The notes under the pieces were generated by a model that worked only from the letters and a program-made list of their open reading frames with translations, was not told where the DNA came from and searched no databases. Source: an uncultured Bacilli bacterium (GTDB taxonomy: Bacteria > Bacillota_I > Bacilli_A > RF39 > UBA660). From it: a stretch of DNA of 37,081 nt. This document shows positions 1-37,081 of this stretch, piece after piece. Each line of letters opens with the position of its first letter. Position 1 is the stretch's first letter. The translations under genes were made by a program, and so were the position numbers. Location of the stretch: the NCBI GenBank assembly GCA_934086255.1, contig CAKOIB010000002.1, positions 1 through 37,081 on the forward strand, in the 5' to 3' direction.

Positions 1-111
1 CCCTAGTATAGTTGTAGGAATTTCTTCTGTTATTAAAGTATAGTTATTTGAAAATAGTTTTTTACCTTTTCCTATCACTGCTTTTGTGACTATTTCTCTA
101 AAACTGCCCAC
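1..111 (-). CDS. CotE-like spore coat protein, N-terminal fragment (the gene runs off the window)
   Basis: The minus-strand translation from GTG at 111 (RBS GAGGGGTGA upstream) reads MGSFREIVTKAVIGKGKKLFSNNYTLITEEIPTTILG. This resembles my memory of the B. subtilis CotE N-terminus (MSEYREIITKAVVAKGRKF...SSILGG). cotE also lies near miaB in Bacillus. Confidence 0.4.
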   Translation of the reverse strand, partial: MGSFREIVTKAVIGKGKKLFSNNYTLITEEIPTTILG

Positions 112-166
112 TATATCACCCCTCAATTTAATTTATGCTAATATAATGGTTTTGTTGACTTTTTTA

Positions 167-1156
167 TTAATAAATATATACTGGGGTTCCAATGGATACC
201 ATTGAATATAGTTTTTGGGCATTGTAATATGGCATATTAATACATCCATGACTACCGTTAGTTTTATATATTTGTCCTCCGAATGATGAGCGCCATGTTG
301 CATCATGTAATCCGTATGCTGTTCCTTTGAATGCTATCCAATAGTATACAAAGCTTGCATAGTCTTTTCCTCTTAAGGTTGTATTCCTTGCTTTGTTTAC
401 TACTTTATATGTTCCAATTGGAGTTGTGTTGTTTAATCCTGTTACTATGCTTGATTTTAGTACTAGTTTATCTTTTTGATAATATCTTAGTGTTTGTGTT
501 GGTATTGATACTTCAATGAAAGTTCCTTTGTAGTTTGATTTTTCGTTTTTTGGATAAGTATATTTTGGTTTTGGTTTTGGTTTTTCTTTTACTGTAACAT
601 TTACTGTTTTTTCTGTTTTATTTCCACTTGAATCTACAACGGAGTATTTTACTGTGTATTTGCCTGCTTTTTTAGTATTTACGTTTGATGTTACTTTAAC
701 TTTTTTGGTGATATTTCCATCTACATTGTCTATTGCTTTGTAGTTTGGAGTTTTAAAATTATCACCAACTTGTTTAGTAATTTGTGTTTTTCCTTCGACT
801 GTAAGGACTGGTTTTGTGGTATCGACTACTTTTATTTTCCTTTTTAATTCTTTTTGTTTTTTTATTTTGTCAAAGTTTAAAGTATAACTTATTTCATATT
901 CTCCGATGGCATTAATATTTAAGTTTGATAGTACTTTGACATCTGTTTCTTTGTCTTTTTTATTTACTATGGCAATATATCCTGGATCTTTGTATTCTTT
1001 TCCTACTTCAAGAGTTAGTGTTTCTTCTCCATTTAGCTTAAACGTTGCATTGTTAAAATCATCTATCATTTTAAAATATAGGCTTAAACCTGCAGTTATT
1101 ACTAATACTATAATAATCGGAATAATTGTTAATATTATTTTTTTCTTATTGCCCAT
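167..1156 (-). CDS. L,D-transpeptidase (YkuD domain) with an N-terminal TM anchor and Ig-like repeats
   Basis: The C-terminal motif GLHDATWR...GSHGCINMP is the YkuD catalytic His/Cys signature. The middle holds repeated DTTKPVL / VDGNITKKV Ig-like modules. There is an N-terminal hydrophobic helix and a GGTGA RBS. Confidence 0.85.
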   Translation of the reverse strand: MGNKKKIILTIIPIIIVLVITAGLSLYFKMIDDFNNATFKLNGEETLTLEVGKEYKDPGYIAIVNKKDKETDVKVLSNLNINAIGEYEISYTLNFDKIKKQKELKRKIKVVDTTKPVLTVEGKTQITKQVGDNFKTPNYKAIDNVDGNITKKVKVTSNVNTKKAGKYTVKYSVVDSSGNKTEKTVNVTVKEKPKPKPKYTYPKNEKSNYKGTFIEVSIPTQTLRYYQKDKLVLKSSIVTGLNNTTPIGTYKVVNKARNTTLRGKDYASFVYYWIAFKGTAYGLHDATWRSSFGGQIYKTNGSHGCINMPYYNAQKLYSMVSIGTPVYIY

Positions 1157-1221
1157 AGTTTCACCAATTATATAGTATCATATTTTTTTGTTTTTACAAA
1201 TAGTTTTAAAAAAAGAATATG

Positions 1222-2628
1222 TTATTTTACATATTCTCCATCTAGACTCCAAGTTTTTACGCCTGTTATTTTTACATCTACTATTTTGCCTATTATGTCT
1301 TTTGGCCCTTTTAGGTTTACTAGTTTATTAGTATCGGTGTAGCCCATTAACATATCATTCTTGTCACTTGGCCCTTCGACTAAAACTTTTACTGTTTTAT
1401 TTAATAGCTTTTCGTTATTTTCAAGGGCATATTTATTTATTAGTTCATTTAATTTATATAATCTTTCTTCTTTTTCTTCTAAAGAGATGTTATCTTGCAT
1501 TTTTTCTGCAGGTGTTCCTACTCTTTTTGAAAATATAAAGGTAAATGCTAGATCAAATTTGCACTTATTTACTAAGTCTAAAGTATCATTAAATTGTTCT
1601 TCTGTCTCATTAGGAAATCCAACGATTATATCAGTTGTTATAGAAACGTTTGGTACTTTTTCTTTTATTTTGTTGAATAATGTTAGGTATTCTTCTTTTG
1701 TATAGCGTCTTCCCATTAGTTTTAGTATTTCGTTGTTTCCTGATTGCACTGGTAAATGAATACTTGGCATTATGTTTTTATATTTTGCTATTGTTTCGAT
1801 CATGTCATCTGTAAAGTCCCATGGATGTGATGTTACAAATCTTATTCTATTGATATTAGTTTTTGCAACATCTGTTAATAAATCTGTCATGGTGTAATCT
1901 ATATTCAAATCTTTTCCATAAGCATTTACATTTTGTCCTAATAGTGTTACTTCTTGATATCCATCTTTTACGAGTTGCTCTACTTCTTTTATGATATCAT
2001 TTGGTTTTCTACTTCTTTGTTTTCCTCTTGTGTATGGTACAATACAGTATGTACAGAACTTATCACATCCATACATTATATTAACAAATGCTTTTACTTT
2101 ACTATTTCTTGTAGTAGGTAGTCCTTCGAGTACTTTTCCTTCACAACTTTGTGCTTCAATTTTTAATTCGTGTTTTTTTAATGAGTCATACACTAATTCA
2201 CTTAATTGTTCTATATTGTGTGTTCCTAATACAAAGTCCATCCATTTGTATTTTTTTAATATTTCTTGTGCTACTACTTCTTCTTGAGCCATGCATCCTG
2301 CAATTCCTACGATTAAGTCTTTTTTAGTACTTTTTAAATGTTTTGCTCTTCCTAACATGCCAAATACTTTATTATGAGCATTTTCTCTTATTGAGCAAGT
2401 ATTTAATAGTACTAGGTCAGCATCTTCCATATTTTCAGTTTCTTTAAAACCCATTTCTTCAAGGATTGCTTTCATGTTTTCGCTATCATGTTCATTCATT
2501 TGACAGCCATATGTTTTTAGAAAGTATTTTTTATTATTTACAACATTTTGATATTTCGTTTCATAATAGTTTGTCTCTACTTCTTTGTTTGTTCTTTTTT
2601 TTGCTTCTTTTAAGTTTGGGATATTCAT
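1222..2628 (-). CDS. miaB: tRNA-i6A37 methylthiotransferase MiaB (radical SAM)
   Basis: Has the N-terminal UPF0004 cysteines (YGCQMN, NTCSIRE, AGCMAQ), the radical-SAM CxxxCxxC motif (CDKFCTYC) and a C-terminal TRAM domain. RBS is GGAGTGA. Confidence 0.95.
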   Translation of the reverse strand: MNIPNLKEAKKRTNKEVETNYYETKYQNVVNNKKYFLKTYGCQMNEHDSENMKAILEEMGFKETENMEDADLVLLNTCSIRENAHNKVFGMLGRAKHLKSTKKDLIVGIAGCMAQEEVVAQEILKKYKWMDFVLGTHNIEQLSELVYDSLKKHELKIEAQSCEGKVLEGLPTTRNSKVKAFVNIMYGCDKFCTYCIVPYTRGKQRSRKPNDIIKEVEQLVKDGYQEVTLLGQNVNAYGKDLNIDYTMTDLLTDVAKTNINRIRFVTSHPWDFTDDMIETIAKYKNIMPSIHLPVQSGNNEILKLMGRRYTKEEYLTLFNKIKEKVPNVSITTDIIVGFPNETEEQFNDTLDLVNKCKFDLAFTFIFSKRVGTPAEKMQDNISLEEKEERLYKLNELINKYALENNEKLLNKTVKVLVEGPSDKNDMLMGYTDTNKLVNLKGPKDIIGKIVDVKITGVKTWSLDGEYVK

Positions 2629-2688
2629 AATTCATCACTCCAGTTATAGATTATAAAAGAAAAAAGTAAATTAATCAAGTAATTTACT

Positions 2689-3375
2689 TTAAACTTCTTG
2701 TAATACACTATATACAATATTATCTAAATATTTTATTTCATTGTTTTGCACGTGATTTTTTATTTCTTCAAAATTCTTTGTAATAGTATTTACTATTTTT
2801 TCTACTTTTGGTAATAATTCTTTATCAACAAGATTGTCAATAATTATTTCCAAGTTATTCATTTTAGAATAAATACCATAGTTATTACTTCTTATATAGT
2901 TTTCATATAAGTTTTTAAAGGATACTAGATCTATATTATTAAATCTATCATCTTCGAGTATTTTTACTGTTGTATATATGTAATGTTCATTGATTGATTT
3001 ATCTAGAATTGTTTCTCCTTTTTTATTCCTAATATTTGGAATAAAGTTTTTATTTTTTTGTAGTTGTTTTATTATTTCTAGAACTTCGCGATAGTTTTTT
3101 GATACTAAAATATGTGCGAATGTTTCTCCTTGTTTATTTTGATGGTTTACCTGCCATTCTTTGTTTTTCATGTGTTTTAAAACAACTTCATACCATCCTT
3201 TTTTTAACATTATCATTAAGATACTATCTTCATTTTCATTTGAAAGGTTAATATCTATTATTTTTTTTGATAATATTTTGTTTACTAATTCGACATGATT
3301 CTCATTTATCAAGTCGAATATCTGGGACGGTTCTTCTTCAACAACTTTCATTGTCACTTGTTCATCATAAAACAT
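2689..3375 (-). CDS. hypothetical protein with ankyrin-repeat-like segments
   Basis: Clean ORF with an AGAGGTG RBS and its own promoter. Segments such as QGETFAHILVSKNYREVLEIIKQL and KGETILDKSI resemble ANK repeats (G-xT-xLH...). The functional assignment is weak. Confidence 0.55.
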   Translation of the reverse strand: MFYDEQVTMKVVEEEPSQIFDLINENHVELVNKILSKKIIDINLSNENEDSILMIMLKKGWYEVVLKHMKNKEWQVNHQNKQGETFAHILVSKNYREVLEIIKQLQKNKNFIPNIRNKKGETILDKSINEHYIYTTVKILEDDRFNNIDLVSFKNLYENYIRSNNYGIYSKMNNLEIIIDNLVDKELLPKVEKIVNTITKNFEEIKNHVQNNEIKYLDNIVYSVLQEV

Positions 3376-3411
3376 TATTTACTACACCTCTTTCACACGC
3401 GACAATTAAAT

Positions 3412-3440
3412 ATTTTACTAGCATTTTTTGATTTTGTCAA
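3412..3440 (-). promoter_or_regulatory. sigma-A-type promoter for the ankyrin-like gene
   Basis: The minus strand reads TTGACA (3440-3435), a 17-nt spacer, then TAAAAT (3417-3412), about 35 nt upstream of the start codon. Confidence 0.45.
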
Positions 3441-3502
3441 GTTTTGTGGGTTTGGGTATGATGTAAATATATGTAAATTAAATGTTATATTTCTTTATTT
3501 AA

Positions 3503-3576
3503 TGGTGCCGATTAACAGAATTGAACTGTTCTCTGATGCTTACCATGCATCTGTTTTACCACTAAACTAAATCGGC
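3503..3576 (-). tRNA. tRNA-Thr (anticodon GGU)
   Basis: A 74-nt cloverleaf. Acceptor GCCGATT/AATCGGC, D stem GTTT/AAAC, anticodon stem GATGC/GCATC with loop AUGGUAA, T arm AACAG-TTCAATT-CTGTT, and an encoded CCA. Confidence 0.9.
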
Positions 3577-3586
3577 GAATATATAG

Positions 3587-3608
3587 TAAAACCCTTGATA
3601 TACAAGGG
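3587..3608 (-). terminator. hairpin downstream of ssrA (possible weak terminator or processing element)
   Basis: CCCTTG-N5-CAAGGG is followed on the minus strand by TTTTA. It lies between the tmRNA 3' end and tRNA-Thr. Confidence 0.35.
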
Positions 3609-3621
3609 ATAATTAACATAA

Positions 3622-3962
3622 TGGTGGAGATGAGGAGAATCGAACTCCTGTCCAAAAGCAAACTAATTTAAACGTCTACAAGTTTAGTTGATTAAGATTT
3701 TTCATTACTTACAGAATAACCAACAATTAAATAAGTAACTATCTTACTAATATTCATTACTATTCGTAAGAAAAATAGTAATATAGTCTGCTAGGTATTA
3801 CCCTTAAATATTCCCACAGACTAGGAATATAGAAGAGTTTTGCTTTTTTATACTAAGCAAATGCTAAATTTCTGTTTCCAGTTATATTTAATTGTGCATT
3901 TAAAGATTGCCATCTACTTGCAGTTTAAATCGTATTACTCCTGTCGAAACCATATCATCCCC
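3622..3962 (-). ncRNA. ssrA: tmRNA (SsrA)
   Basis: The 5' end is GGGGATGATATGGTTTCGACAGG and the 3' end is GGACAGGAGTTCGATTCTCCTCATCTCCACCA. These form a tRNA-Ala-like acceptor stem with a G3:U pair. The internal tag frame ends ...GNRNLAFA-TAG (about 3853-3897). It is adjacent to smpB. Confidence 0.93.
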
Positions 3963-3971
3963 GTTGAGCAA

Positions 3972-4000
3972 ATTATATCATAAATATGCTATTTATTCAA
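3972..4000 (-). promoter_or_regulatory. ssrA promoter
   Basis: The minus strand reads TTGAAT (4000-3995), a 17-nt spacer, then TATAAT (3977-3972), 9 nt upstream of the GGGG 5' end. The -35 box abuts the stop codon of the upstream HTH gene. Confidence 0.55.
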
Positions 4001-4985
4001 TAATTTTTTGGTATTGTTTATCTGTTTTTAGGATTTTGTCTTTTATTAATCTAAAATGTGCAAATTCTATTACAATATTATTTTTCTTACAGATTGCATC
4101 TATATTATATATGTTTTCTTTTATATTTTTGTATATTTCATTTGGTACCATTTCGTTTAGAGCAAATTGTTCTTGTTTTTCTATTGTTTCATTTTTTAAG
4201 GATAGAATAGTTGATTTTTTAAGTTTATTAAAATAACTTTTTACTTTGCTTAATTCATAGTATAGTGAATAATAAAACTCTGCTTTATCTTTTATATTTT
4301 TATTTATGTATATTGCTGGATTTATTCCTTTTACTTGGGAACATGCTCTTATATTTTTATCTAGAGATTCTTCTAGTACTAAGTATATTCCATAATTGTT
4401 TAATAGTTCGGTTATTCCTCCTATTGTATTTTCTTGTTTTTTTAATTTTTTTAGAAGTAAAGGCAGGTTTTTTGAATTGTATGCTTTTACTTCTTGTCTT
4501 TTTGCTAGTTTGTCGCATCTTTTTATCCATACAAATGCTCCAGTTTTATCTTTTATTTCTTCTTGGGATATTATTTTATTATTGAAGTAATCTTCAAATT
4601 GATCAAATGTTCTTAAATTAATATATTCTAAAAGATTTATAGCATTTGTTACATATGATGTTTTGTCTTCTAATGTAATCCATCCTAGTTTATATATTTC
4701 TTTTAGTTTGAAAGTTTCTAAATAGTTATTTATTTCTTGCTCATCTTTAAACTTATTTTTCAAATAATTATACATTCTTTTTTTTGTTTCTACTTGCATT
4801 ATATAGTTTGGTTCTATCTCTGTTAGAAGGCTTATTGCAATCATTAGATCTATTGATATTTCAGTTACTTCATTTAGTATTTCATTCATATGTTTTTGAG
4901 TTATTCCTAATCTTTGTGCAAAGTCAACTTGTGATATTTTATAAAACTCTAAGTACTCTTTTAATACTGTTCCAAATCCAGACAT
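3993..4985 (-). CDS. XRE/HigA-type HTH protein fused to a degenerate ImmA/IrrE-like domain
   Basis: The N-terminus (FAQRLGITQKHMNEILN...ISIDLMIAISLL) is a HigA/VapI-like HTH. The C-terminal half follows the ImmA/IrrE layout (GIYLVLEE...VKGINPAIYINKN...EFYYSLYYELSKV), but the HExxH position reads YELSK. The start is taken at ATG 4985, which has a GGAAGTGA RBS, rather than at the ORF-track start 5015. Confidence 0.7.
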   Translation of the reverse strand: MSGFGTVLKEYLEFYKISQVDFAQRLGITQKHMNEILNEVTEISIDLMIAISLLTEIEPNYIMQVETKKRMYNYLKNKFKDEQEINNYLETFKLKEIYKLGWITLEDKTSYVTNAINLLEYINLRTFDQFEDYFNNKIISQEEIKDKTGAFVWIKRCDKLAKRQEVKAYNSKNLPLLLKKLKKQENTIGGITELLNNYGIYLVLEESLDKNIRACSQVKGINPAIYINKNIKDKAEFYYSLYYELSKVKSYFNKLKKSTILSLKNETIEKQEQFALNEMVPNEIYKNIKENIYNIDAICKKNNIVIEFAHFRLIKDKILKTDKQYQKIIE

Positions 4986-5032
4986 ATTATCACTTCCTTG
5001 TATATATAATAACATATTAAGTTTATATATGT

Positions 5033-5069
5033 AAATAAAAGAATTGAAATTATTTTTCTTTCAATTCTT
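5033..5069 (-). terminator. intrinsic terminator after smpB
   Basis: An 11-bp stem, AAGAATTGAAA / TTTCAATTCTT, spans the smpB stop codon. On the minus strand it is followed by TTTTATTT. Confidence 0.5.
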
Positions 5070-5487
5070 TGTTTATTCTTCTTTGGATGTCTTTTTCTTT
5101 TAATGATTCTCTTTTATCATAGTTCTTTTTACCTTTGCAGACTCCTAGAAGTACTTTTACTTTATTTTTATTAAAATATATTTTTAACGGAATAAGTGTA
5201 TAGCCTTCTTTTTCTATTTTATCTCTTAGTTTTAATATTTCTTTTTTATGTAGTAATAGTTTTCTAGTTCTTGTCTCATCTTTTATGAATGCTCCGGTTT
5301 TGTCATAGGTTTTTATGAACATATTTATTACATAGACTTCATTTTTTCTAATGATTGCATAGCTATCTTTGATATTACATGTTCCTTGTCTTATGGATTT
5401 TACTTCGTTTCCTAGTAGCTCTATTCCACATTCGTATTCGTCTTCGATAAAGTAATCGTATTTTGCTTTTCTATTTAGTATTTCCAT
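5050..5487 (-). CDS. smpB: SsrA-binding protein SmpB
   Basis: Typical SmpB length and sequence (NRKAKYDYFIED...GIEL.GNEVKS...LLLHKKEI). Sits in the rnr-smpB-ssrA synteny. Confidence 0.95.
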   Translation of the reverse strand: MEILNRKAKYDYFIEDEYECGIELLGNEVKSIRQGTCNIKDSYAIIRKNEVYVINMFIKTYDKTGAFIKDETRTRKLLLHKKEILKLRDKIEKEGYTLIPLKIYFNKNKVKVLLGVCKGKKNYDKRESLKEKDIQRRINKELKEK

Positions 5488-7579
5488 TTTGTTTTACCTT
5501 TTTTACTTTATTATTTGATTTTTTTATTGGTTCGAAGTCTATTTCATAGCTTTCAGGATCACTTCTTGTTAGTGTTACTTCAATTGTGTCTCCAAGACGA
5601 TATACTTTATTGGTTCTTTCTCCGATTATTATTTGTAATTCTTCGTCATAGTTATAATAATCATCCATTGTTTCAAAGCCTAATCTTCCTTCGACTAGAT
5701 TGTCTAGTTCGATAAACATTCCATTTTTAGTGAAACCGTTTATTTTTCCTATAAATTGTTCTCCAACTTTATTTTGCATGAATTGTGCCATTCTATATTT
5801 ATTTGCTTGTTTTTCGCATTTTTCTGCAGATATTTCTTGGTGTGATGAGTGTATGGCGATTTCTTCTAATTTTGATTTGTATAAATCTTGCATTAGTTTA
5901 TCAAATTCACCATTTAGTATTAGATGCAGCACTCTATGAATTGTTGTGTCTGGATATCTTCTTATTGGGCTTGTAAAGTGTGTGTAGTATTCTCCTTTTC
6001 TTGAGTCTACCCCAATTCCAAAGTGTCCTTGTTTTTGTGTTGTGTATTTTGCTTTAGCCATGCATCTTAGAATCATTTGTGTAAATAAATCTTTATTTTC
6101 TTTTGTTTCTAGTTCTTTTAGAATGTTTTGTATTACTTTTGGATCTGACATATTGACTTTAGTGTTTATATCTACTCCGTATGTTTTAAGTATAGTGAGA
6201 GTATTTTTTAGTCTTTCTTCGTCTGGGTATTCATGAACACGATAGATTGATTCTACTCCCATGTTATAGATGTATGTTGCTACTGTTTCATTGGCCGCTA
6301 ACATGAAGTCTTCGATTAATGTTTCTCCAGTGTCTTGTATTCGTAGTTCGATGCTTTCTACTTCGTCATTTTCATTTATATTTATTTTCTTTTCAGGAAG
6401 GTCAAAGTTTAACATTCCTCTTTTTTCCCTTGATGTTCTTAGTATTTTTGCTAATTCTTCCATTTTATTTAGTGCTTCAACATATTTTTCATAATCTTCT
6501 TCTACTACGTTTTCATTTAGTATTTTATTTACTTTTTTATATGTCATCTGAATATTTGAATGAATTACGCTTTTGAATATATCAAATGTTATTAAGTTGC
6601 CTTTTTTATCAAATTCCATTTCGCATGATAGGGCTAGTCTATCAACGTCTGGATTTAGGGAACATATTCCATTTGATAGTTGTGGTGGGTACATTGGGCT
6701 TACGACTCCTGGCATGTAGACACTTGTTGCTTTTTCTCTTGCTTCTAGATCTAGTTTTGAGTTTTCTTTTACATAGTTTGTTACGTCTGCGATATGGACT
6801 CCTAGTTTATAGTTGTCGTTTTCTAGTATATCAATTGAAATAGCATCGTCTATGTCTTTTGTATCGTCGCCATCGATTGTAAATATTATTTTGTCTCTTA
6901 GGTCTTTTCTTCCTTCAAGATCTTTTTCTAATACTGATGATGGTATGTAGTCTAGTTCTTTTAATGCTTCTTCAGTGAATCCTATTGTGAAATTATTGGC
7001 ATATAATATTTTGTTTTCTTCTAGTTTTGGAGCGTTTTTGTGACCAATTATGGTGTCTAGGGTAGCACGATAGTATTTTCCTTCTTTTGTTTTGTCTATT
7101 TTTATACCTATTAGCATACCATCTACTATTTTATCATCTAGGTTTATTTTATACATGTCTTTTCCTACAACTGCGTATCTTTCTTTATTAATGGTTTTTA
7201 CTTCTGCAATTATTCCTTTTCTTTCTATTATCTTTTTAATGGTTCCTGTGTTATTATTGAAGTCTGTTATTCTTGCTAGTACTTTATCTCCTTCAAAGCA
7301 CATTTTTTTGTAGTCTTTGTTTACGTTTATTGTTTTATTATCATAAGATACGTAACAATCGCCATTTCTTTTAATGTGAAAGATTCCTTCGACGAATGGA
7401 TTAAGGGTATAGTTGTCTCCGCCTACACAGTAGATTAGTTGTTTTTCTTTTAAATCTTCGATTACTTCTAAAAATTGTTCATATGTATAGTTTGTATAAC
7501 CACTTTTTTTATAAATATCTTTTAGGTTAATAGCGTTGTTTCTTGATATTTCTAATATATCTAGTATTTTTTCTTTCAT
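5471..7579 (-). CDS. rnr: ribonuclease R
   Basis: RNB catalytic domain (TIDGDDTKDIDDA, HFGIG...YTHFTSPIRRYPD), cold-shock-like N-terminal domains and a C-terminal S1 domain. GGTGA RBS. Confidence 0.95.
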   Translation of the reverse strand: MKEKILDILEISRNNAINLKDIYKKSGYTNYTYEQFLEVIEDLKEKQLIYCVGGDNYTLNPFVEGIFHIKRNGDCYVSYDNKTINVNKDYKKMCFEGDKVLARITDFNNNTGTIKKIIERKGIIAEVKTINKERYAVVGKDMYKINLDDKIVDGMLIGIKIDKTKEGKYYRATLDTIIGHKNAPKLEENKILYANNFTIGFTEEALKELDYIPSSVLEKDLEGRKDLRDKIIFTIDGDDTKDIDDAISIDILENDNYKLGVHIADVTNYVKENSKLDLEAREKATSVYMPGVVSPMYPPQLSNGICSLNPDVDRLALSCEMEFDKKGNLITFDIFKSVIHSNIQMTYKKVNKILNENVVEEDYEKYVEALNKMEELAKILRTSREKRGMLNFDLPEKKININENDEVESIELRIQDTGETLIEDFMLAANETVATYIYNMGVESIYRVHEYPDEERLKNTLTILKTYGVDINTKVNMSDPKVIQNILKELETKENKDLFTQMILRCMAKAKYTTQKQGHFGIGVDSRKGEYYTHFTSPIRRYPDTTIHRVLHLILNGEFDKLMQDLYKSKLEEIAIHSSHQEISAEKCEKQANKYRMAQFMQNKVGEQFIGKINGFTKNGMFIELDNLVEGRLGFETMDDYYNYDEELQIIIGERTNKVYRLGDTIEVTLTRSDPESYEIDFEPIKKSNNKVKKVKQNGNTK

Positions 7580-7604
7580 TTATATCACCTGTCTATATAA
7601 TACC

Positions 7605-7632
7605 ACAAAAAAAACAGAATTACATCTGTTTT
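7605..7632 (-). terminator. intrinsic terminator after secG
   Basis: The minus strand reads AAAACAGATGTAATTCTGTTTTTTTT, a stem (ACAGA/TCTGT, extended) followed by a T run. Confidence 0.5.
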
Positions 7633-7633
7633 A

Positions 7634-7858
7634 TTAAATAAATGAAATTACAGTACATATTATTACGAATAGTAATCCTAGTACTAGTGTTGCTCTACTT
7701 ATTACTAGTTCACTACCACGTTCTTTTCTATTTTTAAATAGATCGCTTGTTGAGCCACTGAAGATTGCTCCAGCATCGTCTGATTTACCACTTTGTAATA
7801 ATACTAATATAATTAATAAAACGCAAATTACTAATAATGCTATTTCTAATATTGTCAT
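7634..7858 (-). CDS. secG: preprotein translocase subunit SecG
   Basis: A 74-aa protein with two TM helices and the LLQSGKSDD.G motif. GGGAGG RBS. Sits in the secG-rnr-smpB synteny. Confidence 0.9.
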   Translation of the reverse strand: MTILEIALLVICVLLIILVLLQSGKSDDAGAIFSGSTSDLFKNRKERGSELVISRATLVLGLLFVIICTVISFI

Positions 7859-7919
7859 AGTACGCCTCCCTAAATAACTAAGAGTATTTTAACATATTTT
7901 TTTTTGTAAATCAATAGTT

Positions 7920-8882
7920 TTAGATAAAACCTATTAACCAAAAATAGATATAGATGCTTACTATTATTATGGAAGGAATTATATATGTTAGTTTTGATAT
8001 AGTTTTAGTTCTAATGTTTTGAAGAAGGCTTATTATTATAAATATTAGACCTAGGATGAGAATTGTTGTTGTGTGATTGTCTATTTGTTTATATATTGAT
8101 GATGGTTTATATATAATGTCTGAAAATGATAAAACTACCAAATTGAACAGGTTGCTTCCTATGATGTCTTGTAGTGCTAAATCGTAGTTATCTATTGATA
8201 TTAAGGTATAGAATGTTATGACTTCTGGTAGGCTTGTTGTTATTCCTAGTAGTATTGCTCCGATTAGTCCGCTTGAAAATGATGGGTGTGTACTTGCTAT
8301 GTTATTAACAAATGTTGTTAATAACACACTTGATGCTATCATAAGGATTGAAGTTATTAACAATTTTTCTTTAATATTTTTTATTTGTCTTATTTCTGTT
8401 TTAGTTTGTTCTTCTTTACTTTTAGGTAATAGTTTAATGTATATCAAGTATAATATTATAATAATGATGGTAGGAAGACTTATGTTTAGGATTGTTATAT
8501 TTATTTTATCTTTTATAAATAGATAGATTGTTAAATAATTTATTATTAATATTAAATAAGTTAAATAATTTGTTTTTGTTGTTTTTGTCGTATATATCTT
8601 TTTTATAAATATAATATCTAGGAGTGCTGTTATGAATATATTGAAGAGATTACTTCCTAGGATGTCTCCGAGTGCTAATAAGGGGTTTTTTAATAATACT
8701 GCTGATGTACATGTTATTAGTTCTGGTAATGATGTTACTCCCGCTAATAAGAGGCCTCCGATTACTGCTTTTGATATGTTGCTGGTTTTGCTTAGATTGT
8801 CTGCGTATATTGATAGTTTAATGCTTAAGAATACTGTTAAGAATGCAAATATTAAAAAAAATATCTCGTTCACTATAATCAC
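7920..8882 (-). CDS. Ca2+/cation antiporter family (CaCA, YrbG-like) membrane protein
   Basis: A polytopic membrane protein with two alpha-repeat motifs (GDILGSNLFNI and IGSNLFNLVV). The start is ambiguous: GTG at 8882, or GTG at 8873 which has an AGGTGA RBS. Confidence 0.8.
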   Translation of the reverse strand: MIIVNEIFFLIFAFLTVFLSIKLSIYADNLSKTSNISKAVIGGLLLAGVTSLPELITCTSAVLLKNPLLALGDILGSNLFNIFITALLDIIFIKKIYTTKTTKTNYLTYLILIINYLTIYLFIKDKINITILNISLPTIIIIILYLIYIKLLPKSKEEQTKTEIRQIKNIKEKLLITSILMIASSVLLTTFVNNIASTHPSFSSGLIGAILLGITTSLPEVITFYTLISIDNYDLALQDIIGSNLFNLVVLSFSDIIYKPSSIYKQIDNHTTTILILGLIFIIISLLQNIRTKTISKLTYIIPSIIIVSIYIYFWLIGFI

Positions 8883-8917
8883 CTATTAATTTATATGTGT
8901 AACGAAATATTTTAAAA

Positions 8918-10132
8918 CTATAAGTTTTCTTCAATTCTTAGGAGTCTATTGTATTTACATATTCTTTCTCCACGAGATAGTGAACCACTTTTCATGTAAG
9001 GTATTCCTAAGCCTACTGCAAAGTCACTTATGAATGTGTCTTCTGTTTCTCCACTTCTATGAGATATTATCATGTTTATATTGTTTTCTCTTGCTAGGTT
9101 TATTGTTTCTAACATTTCTGTTATTGTCCCTATTTGATTAGCTTTTAAAAGAATGAAGTTGGTTGATTTATTTTCTATTCCTTTTTGTAATAAGTTTTTG
9201 TTTGTTGTGTATAGGTCGTCTCCGACTATGTTTGTTTGTAATTCTTGTGTTAGTTTGGCAAATCCTATAAAGTCTTGTTCTTCAAGTGGGTCTTCGATTG
9301 AGAAGATTGGGTATTTTTTTATTATTTTTTTATACATTTCAATCATTTGATCTGTTGTTTTATAGGTATTGTCTATCAAGTACATTTTTTTGTTGTTATC
9401 ATAGAATGATGATGCTGCAATATCTAGTGCGATTAGTATATCTTTTTTTGGTTTGTATCCTGATAGTTCTATTGCTTTTATAATGGTATCTAGCGCCTCT
9501 TCATTGTTTTTTAGATTTGGGGCAAAGCCTCCTTCATCGCCGACGTTGGTGCTGTATCCTTGTTCTTTTAAAATGTTTTTTAGGTTGTGAAATATTTCAC
9601 TTGCTATTTGTAGTTGTTCTTTTATTGTTTTTCTATTTACCATAATCATGAATTCTTGAAACTCAATCTTATTATCGGCATGCATTCCTCCGTTTAATAT
9701 GTTAAACATACACTTAGGTACTTGTTTTTTTTCTCCGATGTATTGATATAGTTCTTTATTTTCTTTTTGTGCACATGCTTTTATGTATGCAAGTGATACT
9801 GAAAGAATGGCATTTGCTCCAAGATTGGTTTTATTTTTAGTATTATCTAGTTTTATTAATAATTCATCTAATTCTTGAAAGTTTTCAAAGTCTTTATTTA
9901 TAATGTTTTCTTTTATTATAGTGTTAACATTGTTTACTGCTTTTAAGACTCCTTTTCCTAGGTATCTTTTTTCATTATCACGTAGTTCTAAGGCTTCATT
10001 TGAACCAGTTGATGCTCCACTTGGAACGCTTGCTCTTCCTGTAATGTTTCCTTCGATTGTGATGTCTGTTTCTACTGTTGGCCATCCTCTTGAGTCTAAT
10101 ATTTCTCTTGATTTGACTTTTATTATTTTCAT
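8918..10132 (-). CDS. eno: enolase
   Basis: Matches enolase throughout (SREILDSRG.PTVE, SVPSGASTG, GDEGGFAP, IEDPL, GDDL, SHRSGETED). Confidence 0.97.
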   Translation of the reverse strand: MKIIKVKSREILDSRGWPTVETDITIEGNITGRASVPSGASTGSNEALELRDNEKRYLGKGVLKAVNNVNTIIKENIINKDFENFQELDELLIKLDNTKNKTNLGANAILSVSLAYIKACAQKENKELYQYIGEKKQVPKCMFNILNGGMHADNKIEFQEFMIMVNRKTIKEQLQIASEIFHNLKNILKEQGYSTNVGDEGGFAPNLKNNEEALDTIIKAIELSGYKPKKDILIALDIAASSFYDNNKKMYLIDNTYKTTDQMIEMYKKIIKKYPIFSIEDPLEEQDFIGFAKLTQELQTNIVGDDLYTTNKNLLQKGIENKSTNFILLKANQIGTITEMLETINLARENNINMIISHRSGETEDTFISDFAVGLGIPYMKSGSLSRGERICKYNRLLRIEENL

Positions 10133-10256
10133 ATTTTCACCTATCCTTGTGAATATTATATAATATTTTTTATATAAATAAAACTTTTTTATTGATTTTA
10201 GTTTAAAAAAAAGTTATTATAGTATTATGAAAATACAATGAAGGAGGAGTGTTTGT

Positions 10257-11513
10257 ATGAAAATTGTTATTCTTACACCAGAACAGTTTGATAATTTTTC
10301 TGATAATCATCCTCTTCATACTTATTATCAGACTTCTATGTATGGAAACTTGATGAAAAAGAATGGTTTTAAGGTAGAGTATTATGGTTTTGTTGATAAT
10401 TCTAATATGCTTATTGGTGCTACTTTAATGCTTACTAAAAAGTTGTTTTTTGGGCATAAATACGCTTATGCTCCTCGTGGTTTTTTGATTGATTATGACA
10501 ATAAACAACTTATTACTGAGCTTTCTAGAAAATTAAAAAGGTATTTAGCAAAGAGCAATTATGTGTTTTTAAAGATTGATCCTCCGGTTGTTGCTAATAA
10601 AAGGGATAAAGATGGTAATATTATTCCAAGTCCTTATCAAAATGATATAATAGTTTTTTTACAAAATAATGGATATAGTTATTTTGGTGATAATAAGTTT
10701 TTTGGTACCGAAAAACCAAGATGGAATGCTATTTTAAAGGTTACTGGTTCTGCTGAATCTTTGTATAGAAATTTTGATAGTAATATTAAAAATAAGATTA
10801 GAAAGGCTCAGTCTAGAGGGGTTGAAATAGTACAAGGCAATCATAATGATATGGAGATTTTTTATAGTTTTGTTTATAAGAAACATTATAGAAAGTTGAA
10901 TTATTATAAGGATTTTGGAGAGTTTTTTGGTAATAAGTTTGAGCTTTATTTTGCTAAGCTTAATACTGAGAAGTATTTGACTAATATTAAAAAATTATAT
11001 GAAGATGAAATTGCTAATAATGAGGATATTAATTCTAGGATACAGGTGGCTGGTCAAAATAATAAGATTGATAATAAGCTTACTAATTCTAAAATTACTT
11101 CGGATAAGTTGCTTGCTACTTATAAAAAGGAATTGGAGTATGCTTCATCACTTTTTGAAAAGAATCCTCAAGGTATTATTATTGGTGCAACGGGTGTTAT
11201 TATTGAAAAGTATGGTGTTGAACTTTTAATAGAGGGTTATAATCCTAAGTATGGTCTTTATTATCCTAATTTTTTACTTAAATGGTATATTATTGAAAAG
11301 TATGCAAAGCTTGGTGCTGTTTATTTCCATCTGAATGCTATTACTGGTTATTTCGGAAATAATAATAAGTTTAAGGGTCTAAATGAAATGAAGCTTGGCT
11401 ATAATGCTGAGGTTACTGAGTATATTGGTGAGTTTGATTTAGTTATTTCCCCTGGACTTTATAAGTTTTATAAGACTTCGAAATTAGGTAAAAAGAAAAA
11501 TAGAATGAGTTAA
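10257..11513 (+). CDS. FemAB-family peptidoglycan interpeptide-bridge aminoacyltransferase
   Basis: FemABX-like length and motifs (YAYAPRGFLIDY, with a coiled-coil insertion around NTEKYL...). Strong GGAGGAG RBS. One of only two genes left of the origin that are transcribed head-on to replication. Confidence 0.8.
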   Translation: MKIVILTPEQFDNFSDNHPLHTYYQTSMYGNLMKKNGFKVEYYGFVDNSNMLIGATLMLTKKLFFGHKYAYAPRGFLIDYDNKQLITELSRKLKRYLAKSNYVFLKIDPPVVANKRDKDGNIIPSPYQNDIIVFLQNNGYSYFGDNKFFGTEKPRWNAILKVTGSAESLYRNFDSNIKNKIRKAQSRGVEIVQGNHNDMEIFYSFVYKKHYRKLNYYKDFGEFFGNKFELYFAKLNTEKYLTNIKKLYEDEIANNEDINSRIQVAGQNNKIDNKLTNSKITSDKLLATYKKELEYASSLFEKNPQGIIIGATGVIIEKYGVELLIEGYNPKYGLYYPNFLLKWYIIEKYAKLGAVYFHLNAITGYFGNNNKFKGLNEMKLGYNAEVTEYIGEFDLVISPGLYKFYKTSKLGKKKNRMS

Positions 11514-11543
11514 AAAATAGACTTTTGATAAGTCTATTTTTTT
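11512..11543. terminator. bidirectional intrinsic terminator between the femAB-like gene and ychF
   Basis: AAAAATAGACTT-TTGAT-AAGTCTATTTTTTT: an 8-bp core stem flanked by an A run and a T run. Confidence 0.6.
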
Positions 11544-12639
11544 ATAAATTGAATCTAAAATGACAAATGTCTCCATCTTGCATTAGGTATTCTTTTCCTT
11601 CGATTCTAAATTTTCCATTTTCTTTTACTTTTATTTCATCACCATATTCTATTAAGTCTTTGTAAGCAATTACTTCTGCTTTGATAAATCCTTTTTCAAA
11701 GTCTGAGTGAATTATTCCAGCGCATTCTTTTGCATTCATTCCATCTTTGTATGTCCATGCTTTTACTTCTTGTGGTCCACATGTGAAGTAGGTTTTTAAG
11801 CCTAATAGTGAATATGTTGCTTCGATTAGTTTGTCTAGTCCACTTTGATCTATTCCTAAGTCTTTTAACATTTCGTTTTTATCTTCATCATTTAATTCTG
11901 ATAATTCTGATTCTATTTTAGCAGATACTGTTATTACTTTTGCTTGTTCTTTTTCTGCATATTCTTTTAGTTTTTTTACATAATCATTTTCTATACCGAT
12001 TTCGTTTTCATCGATATTTGCTAGATATATATGTGGTTTTAATGTTATAAAATTAAATGACTTAATAGCAAATAGTTCTTCTTTTGTGTAATCAATTAAT
12101 CTTAATGGAATGTTTTTTTCTAATGCTTCTTTTGATTTTTGAAGAGCAGATAGTTCTATTAGCGCTTCTTTGTCTTTTGTCGTTTCTGCTTTTTTCTTAA
12201 TTTTGTCTATTCTATTGGTAATTATTTCTAGGTCTGCAAGTGCTAGCTCTAAATTAATTATTTCAACATCTCTTATTGGGTCAACGCTTCCTTCGACGTG
12301 GGTTATTTCTTTATCATTAAAGCATCTTACTACTTCACATATTGCATCTGTTTCTCTTATGTGTGATAGAAATTTGTTTCCTAATCCTTCGCCTAGGGAT
12401 GCTCCTTTTACGATTCCTGCAATGTCTACAAATTCAAATGTAGCTGGCTTTATTTCTTGTGGTAGATATATTTCTTCTAATGGTTTTAGTCTTTCATCTG
12501 GAACTGTTACTATTCCGACGTTTGGGTCTATTGTTGCAAATGGATAGTTTGCTACTAATATACTTTTTTTTGTTATTGCATTAAATAATGTTGATTTTCC
12601 AACATTTGGTAGTCCTACTATTCCTGCTTTTAAACTCAT
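11542..12639 (-). CDS. ychF: ribosome-binding ATPase YchF
   Basis: MSLKAGIVGLPNVGKSTLFNA P-loop, a TGS domain, and the C-terminal ...GDICHFRFN. The start is set at ATG 12639 (RBS GGAGTGAG). The ORF-track extension to 12747 overlaps abgT and has no homology. Confidence 0.95.
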   Translation of the reverse strand: MSLKAGIVGLPNVGKSTLFNAITKKSILVANYPFATIDPNVGIVTVPDERLKPLEEIYLPQEIKPATFEFVDIAGIVKGASLGEGLGNKFLSHIRETDAICEVVRCFNDKEITHVEGSVDPIRDVEIINLELALADLEIITNRIDKIKKKAETTKDKEALIELSALQKSKEALEKNIPLRLIDYTKEELFAIKSFNFITLKPHIYLANIDENEIGIENDYVKKLKEYAEKEQAKVITVSAKIESELSELNDEDKNEMLKDLGIDQSGLDKLIEATYSLLGLKTYFTCGPQEVKAWTYKDGMNAKECAGIIHSDFEKGFIKAEVIAYKDLIEYGDEIKVKENGKFRIEGKEYLMQDGDICHFRFNL

Positions 12640-12659
12640 TTTACTCACTCCTTGTATTG

Positions 12660-14255
12660 TTATAATGTTGGGTATACTTTTGGTCCTAATGGTAAACCAA
12701 TTAAATACCATGAAATTATTATTAGTATCCAAATTAATGTCATCCATATAAAGTATGGCATCATTAATTTTATACCATCTCTTATTCCATATGTTTTTTC
12801 TTTATCTTTGTTATATATATTTAAATATCCTACATATACAACGAAATATGCTAATACTGGTGTTATTCCGTTTGTCATAGATTCTGCTGCTCTAAATATG
12901 AATTGTGAAAATTGTGGGGATATATTTAGTTGCATTAGCATAGGTACCATTACTGGTGATATTATTGTCCATTTTGCCATTGATGTTGGCATAAATATAT
13001 TTGCTATTGCTATTATTATTATTGATATAATTACTAGTGCTAGTCCTGATAGTGGTAGCATTTTTAAAAAGTTGGTTAAGAATACTACTATTATTGTTGG
13101 AATGTTTGTTTCTTTTAATATTGATATGAATTGTGATGCAAAGAAAATCATTAATAAAAGCATTCCAAGTGATGATAATCCTTCACTAGTTTTTTCTATT
13201 AAGTCTTTATCGTTTTTTATAGTTTTTGCTCCGATTCCATAGGCTATTCCTGTTATTATGAAGAATAGTGCTAGCATGTATGTGAATCCATCTTGAAAAT
13301 ATGAATTATTTCCAAATAATTGGTCTACATATGCTTTTTCTTTTAAATCTAAGAGCATTCCTGATAGTGGTAATCCTGGTATTATCATATAGATAAATAT
13401 TAGTATTACTATTAATGCTGATATTTTTGCATATTTACTACCTTTTTTTTCTCTTTCTTCTTCTTTTATTTTCTTTTGTTCTTCATATTGTAAATCTAAG
13501 TATTCAATTTCTTTTGTTTTTCCTAATTCATCATGTTTTTTAGATACGTATCTGCCTAGTTTTTTAACTATAATTTTTTCTGTTACTATTGTTCCTGTTA
13601 GAGCAAGCAAAATGCATGAAGGAATCATTATGTAAAGATTTGATGTCATTCTAACGTAGAATGTTTCATCTATTAATCTTGCTGCTTTCATTGTGTATGG
13701 TATTAGGTTAATGTCTATTGAACCGACAAAAAAGCTTATGCTATATCCAAATGCTACTCCAGCGAATGCTGCTGCTACTCCTGCTAGAGGGTTACGTCCG
13801 TTAAATAGGAATAATAATGCTCCAAGTGGTATTAAAAGTGCATAACCTACTTCATTTACTATACTTGAAAATATTGCTAGTATCATTATTAAGAATGTTA
13901 TGAATTTTGGATTGAATTTACTTAATCTTCTTTTCATAAATGTTTGGATTAATCCAGTTGCATCTGCTACTTTTATTCCTATTAAAGTTATTATTAATGT
14001 TGAAAGTGTCGTAAAGCTTATGAAGTTAGTGGCCGCATTTGAAATCATTGTTTTTACACCTTCATAACTTAGCATATTAGTAACTGTTATTATTGTTTGT
14101 TCTAGTTTGTTAGTTTGTGTATTAATTGTGTTGTATGTGACTGAAATATTTAAAAGTGATAGTATTGCACTTAATACTATGACTACTGCGATTAAAACTA
14201 TAAATCCTGTAACTGGGTGTAATACTAGTTTTTTTTGTTTCTTTTTTCTTGCCAT
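12660..14255 (-). CDS. AbgT-family (aminobenzoyl-glutamate / antimetabolite) transporter
   Basis: A polytopic protein of about 530 aa with an AbgT-like GVAAAFAGVAFGYS segment. GGAGG RBS. Confidence 0.8.
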   Translation of the reverse strand: MARKKKQKKLVLHPVTGFIVLIAVVIVLSAILSLLNISVTYNTINTQTNKLEQTIITVTNMLSYEGVKTMISNAATNFISFTTLSTLIITLIGIKVADATGLIQTFMKRRLSKFNPKFITFLIMILAIFSSIVNEVGYALLIPLGALLFLFNGRNPLAGVAAAFAGVAFGYSISFFVGSIDINLIPYTMKAARLIDETFYVRMTSNLYIMIPSCILLALTGTIVTEKIIVKKLGRYVSKKHDELGKTKEIEYLDLQYEEQKKIKEEEREKKGSKYAKISALIVILIFIYMIIPGLPLSGMLLDLKEKAYVDQLFGNNSYFQDGFTYMLALFFIITGIAYGIGAKTIKNDKDLIEKTSEGLSSLGMLLLMIFFASQFISILKETNIPTIIVVFLTNFLKMLPLSGLALVIISIIIIAIANIFMPTSMAKWTIISPVMVPMLMQLNISPQFSQFIFRAAESMTNGITPVLAYFVVYVGYLNIYNKDKEKTYGIRDGIKLMMPYFIWMTLIWILIIISWYLIGLPLGPKVYPTL

Positions 14256-14256
14256 T

Positions 14257-14445
14257 TTAGTCCTCCACTATCTTTTTTAGTTTTTTATTAAATTCTATTC
14301 TTGGTATCATTACTTCTCTTTTGCAATTTAGACATTTTATTTTTATATCAGCACCAAGTCTTGTTATTTCCCAAAGATTTGTTCCGCATGGATGTTGTTT
14401 TTTCATTATTACTTTTGTTCCTATTGTATAATTTTTATTTTCCAT
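14257..14445 (-). CDS. DUF951 (YyzM-like) small protein
   Basis: 62 aa containing KKQHPCG...W.I.R.GADIKIKCLNC..., which fits DUF951. Its position near ychF and spo0J is conserved, as in Bacillus. Confidence 0.75.
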   Translation of the reverse strand: MENKNYTIGTKVIMKKQHPCGTNLWEITRLGADIKIKCLNCKREVMIPRIEFNKKLKKIVED

Positions 14446-15220
14446 TTCTTACCTCTAATATATTGTATGGAATTGATATTTTTGATTTATCATATTCTTC
14501 TTTTATTATCATATTGATTTCTCTTTTGGTTTTGTATCTTTGGTCTTTTTTTGCCTCATACATGATTCTGTATTTTATGCAAGAGTCTGCGAATGTTTGC
14601 AGTCCTAATATTGATAGTTCTTTTACGGATTCTTGTAGTTCTTTTTCTACTCTTGTTTTTATATTGTCTAACATTTCTAGAACTTTTTGATTGGGTGTTT
14701 CATATGGAAATGGTAAATCTATCATAACTGTTGGCTTTTCTCTTGAACAGTTTTTTACTACTGATATATTTCTATTTGCTATAGTAACGATATCTGAATC
14801 GAATGTTTTTATTCTAGTTGATCTTAATCCTAATTCTGTTATGTATCCTTGACATTTATTAATTTCTACTTCGTCTCCAACATCGTATTGGTTTTCTATG
14901 ATGATAAACATACCTGAAAGTACATCTTTCATAATGTCTTGTAGTGCTAATCCTATGATTACTGATGCTATTCCTAATCCTGCGATTATTGAGCTAACAT
15001 TTATTCCTATGATTGTTAGTAATTTTAGGATTAAGAATATTATTATTATGTATTTTAATATGTTTACTATTAGTTTTTTCATTGTTTGTTGTTTTCTATT
15101 TATTTTTTCTTTGTTTGTTAATAGTAATTTTTTTAAAATTGTATATATGGTTAATCCTATTAGTATGAATAGTATTAGCTCATGAATATTGTTTTTTATT
15201 AAAAAATCTATAAAGCTCAT
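14435..15220 (-). CDS. small-conductance mechanosensitive channel (MscS family)
   Basis: Three N-terminal TM helices followed by the MscS beta-domain (DVGDEVEI....G.ITELGLRSTRIKTFD). The start is set at ATG 15220, which has an AGGTGA RBS. Confidence 0.85.
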   Translation of the reverse strand: MSFIDFLIKNNIHELILFILIGLTIYTILKKLLLTNKEKINRKQQTMKKLIVNILKYIIIIFLILKLLTIIGINVSSIIAGLGIASVIIGLALQDIMKDVLSGMFIIIENQYDVGDEVEINKCQGYITELGLRSTRIKTFDSDIVTIANRNISVVKNCSREKPTVMIDLPFPYETPNQKVLEMLDNIKTRVEKELQESVKELSILGLQTFADSCIKYRIMYEAKKDQRYKTKREINMIIKEEYDKSKISIPYNILEVRNGK

Positions 15221-15225
15221 TTTTA

Positions 15226-16122
15226 TCACCTACTTATATAGTTCATTATTTCTAATATTCTGTTTAGATCATTATCATTTTCATATGATATTTCCATTTT
15301 TTTATTATTTAGTTTTACTCTTGTTCCAAAATATTCTGATAGTTGTTTTTCTAAATCAATGTACTCGCTTGATTTTTCTTTATGTTGTTTAGTAATTTTA
15401 TTCTTTCTTTCGTATTCACTATTATTTGATGATAGTTGTTCTAGTTGTCTTACACTTAAATTGTCTGTGATTGTTTTTGCCGCTAGTGTTTCTATTTTTT
15501 CTTTATCTTCTAGTTTTGATAATACTCTGGCGTGTCCCATTGTTATTTTATTTGTAATAATTAAGTCTTTTATTGATTCTGGAAGATTTAGTATTCCAAG
15601 GATGTTTGTTATGTGACTTCTTGACTTCCCAACTTTTTTCGCTAGTTGTTCTTGGTTTAAGTTTAATGTTTGCATTAGATTTTTGTATGCTTCTGCTTCT
15701 TCGATTGGATTTAGGTTTTCTCTTTGAAGGTTTTCTAATACTGCAATTTCCATCATTTGTTCATCTGTAAAATCTCTAATTATTGCTGGTATTGTTTCTT
15801 TTCCTGCTAATTGTGAAGCACGATATCTTCTTTCTCCTGCTACTATTTCGTAACCTTTTATGCTTTTTTTGACTATTATTGGTTGGATTACTCCATGTTC
15901 TTTTATTGATTCTGCTAGTTCTTGAAGTGCTTCTTCGTCAAATATTTTTCTAGGTTGGTATGGATTTACTCTTAAATCAGATAGTTTTATTTCTTTTACT
16001 TCATCTAATTCTACTGTTTCCATTATTTTTTCTTCTACTTTGTCATAGTTTATGTCTTCAATGTTGAATAGTTCTTCTAGTCCTATTCCTAGGGCTCTTC
16101 TTGTTTTATTGTTTGTTTCCAT
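15226..16122 (-). CDS. spo0J: chromosome partitioning protein ParB/Spo0J (parS-binding type)
   Basis: ParB N-domain with the GERRYRAS CTP-binding motif. HTH region is GKSRSHITNILGIL...MGHARVL (ParB-like). Directly downstream of soj. The start is set at ATG 16122, after a GAGGTGA RBS. Confidence 0.93.
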   Translation of the reverse strand: METNNKTRRALGIGLEELFNIEDINYDKVEEKIMETVELDEVKEIKLSDLRVNPYQPRKIFDEEALQELAESIKEHGVIQPIIVKKSIKGYEIVAGERRYRASQLAGKETIPAIIRDFTDEQMMEIAVLENLQRENLNPIEEAEAYKNLMQTLNLNQEQLAKKVGKSRSHITNILGILNLPESIKDLIITNKITMGHARVLSKLEDKEKIETLAAKTITDNLSVRQLEQLSSNNSEYERKNKITKQHKEKSSEYIDLEKQLSEYFGTRVKLNNKKMEISYENDNDLNRILEIMNYISR

Positions 16123-16888
16123 TTGCTTCAATCACCTCTTTGGCTAAATTTAGATATGCTTCTGATCCTCTACTTTTTGGATCGTATGCTATTATTGGTT
16201 TTCCATGTGATGGTGCTTCTGTTAATCTGATAAGTCTTGGAATTATTGTATTGTATACTTTGTCTTTGAAATATTTTCTTATTTCTTCGACTACTTCTAA
16301 TCCTAAGTTTGTTCTTACATCTAGCATTGTTAATAGTACTCCTTCGATTGCTAAGTTTGGATTTAGATTTGCTTGAGTATACATTATTGCTTTTAGTAAT
16401 TGGGTAATTCCCTCTAATGCAAAGAATTCGCATTGTACTGGAATTATTACTGAGTCTGATGCTGTTAGGGCGTTTGTTGTTATTATACCAAGTGATGGAG
16501 GGCAATCTATTATTATGTAATCATATTTGTCTTTTATTTTACTAATATGGTATTTTAATTGTTCTGCTTTTGATATGTTTGAGTCTTTATGTTCTAATTC
16601 TATGTCTATTCCTGCTAGGTTTATGTTTGCTGGAAGTACGTATAGATTTTTGTATTTTGTTTTTATTATGGTTTCTTCTATTGTAGATGTGTCATTTAAG
16701 ACGTTGTAAATACTTTTTTCTATTTCCCCTTTGTTTATACCTATTCCTGTTGTTGCATTGCATTGTGGATCTAGATCTATTAATAGAACTTTTTTATTTA
16801 ATAATGCTAATGATGCAGAAAGATTGATACTTGTAGTTGTTTTTCCTACTCCACCTTTTTGATTTATTAAAGATATTACTTTTCCCAT
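16106..16888 (-). CDS. soj: ParA/Soj partitioning ATPase
   Basis: Deviant Walker A motif NQKGGVGKTTT, with ParA-family sequence throughout. Confidence 0.95.
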   Translation of the reverse strand: MGKVISLINQKGGVGKTTTSINLSASLALLNKKVLLIDLDPQCNATTGIGINKGEIEKSIYNVLNDTSTIEETIIKTKYKNLYVLPANINLAGIDIELEHKDSNISKAEQLKYHISKIKDKYDYIIIDCPPSLGIITTNALTASDSVIIPVQCEFFALEGITQLLKAIMYTQANLNPNLAIEGVLLTMLDVRTNLGLEVVEEIRKYFKDKVYNTIIPRLIRLTEAPSHGKPIIAYDPKSRGSEAYLNLAKEVIEANGNKQ

Positions 16889-16982
16889 TTTGTTACCACC
16901 TATTTCTTTCTTTATACTATATATATTCTATCAAAAATTTCTTTGTTTTTAAAGTTATTTTTCACGTTTTTATTTTTATATT

Positions 16983-17007
16983 AAAAAAATGCCTATATAT
17001 AGGCATT
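16983..17007 (-). terminator. intrinsic terminator after the noc-like gene
   Basis: A perfect 20-bp palindrome, AATGCCTATATATAGGCATT, overlaps the stop codon. A T run follows on the minus strand. Confidence 0.6.
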
Positions 17008-18250
17008 AAAATTTATTTTTGTCTATTTTTATTATGATTTGATAAACATTATCTAAGTCGAATTCTTGAACATCAATATTGAAACCAAATTTTTCTGTGT
17101 TTTGTACAGCTTGCCTAACGTTATTTATAGCAAATCTTAAATCGTATACTTGATTATAACTTGGTTGTTCTTCTTTTGGTTCATTTGGTATAGTCACTAC
17201 TTGTGATGCAGATTGATTATCATTTATACTTACTGGTGTTTGTTCTTGTGGGTGTGTTTCATTTATAGTTGGTATATTTATTGATTGTTCAGTTTTTATA
17301 GGTTGTTCGTTGATATTTAATGGTTGATTTTGTACATCAGTGTTAACGTTTAGTGTTGGAATTGATGGTTGTGCTATTGATGTATCTGGTGTAGATTCTT
17401 GTCTTAGCATATCAAAAATATTGGATTTTTGTGTTACTTGTTCTGTTTTAGTTTCAGTATTTGTTTCTTTTATTTCATTTGGAATAGATATAGTTTGTTG
17501 TTCTTGTTGATTGGTATTTATATTTGCTGATAGTTGTTCCTTGTTTTGTAGTGCATTTGCTACTATATCATTTTCCATTTTATTTATGTTTTCTTCTAAA
17601 ATATTTTTGTCTTGATGTTGTATTGGTTGTTCTTCTTGTGGTTTTTTTCCAGTTAAGGCCATTATTTCATCATCTAATTGTCTTACTGTTAATCTATTCA
17701 TTATTACTTGGTTTAATAGTTTCTTTTGATCTTCTAAGTTTGAAACATTTAATAGACTTCTCGCATGGCGTTCTGATATTTGTTTATTTAGTAGTGCTGT
17801 TTGAACTTCTTCTGCTAGGTTTAAAAGTCTTAATTTGTTAGCCACTGTTGATTGTGATTTTCCTAGGTTTGCTGCTAGTTCTTCTTGAGTTATATTATCT
17901 AATTTTAGAATTGTTTGGTATGTTTTTGCTTCTTCGATTGGTGTCAAATCTGATCTTTGAAGATTTTCAAGTAAAGCAATTTTAGCTGTTTCTTTATCGT
18001 CTATGTCTCTTACTAATGCTGGTATTGTTGTTTTTCCTGCTAATTGTGAAGCACGATATCTTCTTTCTCCTGCTATTATTTCGTATTTATCACCAATTTT
18101 TCTTACTATTATTGGTTGAATTACTCCATGTTCTTTTATAGATAAAGCTAACTCATTTAATGCTTGTTCGTCAAATATTTCTCTTGGTTGAAATCTATTT
18201 GGCATTATATCGTTTATATTAAGTTCGAATACTTCTTTTTCCAAGTTCAT
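17006..18250 (-). CDS. noc: Noc-type ParB paralog (nucleoid occlusion protein homolog) with a long low-complexity linker
   Basis: Sits in the rsmG-noc-soj-spo0J synteny. The HTH region GKSQSTVANKLRLLNL...ISERHARSLL closely matches my memory of B. subtilis Noc (GKGQSTIANKLRLLKLP...ITERHARALI). The C-terminal DLRFAINNVRQAV...YQIIIKIDK matches the Noc C-terminus. The start is set at ATG 18250 (AGAGGGA RBS). Confidence 0.85.
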   Translation of the reverse strand: MNLEKEVFELNINDIMPNRFQPREIFDEQALNELALSIKEHGVIQPIIVRKIGDKYEIIAGERRYRASQLAGKTTIPALVRDIDDKETAKIALLENLQRSDLTPIEEAKTYQTILKLDNITQEELAANLGKSQSTVANKLRLLNLAEEVQTALLNKQISERHARSLLNVSNLEDQKKLLNQVIMNRLTVRQLDDEIMALTGKKPQEEQPIQHQDKNILEENINKMENDIVANALQNKEQLSANINTNQQEQQTISIPNEIKETNTETKTEQVTQKSNIFDMLRQESTPDTSIAQPSIPTLNVNTDVQNQPLNINEQPIKTEQSINIPTINETHPQEQTPVSINDNQSASQVVTIPNEPKEEQPSYNQVYDLRFAINNVRQAVQNTEKFGFNIDVQEFDLDNVYQIIIKIDKNKF

Positions 18251-18315
18251 ATTATCCCTCTTTTCATTCTTTTTATAGTTCCCCTGATGTAAATTATACA
18301 ATAAAAAAAGAGACT

Positions 18316-19017
18316 TTACAATGGTCTATGTTTAATTTTTGCAAAATCTCTTGGGTATAATTGTGATACTTTGTTTATTTTTCTTATTTTTAGTATTGTT
18401 CTTGTACTTTTTTCTACTGGTAATTTGAATTGATACATTTTTTCTAATTTAAAGTTTAGTGTTTTTAGAGCATTTTCAGATTGTAATAATTCATCTTCGA
18501 CTTTTGCTTTTAGAATTATAAAATATCCTTTTATTTTTACTAATTGCGAAGCTAATTCTAGTATTACTGGAATGCTTGCTACTGCTCGTGATGTTACTAT
18601 ATCAAATTCTTCTTTGTGTTTTTTTGAGTATTCTTCTATTCTTGCTGTTTCTACTTTTATGTTTTCTAAGTTTAATTCTTTTATTAAGTAATTTAAAAAC
18701 TTTGTTCTTTTTTCAAGTGAGTCTACCAATGTTACATCTAGTTGTGGGTATGCTATTTTTAAGACTACTCCAGGAAATCCTGCTCCACTTCCTATATCAC
18801 ATAGTTTTGTATTTTTATCTTCAATTAGCGGAGCTGCTGCTAATGAATCGTAAAAGTGTTTTAAATATACTTCTTTTTTAGCAGTTATTCCTGTTAGATT
18901 TATTTTTTTGTTTTCTTCTACTAAGATTTTGTAATACTTATTTAGTTGTTCTAGTTGTTTTTCGTTTAGGATTATATTTATTTTTTTTAATTCTAATATA
19001 AATTCTTCTTTAGTCAT
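18316..19017 (-). CDS. rsmG: 16S rRNA m7G527 methyltransferase RsmG (GidB)
   Basis: SAM-binding motif [10 protein letters not shown], with GidB family length and synteny. Confidence 0.93.
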
Positions 19018-20854
19018 TTGTTTTATTTCCCCTTTTTAAATAAATCATTAGTATTGATATGTCAGCTGGATTTACACCACTTATTCTCATTGCTTGTCCA
19101 ATTGATGTTGGTTTTACCTGTTGTAGTTTTTCTCTTGCTTCTAGTGCTAAATTGCTAATTTTTCTAAAGTCTGTGTCTTCTGGTATTGCTATTTCATCGT
19201 ATTCAGTCATTTTTTTTGCTTCTCTTTCTTGTTTTTTGATGTATCCTTCATATTTTACTATTATTTGGGTTTTGTTTATTATTTCTTCTTCATAGTTGTT
19301 TTTTAAATATTTTATTAAATCTAAAATATTTATTTCTGGTCTTTTTAGTAGTTCAAATAATGATATTCTATCTTTTAATTCAATGTTTAGTTCGTTATTT
19401 GTTGGTTTTATATAACTTGTTTTTAATTCTTCGATTAGTTCTTTTATCTTTTGTTCTTTTTGTTTGTATTTTTGATATTGTTCTTCTTTTAGAAGTCCTA
19501 TTTCATGTCCTTTTTCTGATAGTCTTTGATCTGCATTATCATCTCTTAAAAGTAGTCTGTATTCTGCTCTTGATGTTAATAGACGATATGGTTCTTTTGT
19601 TCCTTTTGTTACTAAGTCATCTATTAAAACTCCGATGTAGGCTTCGTTTCTTTTTAGAATTAGTGGTTTTTTGCCTTCTAGTTTTAGGGATGCATTTATT
19701 CCTGCGATTAGACCTTGACATGCTGCTTCTTCATATCCAGATGTTCCATTTATTTGTCCCGCAGTAAATAGATTTTCTATTATTTTTGTTTCTAATGATT
19801 GTTTTAATTGAGTTGGATCTATTGCATCGTATTCTATTGCATAAGCATATTTCAATATTTTTGCATTTTCTAATCCTGGTAATGAATGAACCATTTGTTC
19901 TTGAATGTCTTCTGGCATACTTGTTGAAAAACCTTGAATGTATATATCATCATAATATAGGCTTTCAGGTTCTAAAAATAGTTGGTGTCTTTCTTTGTCA
20001 TTAAATCTTACTATTTTGTCTTCGATTGATGGACAGTATCTTGGTCCTACTCCTTCGACGTATCCGCCATACATACTAGATTTTTGTAAGTTTTCATTTA
20101 TTATCCTATGGGTGTCTGGTGTTGTATAGATTAAATAGCATTTTTCTTGGTTTTCTATATCATATTTTACTTCATTCATATAGGAAAATGTTAATGGATA
20201 GTTGTCTCCTTTTTGTTCTAATCCTTTTGTAAAGTCTATTGTGTCTTTTTTGATTCTTGGTGGGGTTCCTGTTTTTAGTCTTTGAATTGTAAAACCTAGT
20301 TCTTTTAGTTTATCACTTAGATGAAGTGATGGTTCTTCTCCATGAGGTCCTCCAGAATGTTTTTTATCTCCGCGTAGAATCATTCCTTTTAAATATGTTC
20401 CTGTTGTTAGTATTACTGCGTCTGCATATATTTTTTCATCATTTTTTGTTATGACTCCTTTTATAGTATTGTTTTCTACAATTAGGTCTTCTACTATGTC
20501 TTCTTTTATTTCTAGATTTTTTTCATTTTGTAATGTTTTTAACATTTCTTGTGGATAAATTGTTTTGTCTATTTGAGCTCTTAGTGCTTGAACTGCTGGT
20601 CCTTTTTTTGTATTTAATTTTTTTATTTGAAGAATAGATTTGTCTGTGTTTTTACCCATTTCTCCACCAAGGGCGTCTATTTCTCTTACTACTACTCCTT
20701 TGGCTGGTCCTCCGATTGAAGGATTACAAGGTGTGTCTGCTATGTTTTTAATGTTTCCTGTTATTAAAAGTGTTTTATGACCTTTTCTGGATGCTGCTAA
20801 TGCTGCTTCACATCCGGCGTGTCCTCCTCCTACTACGATTATTTCATACTTCAT
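19010..20854 (-). CDS. mnmG: tRNA uridine-5-carboxymethylaminomethyl modification enzyme MnmG (GidA)
   Basis: N-terminal FAD-binding motif [12 protein letters not shown], with GidA sequence throughout. Confidence 0.97.
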
Positions 20855-20861
20855 ATTATCC

Positions 20862-22214
20862 CTACTTTCCTACACAGAATTTACTAAATAAATTATCTAG
20901 TAATTCTTCTTGATATGTTTCTCCTATTACTTCTCCTAGAGTATCCCAAATATATTTTAAATCTATTTCTATAATATCTATTGGTAAATTATTTTCTATA
21001 TTTTGTCTTATATTTTCTATAGAGTTTTTAGCTTCTTCAACTTTTCTTAATTGATTTATGTTTGATACATAGTTGTAATCTTTTGTTTCTATTTTGTCTA
21101 GGTTAAACATTTCTTTTATCTTTTCTTTTAATTCTTTTATACCATCATCATTTAATGTATTTGTTGTAACTATTTCTTCTTGTTTTAACTCATTTATATC
21201 TATTTTCTTTTCTAAATCATTTTTATTTATAATTATTATTCTTTTTTTATTCTTAGATAGTTCTAATAACTCTTTATCTTCTTTTTGAAGTTGTTCATTG
21301 TTATTTAGTACTAGTAAAACTAAATCTGATGTTTCTACTGCTTGTTTTGATCTTTCTACCCCGATTTGTTCTACTTTGTCTTTTGTTTGTCTTATTCCAG
21401 CAGTGTCTATTAGATTAAGTGCTATGCCATCTAGTGTTATTGATTCTTCTACTATGTCTCTGGTTGTTCCTGCGATTTCTGTTACTATTGCTTTGTTATA
21501 ACCAGAAAACATATTTAAAATACTGCTTTTTCCTACATTTGGTCTTCCTATTATTGCGACATTTATTCCGTCTTTAATTATTTTGCTATTTTTAGAGTTT
21601 TCTATTATTTTATCTAGTTCGTCTTTAATATTGTCTAATTCATTTTTTATTTTTTCTACTGTCATTTCTTCAATATCTTGGTATTCTGGATAGTCTATGT
21701 TAACTTCGATGTTTGCTAATATATCAGATAGTTTTTTTCTTAGGTTTCTTATTTTTTTTGTTGTGTTTCCTTTTAAATTATTTATTGCTATTTGTCTTGC
21801 TGTATCACTTTTTACATTTATTAAGTCCATTACTGCTTCTGCTTGAGTTAAGTCTATTCTTCCATTTAAGAATGCTCTTTTTGTGAATTCTCCTGGTTCT
21901 GCTAAACGAATATTTTGTTTTAATAGTAATTCTAATACTTTTTTAGTTGTTGCTATTCCACCATGACAGTTTATTTCTACTATGTCTTCTCTTGTGAATG
22001 TTTTGGGTGCTTTCATTATTGTTACTAGTACTTCATCTATTGTTTGGTTATTGTCTTCAATATATGTATAAGTTATTGTGTGACTTTCTTTTTCTAGAAT
22101 GTTTGCTTTAGTAATTTTATTTACTTCTTTTATTGCCTCTAATCCTGAGACTCTTATTATTGAAATTGCTCCGACTCCTAGTGTTGTAGATATTGCTGCG
22201 ATTGTATCGTTCAT
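20862..22214 (-). CDS. mnmE: tRNA modification GTPase MnmE (TrmE)
   Basis: G-domain motifs GRPNVGKSS and DTAG, with the C-terminal FCVGK motif. Confidence 0.97.
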
Positions 22215-22357
22215 TTTACCACCTCTTTTTTACGCATTGTATTATACCATATTTTTTATAATATATCACATTTTTCGTATTTTTTTGTGCAATTTATGTT
22301 TTTTTTACATTTTTTAGTTTGAGTATTTAGTTTTTTATTTTATTTTTATATATAAGA

Positions 22358-22366
22358 TGGTATAAT
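22358..22366 (+). promoter_or_regulatory. extended -10 promoter element for the PIG-L gene
   Basis: TGGTATAAT (TGnTATAAT) lies 31 nt upstream of the start codon. A mirror TGGTATAAT on the minus strand at 22241-22249 probably serves mnmE. Confidence 0.4.
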
Positions 22367-22396
22367 TGGTAAGTGAAAGTGTTTTCGGGTGATTAA

Positions 22397-23092
22397 ATGA
22401 AGTATTTTAGATTTATTATTATATTGATAGTTTGTATTATTTTTGGTACTTTAATTTATTATTTTAATTTTTATCATAATTTGGATAAAGATTTGAAAAA
22501 GATTGATTTTAGTAAATATAATAAATTAATGATTGTTGCGCATCCTGATGATGAAACTTTATGGGGTGGGGGACATCTTATTGATGGCGATTATGTTGTT
22601 GTTTGTGTTACTTGTGGTAAGAATAAGGTTCGTTTGAATGAAATAAAACGTGTTTTGAATAGAACTGATGATGAATTAATTGCACTTTGGTATCCGGATA
22701 AGACAAAAGGAAAAAGAGATAATTGGAAGCTTTGTTATAATGATATAGAAAATGATTTAGATAAAATTATTAAAGCTTATGACTGGAAGGTTATTGTTAC
22801 TCATAATCCTAAAGGAGAGTATGGACATATGCATCATAAGAAAATTAATAAAATGGTTACTAATATATATGATCGTGGAAATGTAGAAGGGGAGTTGTTT
22901 TATTTTGGAAAATATTATACTAAGAGTAAAGTTACAGAACTAAGAACTAATCAAACTAAATATAATCCAAATTCTATTAACGAAAAGAGAAAACTTATTA
23001 AAATGTATCATTCACAAGGTTTTATTAAAAAGATGTTTAATCATATGACTGAGTATGAAGATTGGCAAAAGTATGAAAAAAAAGGAGACTAG
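22397..23092 (+). CDS. PIG-L/LmbE-family deacetylase with an N-terminal TM anchor
   Basis: Has the AHPDDETLWGGG motif and a downstream HMHH metal-site-like motif. N-terminal hydrophobic helix. GGGTGA RBS. Confidence 0.8.
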   Translation: MKYFRFIIILIVCIIFGTLIYYFNFYHNLDKDLKKIDFSKYNKLMIVAHPDDETLWGGGHLIDGDYVVVCVTCGKNKVRLNEIKRVLNRTDDELIALWYPDKTKGKRDNWKLCYNDIENDLDKIIKAYDWKVIVTHNPKGEYGHMHHKKINKMVTNIYDRGNVEGELFYFGKYYTKSKVTELRTNQTKYNPNSINEKRKLIKMYHSQGFIKKMFNHMTEYEDWQKYEKKGD

Positions 23093-23096
23093 TTTT

Positions 23097-23705
23097 TTAG
23101 TCTTCTTTTGGTTTTATTACAACGTATCTATTTGGTTCTTCACCTTCGCTTTGTGTTATTACATCTTTTGAGTTTGTTAATACGTTGTGAATTATTCTTC
23201 TTTCATATGAATTCATTGGTTCTAAACTAACTGGTTGTTTAGATTTTGCTACGTCTTTTGCTGTGTATTTAGCAAGTTTTTCTAGTCTTGATTTTCTTTG
23301 ATTTTTATAATCATTTACGTCTACAGTAAATTTGTAGAATGTATTATATTTTGTTGAAACCATTTGACTTGCTAGTGTTTGTAAAGCATCAATAGTTTTT
23401 CCATTTTTACCAATTAAAACTGATGATGTTGCTGATATTATGTTATAGATTAATTGTGTATCTCGTGTTTTTGTTTCAATATTACAATCGAAGCCCATAT
23501 CTTTTACTGTTTTGTATAAAAAGTCTTTTATTTCTTTATTTAGTTCTGACTTTGTTATAGCAATTATTTCTACTTTTTTATTAAATAGTGTTTTTTTTGC
23601 TTCTTTTTCTATTATTATTACTTCATCTTGTTTAGCATTTAAATCTATTAAAGCATTAGATATTGCTTCTTCTTTTGTTTTTCCTGTATATATTTTATTT
23701 TCCAT
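23097..23705 (-). CDS. jag: Jag/KhpB RNA-binding protein (Jag_N, KH, R3H)
   Basis: GK.GKTIDALQ KH-like segment and the R3H motif (LEPMNSYERRIIH). Lies downstream of yidC. Confidence 0.9.
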   Translation of the reverse strand: MENKIYTGKTKEEAISNALIDLNAKQDEVIIIEKEAKKTLFNKKVEIIAITKSELNKEIKDFLYKTVKDMGFDCNIETKTRDTQLIYNIISATSSVLIGKNGKTIDALQTLASQMVSTKYNTFYKFTVDVNDYKNQRKSRLEKLAKYTAKDVAKSKQPVSLEPMNSYERRIIHNVLTNSKDVITQSEGEEPNRYVVIKPKED

Positions 23706-24624
23706 TTTTAATGCTCCTGTTAACTAGTTTGTTTTGGATTATTGTAAATAATGATGATGTAATCCAATAAAATGCTATTGCAGTTGGTAGTGTAAATGCC
23801 ATAAATCCTATGAATATGGTCATAAAGTTCATCATCATGTTCATTTGGTTTGCCATTGCGTTGTCTTGTTCTTTCATTTGTTTGTTGTTTTTATATGAGA
23901 AATATGTTGTTATAACAATTAGTGCTGGTATTATTATGTAGTACCAATTTCCATTTGTTATGGCAGTCCATGGTGTTATTCCCATGTTTATTCCTATGAA
24001 TGTTTCTTCATATATTGCAGGTACTCTTTGAATTGCTTCCCAGAATGCTAATAGAATAGGTAATTGTAAGAAAGCAAATATGCATCCTGACATTGGATTT
24101 ATGTTGTATTTTTTATATATTGCTAGCATTTCTTGACCTTTTTTATTCATTGATTCAGGATCTGTTTTATTTTCATATTTTTTTTCTAACTTAGTTAATT
24201 CTGGTTGAGCTTTTTTCATCATTTCAGATTGTATAGCAGTTTTTTTAGTTACTGGGTATAGGATTCCTCTTAATATAAGAGTTATTATTACTAATGATAT
24301 TGCTATACTGCCTACTATTTTACTTAGATTGATTATTATAAATGCTAATGGTCTTACGAATATGGTATTCCATAAGCCTTCATAATCTCCAGATATTTTT
24401 AAATTGTTACAATCTGGTAATTTTGATATATCTTTTTTGTTTTCTTCATATAGTTTTATTAATTCTTTATCTGTTGGTTTACATACTATGTTTTCTGTTA
24501 CATTTTGACCAGTTTTTTCATATTTTACTGGTTTGTTATCACTGTCTGTTAATGTTTTTGTACAACCAGATAGTGTTATTATTAATAAAAAGACAGTTAA
24601 TATTTTAGCTATTTTATTTTTCAT
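23695..24624 (-). CDS. yidC: membrane protein insertase YidC/SpoIIIJ (lipoprotein type)
   Basis: Lipobox LSGC, the YidC/Oxa1 core (KYNINPMSGCIFAFLQLPI) and rnpA-yidC-jag synteny. Confidence 0.93.
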   Translation of the reverse strand: MKNKIAKILTVFLLIITLSGCTKTLTDSDNKPVKYEKTGQNVTENIVCKPTDKELIKLYEENKKDISKLPDCNNLKISGDYEGLWNTIFVRPLAFIIINLSKIVGSIAISLVIITLILRGILYPVTKKTAIQSEMMKKAQPELTKLEKKYENKTDPESMNKKGQEMLAIYKKYNINPMSGCIFAFLQLPILLAFWEAIQRVPAIYEETFIGINMGITPWTAITNGNWYYIIIPALIVITTYFSYKNNKQMKEQDNAMANQMNMMMNFMTIFIGFMAFTLPTAIAFYWITSSLFTIIQNKLVNRSIKNGK

Positions 24625-24952
24625 ATTGTTCTCCTTTTTTAAAAATAGAAATTAGTTGTTTTTCCATTTCTTGATAAGTAATGTCAACAGCATCTTTCTT
24701 TATAATAATTATATATTTTTTATTATCTTGGTAAATATTTTTATTATTATCTATTATTGATTTAGTTCTACGTTTTAATTTGTTTCTTGTTACGGCGTTT
24801 CCTATGTGTTTTACAAATGTTATACCAAATTTTGGAATATTAGAATCGTTGTTTTCTATATTTAGTATAAAGTATTTGTTTGAAACACCATTTCTTTTTT
24901 TTATTATTGAACTAAATTCATCTGATTTTTTGATGATATTAATTTTTTTCAT
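24614..24952 (-). CDS. rnpA: ribonuclease P protein component
   Basis: A basic 112-aa protein with the RNR-like motif (GNAVTRNKLKRR). Lies downstream of rpmH. Confidence 0.93.
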   Translation of the reverse strand: MKKINIIKKSDEFSSIIKKRNGVSNKYFILNIENNDSNIPKFGITFVKHIGNAVTRNKLKRRTKSIIDNNKNIYQDNKKYIIIIKKDAVDITYQEMEKQLISIFKKGEQYEK

Positions 24953-24995
24953 ATTTACCCCCTTATAAGGAAAAAACCACTTTTTCTAGTGGATA

Positions 24996-25121
24996 TTATT
25001 TTGATAATTTTTTTCTGCCTTTTCTTCTTCTGCTGTTAATTATTCCTGATTTCATACGTGAGAAAAAACCGTGTTTCTTTTTCATTCTACGCTTATTAGG
25101 TTGATATGTTCCTTTTTTCAC
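24996..25121 (-). CDS. rpmH: 50S ribosomal protein L34 (GTG start; too short for the ORF track)
   Basis: Manual translation gives (M)KKGTYQPNKRRMKKKHGFFSRMKSGIINSRRRKGRKKLSK, 41 aa. There is a GGAGGTG RBS 6 nt upstream of the GTG. Confidence 0.9.
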   Translation of the reverse strand: MKKGTYQPNKRRMKKKHGFFSRMKSGIINSRRRKGRKKLSK

Positions 25122-25150
25122 TTCTTGCACCTCCAAACTTATTCGCTATT

Positions 25151-25180
25151 ATTATAAGAAAAAAATAGACTAGTTGTCAA
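25151..25180 (-). promoter_or_regulatory. rpmH promoter
   Basis: The minus strand reads TTGACA (25180-25175), an 18-nt spacer, then TATAAT (25156-25151). Confidence 0.5.
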
Positions 25181-25218
25181 TGTTTTTTTTGAAATTAACA
25201 GTTTCAACGTTAATTAAC

Positions 25219-25343
25219 AGTTAATAATTGTTTCATTGTTAATTTGTTAATAAAAAAATTGTTGAAATTTGTTGAAAATTAATTTATTATATATAAACAA
25301 AGGAAATTGTATGTTAATAAGTCTGTTAATAACTTGTTAATAA
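25219..25343. promoter_or_regulatory. oriC left module: cluster of DnaA-box-like 9-mers between rpmH and dnaA
   Basis: TGTTAATAA (the reverse complement of TTATTAACA; canonical box is TTATCCACA) occurs exactly at 25245, 25312, 25324 and 25335, the last three spaced 11-12 bp apart. Near-variants occur at 25219, 25237, 25260 and 25270. All are in one orientation. Confidence 0.7.
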
Positions 25344-25426
25344 CTTTTTTGCTATTTTATTTTTTAACAATTTGTATTACAATGTAATTAGATGCAAATA
25401 CTTTATGATGGGGGAGAGTGGTTTCG

Positions 25427-26797
25427 ATGGACAATAATTCTTTATGGAAAAAAGTTTTAGATGAAATTAGTGTTAATTTAGATTCAATGTCTTTTGAAAC
25501 CTGGTTTAACGGAATTGATTTCTTTGATATAAATGAAAATAATATACGTTTGGTTGTTCCTATTATGTTTTATAAGAATCATATTGATGAACATTATAAA
25601 CAATTGATATTAGATAGTTTTAATAAGTTATTAACAAAACCTGTTGATAACATAGTTTATATTTTACAAAAAGATTTAAATAATTTTTTAGAAGTTGAGA
25701 AAAAGGAAACAGAACCAGTTAAAGTTAATGATTTTAATTCTTATAGTAATTTTAATTCTAATTTAAAAAGTAATTATACTTTTGAAAGTTTTGTAGTTGG
25801 AGAATCTAATAAGTTTGCACAAGCTGCTGCTTTAGCTGTTGCTGAAAATCCTGGTACTATGTATAACCCACTTTTTATTTATGGTAATAGTGGTCTTGGT
25901 AAAACTCATTTAATGCATGCTATTGGTAATTTTATTGTTAATAAGCACAAACTTAGAGTTTTATATGTAACTTGTGATAATTTTATGAATGATTTTGTAG
26001 GATTGTCTAGAAATAATCAGCAGCATATGAATAATTTAGATTATATTGAGTTTTTTAAAAATAAGTATAGAAATATAGATGTTTTGATTATTGATGATAT
26101 TCAATTTTTAGGTGGGGCAGAAAAGTCTCAACAGGAGTTCTTTCATACTTTTAACAACTTGTATAATGATAGTAAGCAAATTATTGTTTCTTCTGATAGA
26201 TCTCCTGAAGATTTAAAGTTTCTAGAAGATCGTTTAAAAACTAGATTTTGTTGGGGATTACAGGTTGATATTGATCCTCCGGATACTTCTCTTAAGGTTG
26301 CAATTATAAAGAAGAAAATTCGGGGAGAAAATATATTACTTAATGATGATGTGGTTAATTATATTGCTTCAAATGTTGGAAATGATGTTAGACAGCTTGA
26401 AGGATCGATAAATAGATTGGTTGCTTACTCTGCTATTATGAATGAAAGTAATATTACAGTTGATTTTGCGATGGAGGCATTGAAAGATTTTACTAAAAAA
26501 CAAGTTACTGATAGTAATAATATAAGGAGAATTCAAAAAGAAGTGGCTAATTTTTATAAGATTTCTTATGAGGATATGAAGTCTAAAAAGAGAACTCCTA
26601 GTCTTGCTATTCCAAGACAGGTTGCTATGTATTTGTGTAGAAAACTAACTGATGAATCATATGAAAGAATTGGTATTGAGTTTTCTGGTAAGAATCATGC
26701 TACTGTAATACATGCATGCAATAAGATAGCAGGTGAAATGAAAACTAATAGTAATTTAAAGAGTGCTATTGATGATATTGAAAAGCAATTAACATAA
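25427..26797 (+). CDS. dnaA: chromosomal replication initiator protein DnaA
   Basis: AAA+ Walker A motif GNSGLGKTHL, box VII, and the domain IV DNA-binding region (IPRQVAMYLCR...GGKNHATVIHA). The start is ATG 25427 (RBS GGGGGAG), or alternatively GTG 25418. Confidence 0.97.
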   Translation: MDNNSLWKKVLDEISVNLDSMSFETWFNGIDFFDINENNIRLVVPIMFYKNHIDEHYKQLILDSFNKLLTKPVDNIVYILQKDLNNFLEVEKKETEPVKVNDFNSYSNFNSNLKSNYTFESFVVGESNKFAQAAALAVAENPGTMYNPLFIYGNSGLGKTHLMHAIGNFIVNKHKLRVLYVTCDNFMNDFVGLSRNNQQHMNNLDYIEFFKNKYRNIDVLIIDDIQFLGGAEKSQQEFFHTFNNLYNDSKQIIVSSDRSPEDLKFLEDRLKTRFCWGLQVDIDPPDTSLKVAIIKKKIRGENILLNDDVVNYIASNVGNDVRQLEGSINRLVAYSAIMNESNITVDFAMEALKDFTKKQVTDSNNIRRIQKEVANFYKISYEDMKSKKRTPSLAIPRQVAMYLCRKLTDESYERIGIEFSGKNHATVIHACNKIAGEMKTNSNLKSAIDDIEKQLT

Positions 26798-26800
26798 TGA

Positions 26801-26900
26801 TGTTAGTAAATGTTAATAAATATCCAACTTATTAACATAATAAAATTAGTTTAAACTGTTTATAGATAAGGAAATTGATGACTTATTAACAATATTAACA
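26801..26900. promoter_or_regulatory. oriC right module: DnaA-box-like 9-mers between dnaA and dnaN, followed by an AT-rich tract
   Basis: TGTTAATAA at 26811 (variant TGTTAGTAA at 26801). TTATTAACA at 26829 and 26883, and ATATTAACA at 26892. The very AT-rich stretch 26900-26940 that follows is a candidate unwinding element. Confidence 0.6.
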
Positions 26901-26947
26901 GTAATAATATAAATAATAAATATATTAAAAGAAAGAAGGAATGAAAT

Positions 26948-28066
26948 ATGAAATTTAGAATTAAAAAAAATGTTTTACTTGAAGCACTTAATAATGTTTC
27001 AAAAGCTTTATCAAATAAGAATATTATACCAATACTATCAGGAATAAAATTTGAACTTTTTGATGATAGACTAGTTCTTACAGCATCTGATAATGATATA
27101 ACCATTCAATCAATTATTGAGAAAAGTGATGATATTGATATTGTTAATACTGGTAGTATTGTTATAAAAGGTAAATATATATTAGACATAATAAGAAAAT
27201 TAGAAGATAAATTTATTAATGTTGAACTTTTTGATGATTATAAGATAATGATTTATACTGAAAATAGTGAGTTTAGTTTAAATGGTATTGATATTAAGGA
27301 ATATCCTCAGATAGATTTATCATTTTCTTCTGATGTTATTAGTTTGCCTGTTAATGAACTTAAGAATATGATTGCTCAAACTAATTATGCTACTAGTATG
27401 GATGAAGCTAGAGTAGTGTTAACTGGTGTTAATATAAAAATAAATGATAAATTATTAGAATGTAGTGCAACTGATTCTTATAGATTAGCTCTTAAGAAGA
27501 TTATTTTATCTGATAGTTTTGAAAAATTGGTAGATATTATTATACCAAGTAAAAATTTGGGTGAATTATTTAAAATTTTACCTAGCGATTTTGATGGTAA
27601 TGTTAATATGTATATATATAATAGTAAAATTATATTCGGTTTTGAAAATATTATTTTTCAATCTAGGTTAATTAGTGGTAATTATCCTAATACAAAGAAT
27701 TTAATTCCAAATGATAGTTTATTTGATTTAAGAGTCAATAGAAGTGAGTTTTATAATATGGTTGATCGTGCTAGTATACTTAATAATGATAAAGATAATA
27801 ATATTATTACTTTAGAAATTAACGATAATTTGTTAAAAATTACTTCAATGTCTTTAGAAATTGGTAAAGTTGAAGAAAAAATGAGTATTAATTGCTCTGA
27901 TAATATAAAAATTTCTTTTAGTAGTAAATATATGATGGAGGCTTTATCAAAAGTTAAGGGTGATGAAGTTATACTTACTTTTGTTGGTGAAGTAAAACCA
28001 ATTTTATTAAAAGAAGCAAATGATGATAGTTTAATTTCTTTAATTTTACCTATTAGAACTTATTAA
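26948..28066 (+). CDS. dnaN: DNA polymerase III beta sliding clamp
   Basis: Typical length and a three-domain beta-clamp sequence (MKF.I.K..L...L..V, C-terminal LPIRTY-like end). dnaA-dnaN synteny. Confidence 0.97.
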   Translation: MKFRIKKNVLLEALNNVSKALSNKNIIPILSGIKFELFDDRLVLTASDNDITIQSIIEKSDDIDIVNTGSIVIKGKYILDIIRKLEDKFINVELFDDYKIMIYTENSEFSLNGIDIKEYPQIDLSFSSDVISLPVNELKNMIAQTNYATSMDEARVVLTGVNIKINDKLLECSATDSYRLALKKIILSDSFEKLVDIIIPSKNLGELFKILPSDFDGNVNMYIYNSKIIFGFENIIFQSRLISGNYPNTKNLIPNDSLFDLRVNRSEFYNMVDRASILNNDKDNNIITLEINDNLLKITSMSLEIGKVEEKMSINCSDNIKISFSSKYMMEALSKVKGDEVILTFVGEVKPILLKEANDDSLISLILPIRTY

Positions 28067-28078
28067 AAATTAAAAATT

Positions 28079-28100
28079 GACCAAAATTTGGTCTTTTTTT
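28079..28100 (+). terminator. intrinsic terminator after dnaN
   Basis: GACCAAAATTTGGTC hairpin followed by T7. Confidence 0.6.
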
Positions 28101-28116
28101 AATTTTTTTAGTATTT

Positions 28117-28143
28117 TTCGACAATTTTCGATAAAATTCGACA
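28117..28143 (+). promoter_or_regulatory. three direct TTCGAYA repeats phased at exactly 10 bp, upstream of the ComK-family gene
   Basis: TTCGACA at 28117, TTCGATA at 28127 and TTCGACA at 28137, each preceded by a T/A run. The binding factor is unknown. Confidence 0.35.
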
Positions 28144-28210
28144 TCTTCATATGGTAGGGTATTGGTCAATATATTTTTATATATTAATTTTTGTGTATGG
28201 GGGTGATTTT

Positions 28211-28666
28211 ATGGATTATGATATTAATAGGGATACAGTAATGATTATTCCAATAAATGATAAGAAATCTAGAGTTATTGAAACTAATGGTGATTATATA
28301 GTTGATGATAATGCTTATTCTATTATGGAACGTAGTTGTTTGTATTTCGGAAGTTCATATGAGGGAAGACTTTTGAGTTCGAAAAGTATTCTTGGTAGTG
28401 TTTACAAGGCTCCAATTGTGGTTGAAGAAAGTAGAAGTATTATATTTTTTCCTGTAAAATCTTCAGTTGTAAAACAAAATGTTTGGATTTCTTTGAATAA
28501 TTTAGTTAGTTATAATAAACATGAGAAAAAAACTATTATAACCTTCAAGAGAGATAAACAAGTTTTATTGGATATTCCTTATTTTTCTATTGATAATCAG
28601 GTTCTTAGATCTACTTTGTTAGAATCTGTTATTCGTAGGAGAAAAAACGAAGAAAAAAACGATTAA
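28211..28666 (+). CDS. ComK-family transcription factor homolog
   Basis: IMERSCLYFGSSYEGR, YKAPIVVEESRSIIFFPVKS, NVWISLNNL and FSIDNQVLRS line up with my memory of B. subtilis ComK (IVDRSCRFFGSSYAGRK, HKPPIMVDPSNQIFLFPTLS, GWISHVHV, NSFENQVYRT). The start is set at ATG 28211 (RBS GGGGGTGA). Confidence 0.8.
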   Translation: MDYDINRDTVMIIPINDKKSRVIETNGDYIVDDNAYSIMERSCLYFGSSYEGRLLSSKSILGSVYKAPIVVEESRSIIFFPVKSSVVKQNVWISLNNLVSYNKHEKKTIITFKRDKQVLLDIPYFSIDNQVLRSTLLESVIRRRKNEEKND

Positions 28667-28700
28667 AAGTATTAAAATCGTTTTTTTTTAGGGTGTTTTA

Positions 28701-28709
28701 TGGTATAAT
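28701..28709 (+). promoter_or_regulatory. extended -10 element upstream of recF
   Basis: TGGTATAAT lies about 70 nt upstream of the recF ATG. It follows a hairpin plus T9 run that ends the ComK-family gene. Confidence 0.4.
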
Positions 28710-28781
28710 ATATGTGCAAGTATGAGTATACTGGTTTGGGAGTTGGTGCAAATTTGATATATTTTTATTTTATTTTTAAAT

Positions 28782-31804
<3,023 letters not shown>

Positions 31805-31813
31805 GAGGTTTTT

Positions 31814-34390
31814 ATGGATAATAAAGATAATATAGAAAAAGTCGAAGATGCTGCTTTGAATAATTCTGAGACTTTTGATGAAGAACTTGAAAAAGTAGAA
31901 GTTGATGTTGATAAGTTTAATGGATATTTTCATGAAAGGGATAGTTTAGCTGAAAATAATATTGTTGATGAGGTTAAAACTTCTTTCTTGGAATATTCAA
32001 TGAGTGTAATTACGTCTCGTGCTTTACCGGATTTAAGAGATGGTCTTAAACCTGTTCATAGACGTATTTTATGGAGTATGTTTAATTCTGGTTATACTCC
32101 AGATAAGCCACATAGAAAGAGTGCAAAAACAGTTGGTGAAGTAATGGGTAATTATCATCCACATGGTGATAGTTCTATTTATGAGGCTATGGTAAGAATG
32201 GCTCAGGATTTCAATCAACGTTATTTATTGATTGATGGTCATGGTAATTTTGGTAATATTGAAGGTGACGGCGCTGCTGCAATGCGTTATACTGAATCTC
32301 GTTTATCTAAGTTATCGCTTGAGCTTCTTAGTGATATTAGAAAAAATACTGTTGATATGACTAAAAATTTTGATGAAACTCTAGATGAGCCTGTTGTTTT
32401 ACCTAGTAGATTTCCTAATATTTTAGTTAATGGGACTATGGGTATTGCTGTTGGTATGGCTACTAATATACCACCACATAATTTAGGTGAGGTTATTGAT
32501 GGTTGTGTCGCTTATATTGATAATCCTGATATTGATACTTTAGGTTTAATGCAACATATAAAGGGTCCCGATTTTCCTACTGGAGGAATTATTCTTGGTA
32601 ATTCAGGTATTATGAGGGCTTATCAAACTGGTAAAGGTACAATTACTATTAGAAGTAAGGCAGAAATAGTTGAAAATGGTAATCATTCTAGTATAGTTGT
32701 TACTGAAGTTCCATATGGTGTTAATACTATGGATTTAAAAAATAGAGTTGCTGAGCTTGTCAGGGATAAGGTTATTGAAGGTATTTCTGATTATCATACT
32801 GATTTAAAGAATGGTGTTAAGATTACTATTACCTTAAAGAGAGATGCAAATCCTCAAGTTGTACTTAACAATTTATACAAACATACTAATTTTCAAATTA
32901 GCTATGGTATAACTTTGTTGATGATTGATGGAAAGACTCCTAGAACATTAGGATTAAAGGATATTATATCTAAATATATAGATCATCAAATGGAAGTTAT
33001 TATACGAAGAACTAAGTTTGATTTAGAAAAAGATGAAAAACGTGTTCATATTTTAGAAGGTTATAAAATTGCACAAGATAATATTGATGAAGTTATTAAG
33101 ATTATTAAAGCTGCTAAGAGTGATGTTGAAGCAAAAGAAAAATTAATGGATCGATTTGGTCTTACTGATGTGCAAACTGATGCTATTTTAGAATTGAAAT
33201 TACGTCGTTTAACTGGATTGGAACGTGAAAAGATTGAAGCTGAATTGCAAGCATTATTACTTGAAATTGAAGAATTGAAATCTATTTTAGCTAGTAATGA
33301 AAAGGTTCTTGCAATTATCAAGAAGGAAATGTTGGAAATTAAGGCTCGATTTGCTGATGAAAGAAGAACTTCAATTGATATGACTGCTATTGATTATATT
33401 GAGGATGAATCGTTAATACCTGTTGAAAACATTATGATTTCTCTTACAGAAAAAGGTTATATTAAGAGATTGTTAACAAGTACATACAGATCACAAAATC
33501 GTGGTGGTGTTGGTATTAAAGGTATGTCTACTAATGAAGAAGATTTTGTTAATAAGTTAGTTACTTGTTCTACTCATGATCATATATTATTCTTCACTAA
33601 TTTCGGTAAGGTATATAGAATAAAGGGATATGAAATACCTGAATCTAGTAGACAATCTAAGGGATTACCTATTGTTAATTTATTACCTTTGGAAAAAGGT
33701 GAAATTGTTAACTCAATTATTCCAATTAATCCTAATGATGTTGATGATAGTAAGAGTTTGATATTCTTTACTATGGGTGGTCTTGTTAAGAGAACTCCTA
33801 TAAGTGAGTTTGAATCTATTAGAAAGAATGGTAAAATTGCTATTACTCTTAAGGATGGAGATGAGTTAATTAGTGTTAAAATGACATCTGGTAATGATGA
33901 AGTTATTATGGCCTCTAATAGTGGAAGAATGGTACGTTTTGTGGAAACTGAAGTCCGTATGATGGGGCGTAGTGCTTCTGGTGTTAAGGGTATTGATTTA
34001 ACTGATTCTAAGGTAATTGGAGCTGAAATTGTAAATCCTAATGAATATATTTTAGTGGTAACAGAAAATGGTTATGGTAAGAAAACCGATGTTGGTGAAT
34101 ATAGACTTACTCATCGTGGTAGTAAGGGCGTAAAAGCGCTTAATATTACTGATAAAAATGGTTTAATTATTGCATTTAAATCTGTTATTGGGGACGAAGA
34201 TTTAATTATTACAACAAATAATGGTATTGTTATTAGACTTGATGTTTCTAAGATTTCTACTTTGAAGAGAAATACGCAAGGTGTTAGATTAATGAGTCTT
34301 AAAGATGGTCAGATTGTTACGTCAGTTACTGTAACAGAAAAGGTTGACGAAGATTTAGAAAATACCGAATCTAAAGAAAATGATGCTTAG
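31814..34390 (+). CDS. gyrA: DNA gyrase subunit A (with an acidic N-terminal extension of about 45 aa)
   Basis: [17 protein letters not shown], the catalytic Tyr region AAMRYTE, and C-terminal beta-pinwheel repeats. GGAGG RBS. Confidence 0.98.
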
Positions 34391-34402
34391 GCATCATTTT
34401 TT
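34379..34402 (+). terminator. intrinsic terminator after gyrA
   Basis: AATGATGC-TTAG-GCATCATT stem-loop, with the stop codon in the loop, followed by TTTTTT. Confidence 0.65.
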
Positions 34403-34481
34403 CTTACTATTTATAAAACAAATGTTTGTTATTTGCATTTTATAGTTTTTTTGCAGATTGTTAATAAGTGTTATTTTTCAA

Positions 34482-34497
34482 TGTTTCACGTGAAACT
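34482..34497. other. parS site a (15/16 match)
   Basis: TGTTTCACGTGAAACT compared with the consensus TGTTTCACGTGAAACA. A TGTTAATAA 9-mer begins 23 bp upstream. Confidence 0.75.
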
Positions 34498-34693
34498 TTT
34501 GTCAATATGTTATTAAATTTTAAATATAATTATTTTAAGTTTGATTTATTTTGTTTATATTAACTTAATTAATTATATTTTTATTTTGCTTTTTACATAA
34601 GTTATATATTAGTTTATAGTATTTGTGTTTTAATATGTATAGTTACAATTGTAAAACTTTTAATTTAAAATTGTTAATAAATATTTTTTTCAA

Positions 34694-34709
34694 TGTTTCA
34701 CGTGAAACA
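34694..34709. other. parS site b (16/16)
   Basis: TGTTTCACGTGAAACA lies inside the 22-bp perfect palindrome CAATGTTTCACGTGAAACATTG (34691-34712). It ends 1 nt before the -35 box of the SRP RNA promoter. Confidence 0.85.
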
Positions 34710-34713
34710 TTGA

Positions 34714-34742
34714 TTGACTATTTTTTGGTTTTATTATAATAT
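34714..34742 (+). promoter_or_regulatory. SRP RNA promoter
   Basis: TTGACT (34714-34719), a 17-nt spacer, then TAATAT (34737-34742). An alternative TATAAT lies at 34735-34740. The predicted start is near G34749. Confidence 0.55.
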
Positions 34743-34748
34743 ATATTT

Positions 34749-34819
34749 GTGCAACGCATAAGATTGAATTAGGTCAGGATTGGAAAATAGCAGCCTTAAG
34801 ATCCTCTATGCGTGTGCAC
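34749..34819 (+). ncRNA. ffs: small (4.5S-type) SRP RNA
   Basis: A single long hairpin, GTGCA.CGCATA...TATGCG.TGCAC. Its apex carries the universal domain IV motif GGTCAGG-ATT-GGAA-AAT-AGCAGCC (compare E. coli GGUCAGGUCCGGAAGGAAGCAGCC). It is followed by T8. Confidence 0.85.
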
Positions 34820-34838
34820 TTTTTTTTGGAGGTTTTTT

Positions 34839-35279
34839 ATGTTATTAAATGAAGACAATTATTACTTCAGTTTAGCTTTAAAAGAAGCAAAAAAAGCGTT
34901 AAAAACAAATAATGTTCCAGTAGGTTGTGTTATTGTTTTTAGAAATAGAGTAATTGCTAAAGCATACAATAAGAAAAATAGTAAAAATATTTCAGTATAT
35001 CATGCTGAAATATTGGCAATTATTAAAGCATGTAAATGTTTAAAAACTTTTATTTTAAATGAATGTACTATGTATGTTACCTTAGAACCTTGTAAAATGT
35101 GTATGAATGCTATTGCTGAATCGCGTATTAGAAATGTTAATTACTTAATTTCTTCCAAATATGAAATTAATTTAAAAAGTAACTATGATCGTATTAGCTG
35201 TAAACAATTTGATGATAATGAATTTGCAGATAAATATAAGAAAATATTGTCAGAGTTTTTTAGTAATATTAGAGGTTAA
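34839..35279 (+). CDS. tadA: tRNA-specific adenosine deaminase TadA
   Basis: CDA-fold zinc motifs HAE and PCKMC. Typical TadA length (146 aa). The start is set at ATG 34839, after a GGAGG RBS. Confidence 0.9.
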   Translation: MLLNEDNYYFSLALKEAKKALKTNNVPVGCVIVFRNRVIAKAYNKKNSKNISVYHAEILAIIKACKCLKTFILNECTMYVTLEPCKMCMNAIAESRIRNVNYLISSKYEINLKSNYDRISCKQFDDNEFADKYKKILSEFFSNIRG

Positions 35280-35282
35280 CAA

Positions 35283-35298
35283 TGTTTCACGTGAAACA
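35283..35298. other. parS site c (16/16)
   Basis: TGTTTCACGTGAAACA lies inside the 26-bp palindrome AACAATGTTTCACGTGAAACATTGTT. It starts 4 nt after the tadA stop codon and is followed by a TTT run. Confidence 0.85.
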
Positions 35299-35370
35299 TT
35301 GTTTTTAAAATAAAATTATATTAATGTATTATGTTCTTAAAAATGTTCATCTAATATAGATATAGCTTGT

Positions 35371-35394
35371 AAATTATTTCCCGGGAAATAATTT
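35371..35394. other. Noc-binding-site (NBS) palindrome 1
   Basis: The 24-bp perfect palindrome AAATTATTTCCCGGGAAATAATTT contains the B. subtilis NBS consensus ATTTCCCGGGAAAT exactly. Confidence 0.8.
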
Positions 35395-35439
35395 TGAATT
35401 GAAAAGTATTATTAAATTGTTAATAAGTATTTATTTTTA

Positions 35440-35455
35440 TGTTTCACGTGAAACA
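35440..35455. other. parS site d (16/16)
   Basis: TGTTTCACGTGAAACA. A TGTTAATAA 9-mer begins 22 bp upstream. Confidence 0.85.
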
Positions 35456-35556
35456 TTAGAAAATATCAATATTTTTAATATTTGTTTATTATTTTAAAAT
35501 ATTTTGTCTTTTTTTTTATTTAAGTAACTGTTTTAATTTTTTGCATTCTAATCTTA

Positions 35557-35572
35557 TGTTTCACGTGAAACA
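35557..35572. other. parS site e (16/16)
   Basis: TGTTTCACGTGAAACA, followed by TTGTTTTT. Confidence 0.85.
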
Positions 35573-35641
35573 TTGTTTTTAGATATAATAATACTGATTG
35601 CTATGATTTTGAAAATACTTATTAATATAAAATTGGGTTGT

Positions 35642-35665
35642 AAATTATTTCCCGGGAAATAATTT
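35642..35665. other. NBS palindrome 2
   Basis: AAATTATTTCCCGGGAAATAATTT, identical to copy 1. Confidence 0.8.
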
Positions 35666-35711
35666 TGAATTGAAAAGCATTATTAAATTGTTAATAAATA
35701 CTTATTTCTAA

Positions 35712-35727
35712 TGTTTCACGTGAAACA
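35712..35727. other. parS site f (16/16)
   Basis: TGTTTCACGTGAAACA. A TGTTAATAA 9-mer begins 23 bp upstream. Confidence 0.85.
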
Positions 35728-35826
35728 TTAGAAAATATCAATATTTTTAATGCTTGTTATTATTCTAAAATATTTTGTCTTTCTTTTTATTAAGTAATTG
35801 TTTTAATTTTTTTTATTCTAATCTTA

Positions 35827-35842
35827 TGTTTCACGTGAAACA
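35827..35842. other. parS site g (16/16)
   Basis: TGTTTCACGTGAAACA, followed by TTGTTTTT. Confidence 0.85.
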
Positions 35843-35910
35843 TTGTTTTTAGATAAAATAATATTGATTGTTATGATCTTGAAAATACTCATTATATAGA
35901 AATAACTTGT

Positions 35911-35934
35911 AAATTATTTCCCGGGAAATAATTT
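35911..35934. other. NBS palindrome 3
   Basis: AAATTATTTCCCGGGAAATAATTT, identical to copies 1 and 2. Confidence 0.8.
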
Positions 35935-35980
35935 CGAATTGAAAAGCATTATTAAATTGTTAATAAGTGCTTATTTCTAA

Positions 35981-35996
35981 TGTTTCACGTGAAACA
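35981..35996. other. parS site h (16/16)
   Basis: TGTTTCACGTGAAACA. A TGTTAATAA 9-mer begins 23 bp upstream. Confidence 0.85.
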
Positions 35997-36082
35997 TAAA
36001 AATGATTTATCAGGTTATCTTAGACATAGACTTTATTACTTTAATTTGATACAATATTTATAGTTGTTTTGGGGGTGATATT

Positions 36083-37081
36083 ATTGCTTATTTAGCTTTA
36101 TATAGAAAATATAGACCAACTAATTTTAATGAGGTCGCTGGTCAAGATTCTATTGTCAAGATACTTAAAAATTCTATTGTTAATGACTGCATTTCTCATG
36201 CTTATTTATTTGCTGGCCCAAGAGGAACTGGCAAAACAAGTATGGCTAAGATTATTGCTAAAACTATTAATTGCTTTAATTTGAATGGAATTACATTTTG
36301 CAATGAATGTGATAGTTGTATTGCTTTTAATAATAAAAATAATCCTGATATTATTGAAATTGATGCTGCTTCTAATAACGGTGTTGAAGAGATTAGAAAA
36401 ATAAGAGATAGTGTTAATTTAATGCCTAGTATATCGAAATATAAAATTTATATTATTGATGAGGTTCACATGTTATCGAGTGGAGCTTTTAATGCATTGT
36501 TAAAAACTCTTGAGGAACCTCCTGCTCATGTTATTTTTATATTGGCAACTACAGAATTTTACAAAATTCCAGAAACTATTATTTCTAGATGTCAATGTTT
36601 TAGTTTTGAACGCATTTCAAACAATGATATTGTTAATAAATTAAAATATATTGTTAATTGTGAAAAAATTAATATTGATGATGAAGTCTTGAATTTAATT
36701 GCAAAATATAGTGATGGTGGTTTAAGAGATTCGATTAGCATGTTAGATAAATTAACTTCTTATTCTGATAAAATTACTGTTGATGATTATTATACTTTAA
36801 AGGGTATTGTGAATGAGGAATATTTAAAATCTTTAACAGATTATATTTTCAATGCTGATGTTTCTAGTATTTTGAATCTATTAACTGAATTGGAAAATTT
36901 GGGTAAAGATATAGTTATTTTATTAGATAGTTTTATGGATTATCTTAAGGATCATTTAGTTTTATATAATAACAACGATTTTGATTCTATTTATAATTTA
37001 ATTCTTGAATTGAATGAATTAGATATATTATTAAAAAGAAGTAGTAACAAAAAAATTATTTTTGAAGTTGGAATTATTAAA
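36083..37081 (+). CDS. dnaX: DNA polymerase III subunit tau/gamma (DnaX), 5' part; runs off the window; apparent non-canonical start
   Basis: The manual translation reads ...IAYLALYRKYRPTNFNEVAGQDSIVKILKNSI...GPRGTGKTSMAKI...IIDEVHMLS..AFNALLKTLEEPP. The frame opens after a TGA at 36047. It has no ATG, GTG or TTG before the conserved N-terminus. ATT at 36083 lies about 7 nt after a GGGGGTGA RBS. Confidence 0.85.
   Translation, partial: MAYLALYRKYRPTNFNEVAGQDSIVKILKNSIVNDCISHAYLFAGPRGTGKTSMAKIIAKTINCFNLNGITFCNECDSCIAFNNKNNPDIIEIDAASNNGVEEIRKIRDSVNLMPSISKYKIYIIDEVHMLSSGAFNALLKTLEEPPAHVIFILATTEFYKIPETIISRCQCFSFERISNNDIVNKLKYIVNCEKINIDDEVLNLIAKYSDGGLRDSISMLDKLTSYSDKITVDDYYTLKGIVNEEYLKSLTDYIFNADVSSILNLLTELENLGKDIVILLDSFMDYLKDHLVLYNNNDFDSIYNLILELNELDILLKRSSNKKIIFEVGIIK

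What the first reader, a model, noticed from the sequence alone, without database searches (positions are those of the whole stretch)
17006..18250. Atypical Noc paralog: no obvious N-terminal membrane helix, plus a Q/N/T/P-rich linker of about 165 aa
Seen directly: the protein has a Noc-like HTH region (GKSQSTVANKLRLL...ISERHAR, versus GKSRSHITNILGIL...MGHAR in the neighbouring ParB) and a Noc-like C-terminal domain (DLRFAINNVRQAV...YQIIIKIDK). Between them (about 17159-17650) lies a low-complexity tract rich in Q, N, T, P and E, with a recurring I-P-N/T motif (SIPNE, SIPTLN, NIPTINE, TIPNEP). Its N-terminus (MNLEKEVFEL..., or MYNLHQGNYKKNEKRDN if the upstream ATG is used) does not resemble the short amphipathic membrane-targeting helix of B. 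subtilis Noc (MKHSFSRFFGL, from memory). Established knowledge: that helix is required for the nucleoid-occlusion function. Inference: together with the NBS sites clustered at ori, this paralog may have a different role, such as origin organisation or condensate/tether formation through the disordered linker, rather than classical nucleoid occlusion.
Basis: partly seen in the sequence, partly recalled or inferred. Interest (0 to 1): 0.65.

Follow-up and report, generated by a model that had tools for sequence, protein, structure and literature searches.

The report
Noc variant without its membrane helix
This gene encodes a relative of the cell-division regulator Noc that lacks the usual membrane-anchoring tip, carries a long floppy acidic spacer with a short conserved motif, and has its DNA landing sites interleaved with the chromosome's centromere sites, which points to an origin-centred way of working.

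Summary
Window 17006-18250 (-) encodes a 414-aa Noc-lineage ParB/CTP-clamp protein at the canonical rsmG-noc-soj-spo0J locus. Its specificity residues are Q-K-N-R. It matches Noc structures better than ParB structures. With the linker removed it passes the curated Noc HMM cut-off (318 against 315 bits).

It starts 23 residues later than B. subtilis Noc, so the membrane-targeting helix alpha1 and helix alpha2 are absent. Residues 202-366 form an acidic, Q/N/P/T-rich linker that is predicted to be disordered.

It is not a one-off. At least 147 clusters at 50% identity share the short N-terminus and long acidic linkers (median 215 aa). They form a sister clade to the characterised Nocs.

The linker is hypervariable except for one island, NIFxxLR (108 of 120 close homologues). 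More distant members carry [KR]-F-F-x-[LF]...EEE, which resembles residues 7-17 of B. subtilis Noc.

The three perfect NBS sites in the window alternate with seven perfect parS sites in a 271-bp tandem array between gyrA and dnaX. The same composite arrays occur at the same position in more than 100 related metagenomic loci.

Best reading: an origin-centred Noc variant that tethers through linker motifs. The mechanism is inferred. The genome-wide NBS distribution is unknown.

The parts
17006..18250 (-). noc-like gene, 414 aa (short N-terminus, long linker; Noc-lineage ParB/CTP-clamp protein)
   Evidence: ORF and translation. TIGR04285 scores 297.6 bits for the full protein and 318.2 bits with the linker deleted, against a cut-off of 315. 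The best PDB matches are Noc 7NG0 and 7NFU.
18256..18260 (-). Shine-Dalgarno GAGGG, 5 nt upstream of ATG 18250
   Evidence: Read directly from the sequence.
18293..18321 (-). Promoter-like site TTGTAA-17-TATAAT (10 of 12 matches) in the rsmG-noc spacer. It overlaps the alternative TTG start at 18301.
   Evidence: This is a consensus match only.
17957..18235 (-). ParB N-terminal (CTP-binding) domain, aa 6-98. It includes GERRYRAS (18047-18070) and is followed by ENLQR (17954-17968).
   Evidence: Pfam PF02195, E 1.5e-36. Motif positions.
17660..17950 (-). ParB-type HTH DNA-binding domain, aa 101-197. Specificity residues are Q133, K139, N144 and R161 (Q-K-N-R).
   Evidence: Pfam PF17762, E 3e-32. 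Residues. Specificity code from PMC7383237.
17153..17647 (-). Acidic, Q/N/P/T-rich disordered linker, aa 202-366 (net charge -14)
   Evidence: Composition. pLDDT below 50. Hypervariable in length and sequence among homologues.
17399..17422 (-). Conserved linker motif NIFDMLRQ (aa 277-284), the only conserved island in the linker. Predicted as a short helix at 278-282.
   Evidence: [IV]FxxLR is present in 108 of 120 close homologues at variable positions. AF2 helix with a local rise in pLDDT.
17183..17485 (-). Four [ST]-I-P-[NT] motifs: aa 256-258 (17477-17485), 297-299 (17354-17362), 326-328 (17267-17275) and 354-356 (17183-17191)
   Evidence: Semi-conserved as IPx[IL][NDE] in homologues. Family-wide IP enrichment is only 1.33-fold.
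17009..17146 (-). Noc-type C-terminal dimerisation domain, aa 369-414 (one helix and two strands)
   Evidence: The CTD alone matches TIGR04285 profile positions 206-255 (29.7 bits, E 3.9e-7). AF2 pLDDT is about 86.
16988..17007 (-). Intrinsic-terminator-like hairpin AATGCCTATATATAGGCATT followed by a T-run, directly after the stop codon
35282..35997 (.). Tandem array of 2.6 units of 271 bp. Each unit is parS, then 93 bp to NBS, then 64 bp to parS (start to start). It is the presumed loading platform for this protein and for ParB.
   Evidence: Tandem Repeats Finder, 89% matches. Sequence.
35375..35390 (.). NBS 1, TATTTCCCGGGAAATA (perfect 16-mer)
35646..35661 (.). NBS 2, TATTTCCCGGGAAATA
35915..35930 (.). 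NBS 3, TATTTCCCGGGAAATA
34482..35996 (.). Eight parS sites. Seven are perfect TGTTTCACGTGAAACA, at 34694, 35283, 35440, 35557, 35712, 35827 and 35981. One at 34482 has a single mismatch.
   Evidence: No shuffle out of 100 reached 9 matches.
16106..16888 (-). soj/parA (ParA-family ATPase), immediately downstream of the noc-like gene
   Evidence: NCBIfam ParA-family hits.
15226..16131 (-). Canonical ParB/Spo0J. Specificity residues are R-I-N-G. It has the N-terminal LGIGLEELF peptide.
   Evidence: The best PDB match is Spo0J 6SDK at 239.8 bits, against 163 bits for Noc.
18316..19017 (-). rsmG (gidB), immediately upstream. It defines the canonical noc locus.
   Evidence: Gene order. GidB Pfam hits on the orthologous genes in L123 and L124.

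Best explanation
What it is. The gene is the noc-locus gene of an uncultured, very AT-rich gut Bacilli lineage. It encodes a Noc-lineage ParB-type CTP clamp that recognises the canonical 16-bp NBS. It belongs to a large sister clade of the characterised Nocs. In that clade the N-terminal membrane-targeting helix (alpha1) and helix alpha2 are absent. The short basic DBD-CTD linker is replaced by a long acidic disordered spacer that carries one or more short hydrophobic motifs. Here the motif is NIFDMLR. In more distant members it is [KR]-F-F/I-x-[LF] followed by an acidic run.

Proposed mechanism, with each step marked.
1. Dimers held together by the C-terminal domain nucleate at the NBS sites. 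These sites alternate with parS in the tandem array between gyrA and dnaX, about 9 kb from dnaA. The sites and their conservation are shown. Binding is inferred from the Q-K-x-R code.
2. CTP closes the N-terminal gate and the clamps slide out over the origin-proximal region, intermixed with ParB clamps. This is inferred from the intact GERRxRA and ENLQR motifs.
3. The many linker motifs displayed on long acidic tethers bind either the membrane or a membrane- or divisome-associated partner, with avidity from their number. This would anchor or shield the origin region. It is inferred and is the least certain step.

The result would be an origin-centred form of nucleoid occlusion or anchoring, rather than the chromosome-wide, N-terminal-helix-driven mechanism of B. 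subtilis.
For: Noc identity.
- The PDB ranking is reciprocal. This protein scores 220.8 bits against Noc and 176.5 against Spo0J. Its ParB neighbour scores 239.8 against Spo0J and 163 against Noc.
- TIGR04285 scores 297.6 bits for the full protein, 318.2 with the linker deleted (cut-off 315), and 29.7 for the CTD alone.
- A neighbour-joining tree groups the Noc types against the ParBs in 96 of 100 bootstraps, and places the short-N clade as sister to B. subtilis and G. thermoleovorans Noc in 96 of 100.
- The specificity residues are Q-K-N-R. Jalal 2020 found that Q173 and R201 need a permissive K at position 179 or 184.
- The gene order is rsmG-noc-soj-spo0J.

Missing helix.
- PNRFQPR starts at residue 17, against residue 40 in B. 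subtilis Noc and 38 in G. thermoleovorans Noc.
- In 257 of 267 family members only 14-18 residues precede PNRFQPR, and none has an MKxxFS[KR]FF-like N-terminus.

Linker.
- Composition and charge.
- Predicted disorder, with a helix only at the motif.
- In 155 family members the linker has a median length of 215 aa, is always net negative, contains 0.8% Arg and has no transmembrane segment.

Motifs.
- NIFxxLR occurs in 108 of 120 close homologues.
- [KR][FY]-hydrophobic followed by an acidic run occurs in 58 of 146 representatives, against 3.4 expected from shuffled linkers. The same pattern matches B. subtilis Noc residues 7-17.
- In a 10,400-residue test set, the two best hits of the motif HMM are the membrane-targeting regions of the two crystallised Nocs. 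The scores are weak.

Sites.
- The window has 3 perfect NBS and 7 perfect parS in a 271-bp tandem array.
- 105 metagenomic loci (22-33% GC) carry NBS-parS arrays. Of their 266 NBS, 230 lie within 150 bp of a parS.
- These arrays sit next to gyrA (74 loci), tadA (83) and dnaX (68).
- The array and a short-N Noc co-occur on one contig in the window, on the 137,524-bp contig that carries L015 (P0014's longest recorded contig has the same length), and in L123 and L124.
- No NBS lies outside the array in the 37-kb window, in a further 9 kb of the same species, or in about 93 kb of noc flanks from relatives.
Against: - No biochemical or localisation evidence exists for any member of this clade.
- The whole-genome NBS distribution could not be examined. 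About 19 NBS in the sampled loci lie more than 1 kb from a parS, and 5 lie more than 4 kb away. Scattered sites at a density of roughly 1 per 100 kb are therefore not excluded.
- The NIFDMLRQE motif has net charge -1 and only a moderate hydrophobic moment (0.54). That is not what one expects of a membrane anchor.
- The homology between NIFxxLR and the [KR]FF motif is not statistically supported.
- The resemblance of the [KR]FF motif to the canonical membrane-targeting sequence rests on bit scores of 1.4-1.8 (E about 0.7-1).
- One relative, L125, has no parS or array within 10 kb of dnaN.
Confidence: 0.5

Rival explanations
1. Classical chromosome-wide nucleoid occlusion with a relocated membrane anchor. 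The linker motif (NIFxxLR, or [KR]FFx[LF] in other members) would be a functional amphipathic membrane-targeting sequence moved from the N-terminus into the linker. NBS sites would also be scattered over the chromosome arms outside the window. The protein would then block division over the nucleoid as B. subtilis Noc does.
For: - The [KR]FFx[LF] motif with its acidic run copies the pattern of B. subtilis Noc residues 7-17, SRFFGLGEKEQE.
- The hydrophobic positions 2, 3, 5 and 6 fall on one face of a helix. This is my own helical-wheel reasoning.
- AF2 predicts a helix at the motif.
- A few solitary NBS exist several kb from the arrays in relatives.
- Adams 2015 showed that a heterologous amphipathic helix can replace the Noc N-terminus.
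Against: - An internal motif cannot be gated by the CTP-dependent release of an N-terminal helix docked on the NTD, which is the mechanism described by Jalal 2021.
- The motif sits in a strongly acidic tether and is often itself acidic. Both features disfavour binding to anionic membranes.
- Many variants have a proline inside the motif, as in KFIPSFEEE.
- 261 of the 266 sampled NBS lie within 2 kb of the centromere arrays. This sample was selected for NBS-parS pairs.
Confidence: 0.25
2. An accessory of the ParABS or replication machinery that does not touch the membrane. The linker motif, with its invariant Arg or Lys in an otherwise Arg-poor linker, would be a protein-binding peptide. Candidate partners are Soj/ParA (encoded next door), MinD, SMC, DnaA and divisome proteins. 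The protein would modulate segregation or initiation at the composite centromere.
For: - The NBS sites are physically interleaved with parS.
- The gene lies directly upstream of soj-spo0J.
- The conserved basic residue together with hydrophobic residues is the general form of peptides that activate ParA- or MinD-type ATPases. This rests on established knowledge and was not tested here.
- S. aureus Noc controls replication initiation (PMC5540599).
- The window's ParB has LGIGL rather than the LG[KR]GL ParA-binding motif (motif definition from PMC12704722).
Against: - The motif does not match the (L|F|I)G[KR]G(L|F|I) ParA-binding motif.
- No partner could be tested, because no multimer prediction or interaction data were available.
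- My comparisons with clamp-binding motifs and with the FtsZ C-terminal peptide were from memory and do not fit the conserved positions.
Confidence: 0.17
3. The linker is largely neutral low-complexity expansion in an AT-rich genome (slippage of CAA, GAA, CCA and ACA codons). The protein would be a membrane-less, reduced-function Noc that merely occupies NBS as a roadblock or insulator, or is on the way to being lost.
For: - The linker sequence and length are hypervariable, and proteins range from 315 to 514 aa even among close relatives.
- Internal duplications are visible in the linker.
- The linker-coding strand is A-rich.
Against: - The NTD, DBD and CTD are invariant at most positions across the aligned homologues.
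- Long, net-acidic linkers are retained in all 155 members examined.
- The motifs occur far more often than in shuffled linkers: 58 observed against 3.4 expected, and 108 of 120.
- Perfect 16-bp NBS sites are maintained in arrays in more than 100 loci, where about 0.001 would be expected by chance.
Confidence: 0.06

Closest known systems
Canonical nucleoid occlusion protein Noc (B. subtilis, S. aureus, G. thermoleovorans; TIGR04285; PDB 7NFU, 7NG0, 7OL9, 6Y93)
   Same: - A ParB/Srx CTP-binding N-terminal domain with GERRxRA and ENLQR.
- An HTH with Q173, K179 and R201.
- The identical 16-bp NBS, TATTTCCCGGGAAATA.
- A Noc-type C-terminal domain.
- The gene position rsmG-noc-soj-spo0J.
- It groups with Noc against ParB in 96 of 100 bootstraps.
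   Different: - It lacks the roughly 23 N-terminal residues that form the membrane-targeting helix alpha1 and helix alpha2.
- Position 184 is Asn rather than Lys.
- The DBD-CTD linker is 165 aa, acidic and disordered, and carries a conserved motif. In the canonical protein the TIGR04285 profile spans the NTD to the CTD in only 255 positions, so the linker there is short.
- The NBS sites are arranged in tandem arrays interleaved with parS near oriC, whereas canonical NBS sites are reported as scattered.
- It belongs to a separate sister clade.
Chromosomal ParB/Spo0J
   Same: - The same domain order and CTP-clamp motifs.
- 53% identity to the neighbouring ParB over the NTD and DBD.
- Loading sites clustered near the origin, in this case in the same array.
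   Different: - The specificity residues are Q..R, not R..G.
- It has no N-terminal LG[KR]GL-type ParA-binding peptide.
- The C-terminal domain is of the Noc type.
- The linker is much longer.
RicO, RocS and RacA (origin-anchoring proteins of Firmicutes)
   Same: The proposed working principle is the same. A site-specific DNA-binding domain acts on origin-proximal sites, and a spacer connects it to a short amphipathic or partner-binding element that attaches the origin region to the membrane or pole (bioRxiv 10.64898/2026.03.06.710092).
   Different: - The fold is unrelated: a MerR-like HTH with a coiled coil and a C-terminal amphipathic helix.
- Those proteins have no CTP clamp and no sliding.
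- For the present protein the anchoring role is inferred only.
Proteins built as a globular domain, an acidic disordered linker and a short binding motif, such as FtsZ (C-terminal linker and peptide) and SSB (linker and tip)
   Same: The architecture is the same: a hypervariable disordered spacer of selected length and charge that carries a short conserved hydrophobic peptide.
   Different: - The motif here is internal and lies between two folded domains.
- Its sequence is different.
- This comparison rests on general knowledge and was not tested here.

Membership tests
Noc (nucleoid occlusion protein, TIGR04285) | ParB-type N-terminal domain with CTP-binding and hydrolysis motifs (GERRxRA, ENLQR) | tested here: met
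   PF02195 at aa 6-98, E 1.5e-36. GERRYRAS at aa 61-68 and ENLQR at aa 95-99. Both align with Noc 7NG0.
Noc (nucleoid occlusion protein, TIGR04285) | NBS-type specificity residues Q173, K179, K184 and R201 (Jalal 2020) | tested here: met
   The residues are Q133, K139, N144 and R161, so three of four match. The paper states that a permissive K at either position 179 or 184 suffices. The clade consensus is Q-K-[N/S/T/A]-R.
Noc (nucleoid occlusion protein, TIGR04285) | Cognate NBS sites present in the genome | tested here: met
   Three perfect 16-bp TATTTCCCGGGAAATA sites in the window, where about 6e-5 are expected. They are conserved in relatives.
Noc (nucleoid occlusion protein, TIGR04285) | Score above the curated HMM cut-off (315 bits) | tested here: inconclusive
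   The full-length protein scores 297.6 bits in two stretches, below the cut-off. With aa 211-356 removed it scores 318.2 bits end to end (profile 1-255 of 255). The neighbouring ParB scores 241.4.
Noc (nucleoid occlusion protein, TIGR04285) | Highly conserved N-terminal amphipathic membrane-targeting helix (aa 1-10 to 15), required for function (Adams 2015, Jalal 2021) | tested here: not met
   The protein starts where NocN-delta-26 starts. PNRFQPR is at residue 17, against residue 40 in B. subtilis and 38 in G. thermoleovorans. The upstream ORF limit leaves no room for the helix. None of 267 clade members has it.
Noc (nucleoid occlusion protein, TIGR04285) | Noc-type C-terminal dimerisation domain | tested here: met
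   The CTD alone hits TIGR04285 profile positions 206-255 with 29.7 bits, E 3.9e-7. The AF2 model is confident for aa 369-412.
Noc (nucleoid occlusion protein, TIGR04285) | Gene position between rsmG (gidB) and soj-spo0J | tested here: met
   The order is the same in L123 and L124.
Noc (nucleoid occlusion protein, TIGR04285) | Phylogenetic placement with Noc rather than ParB | tested here: met
   The neighbour-joining tree gives Noc-type monophyly in 96 of 100 bootstraps, but the clade is sister to the two canonical Nocs (96 of 100) rather than nested among them. The tree is rough and includes only two canonical sequences.
Noc (nucleoid occlusion protein, TIGR04285) | NBS sites scattered over the chromosome and absent near the terminus | not testable with these tools
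   Only about 20 kb on each side of oriC is visible. There all NBS lie in the parS array. No complete genome of the lineage could be read.
Noc (nucleoid occlusion protein, TIGR04285) | CTP-dependent membrane binding and inhibition of division over the nucleoid | not testable with these tools
   This needs biochemistry and cell biology.
Chromosomal ParB/Spo0J | parS specificity residues R173 and G201, and an N-terminal ParA-binding peptide (L|F|I)G[KR]G(L|F|I) | tested here: not met
   The residues are Q133 and R161 rather than R and G. There is no N-terminal peptide. PDB ParB structures score lower than Noc structures.

The most novel reading that the evidence does not exclude
Two parts of the Noc system may be evolutionarily movable: the membrane- or partner-binding module, and the layout of the binding sites. 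In a large, uncultured sister clade of the known Nocs, the [KR]FF-acidic module sits in a long disordered linker instead of at the N-terminus. In the same lineage the NBS sites are built into the parS centromere as composite tandem arrays. On this reading, this Noc is a second centromere-binding CTP clamp that anchors or shields replication origins. Chromosome-wide nucleoid occlusion in Bacillales and origin-centred anchoring would then be two outcomes of a single ParB duplication.
Probability: 0.3. Interest if true: 0.8.

Novelty: new variant of a known kind. Interest (0 to 1): 0.66.

Why it matters
Current models of Noc rest on two features. One is an N-terminal amphipathic helix whose exposure is gated by CTP. 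The other is a set of NBS sites scattered over the chromosome arms. The foundational paper reported that all Noc homologues it examined had the helix (Adams 2015).

The results here show a large and diverse group of Noc-lineage proteins, at least 147 clusters at 50% identity, that lack the helix. They have long acidic disordered linkers with conserved short motifs instead. Their NBS sites are interleaved with parS in conserved arrays at a fixed position near oriC.

If the inferred mechanism holds, three things follow.
- It gives a natural experiment on how a ParB duplicate acquired a new output, whether membrane binding, tethering or partner binding.
- It gives a natural case of two CTP clamps loading side by side on one centromere.
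- It gives a handle on chromosome organisation in abundant but uncultured small-genome gut Bacilli.

The composite arrays are also ready-made test substrates for interference or cooperation between ParB and Noc on the same DNA.

Tried and rejected
- A longer N-terminus from the upstream TTG at 18301. Rejected. The 17 extra residues (MYNLHQGNYKKNEKRDN) are polar, the codon lies inside a promoter-like -10 element, and all homologues start MNLEKE.
- Hydrophobic-moment scanning to decide whether NIFDMLR is a membrane anchor. Uninformative. The motif scores 0.54 and the genuine B. subtilis targeting sequence scores 0.41-0.50 on the same scale.
- An HMM built from the [KR]FF motif to detect NIFxxLR. 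No significant hit, so homology between the two motif classes is unproven.
- Scoring the [KR]FF HMM against the canonical Noc N-termini. They are the top two hits, but at 1.4-1.8 bits. I treat this as a lead only.
- I-P-N/T as a family-wide motif. The IP dipeptide is only 1.33-fold enriched.
- Transmembrane segments in the linkers. None found; the highest 19-residue Kyte-Doolittle mean is 1.47.
- Comparison of the motif, from memory, with the beta-clamp-binding motif QL[SD]LF, the FtsZ C-terminal peptide DIPxFLR and the SSB tip. The conserved positions do not correspond, so I dropped these.
- NBS search in the 13 noc-flank loci. None found.
- Look-up of tadA from the listed GTG start. It failed. 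The real start is ATG 34839.
- Source names for homologues. None carried a name.
- Seven literature searches for a prior description of Noc proteins without the helix or with long linkers, or of NBS-parS arrays. Nothing found. The 2025 survey of the ParB-CTPase fold treats Noc as a single canonical example.
- A first phylogeny script timed out. I reran it with a faster distance routine.
Full report
**1. The observation**

The finding's coordinates are right. On the minus strand, ATG 18250 to TAA 17006-17008 encodes 414 aa. The start codon is preceded by GAGGG at 18256-18260. The reading frame can extend only to TTG 18301, which adds 17 polar residues. That codon lies inside a promoter-like TTGTAA-17-TATAAT at 18321-18293. 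All 120 closest homologues begin MNLEKE. A hairpin followed by a T-run sits directly after the stop codon, at 17007-16988.

- GKSQSTVANKLRLLNL...SERHAR at aa 130-164.
- YDLRFAINNVRQAV...YQIIIKIDK at aa 369-411.
- Four [ST]IP[NT] motifs at aa 256, 297, 326 and 354.

The linker spans aa 202-366, which is window 17153-17647. It contains Q 13.9%, N 13.9%, P 8.5% and T 9.7%, against 2.7, 7.7, 2.5 and 6.0% in the other proteins of the window. Its net charge is -14. AlphaFold2, run on a 44-sequence alignment, models aa 1-205 and 369-412 with confidence. It gives pLDDT below 50 for 207-221, 232-275 and 284-368.

**2. It belongs to the Noc lineage, and it is the positional orthologue of noc**

On the minus strand the gene order is mnmE, mnmG, rsmG, this gene, soj/parA, parB. 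That is the canonical noc locus.

- Pfam finds ParB_N at aa 6-98 and HTH_ParB at aa 101-197.
- Among solved structures the best matches are Noc: 7NG0 at 220.8 bits, 7NFU at 220.2 and 7OL9 at 195.4. Spo0J (6SDK) scores 176.5.
- The neighbouring ParB shows the reverse order. It scores 239.8 bits against Spo0J and 163 against Noc.
- The two window proteins are 53% identical over the NTD and DBD.
- The curated Noc model TIGR04285 gives 297.6 bits, below its 315-bit cut-off, and the match is split by the linker. The ParB neighbour gets 241.4.
- After removing aa 211-356 in silico the protein scores 318.2 bits, covering the profile end to end. The C-terminal 58 residues alone match profile positions 206-255 (29.7 bits, E 3.9e-7).
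- The four specificity positions defined by Jalal et al. 2020 are RTAG in ParB and QKKR in Noc. Q173 and R201 need a permissive Lys at position 179 or 184 (PMC7383237). Here they read Q133-K139-N144-R161. The neighbouring ParB reads R-I-N-G.
- A neighbour-joining tree of the NTD and DBD (62 sequences, 200 columns) groups all Noc types against the ParBs in 96 of 100 bootstraps. It places the present clade as sister to the B. subtilis and G. thermoleovorans Nocs in 96 of 100. This tree is rough and includes only two canonical Nocs.

**3. The N-terminal membrane helix is absent, in this protein and throughout the clade**

I checked the N-termini of the crystallised Nocs against the PDB.
- B. subtilis (7OL9): MKHSFSRFFGLGEKEQEPEIAEHDTNKEEILEIPVNAIVPNRFQPR.
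- G. thermoleovorans (7NFU): MKHPFSRLFSFGEKEQEEMEEKQEREEVRHIPVKSIIPNRFQPR.

PNRFQPR therefore begins at residue 40 or 38 in those proteins, and at residue 17 here. The protein starts about where the engineered NocN-delta-26 construct starts (PMC8429893). It lacks both the membrane-targeting helix alpha1 and helix alpha2.

Adams et al. 2015 reported an extremely conserved N-terminus and a predicted amphipathic helix in all Noc homologues they examined. They also showed that the helix is required for function (PMC4331003).

**4. This is a large family, not an oddity**

The 120 best hits in the 90%-identity database are 315-514 aa long. All except one probable mis-called start (P0081) have the short N-terminus. 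Nearly all have Q-K-N-R.

An exhaustive HMMER search of representatives at 50% identity returned 150 proteins at E no higher than 1e-71. Of these, 147 were new, and they are 279-678 aa long. PNRFQPR starts at residue 14-18 in all but a handful. The specificity residues are Q-K-[N/S/T/A]-R.

Over all 267 sequences, 257 have 14-18 residues before PNRFQPR. None has a canonical-type N-terminus.

In 155 members the linker has a median length of 215 aa (range 29-428). It is net negative in every case (median -0.125 per residue). It is rich in E, N and P, contains only 0.8% Arg, and has no transmembrane segment.

The close relatives come from uncultured gut "Bacilli bacterium" MAGs. Some of these are labelled Mycoplasma sp.. 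The window has 27% G+C.

**5. The linker is not featureless**

Among close homologues the NTD, DBD and CTD are invariant at most positions, while the linker is unalignable. The one exception is the island N-[IV]-F-x-x-L-R, which here is NIFDMLRQ at aa 277-284. It is present in 108 of 120 homologues, at variable distances from the DBD. AF2 predicts a short helix at 278-282, with a local rise in pLDDT. The 12 homologues without it have SIFFTNPEP-like strings instead.

A search for over-represented patterns in the linkers of the 146 distant representatives gave one outstanding hit, a basic-aromatic-aromatic-polar pattern. It occurs in 46 sequences against 1.2 expected. The instances read ...PGKFFNLLxxEDE, NKFFNFLEDEE and GRFFTLLDPEEEE. 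Related forms include YKFIPSFEEE and NRFIPDFLDEE.

A stricter pattern requires [KR][FY] followed by a hydrophobic residue, a second hydrophobic residue 2-4 positions after the basic residue's triplet start-plus-three window, and at least 3 acidic residues in the next 9. In plainer terms: [KR][FY]-hydrophobic, another hydrophobic residue within the next few positions, then an acidic run. It is found in 58 of 146 linkers, against 3.4 expected from shuffles. The same pattern matches B. subtilis Noc residues 7-17, SRFFGLGEKEQE.

I built an HMM of the motif and scored it against a 10,400-residue test set made of the window proteome and the two canonical N-termini. It ranks the two membrane-targeting regions first and second, but at only 1.8 and 1.4 bits (E 0.7-1). 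The resemblance is a lead, not proof. The HMM does not detect NIFxxLR. The shared hydrophobic pattern at positions 2, 3, 5 and 6 (KFFNLL against NIFDML) is my own reading.

**6. The binding sites: a composite centromere**

The window contains exactly three perfect NBS, at 35376, 35647 and 35916. It contains seven perfect 16-bp parS, plus one with a single mismatch. They form 2.6 tandem units of 271 bp. Each unit is parS, then 93 bp to NBS, then 64 bp to parS, measured start to start. The array lies between tadA and dnaX, downstream of gyrA and about 9 kb from dnaA. The chance expectation for a single NBS in the window is about 6e-5.

One scan of metagenome contigs for NBS-N(35-65)-parS returned 105 loci, all with 22-33% G+C. 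Many have several alternating copies. L071, for example, has 9 NBS and 9 parS at a 106-bp period.
- The 105 loci hold 266 NBS and 375 parS cores.
- 230 of the 266 NBS lie within 150 bp of a parS.
- After discarding the one NBS per locus that satisfied the search, 125 of the remaining 161 still lie within 150 bp of a parS.
- The full 16-mer TATTTCCCGGGAAATA is invariant and is flanked by AAA...TTT.

tblastn places these arrays next to gyrA (74 loci, 60-97% identity to the window protein), tadA (83 loci) and dnaX (68 loci). The position is therefore conserved over deep divergence.

Loci anchored on dnaN capture the noc gene and the array together.
- L123 has a 405-aa short-N Noc, with 3 NBS and 8 parS around tadA.
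- L124 has the P0097-type Noc, with 5 NBS (two with one mismatch) and 3 parS.
- L126 has an NBS and 4 parS.
- L125 has no parS and only one NBS, which lies inside dnaX.

Other contigs of the same species carry 3 array units, or 2 in one case. They show no further NBS in the 9 kb beyond the window. No NBS occurs in about 93 kb of noc flanks from ten relatives.

**7. What this means mechanistically**

Shown:
- Noc-lineage identity.
- Intact CTP motifs.
- An NBS-type recognition code.
- Perfect, conserved NBS sites.
- Absence of the N-terminal helix.
- A disordered acidic linker with conserved short motifs.
- Interleaving of NBS with parS at a conserved origin-proximal position.

Inferred:
- The protein loads at these NBS and closes as a CTP clamp.
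- It spreads over the same DNA as ParB.
- It uses the many linker motifs on long tethers to attach the origin region to the membrane or to a partner.

I consider an origin-centred anchoring or occlusion role the most likely reading (about 0.5). The rivals are as follows.
- (a) Classical chromosome-wide occlusion with the anchor relocated into the linker. The [KR]FF resemblance favours it. The acidity of the motif context, prolines inside many motif variants, and the loss of the CTP-gated N-terminal docking mechanism argue against it.
- (b) A role without the membrane, in which the motif binds Soj, MinD, SMC, DnaA or a divisome protein.
- (c) Neutral low-complexity expansion in a reduced-function protein. 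This is contradicted by the conservation statistics.

The main gap is the genome-wide NBS distribution. In the sampled loci 19 NBS lie more than 1 kb from a parS. Most of these are a recurrent site in or just after dnaX, and 5 lie more than 4 kb away. Sparse scattered sites are therefore not excluded.

**8. Comparison with what is known**

It works like a Noc or ParB CTP clamp. It passes most Noc membership tests. It fails the one feature that the literature treats as defining for Noc function, the N-terminal amphipathic helix. I therefore file it as a variant within the Noc lineage, not as a canonical Noc.

In proposed function it resembles the origin anchors RicO, RocS and RacA. Those proteins combine a DNA-binding domain, a spacer and a membrane- or pole-binding element (bioRxiv 10.64898/2026.03.06.710092). 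They have an unrelated fold.

S. aureus Noc already links Noc to origin biology, because it controls replication initiation (PMC5540599).

Seven full-text searches found no description of Nocs that lack the helix or have long linkers, nor of NBS-parS arrays. A 2025 survey of the ParB-CTPase fold mentions Noc only as a canonical example (PMC12704722).

**9. Limits**

- Nothing here is experimental.
- The tree is distance-based and has few canonical Nocs.
- The metagenomic sample of arrays was selected for NBS-parS pairs.
- Taxonomy rests on MAG labels.
- The link between the two motif classes, and the link between those motifs and the canonical targeting helix, are suggestive only.

Noticed in passing
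window 34482-35997: A composite centromere lies between gyrA and dnaX, flanking tadA and the SRP RNA gene. It holds 8 parS and 3 NBS, with a 271-bp tandem unit of parS-NBS-parS. The same kind of array occurs at the same position in more than 100 related metagenomic loci.
   Followed up: yes
L121:2470-2898, compared with L119:10445-11143 and window 35283-35996: Array copy number differs between strains of the same species. L121 has two units (2 NBS), whereas L119, L120, L122 and the window have three.
   Followed up: partly
L125:19479 (dnaX at 18441-20075); also L053:3095 and 3152, L036:1910, L074:4327, L094:1869, L095:11518, L092:6517: Many relatives have a perfect NBS inside or just after the conserved N-terminal part of dnaX, 1-2 kb from the array. 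In L125 this is the only NBS, and no parS lies within 10 kb. The window's species has none in dnaX.
   Followed up: partly
window 28151-28666 (+): A ComK-family ORF (PF06338 on the orthologous genes) sits between dnaN and recF. It is conserved in L119 and L123-L126. The position is unusual for a competence-regulator homologue.
   Followed up: no
window 34738-34835 and 34812-35279 (+): A small SRP RNA gene (60.6 bits) overlaps the GTG start listed for tadA. The real tadA start is ATG 34839, preceded by GGAGG. Only the 146-aa product is on record.
   Followed up: yes
window 15226-16131 (-), N-terminus: The ParB N-terminal peptide reads RRALGIGLEELF. The central residue of the published ParA-binding motif (L|F|I)G[KR]G(L|F|I) is Ile here, with two Arg residues just upstream (motif from PMC12704722).
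   Followed up: no
P0217, P0179, P0260, P0265 and P0238, P0263-P0265, P0227, P0207 (linkers): Other recurring linker motifs appear in distant members of the clade. NPGF[MIV]D[VIL][DN]KI occurs in one subclade. [DN][SN][LM]F[GS] repeats occur up to 8 times in a single protein. FG and GF dipeptides are 2-3.4-fold enriched in the linkers.
   Followed up: no
window 3503-3576 and 3622-3962 (-): A tRNA-Thr (GGT) gene and a tmRNA gene (tag peptide GNRNLAFA) lie next to smpB (5050-5487) and RNase R (5471-7579).
   Followed up: no
L125:8490-9860: dnaA is called as two ORFs of 249 and 169 aa in this relative. This could be a frameshift or an assembly error. The same relative lacks parS near the origin.
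   Followed up: no
window 10257-11513 (+): A weak FemX-like hit (49.5 bits, far below the cut-off) suggests peptidoglycan cross-bridge synthesis. That would mean a walled organism, despite the Mycoplasma labels on some related MAGs.
   Followed up: no

Follow-up and report, generated by a model that had tools for sequence, protein, structure and literature searches.

Interleaved parS and Noc-type binding sites beside the replication origin in a clade of gut Bacilli: a candidate two-protein centromere

Why are so many centromere sites packed between gyrA and dnaX, close to a chromosomal replication origin, and which proteins would use them? We addressed this question in a 37,081-nucleotide stretch of contig CAKOIB010000002.1 from an uncultured Bacilli bacterium (hereafter the window). 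The textbook example of a DNA-binding protein that was duplicated and then gained a new site and a new job is the pair ParB and Noc. In model organisms these systems occupy different places, with parS at the origin and the Noc-binding sites (NBS) over the chromosome arms. The reading that we favor, with a probability of roughly 0.6, is that the stretch between gyrA and dnaX is a composite centromere close to the origin, in which eight parS sites belong to ParB and three NBS to a Noc-like paralog of ParB.

The first-pass annotation of this DNA had placed a 16-bp palindrome at eight positions and taken it for the canonical ParB/Spo0J site. A motif scan of the 37 kb with TGTTTCACGTGAAACA recovered all eight, seven as perfect copies and the one at 34482 as a 15/16 match, at a chance expectation of 0 and with zero matches in 100 shuffled sequences. 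The sites are listed without a strand.

34482..34497, unstranded: parS-1, 15/16 match (TGTTTCACGTGAAACT), between gyrA and the SRP RNA gene
34694..34709, unstranded: parS-2, perfect, 28 bp 5' of the SRP RNA gene
35283..35298, unstranded: parS-3, perfect, beginning 4 bp past the tadA stop codon
35440..35455, unstranded: parS-4, perfect
35557..35572, unstranded: parS-5, perfect
35712..35727, unstranded: parS-6, perfect
35827..35842, unstranded: parS-7, perfect
35981..35996, unstranded: parS-8, perfect, about 85 bp 5' of dnaX

The palindrome is an exact match to consensus parS. The published consensus sequences are TGTTTCAC-GTGAAACA for parS and TATTTCCC-GGGAAATA for NBS (PMC7383237), and the two palindromes of the window are identical to these. 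With up to three mismatches allowed, the sole additional parS match in the window was a weak one at 26971, inside dnaN, in agreement with the earlier impression that the window holds no others. Outside the array, no parS was found in the contiguous sequence, about 57 kb, that surrounds oriC in this species (the window plus about 10 kb added on each side), nor was any found in or near parB. The eight ParB centromere sites are real.

The window contains rnpA, dnaA, dnaN, recF, gyrB, gyrA, and dnaX, with the array 7.5 to 10.6 kb rightward of the dnaA-dnaN region. At about 25 kb the genes change orientation and the GC skew switches as well. DnaA boxes (TTATCCACA, up to one mismatch) were not enriched in the window (12 versus 12.6 expected); oriC is therefore placed by gene order and skew only. 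On the opposite side of oriC, about 17 kb from the array, lies a cluster of rsmG, a noc-like gene, soj, and parB, in that order.

The array turned out to have a second component. Once in each repeat unit, in the longer of the two gaps between parS sites, there is a 24-bp palindrome, AAATTATTTCCCGGGAAATAATTT, the core of which is the consensus NBS, TATTTCCCGGGAAATA. The initial inventory was correct for parS and had overlooked these palindromes at 35371, 35642, and 35911. Three perfect copies of the NBS consensus are present in the window, where 0.24 would be expected at up to three mismatches, and every NBS within the 57 kb of this species lies inside the array. The two core palindromes are both 16 bp long and differ at two positions per half-site. 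The remaining features of the array are the following.

34738..34835, plus strand: ffs, small SRP RNA gene (RF00169, 60.6 bits against a gathering score of 40), embedded between parS sites
34839..35279, plus strand: tadA, tRNA adenosine deaminase (146 amino acids), embedded in the array
35282..35997, unstranded: tandem repeat, 271-bp unit, 2.6 copies
35371..35394, unstranded: NBS-1, 24-bp palindrome, core at 35375-35390
35642..35665, unstranded: NBS-2, 24-bp palindrome, core at 35646-35661
35911..35934, unstranded: NBS-3, 24-bp palindrome, core at 35915-35930

Each 271-bp unit reads parS, 76 bp, NBS, 49 bp, parS, and about 100 bp. Because two parS sites are contained in every unit, the distances between sites alternate; they measured 157, 117, 155, 115, and 154 bp, close to the 115/155-bp alternation noticed at first sight. 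The sites do not share a single intergenic spacer, as had been assumed, since two lie in the gap between gyrA and the SRP RNA gene and six in the gap between tadA and dnaX. Strains of the same species carry either eight parS and three NBS or six parS and two NBS, corresponding to three or two NBS-bearing units, which shows that the array expands and contracts by unequal recombination between units. The resemblance to a plasmid centromere that had been remarked upon holds for the organization of the array and not for its sequence: a blastn search of PLSDB with the repeat returned no match, and the window carries a chromosomal gene set, so that a plasmid origin of the array was rejected.

We next consider the proteins that could recognize the two sites. 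Three genes of the cluster are relevant.

15226..16122, minus strand: parB/spo0J, with a ParB C-terminal domain and an N-terminal peptide of the LGIGLEELF type
16106..16888, minus strand: soj/parA, ParA-type ATPase, adjoining parB
17006..18250, minus strand: noc-like ParB paralog (414 amino acids), with NBS-type residues and a Noc-like C-terminal domain

That a ParB with a helix-turn-helix (HTH) and a Soj are encoded at 15226-16888 was confirmed. ParB carries the CTP motifs GERRYRA and ENLQR and the HTH GKSRSHITNILGILNL...TMGHAR, and, numbered as in Jalal et al., its specificity residues are R173/I179/N184/G201, of which R173 and G201 are of the parS type. Among solved structures, B. subtilis Spo0J is the nearest to it (6SDK, 2.9e-70), with Noc structures at about 1e-45. 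These features support ParB as the predicted cognate of the parS sites.

The paralog has the residues Q173/K179/N184/R201 in the same numbering. The set described for NBS specificity is Q173, K179, K184, and R201, with one permissive lysine, at 179 or 184, being enough (Jalal et al.); Q173, K179, and R201 are thus present, and position 184, which is N, S, T, or A among the paralogs, is unlike the lysine of canonical Noc. The closest solved relatives are Noc structures (7NG0/7NFU/7OL9, 3e-64), with Spo0J at 9e-51. We collected 150 family representatives at 50% identity, ranging from 263 to 821 amino acids with widely varying linker lengths. Where the HTH motif was readable, Q173 was found in 99 of 99 and K179 in 97 of 99, and R201 was present in 149 of the 150. 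The order rsmG, noc-like, soj, parB is kept in relatives at 67% and 51% identity.

Given these likenesses, the paralog could be a conventional Noc that anchors NBS-bearing DNA at the membrane and prevents Z-ring assembly, the array then being just a strong NBS cluster whose proximity to parS is incidental. [quoted passage not shown] This explanation of classical nucleoid occlusion is nonetheless unlikely, in the first place because the helix that it requires is missing. The N-terminal amphipathic helix is needed for Noc function and was found to be "extremely conserved" among the Noc homologues examined (PMC4331003, PMC8429893). The paralog begins MNLEKEVFELN..., its alignment starts at Noc residue 26-27, and neither the alignment nor the upstream in-frame extension contained the helix; rsmG ends 65 bp upstream and the extension amounts to 17 non-amphipathic residues, leaving no room for it. 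Across the family, the PNRFQPR motif lies at residues 15-22 in 144 of 150 representatives, which accordingly have no N-terminal extension, and an exhaustive representative search found no canonical Noc among the 150 clusters, all being of the truncated long-linker type. The paralog also scores 297.7 bits against the NCBIfam Noc model TIGR04285, below the cut-off of 315.

The distribution of the sites argues in the same direction. In the clade, NBS cluster in a region of roughly 45 kb at oriC and are not spread along the chromosome arms; of its NBS-bearing loci found in metagenomes, 100 of 114 are in the oriC region, together with two short pure arrays (about 90%), in a census by strict 20-mer that degenerate dispersed sites would escape. 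Arm-wide scatter of the kind seen in the Noc system was accordingly not found, either in the 57 kb of this species or among the clade loci retrieved with the strict 20-mer. There is one structural feature that could favor occlusion after all. Residues 207-369 of the paralog (about 165 amino acids) form a disordered linker with a short conserved helix, NIFDMLR, at 277-283. Conceivably this helix is an amphipathic membrane anchor in a new place, and the system would then resemble classical nucleoid occlusion more closely.

Comparison of the gyrA-dnaX spacer among relatives, which the first-pass annotation had proposed, showed that a mixed array occupies this position in at least 119 uncultured species of gut Bacilli. 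Close NBS-parS pairs were detected by scanning in at least 120 species-representative genomes, and in 119 of the 119 usable loci listed, with GyrA identities of 55 to 96%, the array lies in the gyrA-(ffs)-tadA-dnaX interval. Among these listed loci, the interval holds 512 parS and 361 NBS in 155 kb, compared with one parS and 43 NBS in 734 kb of flanking sequence; 512 of 513 parS in the 8-kb neighborhoods of the 119 related genomes listed thus fall within it. For the closed metagenome-assembled genome OZ006970.1, it was the 8-kb locus that was covered. Bases flanking the cores are also conserved throughout the clade, so that the conserved site is 18 bp long for parS and 24 bp for NBS. The identity of both site types and their conservation are thereby established. 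NCBI places one member of the clade in Bacilli incertae sedis.

These counts bear on two further ways of accounting for the palindromes, as a REP-like or mobile element or as a hairpin that signals to transcription of ffs, tadA, or dnaX, either terminating or attenuating it. As single strands the palindromes do fold into hairpins (z = -3.2 and -5.0). Against both proposals, there are zero further copies in the 57 kb of this species, the parS of the relatives listed are held in one syntenic interval, and the array has no plasmid match. The only terminator found by scanning the array region is that after gyrA, and promoter-like sites in the region are not significantly enriched (28 versus 19 +/- 5). 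A search of the 119 listed intervals for a third conserved motif (words with at least three G or C) returned SRP RNA words only. The strict positional restriction of parS excludes the REP-like alternative, and a dispersed element, with 1 of 513 parS outside the interval among the relatives listed, is effectively refuted; taken together, an origin of the palindromes as mobile or transcriptional elements is extremely improbable. A species-specific word, ATTGTTAATAA, showed no association with parS across the clade.

The array had been proposed to be the dominant, possibly only, ParB loading platform of the chromosome. The identity of parS and ParB stood up to analysis; a platform for ParB alone did not, because consensus NBS are interleaved with parS and the gene for a matching Noc-like paralog lies next to soj and parB. 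A pure ParB centromere would require the CCCGGG palindromes to be passengers of the repeat unit that have no protein partner. In the window, parS outnumber NBS eight to three and the three NBS all lie within one recently duplicated 271-bp unit, so that, judged on the window alone, they could be hitch-hikers. The clade makes this very unlikely. The 119 genomes listed contain 404 NBS, 359 of them perfect, in unrelated spacers and in units of 51 to 393 bp; the NBS flanks are conserved as a 24-bp palindrome, and the same genomes encode a paralog with invariant Q173, K179, and R201. Furthermore, in about 31 genomes an NBS is kept in frame inside dnaX, at variable positions in a nonconserved protein linker, which argues for selection at the DNA level.

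Could the alternation itself be a historical accident, in which an ancestral spacer holding both sites was neutrally co-amplified and the two proteins act independently, with no functional meaning? A tandem repeat with a period of at least 40 bp was found in 36 of the 120 loci listed, most units hold both site types, and copy number differs between strains. When the duplicated unit holds a single parS and a single NBS, an alternating order follows automatically, and the excess of unlike neighbors among the listed loci (527 of 754 adjacencies versus 390 +/- 12 in label shuffles) is therefore partly a by-product of duplicating units that already bore both sites. In the remaining loci of the 120, however, the sites are retained and the spacers have diverged; both site types persist down to 55% GyrA identity, where the spacers cannot be aligned. 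Arrays have also shifted between the gyrA-tadA and tadA-dnaX spacers (373 + 263 versus 69 + 45 sites), 97 of the 119 genomes listed have an NBS no more than 60 bp from a parS, and spacing goes down to 26 to 36 bp from start to start (locus L093). We consider such an accident improbable.

Returning to a composite centromere, binding and function of ParB and the paralog at the array would, as judged from the residues and motifs above, proceed as follows. Each protein is predicted by the four-residue specificity code to nucleate on its own site only. CTP binding would then lead to clamp closure and sliding, as suggested by the GERRxR and ENLQR motifs and by what is known of the family. With loading sites interleaved at intervals of roughly 50 to 160 bp, both clamp populations would enter the same few kilobases beside oriC, where they would make up a single mixed nucleoprotein domain. 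The ParB share of this domain would presumably perform the usual Soj/ParA-coupled, SMC-loading segregation. Lacking an N-terminal membrane helix, the paralog would be unable to act as a classical Noc; more speculatively, its linker and conserved helix may draw a further partner, or else the membrane, to the origin domain, and such recruitment might link origin position to division or replication control.

More broadly, and at somewhat less than even odds, we suggest that a large clade of gut Bacilli uses a two-paralog centromere, in which ParB and a truncated, long-linker Noc-like clamp are deliberately co-loaded and the Noc lineage serves as an organizer of the origin domain, not as a chromosome-wide occlusion factor. 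The clade may preserve an intermediate that followed the parB duplication, with the new specificity already acquired and membrane targeting and site dispersal still to come; alternatively, it may represent a derived repurposing of Noc.

Neither interleaved parS/NBS arrays nor helix-less Noc homologues were found described in the open-access literature, which is not proof of novelty; as far as could be found, a conserved two-protein site array near the origin is previously undescribed. The clade, with its many species, offers a natural system where both kinds of site are interleaved, sometimes just 26 to 36 bp apart, and where the Noc-like partner is without the membrane helix, the one feature that defines nucleoid occlusion. 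With the 271-bp unit and synthetic genes, it becomes testable whether two CTP clamps use a common track, obstruct one another, or cooperate, what an anchor-less Noc does, why centromere sites cluster, and in which order the specificity switch, membrane targeting, and site dispersal evolved. The pair is also a compact natural orthogonal set for the DNA-labeling tools that already use ParB-parS and Noc-NBS.

Among known systems, the B. subtilis Spo0J/Soj ParABS shares with this locus the consensus parS, its origin-proximal position, R173/G201 and the CTP motifs of ParB, the N-terminal ParA-interacting peptide, and the adjacent soj. It differs, as do the ParABS systems of the Bacillota, in having few sites over tens to hundreds of kilobases, whereas here eight occupy 1.5 kb as a tandem repeat, none lies in or near parB, and the sites of a second paralog are interleaved. 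The Noc-NBS system of B. subtilis and S. aureus has the same exact NBS consensus, Q173/K179/R201, CTP motifs, Noc-type C-terminal domain, and gene position between rsmG and soj. Here, in contrast, the membrane-targeting helix alpha1/alpha2 is absent, a disordered linker is inserted, the paralog falls below the NCBIfam cut-off for Noc, and the NBS lie with parS at oriC, whereas those of the known system are dispersed across the half to two thirds of the chromosome nearest the origin.

Tandem, near-identical units, each with a palindrome bound by a ParB-family protein, and a variable copy number are features of F sopC. The present array differs in its chromosomal-type parS beside dnaA, dnaN, and gyrBA, in its two predicted proteins, and in having no relative in PLSDB. 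Many parS copies by the origin are also found in multi-parS chromosomes, such as those of Streptomyces coelicolor and Listeria innocua with 20 to 23 sites near ori, and a review has proposed that new parS are self-reinforcingly restricted to the native centromere region (PMC7333895). In those chromosomes the sites are scattered among genes and serve one protein, whereas here they form head-to-tail units of two specificities, with the repeat held in one spacer. KorB and KorA of plasmid RK2 silence genes and do not organize an origin; to our knowledge, KorA is not a ParB paralog, and we know of no alternating-site array in that system. KorB is described as a ParB-family CTP sliding clamp that cooperates with KorA as a second, "clamp-locking" protein, and to that extent the pair is a precedent for heterologous sites shaping the distribution of a clamp (PMC11790492).

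A pattern search of the window found the palindrome TGTTTCACGTGAAACA without mismatch at 34694, 35283, 35440, 35557, 35712, 35827 and 35981, and as a 15/16 match at 34482, in agreement with the eight parS sites proposed in the first-pass annotation. The pattern had no matches in 100 dinucleotide-preserving shuffles, and the consensus parS of Jalal et al., TGTTTCAC-GTGAAACA, is identical to the perfect window sites (PMC7383237). The further claim that the window holds no other parS was borne out, as allowing up to three mismatches added a single weak match, inside dnaN. The reported 115/155-bp alternation of parS spacing is real and arises because a 271-bp tandem repeat (35282-35997; 2.6 copies, 89% matches) carries two parS per unit. 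When the repeat units were aligned, the palindromes were invariant and substitutions were confined to the spacers. The interval is not the single intergenic spacer that had been described, being interrupted by two genes:

34738-34835, small SRP RNA gene (ffs), Rfam match
34839-35279, tadA

Two parS therefore lie before ffs and six between tadA and dnaX. Overlooked in the first pass was a 24-bp perfect palindrome, AAATTATTTCCCGGGAAATAATTT, present once per repeat unit at 35371, 35642 and 35911. Its 16-bp core, TATTTCCCGGGAAATA, occurs in three copies in the window (0.24 expected) and nowhere else in it, even at three mismatches. The core sequence is identical to the consensus Noc-binding site (NBS), which differs from parS only at half-site positions 1 and 6. 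Each repeat unit is laid out as parS, 76 bp, NBS, 49 bp, parS and about 100 bp. Two site types matching published consensus sequences thus share a 1.5-kb region, with 8 parS and 3 NBS in all.

Other features were recorded in the window and its flanks. The word ATTGTTAATAA (reverse complement TTATTAACAAT) occurs in 38 copies at up to one mismatch in the window (8 expected), with clusters upstream of dnaA (25180-25370) and in the dnaA-dnaN spacer (26809-26893), and it also lies 24-25 bp upstream of the parS at 34482, 34694, 35440, 35712 and 35981. It could be the species' DnaA-box variant (TTATTAACA versus TTATCCACA); the canonical DnaA box is not enriched in the window, and the association of the word with parS was not found clade-wide. 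In dnaX, the codons for the conserved N-terminus (ALYRKYRPTNFNEVAGQ...GPRGTGKTS) precede the first in-frame ATG, GTG or TTG (36050-36244), and public gene calls begin at the ATG at 36242, past the Walker A motif; translation probably begins at an ATT (36080 or 36083) preceded by the ribosome-binding site GGGGGTGA. A ComK-family gene (PF06338, 3.8e-34; 28151-28666) lies between dnaN and recF in the origin region, and, among related genome loci, the 19 that reach this far all show it there by tblastn. MreB, a CotE-family protein and a SpoVT-like regulator are encoded in the flanks (10 kb to the left, L131, and the right flank, L121), so this small low-GC genome seems to keep rod-shape and possibly sporulation-related genes. 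One further locus is ordinary:

3506-3962, tmRNA gene (156 bits) and adjacent tRNA, beside smpB and RNase R

Two ParB-family proteins are encoded in the window, and the first-pass placement of ParB and Soj at 15226-16888 was correct:

15226-16122, parB
16106-16888, soj
17006-18250, minus strand, ParB-family gene (Noc-like paralog)
18316-19017, rsmG

The order rsmG, ParB-family gene, soj, parB is the gidB-noc-soj-spo0J arrangement of B. subtilis. Alignment anchored on the conserved G170-K171-S172, N178 and R204 gave the four-residue specificity code of Jalal et al. (PMC7383237) as R173/I179/N184/G201 in ParB, the parS type, and Q173/K179/N184/R201 in the paralog, the NBS type; a single permissive lysine is enough for NBS specificity (PMC7383237). 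In PDB sequence searches, ParB-Spo0J and paralog-Noc were reciprocal best hits: ParB matched B. subtilis Spo0J best (6SDK, 2.9e-70, versus ~1e-45 for Noc structures) and the paralog matched Noc best (7NG0, 7NFU and 7OL9, 3e-64 to 2e-56, versus 9e-51 for Spo0J). The GERRxR and ENLQR CTP-binding motifs are kept in both. The two paralogs carry specificity residues that match the two site types, together with intact CTP motifs.

The paralog's sequence indicates that it is not an ordinary Noc. It scores 297.7 bits on the NCBIfam Noc model, below the cut-off of 315, and its N-terminus (MNLEKEVFELN) aligns only from Noc residue 26-27, so that helices alpha1 and alpha2 are missing. Helix alpha1 of Noc is an amphipathic membrane-targeting sequence required for nucleoid occlusion and was called extremely conserved among the homologues examined (PMC4331003; PMC8429893). 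An unannotated N-terminus does not fit: the end of rsmG is 65 bp upstream, and reading back in frame to the next stop gains just 17 residues, which are not amphipathic. An AlphaFold2 model places folded N-terminal and DNA-binding domains in residues 1-205, a disordered linker in residues 207-369 (pLDDT <50, except a short helix at 278-283) and a small C-terminal domain, whose sequence resembles that of Noc. The sole conserved linker element is this short predicted helix (residues 277-283; NIFDMLR or NIFDRLR), with I278 and F279 invariant in ten homologues of 57-88% identity; it might serve as a short linear motif or as an amphipathic anchor that has been relocated. The rest of the linker is hypervariable, disordered and Q/N/E/P/T-rich. 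An exhaustive search over 1.84 billion representatives yielded 150 clusters (50% identity) sharing this architecture, on which ground a truncated gene call as the origin of the short N-terminus was rejected. Of the 150 representatives, which are 263 to 821 aa long (median, 497), 144 have PNRFQPR beginning within residues 15-22; R201 is present in 149, and among the 99 with a readable motif all have Q173 and 97 have K179. By these sequence criteria, such Noc-like paralogs form a large, uncharacterised family.

To follow the array across the clade, one genome per species (GTDB r232) was scanned for ATTTCCCGGGAAAT, a 48-78 bp gap and GTTTCACGTGAAAC. At least 120 loci matched this NBS-parS pair pattern. 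Those listed all come from MAGs of uncultured gut bacteria with a low GC content (0.22-0.35), obtained from human, rabbit, ruminant, mouse and chicken samples; their labels are Bacilli, Erysipelotrichaceae, Mycoplasma or Tenericutes, evidently wrong for a few bins. The comparison of the gyrA-dnaX spacer in relatives, which the first-pass annotation had suggested, showed the array kept at the same locus in 119 of the 119 usable loci listed. All have the order gyrB-gyrA-[array]-tadA-dnaX-ybaB-recR-holB (tblastn with window proteins), at GyrA identities to the window of 55% to 96%.

Sites at up to one mismatch in the 119 usable loci listed
gyrA-dnaX intervals: 155 kb, 512 parS, 361 NBS
flanking sequence: 734 kb, 1 parS, 43 NBS

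Position and co-location of the two site types are thus strictly conserved over deep divergence. Together with the failure of the array to match any plasmid in PLSDB and with promoter and terminator scans that showed nothing unusual, this positional restriction excludes a REP-like, mobile or transcriptional-hairpin element.

In clade-wide logos the conserved bases run to A-parS-T (94%) for parS and AAAT-NBS-ATTT (80-93%) for NBS, over a background of ~37% A. Among the listed loci, the commonest k-mers within 60 bp of parS, by breadth, are NBS words, and those near NBS are parS words; start-to-start spacing falls to 26-36 bp in the densest arrays (L093, a related locus). Of 754 pairs of adjacent sites, 527 join a parS and an NBS, compared with 390 +/- 12 (maximum, 427) in label shuffles. 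Neutral co-amplification of both site types accounts in part for this statistic, as duplication of a mixed unit yields alternating order by itself. Tandem repeats with a period of at least 40 bp occur in 36 of the 120 loci listed (units of 51-393 bp, mostly one parS plus one NBS, 2+2 or 2+1). However, the remaining listed loci have non-repetitive spacers in which the sites are still present, the mark of sites kept by selection and not of recent duplication, and both types are kept in one interval at 55% GyrA identity, where spacers are unalignable.

The array expands and contracts by whole units. Identical TadA is encoded on 20 contigs; where these extend to dnaX, the tadA-dnaX spacer has one of two lengths, 963-965 bp, with 8 parS and 3 NBS, or 692-693 bp, with 6 parS and 2 NBS, a difference of one 271-bp unit. 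Across the listed loci, the gyrA-tadA spacer holds the bulk of the sites (373 parS, 263 NBS) and the tadA-dnaX spacer 69 parS and 45 NBS; the main array of the window species is relocated to the latter.

No further parS or NBS was found at up to two mismatches in ~57 kb of contiguous DNA around oriC of the window species (L131, window and L121). In two relatives, none was found in 21 kb around noc-soj-parB, whereas B. subtilis has a parS inside parB. An independent metagenome scan with a strict 20-mer, the 20-bp extended NBS, found at least 120 loci (L136-L255). Six of those listed are high-GC and belong to other organisms; the other 114, all low-GC, comprise 100 with oriC-region genes, 2 short pure arrays and 12 that lie elsewhere, with none of the queried origin-region genes. 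Of 229 NBS in the listed loci, 96 are within 300 bp of parS, and the rest recur at a few conserved spots, namely the 3' part of dnaX, the recF/gyrB junction (11), PSP1/pth (12), jag/mnmE (10) and mnmE/mnmG (7). These isolated sites look like a small extra set in the origin region beyond the main array; none was found at those spots in the window species. By this probe, clade NBS are therefore concentrated within ~45 kb around oriC, in contrast to B. subtilis and S. aureus, where they are scattered across half to two thirds of the chromosome, on the origin side (PMC7383237; PMC5540599). Classical nucleoid occlusion by the paralog fails on two defining features, the sites not being dispersed and the membrane helix being absent.

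Most of the 43 flank NBS in the listed loci occupy one recurrent place inside dnaX. Perfect or near-perfect NBS lie in the dnaX coding sequence, just past the ATPase domains, in 31 genomes (L006, L009, L015, L017, L021, L026 and about 25 more), and none was found there in the window species (L121). They read in frame as IISREII at 30 of 32 sites. Their offset past the conserved N-terminal domains varies (24-255 bp) and they sit within a non-conserved protein linker, which argues for selection as a DNA site, not a peptide. A pure ParB platform, with the NBS palindromes as mere passengers, is contradicted by these maintained in-frame sites, by clade-wide conservation of NBS with extended flanks and by the cognate paralog.

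From what is known of the family, each dimer would nucleate on its own palindrome, bind CTP, close and slide. With their loading sites interleaved, the two kinds of clamp would share one track of origin-proximal DNA, forming a mixed complex. ParB would provide Soj-coupled segregation and probably SMC loading. The helix-less paralog may, more speculatively, recruit another partner to the origin through its disordered linker and short helix; alternatively, the linker helix might be a relocated anchor bringing membrane to the origin. Such recruitment could couple origin position to division or replication control, a link made plausible by the restraint of replication initiation by S. aureus Noc (PMC5540599) and the joint prevention of premature Z rings by Spo0J and Noc in B. 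subtilis (PMC6852036).

parS, NBS, ParB and Noc are already known. Three aspects appear undescribed: that parS and NBS are physically interleaved, that at least 119 species keep this arrangement at a single locus, and that helix-less, long-linker Noc-like proteins make up a large family; a full-text search of the open-access literature found no description of the interleaving or of a helix-less Noc family, which is not proof. The system is compact, widespread and readily tested in vitro. Multi-parS centromeres are known, with up to 20-23 sites (PMC7333895), and KorB-KorA (PMC11790492) offers a precedent for a ParB-family clamp cooperating with a second protein.

Follow-up and report, generated by a model that had tools for sequence, protein, structure and literature searches.

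An origin-proximal array of interleaved parS and Noc-binding-site palindromes in uncultured Bacilli, a candidate composite centromere for two CTP-clamp paralogs

Among ParB paralogs, Noc is the classic case of a protein that has acquired a new DNA specificity and a new job, as it tethers dispersed chromosomal sites to the membrane and blocks division. Palindromes of the Noc-binding-site (NBS) type lie among parS sites near the replication origin of an uncultured gut bacterium of the Bacilli, which raises the question of what loads at these sites and what such a mixed locus is for. We analyzed the window, that is the whole stretch of 37,081 nucleotides at positions 1 to 37,081 of contig CAKOIB010000002.1, together with further contigs of the species, genomes of its relatives and metagenomes. 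With a probability of about 60%, we consider the segment 34482-35996 to be a conserved composite origin-proximal centromere that is loaded by two CTP-clamp paralogs.

Site content and origin neighbourhood of the array

The window covers a replication-origin neighbourhood. The plus side carries rnpA, yidC, jag, dnaA (25418), dnaN, a ComK-family gene, recF, gyrB and gyrA, the minus side carries mnmE, mnmG, rsmG, the Noc-like gene, soj and spo0J, and both the coding strand and the skew switch at dnaA. The array at 34482-35996 lies between gyrA/tadA and dnaX, ~9 kb from dnaA; gyrA is followed by two parS sites, the SRP RNA gene, tadA and then the main tandem block, which ends ~87 nt before dnaX. 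The flanks within ~55 kb of sequence from this species encode MreB, FemAB, YkuD, CotE and SpoVT, which points to a walled organism and not to a mollicute. The relevant features are as follows.

15226..16131, minus strand: spo0J (ParB), specificity quartet R-I-N-G, with the N-terminal RRALGIGLEELF peptide (profile and residue comparison)
16106..16888, minus strand: soj, ParA ATPase (profile match)
17006..18250, minus strand: Noc-like ParB paralog, 414 aa (motifs, profile and structure matches)
25418..26797, plus strand: dnaA, marking oriC to the left of the array (Pfam Bac_DnaA; strand and skew switch)
34482..34497, no strand: parS with one mismatch, TGTTTCACGTGAAACT, in the gyrA-SRP RNA spacer
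34694..34709, no strand: perfect parS, directly upstream of the SRP RNA gene
34738..34835, plus strand: SRP RNA gene (ffs), preceded by the two upstream parS and followed by tadA
34839..35279, plus strand: tadA, left flank of the main array
35282..35997, no strand: tandem array, 271-bp unit x 2.6, with 2 or 3 NBS copies in independent assemblies
35283..35298, no strand: perfect parS, starting 4 nt past the tadA stop codon
35371..35394, no strand: NBS copy 1, 24-bp perfect palindrome AAATTATTTCCCGGGAAATAATTT; its core is the crystallised NBS and its 24-bp consensus is kept clade-wide
35440..35455, no strand: perfect parS
35557..35572, no strand: perfect parS
35642..35665, no strand: NBS copy 2, exact palindrome match
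35712..35727, no strand: perfect parS
35827..35842, no strand: perfect parS
35911..35934, no strand: NBS copy 3, exact palindrome match
35981..35996, no strand: perfect parS, with a promoter-like site for dnaX ~30 nt downstream
36083..37081, plus strand: 5' part of dnaX, running off the window; right flank of the array

The palindrome AAATTATTTCCCGGGAAATAATTT occurs in the window exactly three times; allowing up to 3 mismatches adds no other copy, and 100 shuffles give a chance expectation of 0. Its 14-bp core ATTTCCCGGGAAAT is exact in all three copies, is not seen in the rest of the window with up to 3 mismatches allowed, and equals the NBS within GGATATTTCCCGGGAAATATCC, the oligonucleotide of the Noc-DNA co-crystal (PMC7383237). 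An earlier sequence-only reading had reported these three perfect palindromes correctly to the base, together with gaps of 68-72 and 45-46 nt that agree with our measurements (72, 69 and 68 nt from parS to the 24-mer; 45, 46 and 46 nt from the 24-mer to the next parS). The parS sites (consensus TGTTNCACGTGAAACA) number eight, seven of them perfect copies of TGTTTCACGTGAAACA and one with a single mismatch, and all are clustered near oriC, within 1.5 kb and 8-10 kb from dnaA. The strict alternation of loading sites that was also claimed does not hold in the window, where the order across 34482-35996 is PPPNPPNPPNP (P for parS, N for NBS) and the two kinds are interleaved only.

Each 271-bp unit of the tandem block consists of parS, ~70 nt, NBS, ~46 nt, parS and ~100 nt; comparison of the units shows 100% identity in the three site classes and 71-93% in the spacers. 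A repeat of this kind could be a collapsed or chimeric product of short-read assembly, and indeed some contigs stop inside the array (L005, L010) and copy number varies among assemblies. An exact look-up of the TadA product returned 20 contigs, of which 10, from different samples and assemblers, were examined. All ten have the same array and flanks and are concordant in unit structure, with 2 or 3 NBS and a difference of one ~270-bp unit; this agreement points to copy-number polymorphism or partial collapse, and not to a chimera. An equivalent array, with a 126-bp NBS/parS unit repeated 5.6 times and spacers unrelated to those of the window, is found in a relative on a circular chromosome assembled from long reads by metaFlye (OZ006970.1). 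The probability of an assembly artefact is thereby negligible.

A Noc-like paralog with NBS-type residues and no membrane helix

A GAGGG ribosome-binding site precedes the start codon of the Noc-like gene, an ATG at 18250, and the gene stands in the Noc-type gene order rsmG(gidB)-noc-soj-spo0J. Its product carries the CTP motifs GERRYRA (box II) and ENLQR, intact in 118-119 of 120 homologs. From its helix-turn-helix region, GKSQSTVANKLRLLNL...SERHAR, the specificity quartet at the positions defined by Jalal et al. 2020 is read as Q-K-N-R, compared with Q-K-K-R in canonical Noc (PMC7383237). The protein thus has the Q173/R201-type switch residues and a lysine at 179, with Asn at position 184. 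According to the same study, the NBS-specific base contacts are made by Q173 and R201, a single Lys at 179 or 184 suffices, and ~91% of the NBS-specific library variants have K or R at 179 or 184 (PMC7383237). No entry for QKNR itself turned up in the accessible part of the Jalal 2020 supplements. It occurs in 115 of the 120 close homologs, and Q-K-x-R extends across the wider family (best 150 cluster representatives, from at least 150 protein clusters at 50% identity), in which position 184 is N, S, T, A or G, with Lys in one representative, compared with a near-invariant K in Noc. The Spo0J of the window, accompanied by Soj as its ParA partner, has the parS-type quartet R-I-N-G (R173/G201). 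The specificity residues of the Noc-like protein are therefore of the NBS type, and its pairing with the NBS palindromes, like that of Spo0J with parS, is predicted from them.

Other features depart from canonical Noc. The N-terminus begins MNLEKEV..., and residue 5 is aligned to residue 26 of Geobacillus Noc (7NFU), so that helix alpha1, which targets the membrane, and helix alpha2 are both missing. The same holds across the family, as the start lies 14-20 aa before PNRFQPR, with no N-terminal extension, in 119 of 120 close homologs and in 144 of the best 150 cluster representatives. In contrast, an N-terminal amphipathic membrane helix (aa 1-10/15) was present in every Noc homologue examined by Adams et al. 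2015 and is needed for function (PMC4331003). The NCBIfam profile for Noc, TIGR04285, scores the protein at 297.7 bits, under the 315-bit cut-off (241.4 for the Spo0J of the window). The best solved relatives in a phmmer search of the PDB are Noc chains (195-221 bits, compared with 176 bits for Spo0J), and identity over the N-terminal and DNA-binding domains is 50-55% with Noc and 48-50% with Spo0J. At the diagnostic columns that separate Noc from Spo0J, 12 residues are of the Noc kind, 12 of the Spo0J kind and 8 of neither. In sequence, the Noc-like protein is intermediate between Noc and ParB (Spo0J).

In the AlphaFold (AF2) model, the N-terminal and DNA-binding domains (1-200) and a small C-terminal domain of the Noc type are confidently predicted, and the linker between them (~207-368) is disordered. 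The hydrophobic moment of the linker peaks at NIFDMLR (aa 277-283), with a value of 0.67 compared with 0.60 for the N-terminus of B. subtilis Noc. As a family-wide linker feature NIFDxLR was rejected, being present in 108 of 120 close homologs and in 9 of the best 150 family representatives. Total length among the best 150 cluster representatives of an exhaustive search ranges from 263 to 821 aa, with a disordered linker of 100-600 aa.

The paralog is better not classed as a canonical Noc: it lacks the membrane helix and Lys184, it scores under the HMM cut-off, and its predicted sites are not dispersed in the sampled loci. Of the claim that a Noc-type paralog is encoded at 17006-18250, the gene and its NBS-type residues stand, and the Noc assignment gives way to the missing helix and the NCBIfam cut-off. 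Because the helix and the cut-off score are lacking and the sequence is intermediate, the further proposal of a membrane "tethering hub" is left without support as it was worded, and extrapolation from B. subtilis Noc is uncertain for a protein that departs from Noc in both helix and profile score.

Conservation and distribution of NBS in relatives

That relatives might also combine parS and NBS, a point raised by the sequence-only reading, was borne out by a scan of 185,579 species genomes with the composite pattern ATTTCCCGGGAAAT-N(48-78)-GTTTCACGTGAAAC, which covers NBS-parS gaps of 48-78 nt. Mixed arrays were found in at least 120 loci from at least 119 species genomes. All 120 listed loci occupy the gyrA-tadA-dnaX slot, mostly the gyrA-tadA spacer and in some cases, as in the window, the tadA-dnaX spacer; their GyrA proteins are 59-96% identical to that of the window. 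All listed matches are on low-GC (22-35%) contigs, labeled as uncultured Bacilli, Erysipelotrichaceae, Tenericutes, Mollicutes or Mycoplasma, Candidatus Onthousia, or Clostridium sp. CAG:1193, and none of the matches listed belongs to cultured Bacillus or Staphylococcus-type genera. A few listed matches sit in obviously contaminated bins.

Each of the 120 arrays contains 1-11 NBS and 1-10 parS, frequently in strict NPNPNP or PNPPNP series. Neighbouring sites are of different kinds in 514 of 715 transitions, compared with 376 +/- 11 after shuffling; these loci are phylogenetically non-independent, and since tandem duplication alone creates alternation, the shuffle test overstates independence. 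The spacers between sites are unrelated across lineages, and the sites themselves are conserved clade-wide over a 24-bp NBS consensus (aAAATTATTTCCCGGGAAATAATTTt), lone sites included, and a ~20-bp parS consensus. No hybrid NBS/parS half-sites occur across the 120 listed loci. In many relatives NBS and parS are as close as 21-30 bp from centre to centre. Thus the interleaving of parS and NBS beside oriC is conserved, evidently by selection, in at least 119 species, and the sites are under purifying selection. Literature searches returned no published account of parS/NBS co-arrays or of a helix-less Noc; the earlier reading was likewise not aware of a description of the arrangement.

Helical phasing of NBS relative to parS was considered and rejected. 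A strong ~10.7-bp periodicity in the genome set, of a kind that would speak for direct physical coupling, with p<1/3000 at 80% identity and p~0.011 at 65% after alignment-based collapsing of families, was not replicated in an independent metagenome set (51 families, power 1.7); a single-linkage control was degenerate, with 394 of 469 pairs in one AT-rich cluster.

The same data bear on the possibility that the palindromes are not Noc sites at all, being either targets of another DNA-binding protein or structural or selfish repeats that resemble NBS. A species-specific third element, TTATTAAATTGTTAATAA, near five of the eight parS of the window, might hint at such a protein, but clade-wide the arrays share no third motif and no enrichment of DnaA boxes, and no Rfam match or terminator call coincides with the NBS or parS sites of the window. 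Exact 14-mer NBS cores number 363 in the 120 listed loci, against a chance expectation of ~0.003 per 1.5-Mb genome, and they co-occur with a paralog that carries the Q/R specificity switch. Moreover, a coding copy within dnaX is in frame and retains the DNA palindrome. We find this explanation very improbable.

The location of NBS was also surveyed with parS not required. In ~55 kb of contiguous sequence from this species (a 138-kb contig, extended on both sides of the window), no NBS (up to 3 mismatches), CCCGGG or parS (up to 2 mismatches) is found outside 34482-35996. A metagenome scan with the exact 20-mer NBS probe ATTATTTCCCGGGAAATAAT, which is fair in that lone sites of the genome set match it as often as clustered ones or more, returned at least 120 loci, 114 of them low-GC. 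Among the metagenome matches listed, 98 of 236 NBS are within 150 bp of a parS. One or more of 17 origin-region marker genes are present in 89% (lenient) or 82% (strict) of listed loci of at least 3 kb, compared with the ~3% that an even distribution of sites over ~1.5 Mb would give. The 14 larger listed loci without an origin marker form two syntenic groups, one with the order holB-yaaT-rsmI-[NBS]-pth-mfd-metG, which in this species lies 3-8 kb beyond dnaX, and one that is 10-25 kb from arrays on the same contigs. Further recurrent NBS lie at gyrB/recF, at mnmE/mnmG and inside dnaX, where an in-frame copy encoding K-I-I-S-R-E-I-I-S is present in 47 of 120 dnaX genes of the listed relatives. 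Confinement of NBS to the array, as contemplated earlier, is therefore true of the ~55 kb from this species and does not extend to the clade, in view of the extra sites in dnaX, near recF/gyrB, mnmE/mnmG and pth/mfd, and 10-25 kb away. In the sampled loci, exact NBS are parS-like and origin-restricted, within ~+/-25 kb of oriC, an estimate that applies to the exact 20-mer and would miss degenerate NBS elsewhere. In B. subtilis and S. aureus the pattern of NBS is a dispersed one (PMC7383237, PMC5540599).

An ordinary Noc system could produce part of this picture, if mostly degenerate NBS were present genome-wide and the origin cluster were their densest patch, inflated by tandem duplication and not coupled to parS. 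Relatives do have NBS away from parS (51 of 404 in the genome set, 129 of 236 in the metagenome set), model organisms too have an excess of their known NBS in the origin-proximal half, and our probe took exact matches only. This reading nevertheless has to accommodate the excess of origin genes around the listed NBS, with the remaining loci only 3-25 kb from arrays, and the recurrence of alternation with parS amid unrelated spacers in at least 119 species. It also requires a protein suited to classical nucleoid occlusion, for which a membrane helix is required (PMC4331003), and the paralog has none. We judge it quite improbable.

Unlikely, in our estimate, is a role of the array in antagonism, insulation or control in place of co-assembly, with NBS-bound dimers of the paralog acting as roadblocks that trap or limit sliding ParB (or the reverse), or with control of replication or transcription at oriC/dnaX as the true target of the paralog. 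The 21-30 bp spacings in many relatives, the last parS ~30 nt upstream of the promoter-like site for dnaX and the conserved in-frame NBS inside dnaX are all in its favor, and S. aureus Noc restrains replication initiation (PMC5540599). Nevertheless, the shift of the array between the gyrA-tadA and tadA-dnaX spacers among species argues against a fixed promoter relationship, and the dnaA flanks of the window contain no NBS.

A candidate composite centromere and its relation to known systems

We return to the composite centromere as the preferred reading. Of the earlier claim of a composite ParB+Noc centromere, the matching sites and paralog residues and the conserved interleaving are retained, and the canonical Noc and the membrane tether are dropped. 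ParB (Spo0J) would load at the eight parS sites, and the three extended NBS palindromes interspersed with these would be the loading sites of the Noc-derived paralog. The biochemistry of ParB and Noc serves as the model: a dimer nucleates at its cognate palindrome and, after CTP binding, closes and slides (PMC8429893). By analogy, each paralog would start from its own sites and, once closed on CTP, move along the adjacent DNA. With sites 20-100 bp apart, both clamps may populate the same few kb and build a mixed nucleoprotein domain beside oriC that resembles a partition complex. As the paralog has no membrane helix and the sites lie within ~+/-25 kb of oriC, its activity would be concentrated at the segregating origin instead of extending across the nucleoid, and would probably be exerted via the long disordered linker and, in this subfamily, the NIFDxLR motif. 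Candidate roles are the recruitment of a partner by the linker, a weak membrane contact through NIFDMLR, and an effect on division or on the timing of initiation; in B. subtilis, Spo0J and Noc jointly delay Z-ring assembly (PMC6852036). The binding partner of each site, the spreading, the co-occupancy, any collision or co-assembly of the two clamps and the cellular role are what we infer by analogy with these systems.

As for its origin, the clade possibly retains, or has returned to, an early state in the evolution of Noc, a tentative view that we hold to be less than even odds. Following duplication of parB, the paralog would have switched specificity first, with sites arising from copies of parS within the centromere array, and would have begun as a second centromere clamp; the membrane helix, Lys184 and the dispersal of NBS would have come later, in Bacillales and Staphylococcales. 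If this is true, two paralogous sliding clamps have to share a single piece of DNA, and the mixed array is a natural case of it.

A very large branch of uncultured Bacilli, with at least 119 species genomes and no fewer than 150 protein clusters at 50% identity, deploys the NBS sequence differently, and NBS specificity and membrane tethering appear to be separable in nature. The family offers a candidate intermediate in the ParB-to-Noc transition, which has otherwise been reconstructed by mutagenesis alone, and the array may be a natural substrate for the loading, collision or co-condensation of two CTP-dependent sliding clamps on shared DNA. The system also bears on the coordination of origin segregation with division in gut bacteria with reduced genomes. 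Since its elements are short and defined, it is directly testable with purified proteins and a 1.6-kb DNA fragment.

Among known systems, Noc-NBS of B. subtilis and S. aureus shares with the present one the 14-bp NBS core, a ParB-fold CTPase with GERRxRA and ENLQR, Q and R at the switch positions, the Noc-type C-terminal domain and the gene position between rsmG and soj-spo0J. It differs in that the paralog described here has no N-terminal amphipathic helix, beginning at about residue 26 of Geobacillus Noc, has Asn (or S/T/A) for Lys at 184, contains a disordered linker of 100-600 aa, is below the NCBIfam cut-off and is equally similar to Spo0J at the diagnostic columns. Furthermore, the sampled exact NBS of this clade are clustered with parS within ~+/-25 kb of oriC, whereas those of the model organisms extend over the origin-proximal half to two-thirds of the chromosome. 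The engineered PtoN variants of the Q-K-x-R class (Jalal et al. 2020) are similar in having Q173, K179 and R201 with a non-lysine residue at 184, and this combination of Q173, K179 and R201 is sufficient for NBS preference (PMC7383237). In contrast to these variants, the proteins described here are natural and widespread and have matching natural sites, which they are predicted to bind.

The ParABS centromere (Spo0J/ParB-parS-Soj) likewise has several consensus parS within ~10 kb of oriC in intergenic arrays, a ParB with R...G specificity residues and a ParA partner. It differs in that the parS described here are systematically interleaved with the predicted loading sites of a second paralogous clamp. 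To our knowledge, no chromosomal centromere with two alternating families of sites is known. In concept only, the system is also similar to Caulobacter MipZ, which Thanbichler and Shapiro are said to have described in 2006 as an origin-anchored division regulator on ParB-parS: in both cases a cell-cycle regulator would be concentrated at the segregating centromere and not along the nucleoid. MipZ is a ParA-like ATPase recruited through protein-protein contact with ParB, whereas the second factor here is a ParB paralog with DNA sites of its own, and any effect of it on division is hypothetical. Taken together, these comparisons suggest a system that resembles ParB-parS and Noc-NBS combined.

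Spacing and copy number in the NBS-parS array

The interleaved array of Noc-binding-site palindromes (NBS) and parS sites is built on a ~270-bp unit (window 35282-35997) that varies in copy number among the assemblies of this species (contigs L001-L010), so that an array holds either two or three NBS and the tadA-dnaX spacer measures ~693 or 963 nt. In several of these short-read contigs the array interior is the break point. Upstream of five of the eight parS sites in the window, at ~10-20 nt, lies the imperfect palindrome TTATTAAATTGTTAATAA, two of the five cases being outside the tandem repeat. Its copies are as follows.

34665-34691, imperfect palindrome
35411-35437, imperfect palindrome
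35682-35708, imperfect palindrome
35951-35977, imperfect palindrome
34449-34475, imperfect palindrome, weaker

This element was not found in the arrays of other species. Among the matches listed for the genome set of relatives (L011-L130; array at 35283-35996 in the window), the distances between NBS and parS centres peak at 25, 36, 47.5, 57.5, 68, 79 and 89.5 bp, a period of ~10.7 bp with a phase offset of approximately half a turn. Once spacer families are collapsed, the periodicity is still significant; it was not replicated in the independent, smaller metagenome set, and parS-parS distances lack this signal.

The dnaX gene next to the array

In the window (36071-36245), the start codon of dnaX appears to be a non-canonical ATT (36080 or 36083) following a GGGGGTG ribosome-binding site, with a product that begins IIAYLALYRKYRP.... 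Gene callers in public assemblies place the start at ATG 36242, which would cost the protein its Walker A motif. Among the matches listed for relatives in the genome and metagenome sets (L011-L130 and L135-L254), 47 of 120 dnaX genes carry a conserved NBS within the coding sequence, ~1.0-1.1 kb past its beginning. This site is in frame every time and encodes the peptide K-I-I-S-R-E-I-I-S; therefore, one protein-coding segment also serves as a perfect extended NBS palindrome. The dnaX of the window's own species (contig L001, 11404-12870) does not have this internal site.

Origin neighbourhood and organism

A ComK-family gene is located between dnaN and recF, and the same gene order was found by tblastn in many relatives among the matches listed.

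28151-28666, + strand, ComK-family gene (Pfam PF06338, 118 bits)

Consensus DnaA boxes (TTATCCACA, at most one mismatch) do not form a cluster on either side of dnaA: the intergenic regions 24952-25418 and 26797-26948 contain none, and the whole window has 12 such matches versus 12.6 expected. The DnaA boxes of this origin may be divergent or sited elsewhere.

Genes near the origin encode CotE- and SpoVT-like proteins, MreB, FemAB, YkuD and an MraY-like transferase (11046-11591 and 14660-15643 in locus L131; 19523-20053 in L001). The organism is walled, despite the 'Mollicutes/Tenericutes' labels on its relatives, probably rod-shaped and possibly spore-forming. Contigs with this low-GC Bacilli origin region are filed in bins named Muribaculaceae, Phocaeicola vulgatus, Bacteroidaceae, Agathobacter or Lachnospiraceae (L018, L035, L042, L051, L056, L057, L067, L070, L076 and others), an evident case of bin contamination or mislabelling in public MAGs.

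The Noc-like protein

The disordered, otherwise hypervariable linker of the Noc-like protein (17006-18250, - strand) contains one short conserved motif.

17402-17422, - strand, N-I-F-D-x-L-R linker motif (aa 277-283)

This motif is the sole helix predicted by AlphaFold in the linker and its hydrophobic-moment peak (0.67), and is found in 108 of 120 close homologs versus only 9 of the best 150 family representatives. The motif may act as a weak membrane anchor that has changed position, or as a peptide that binds a partner. Across the NTD and DBD, the protein resembles Spo0J (48-50%) about as closely as it does Noc (50-55%), and the columns diagnostic of Noc versus Spo0J split 12/12/8, which makes it a natural sequence intermediate.
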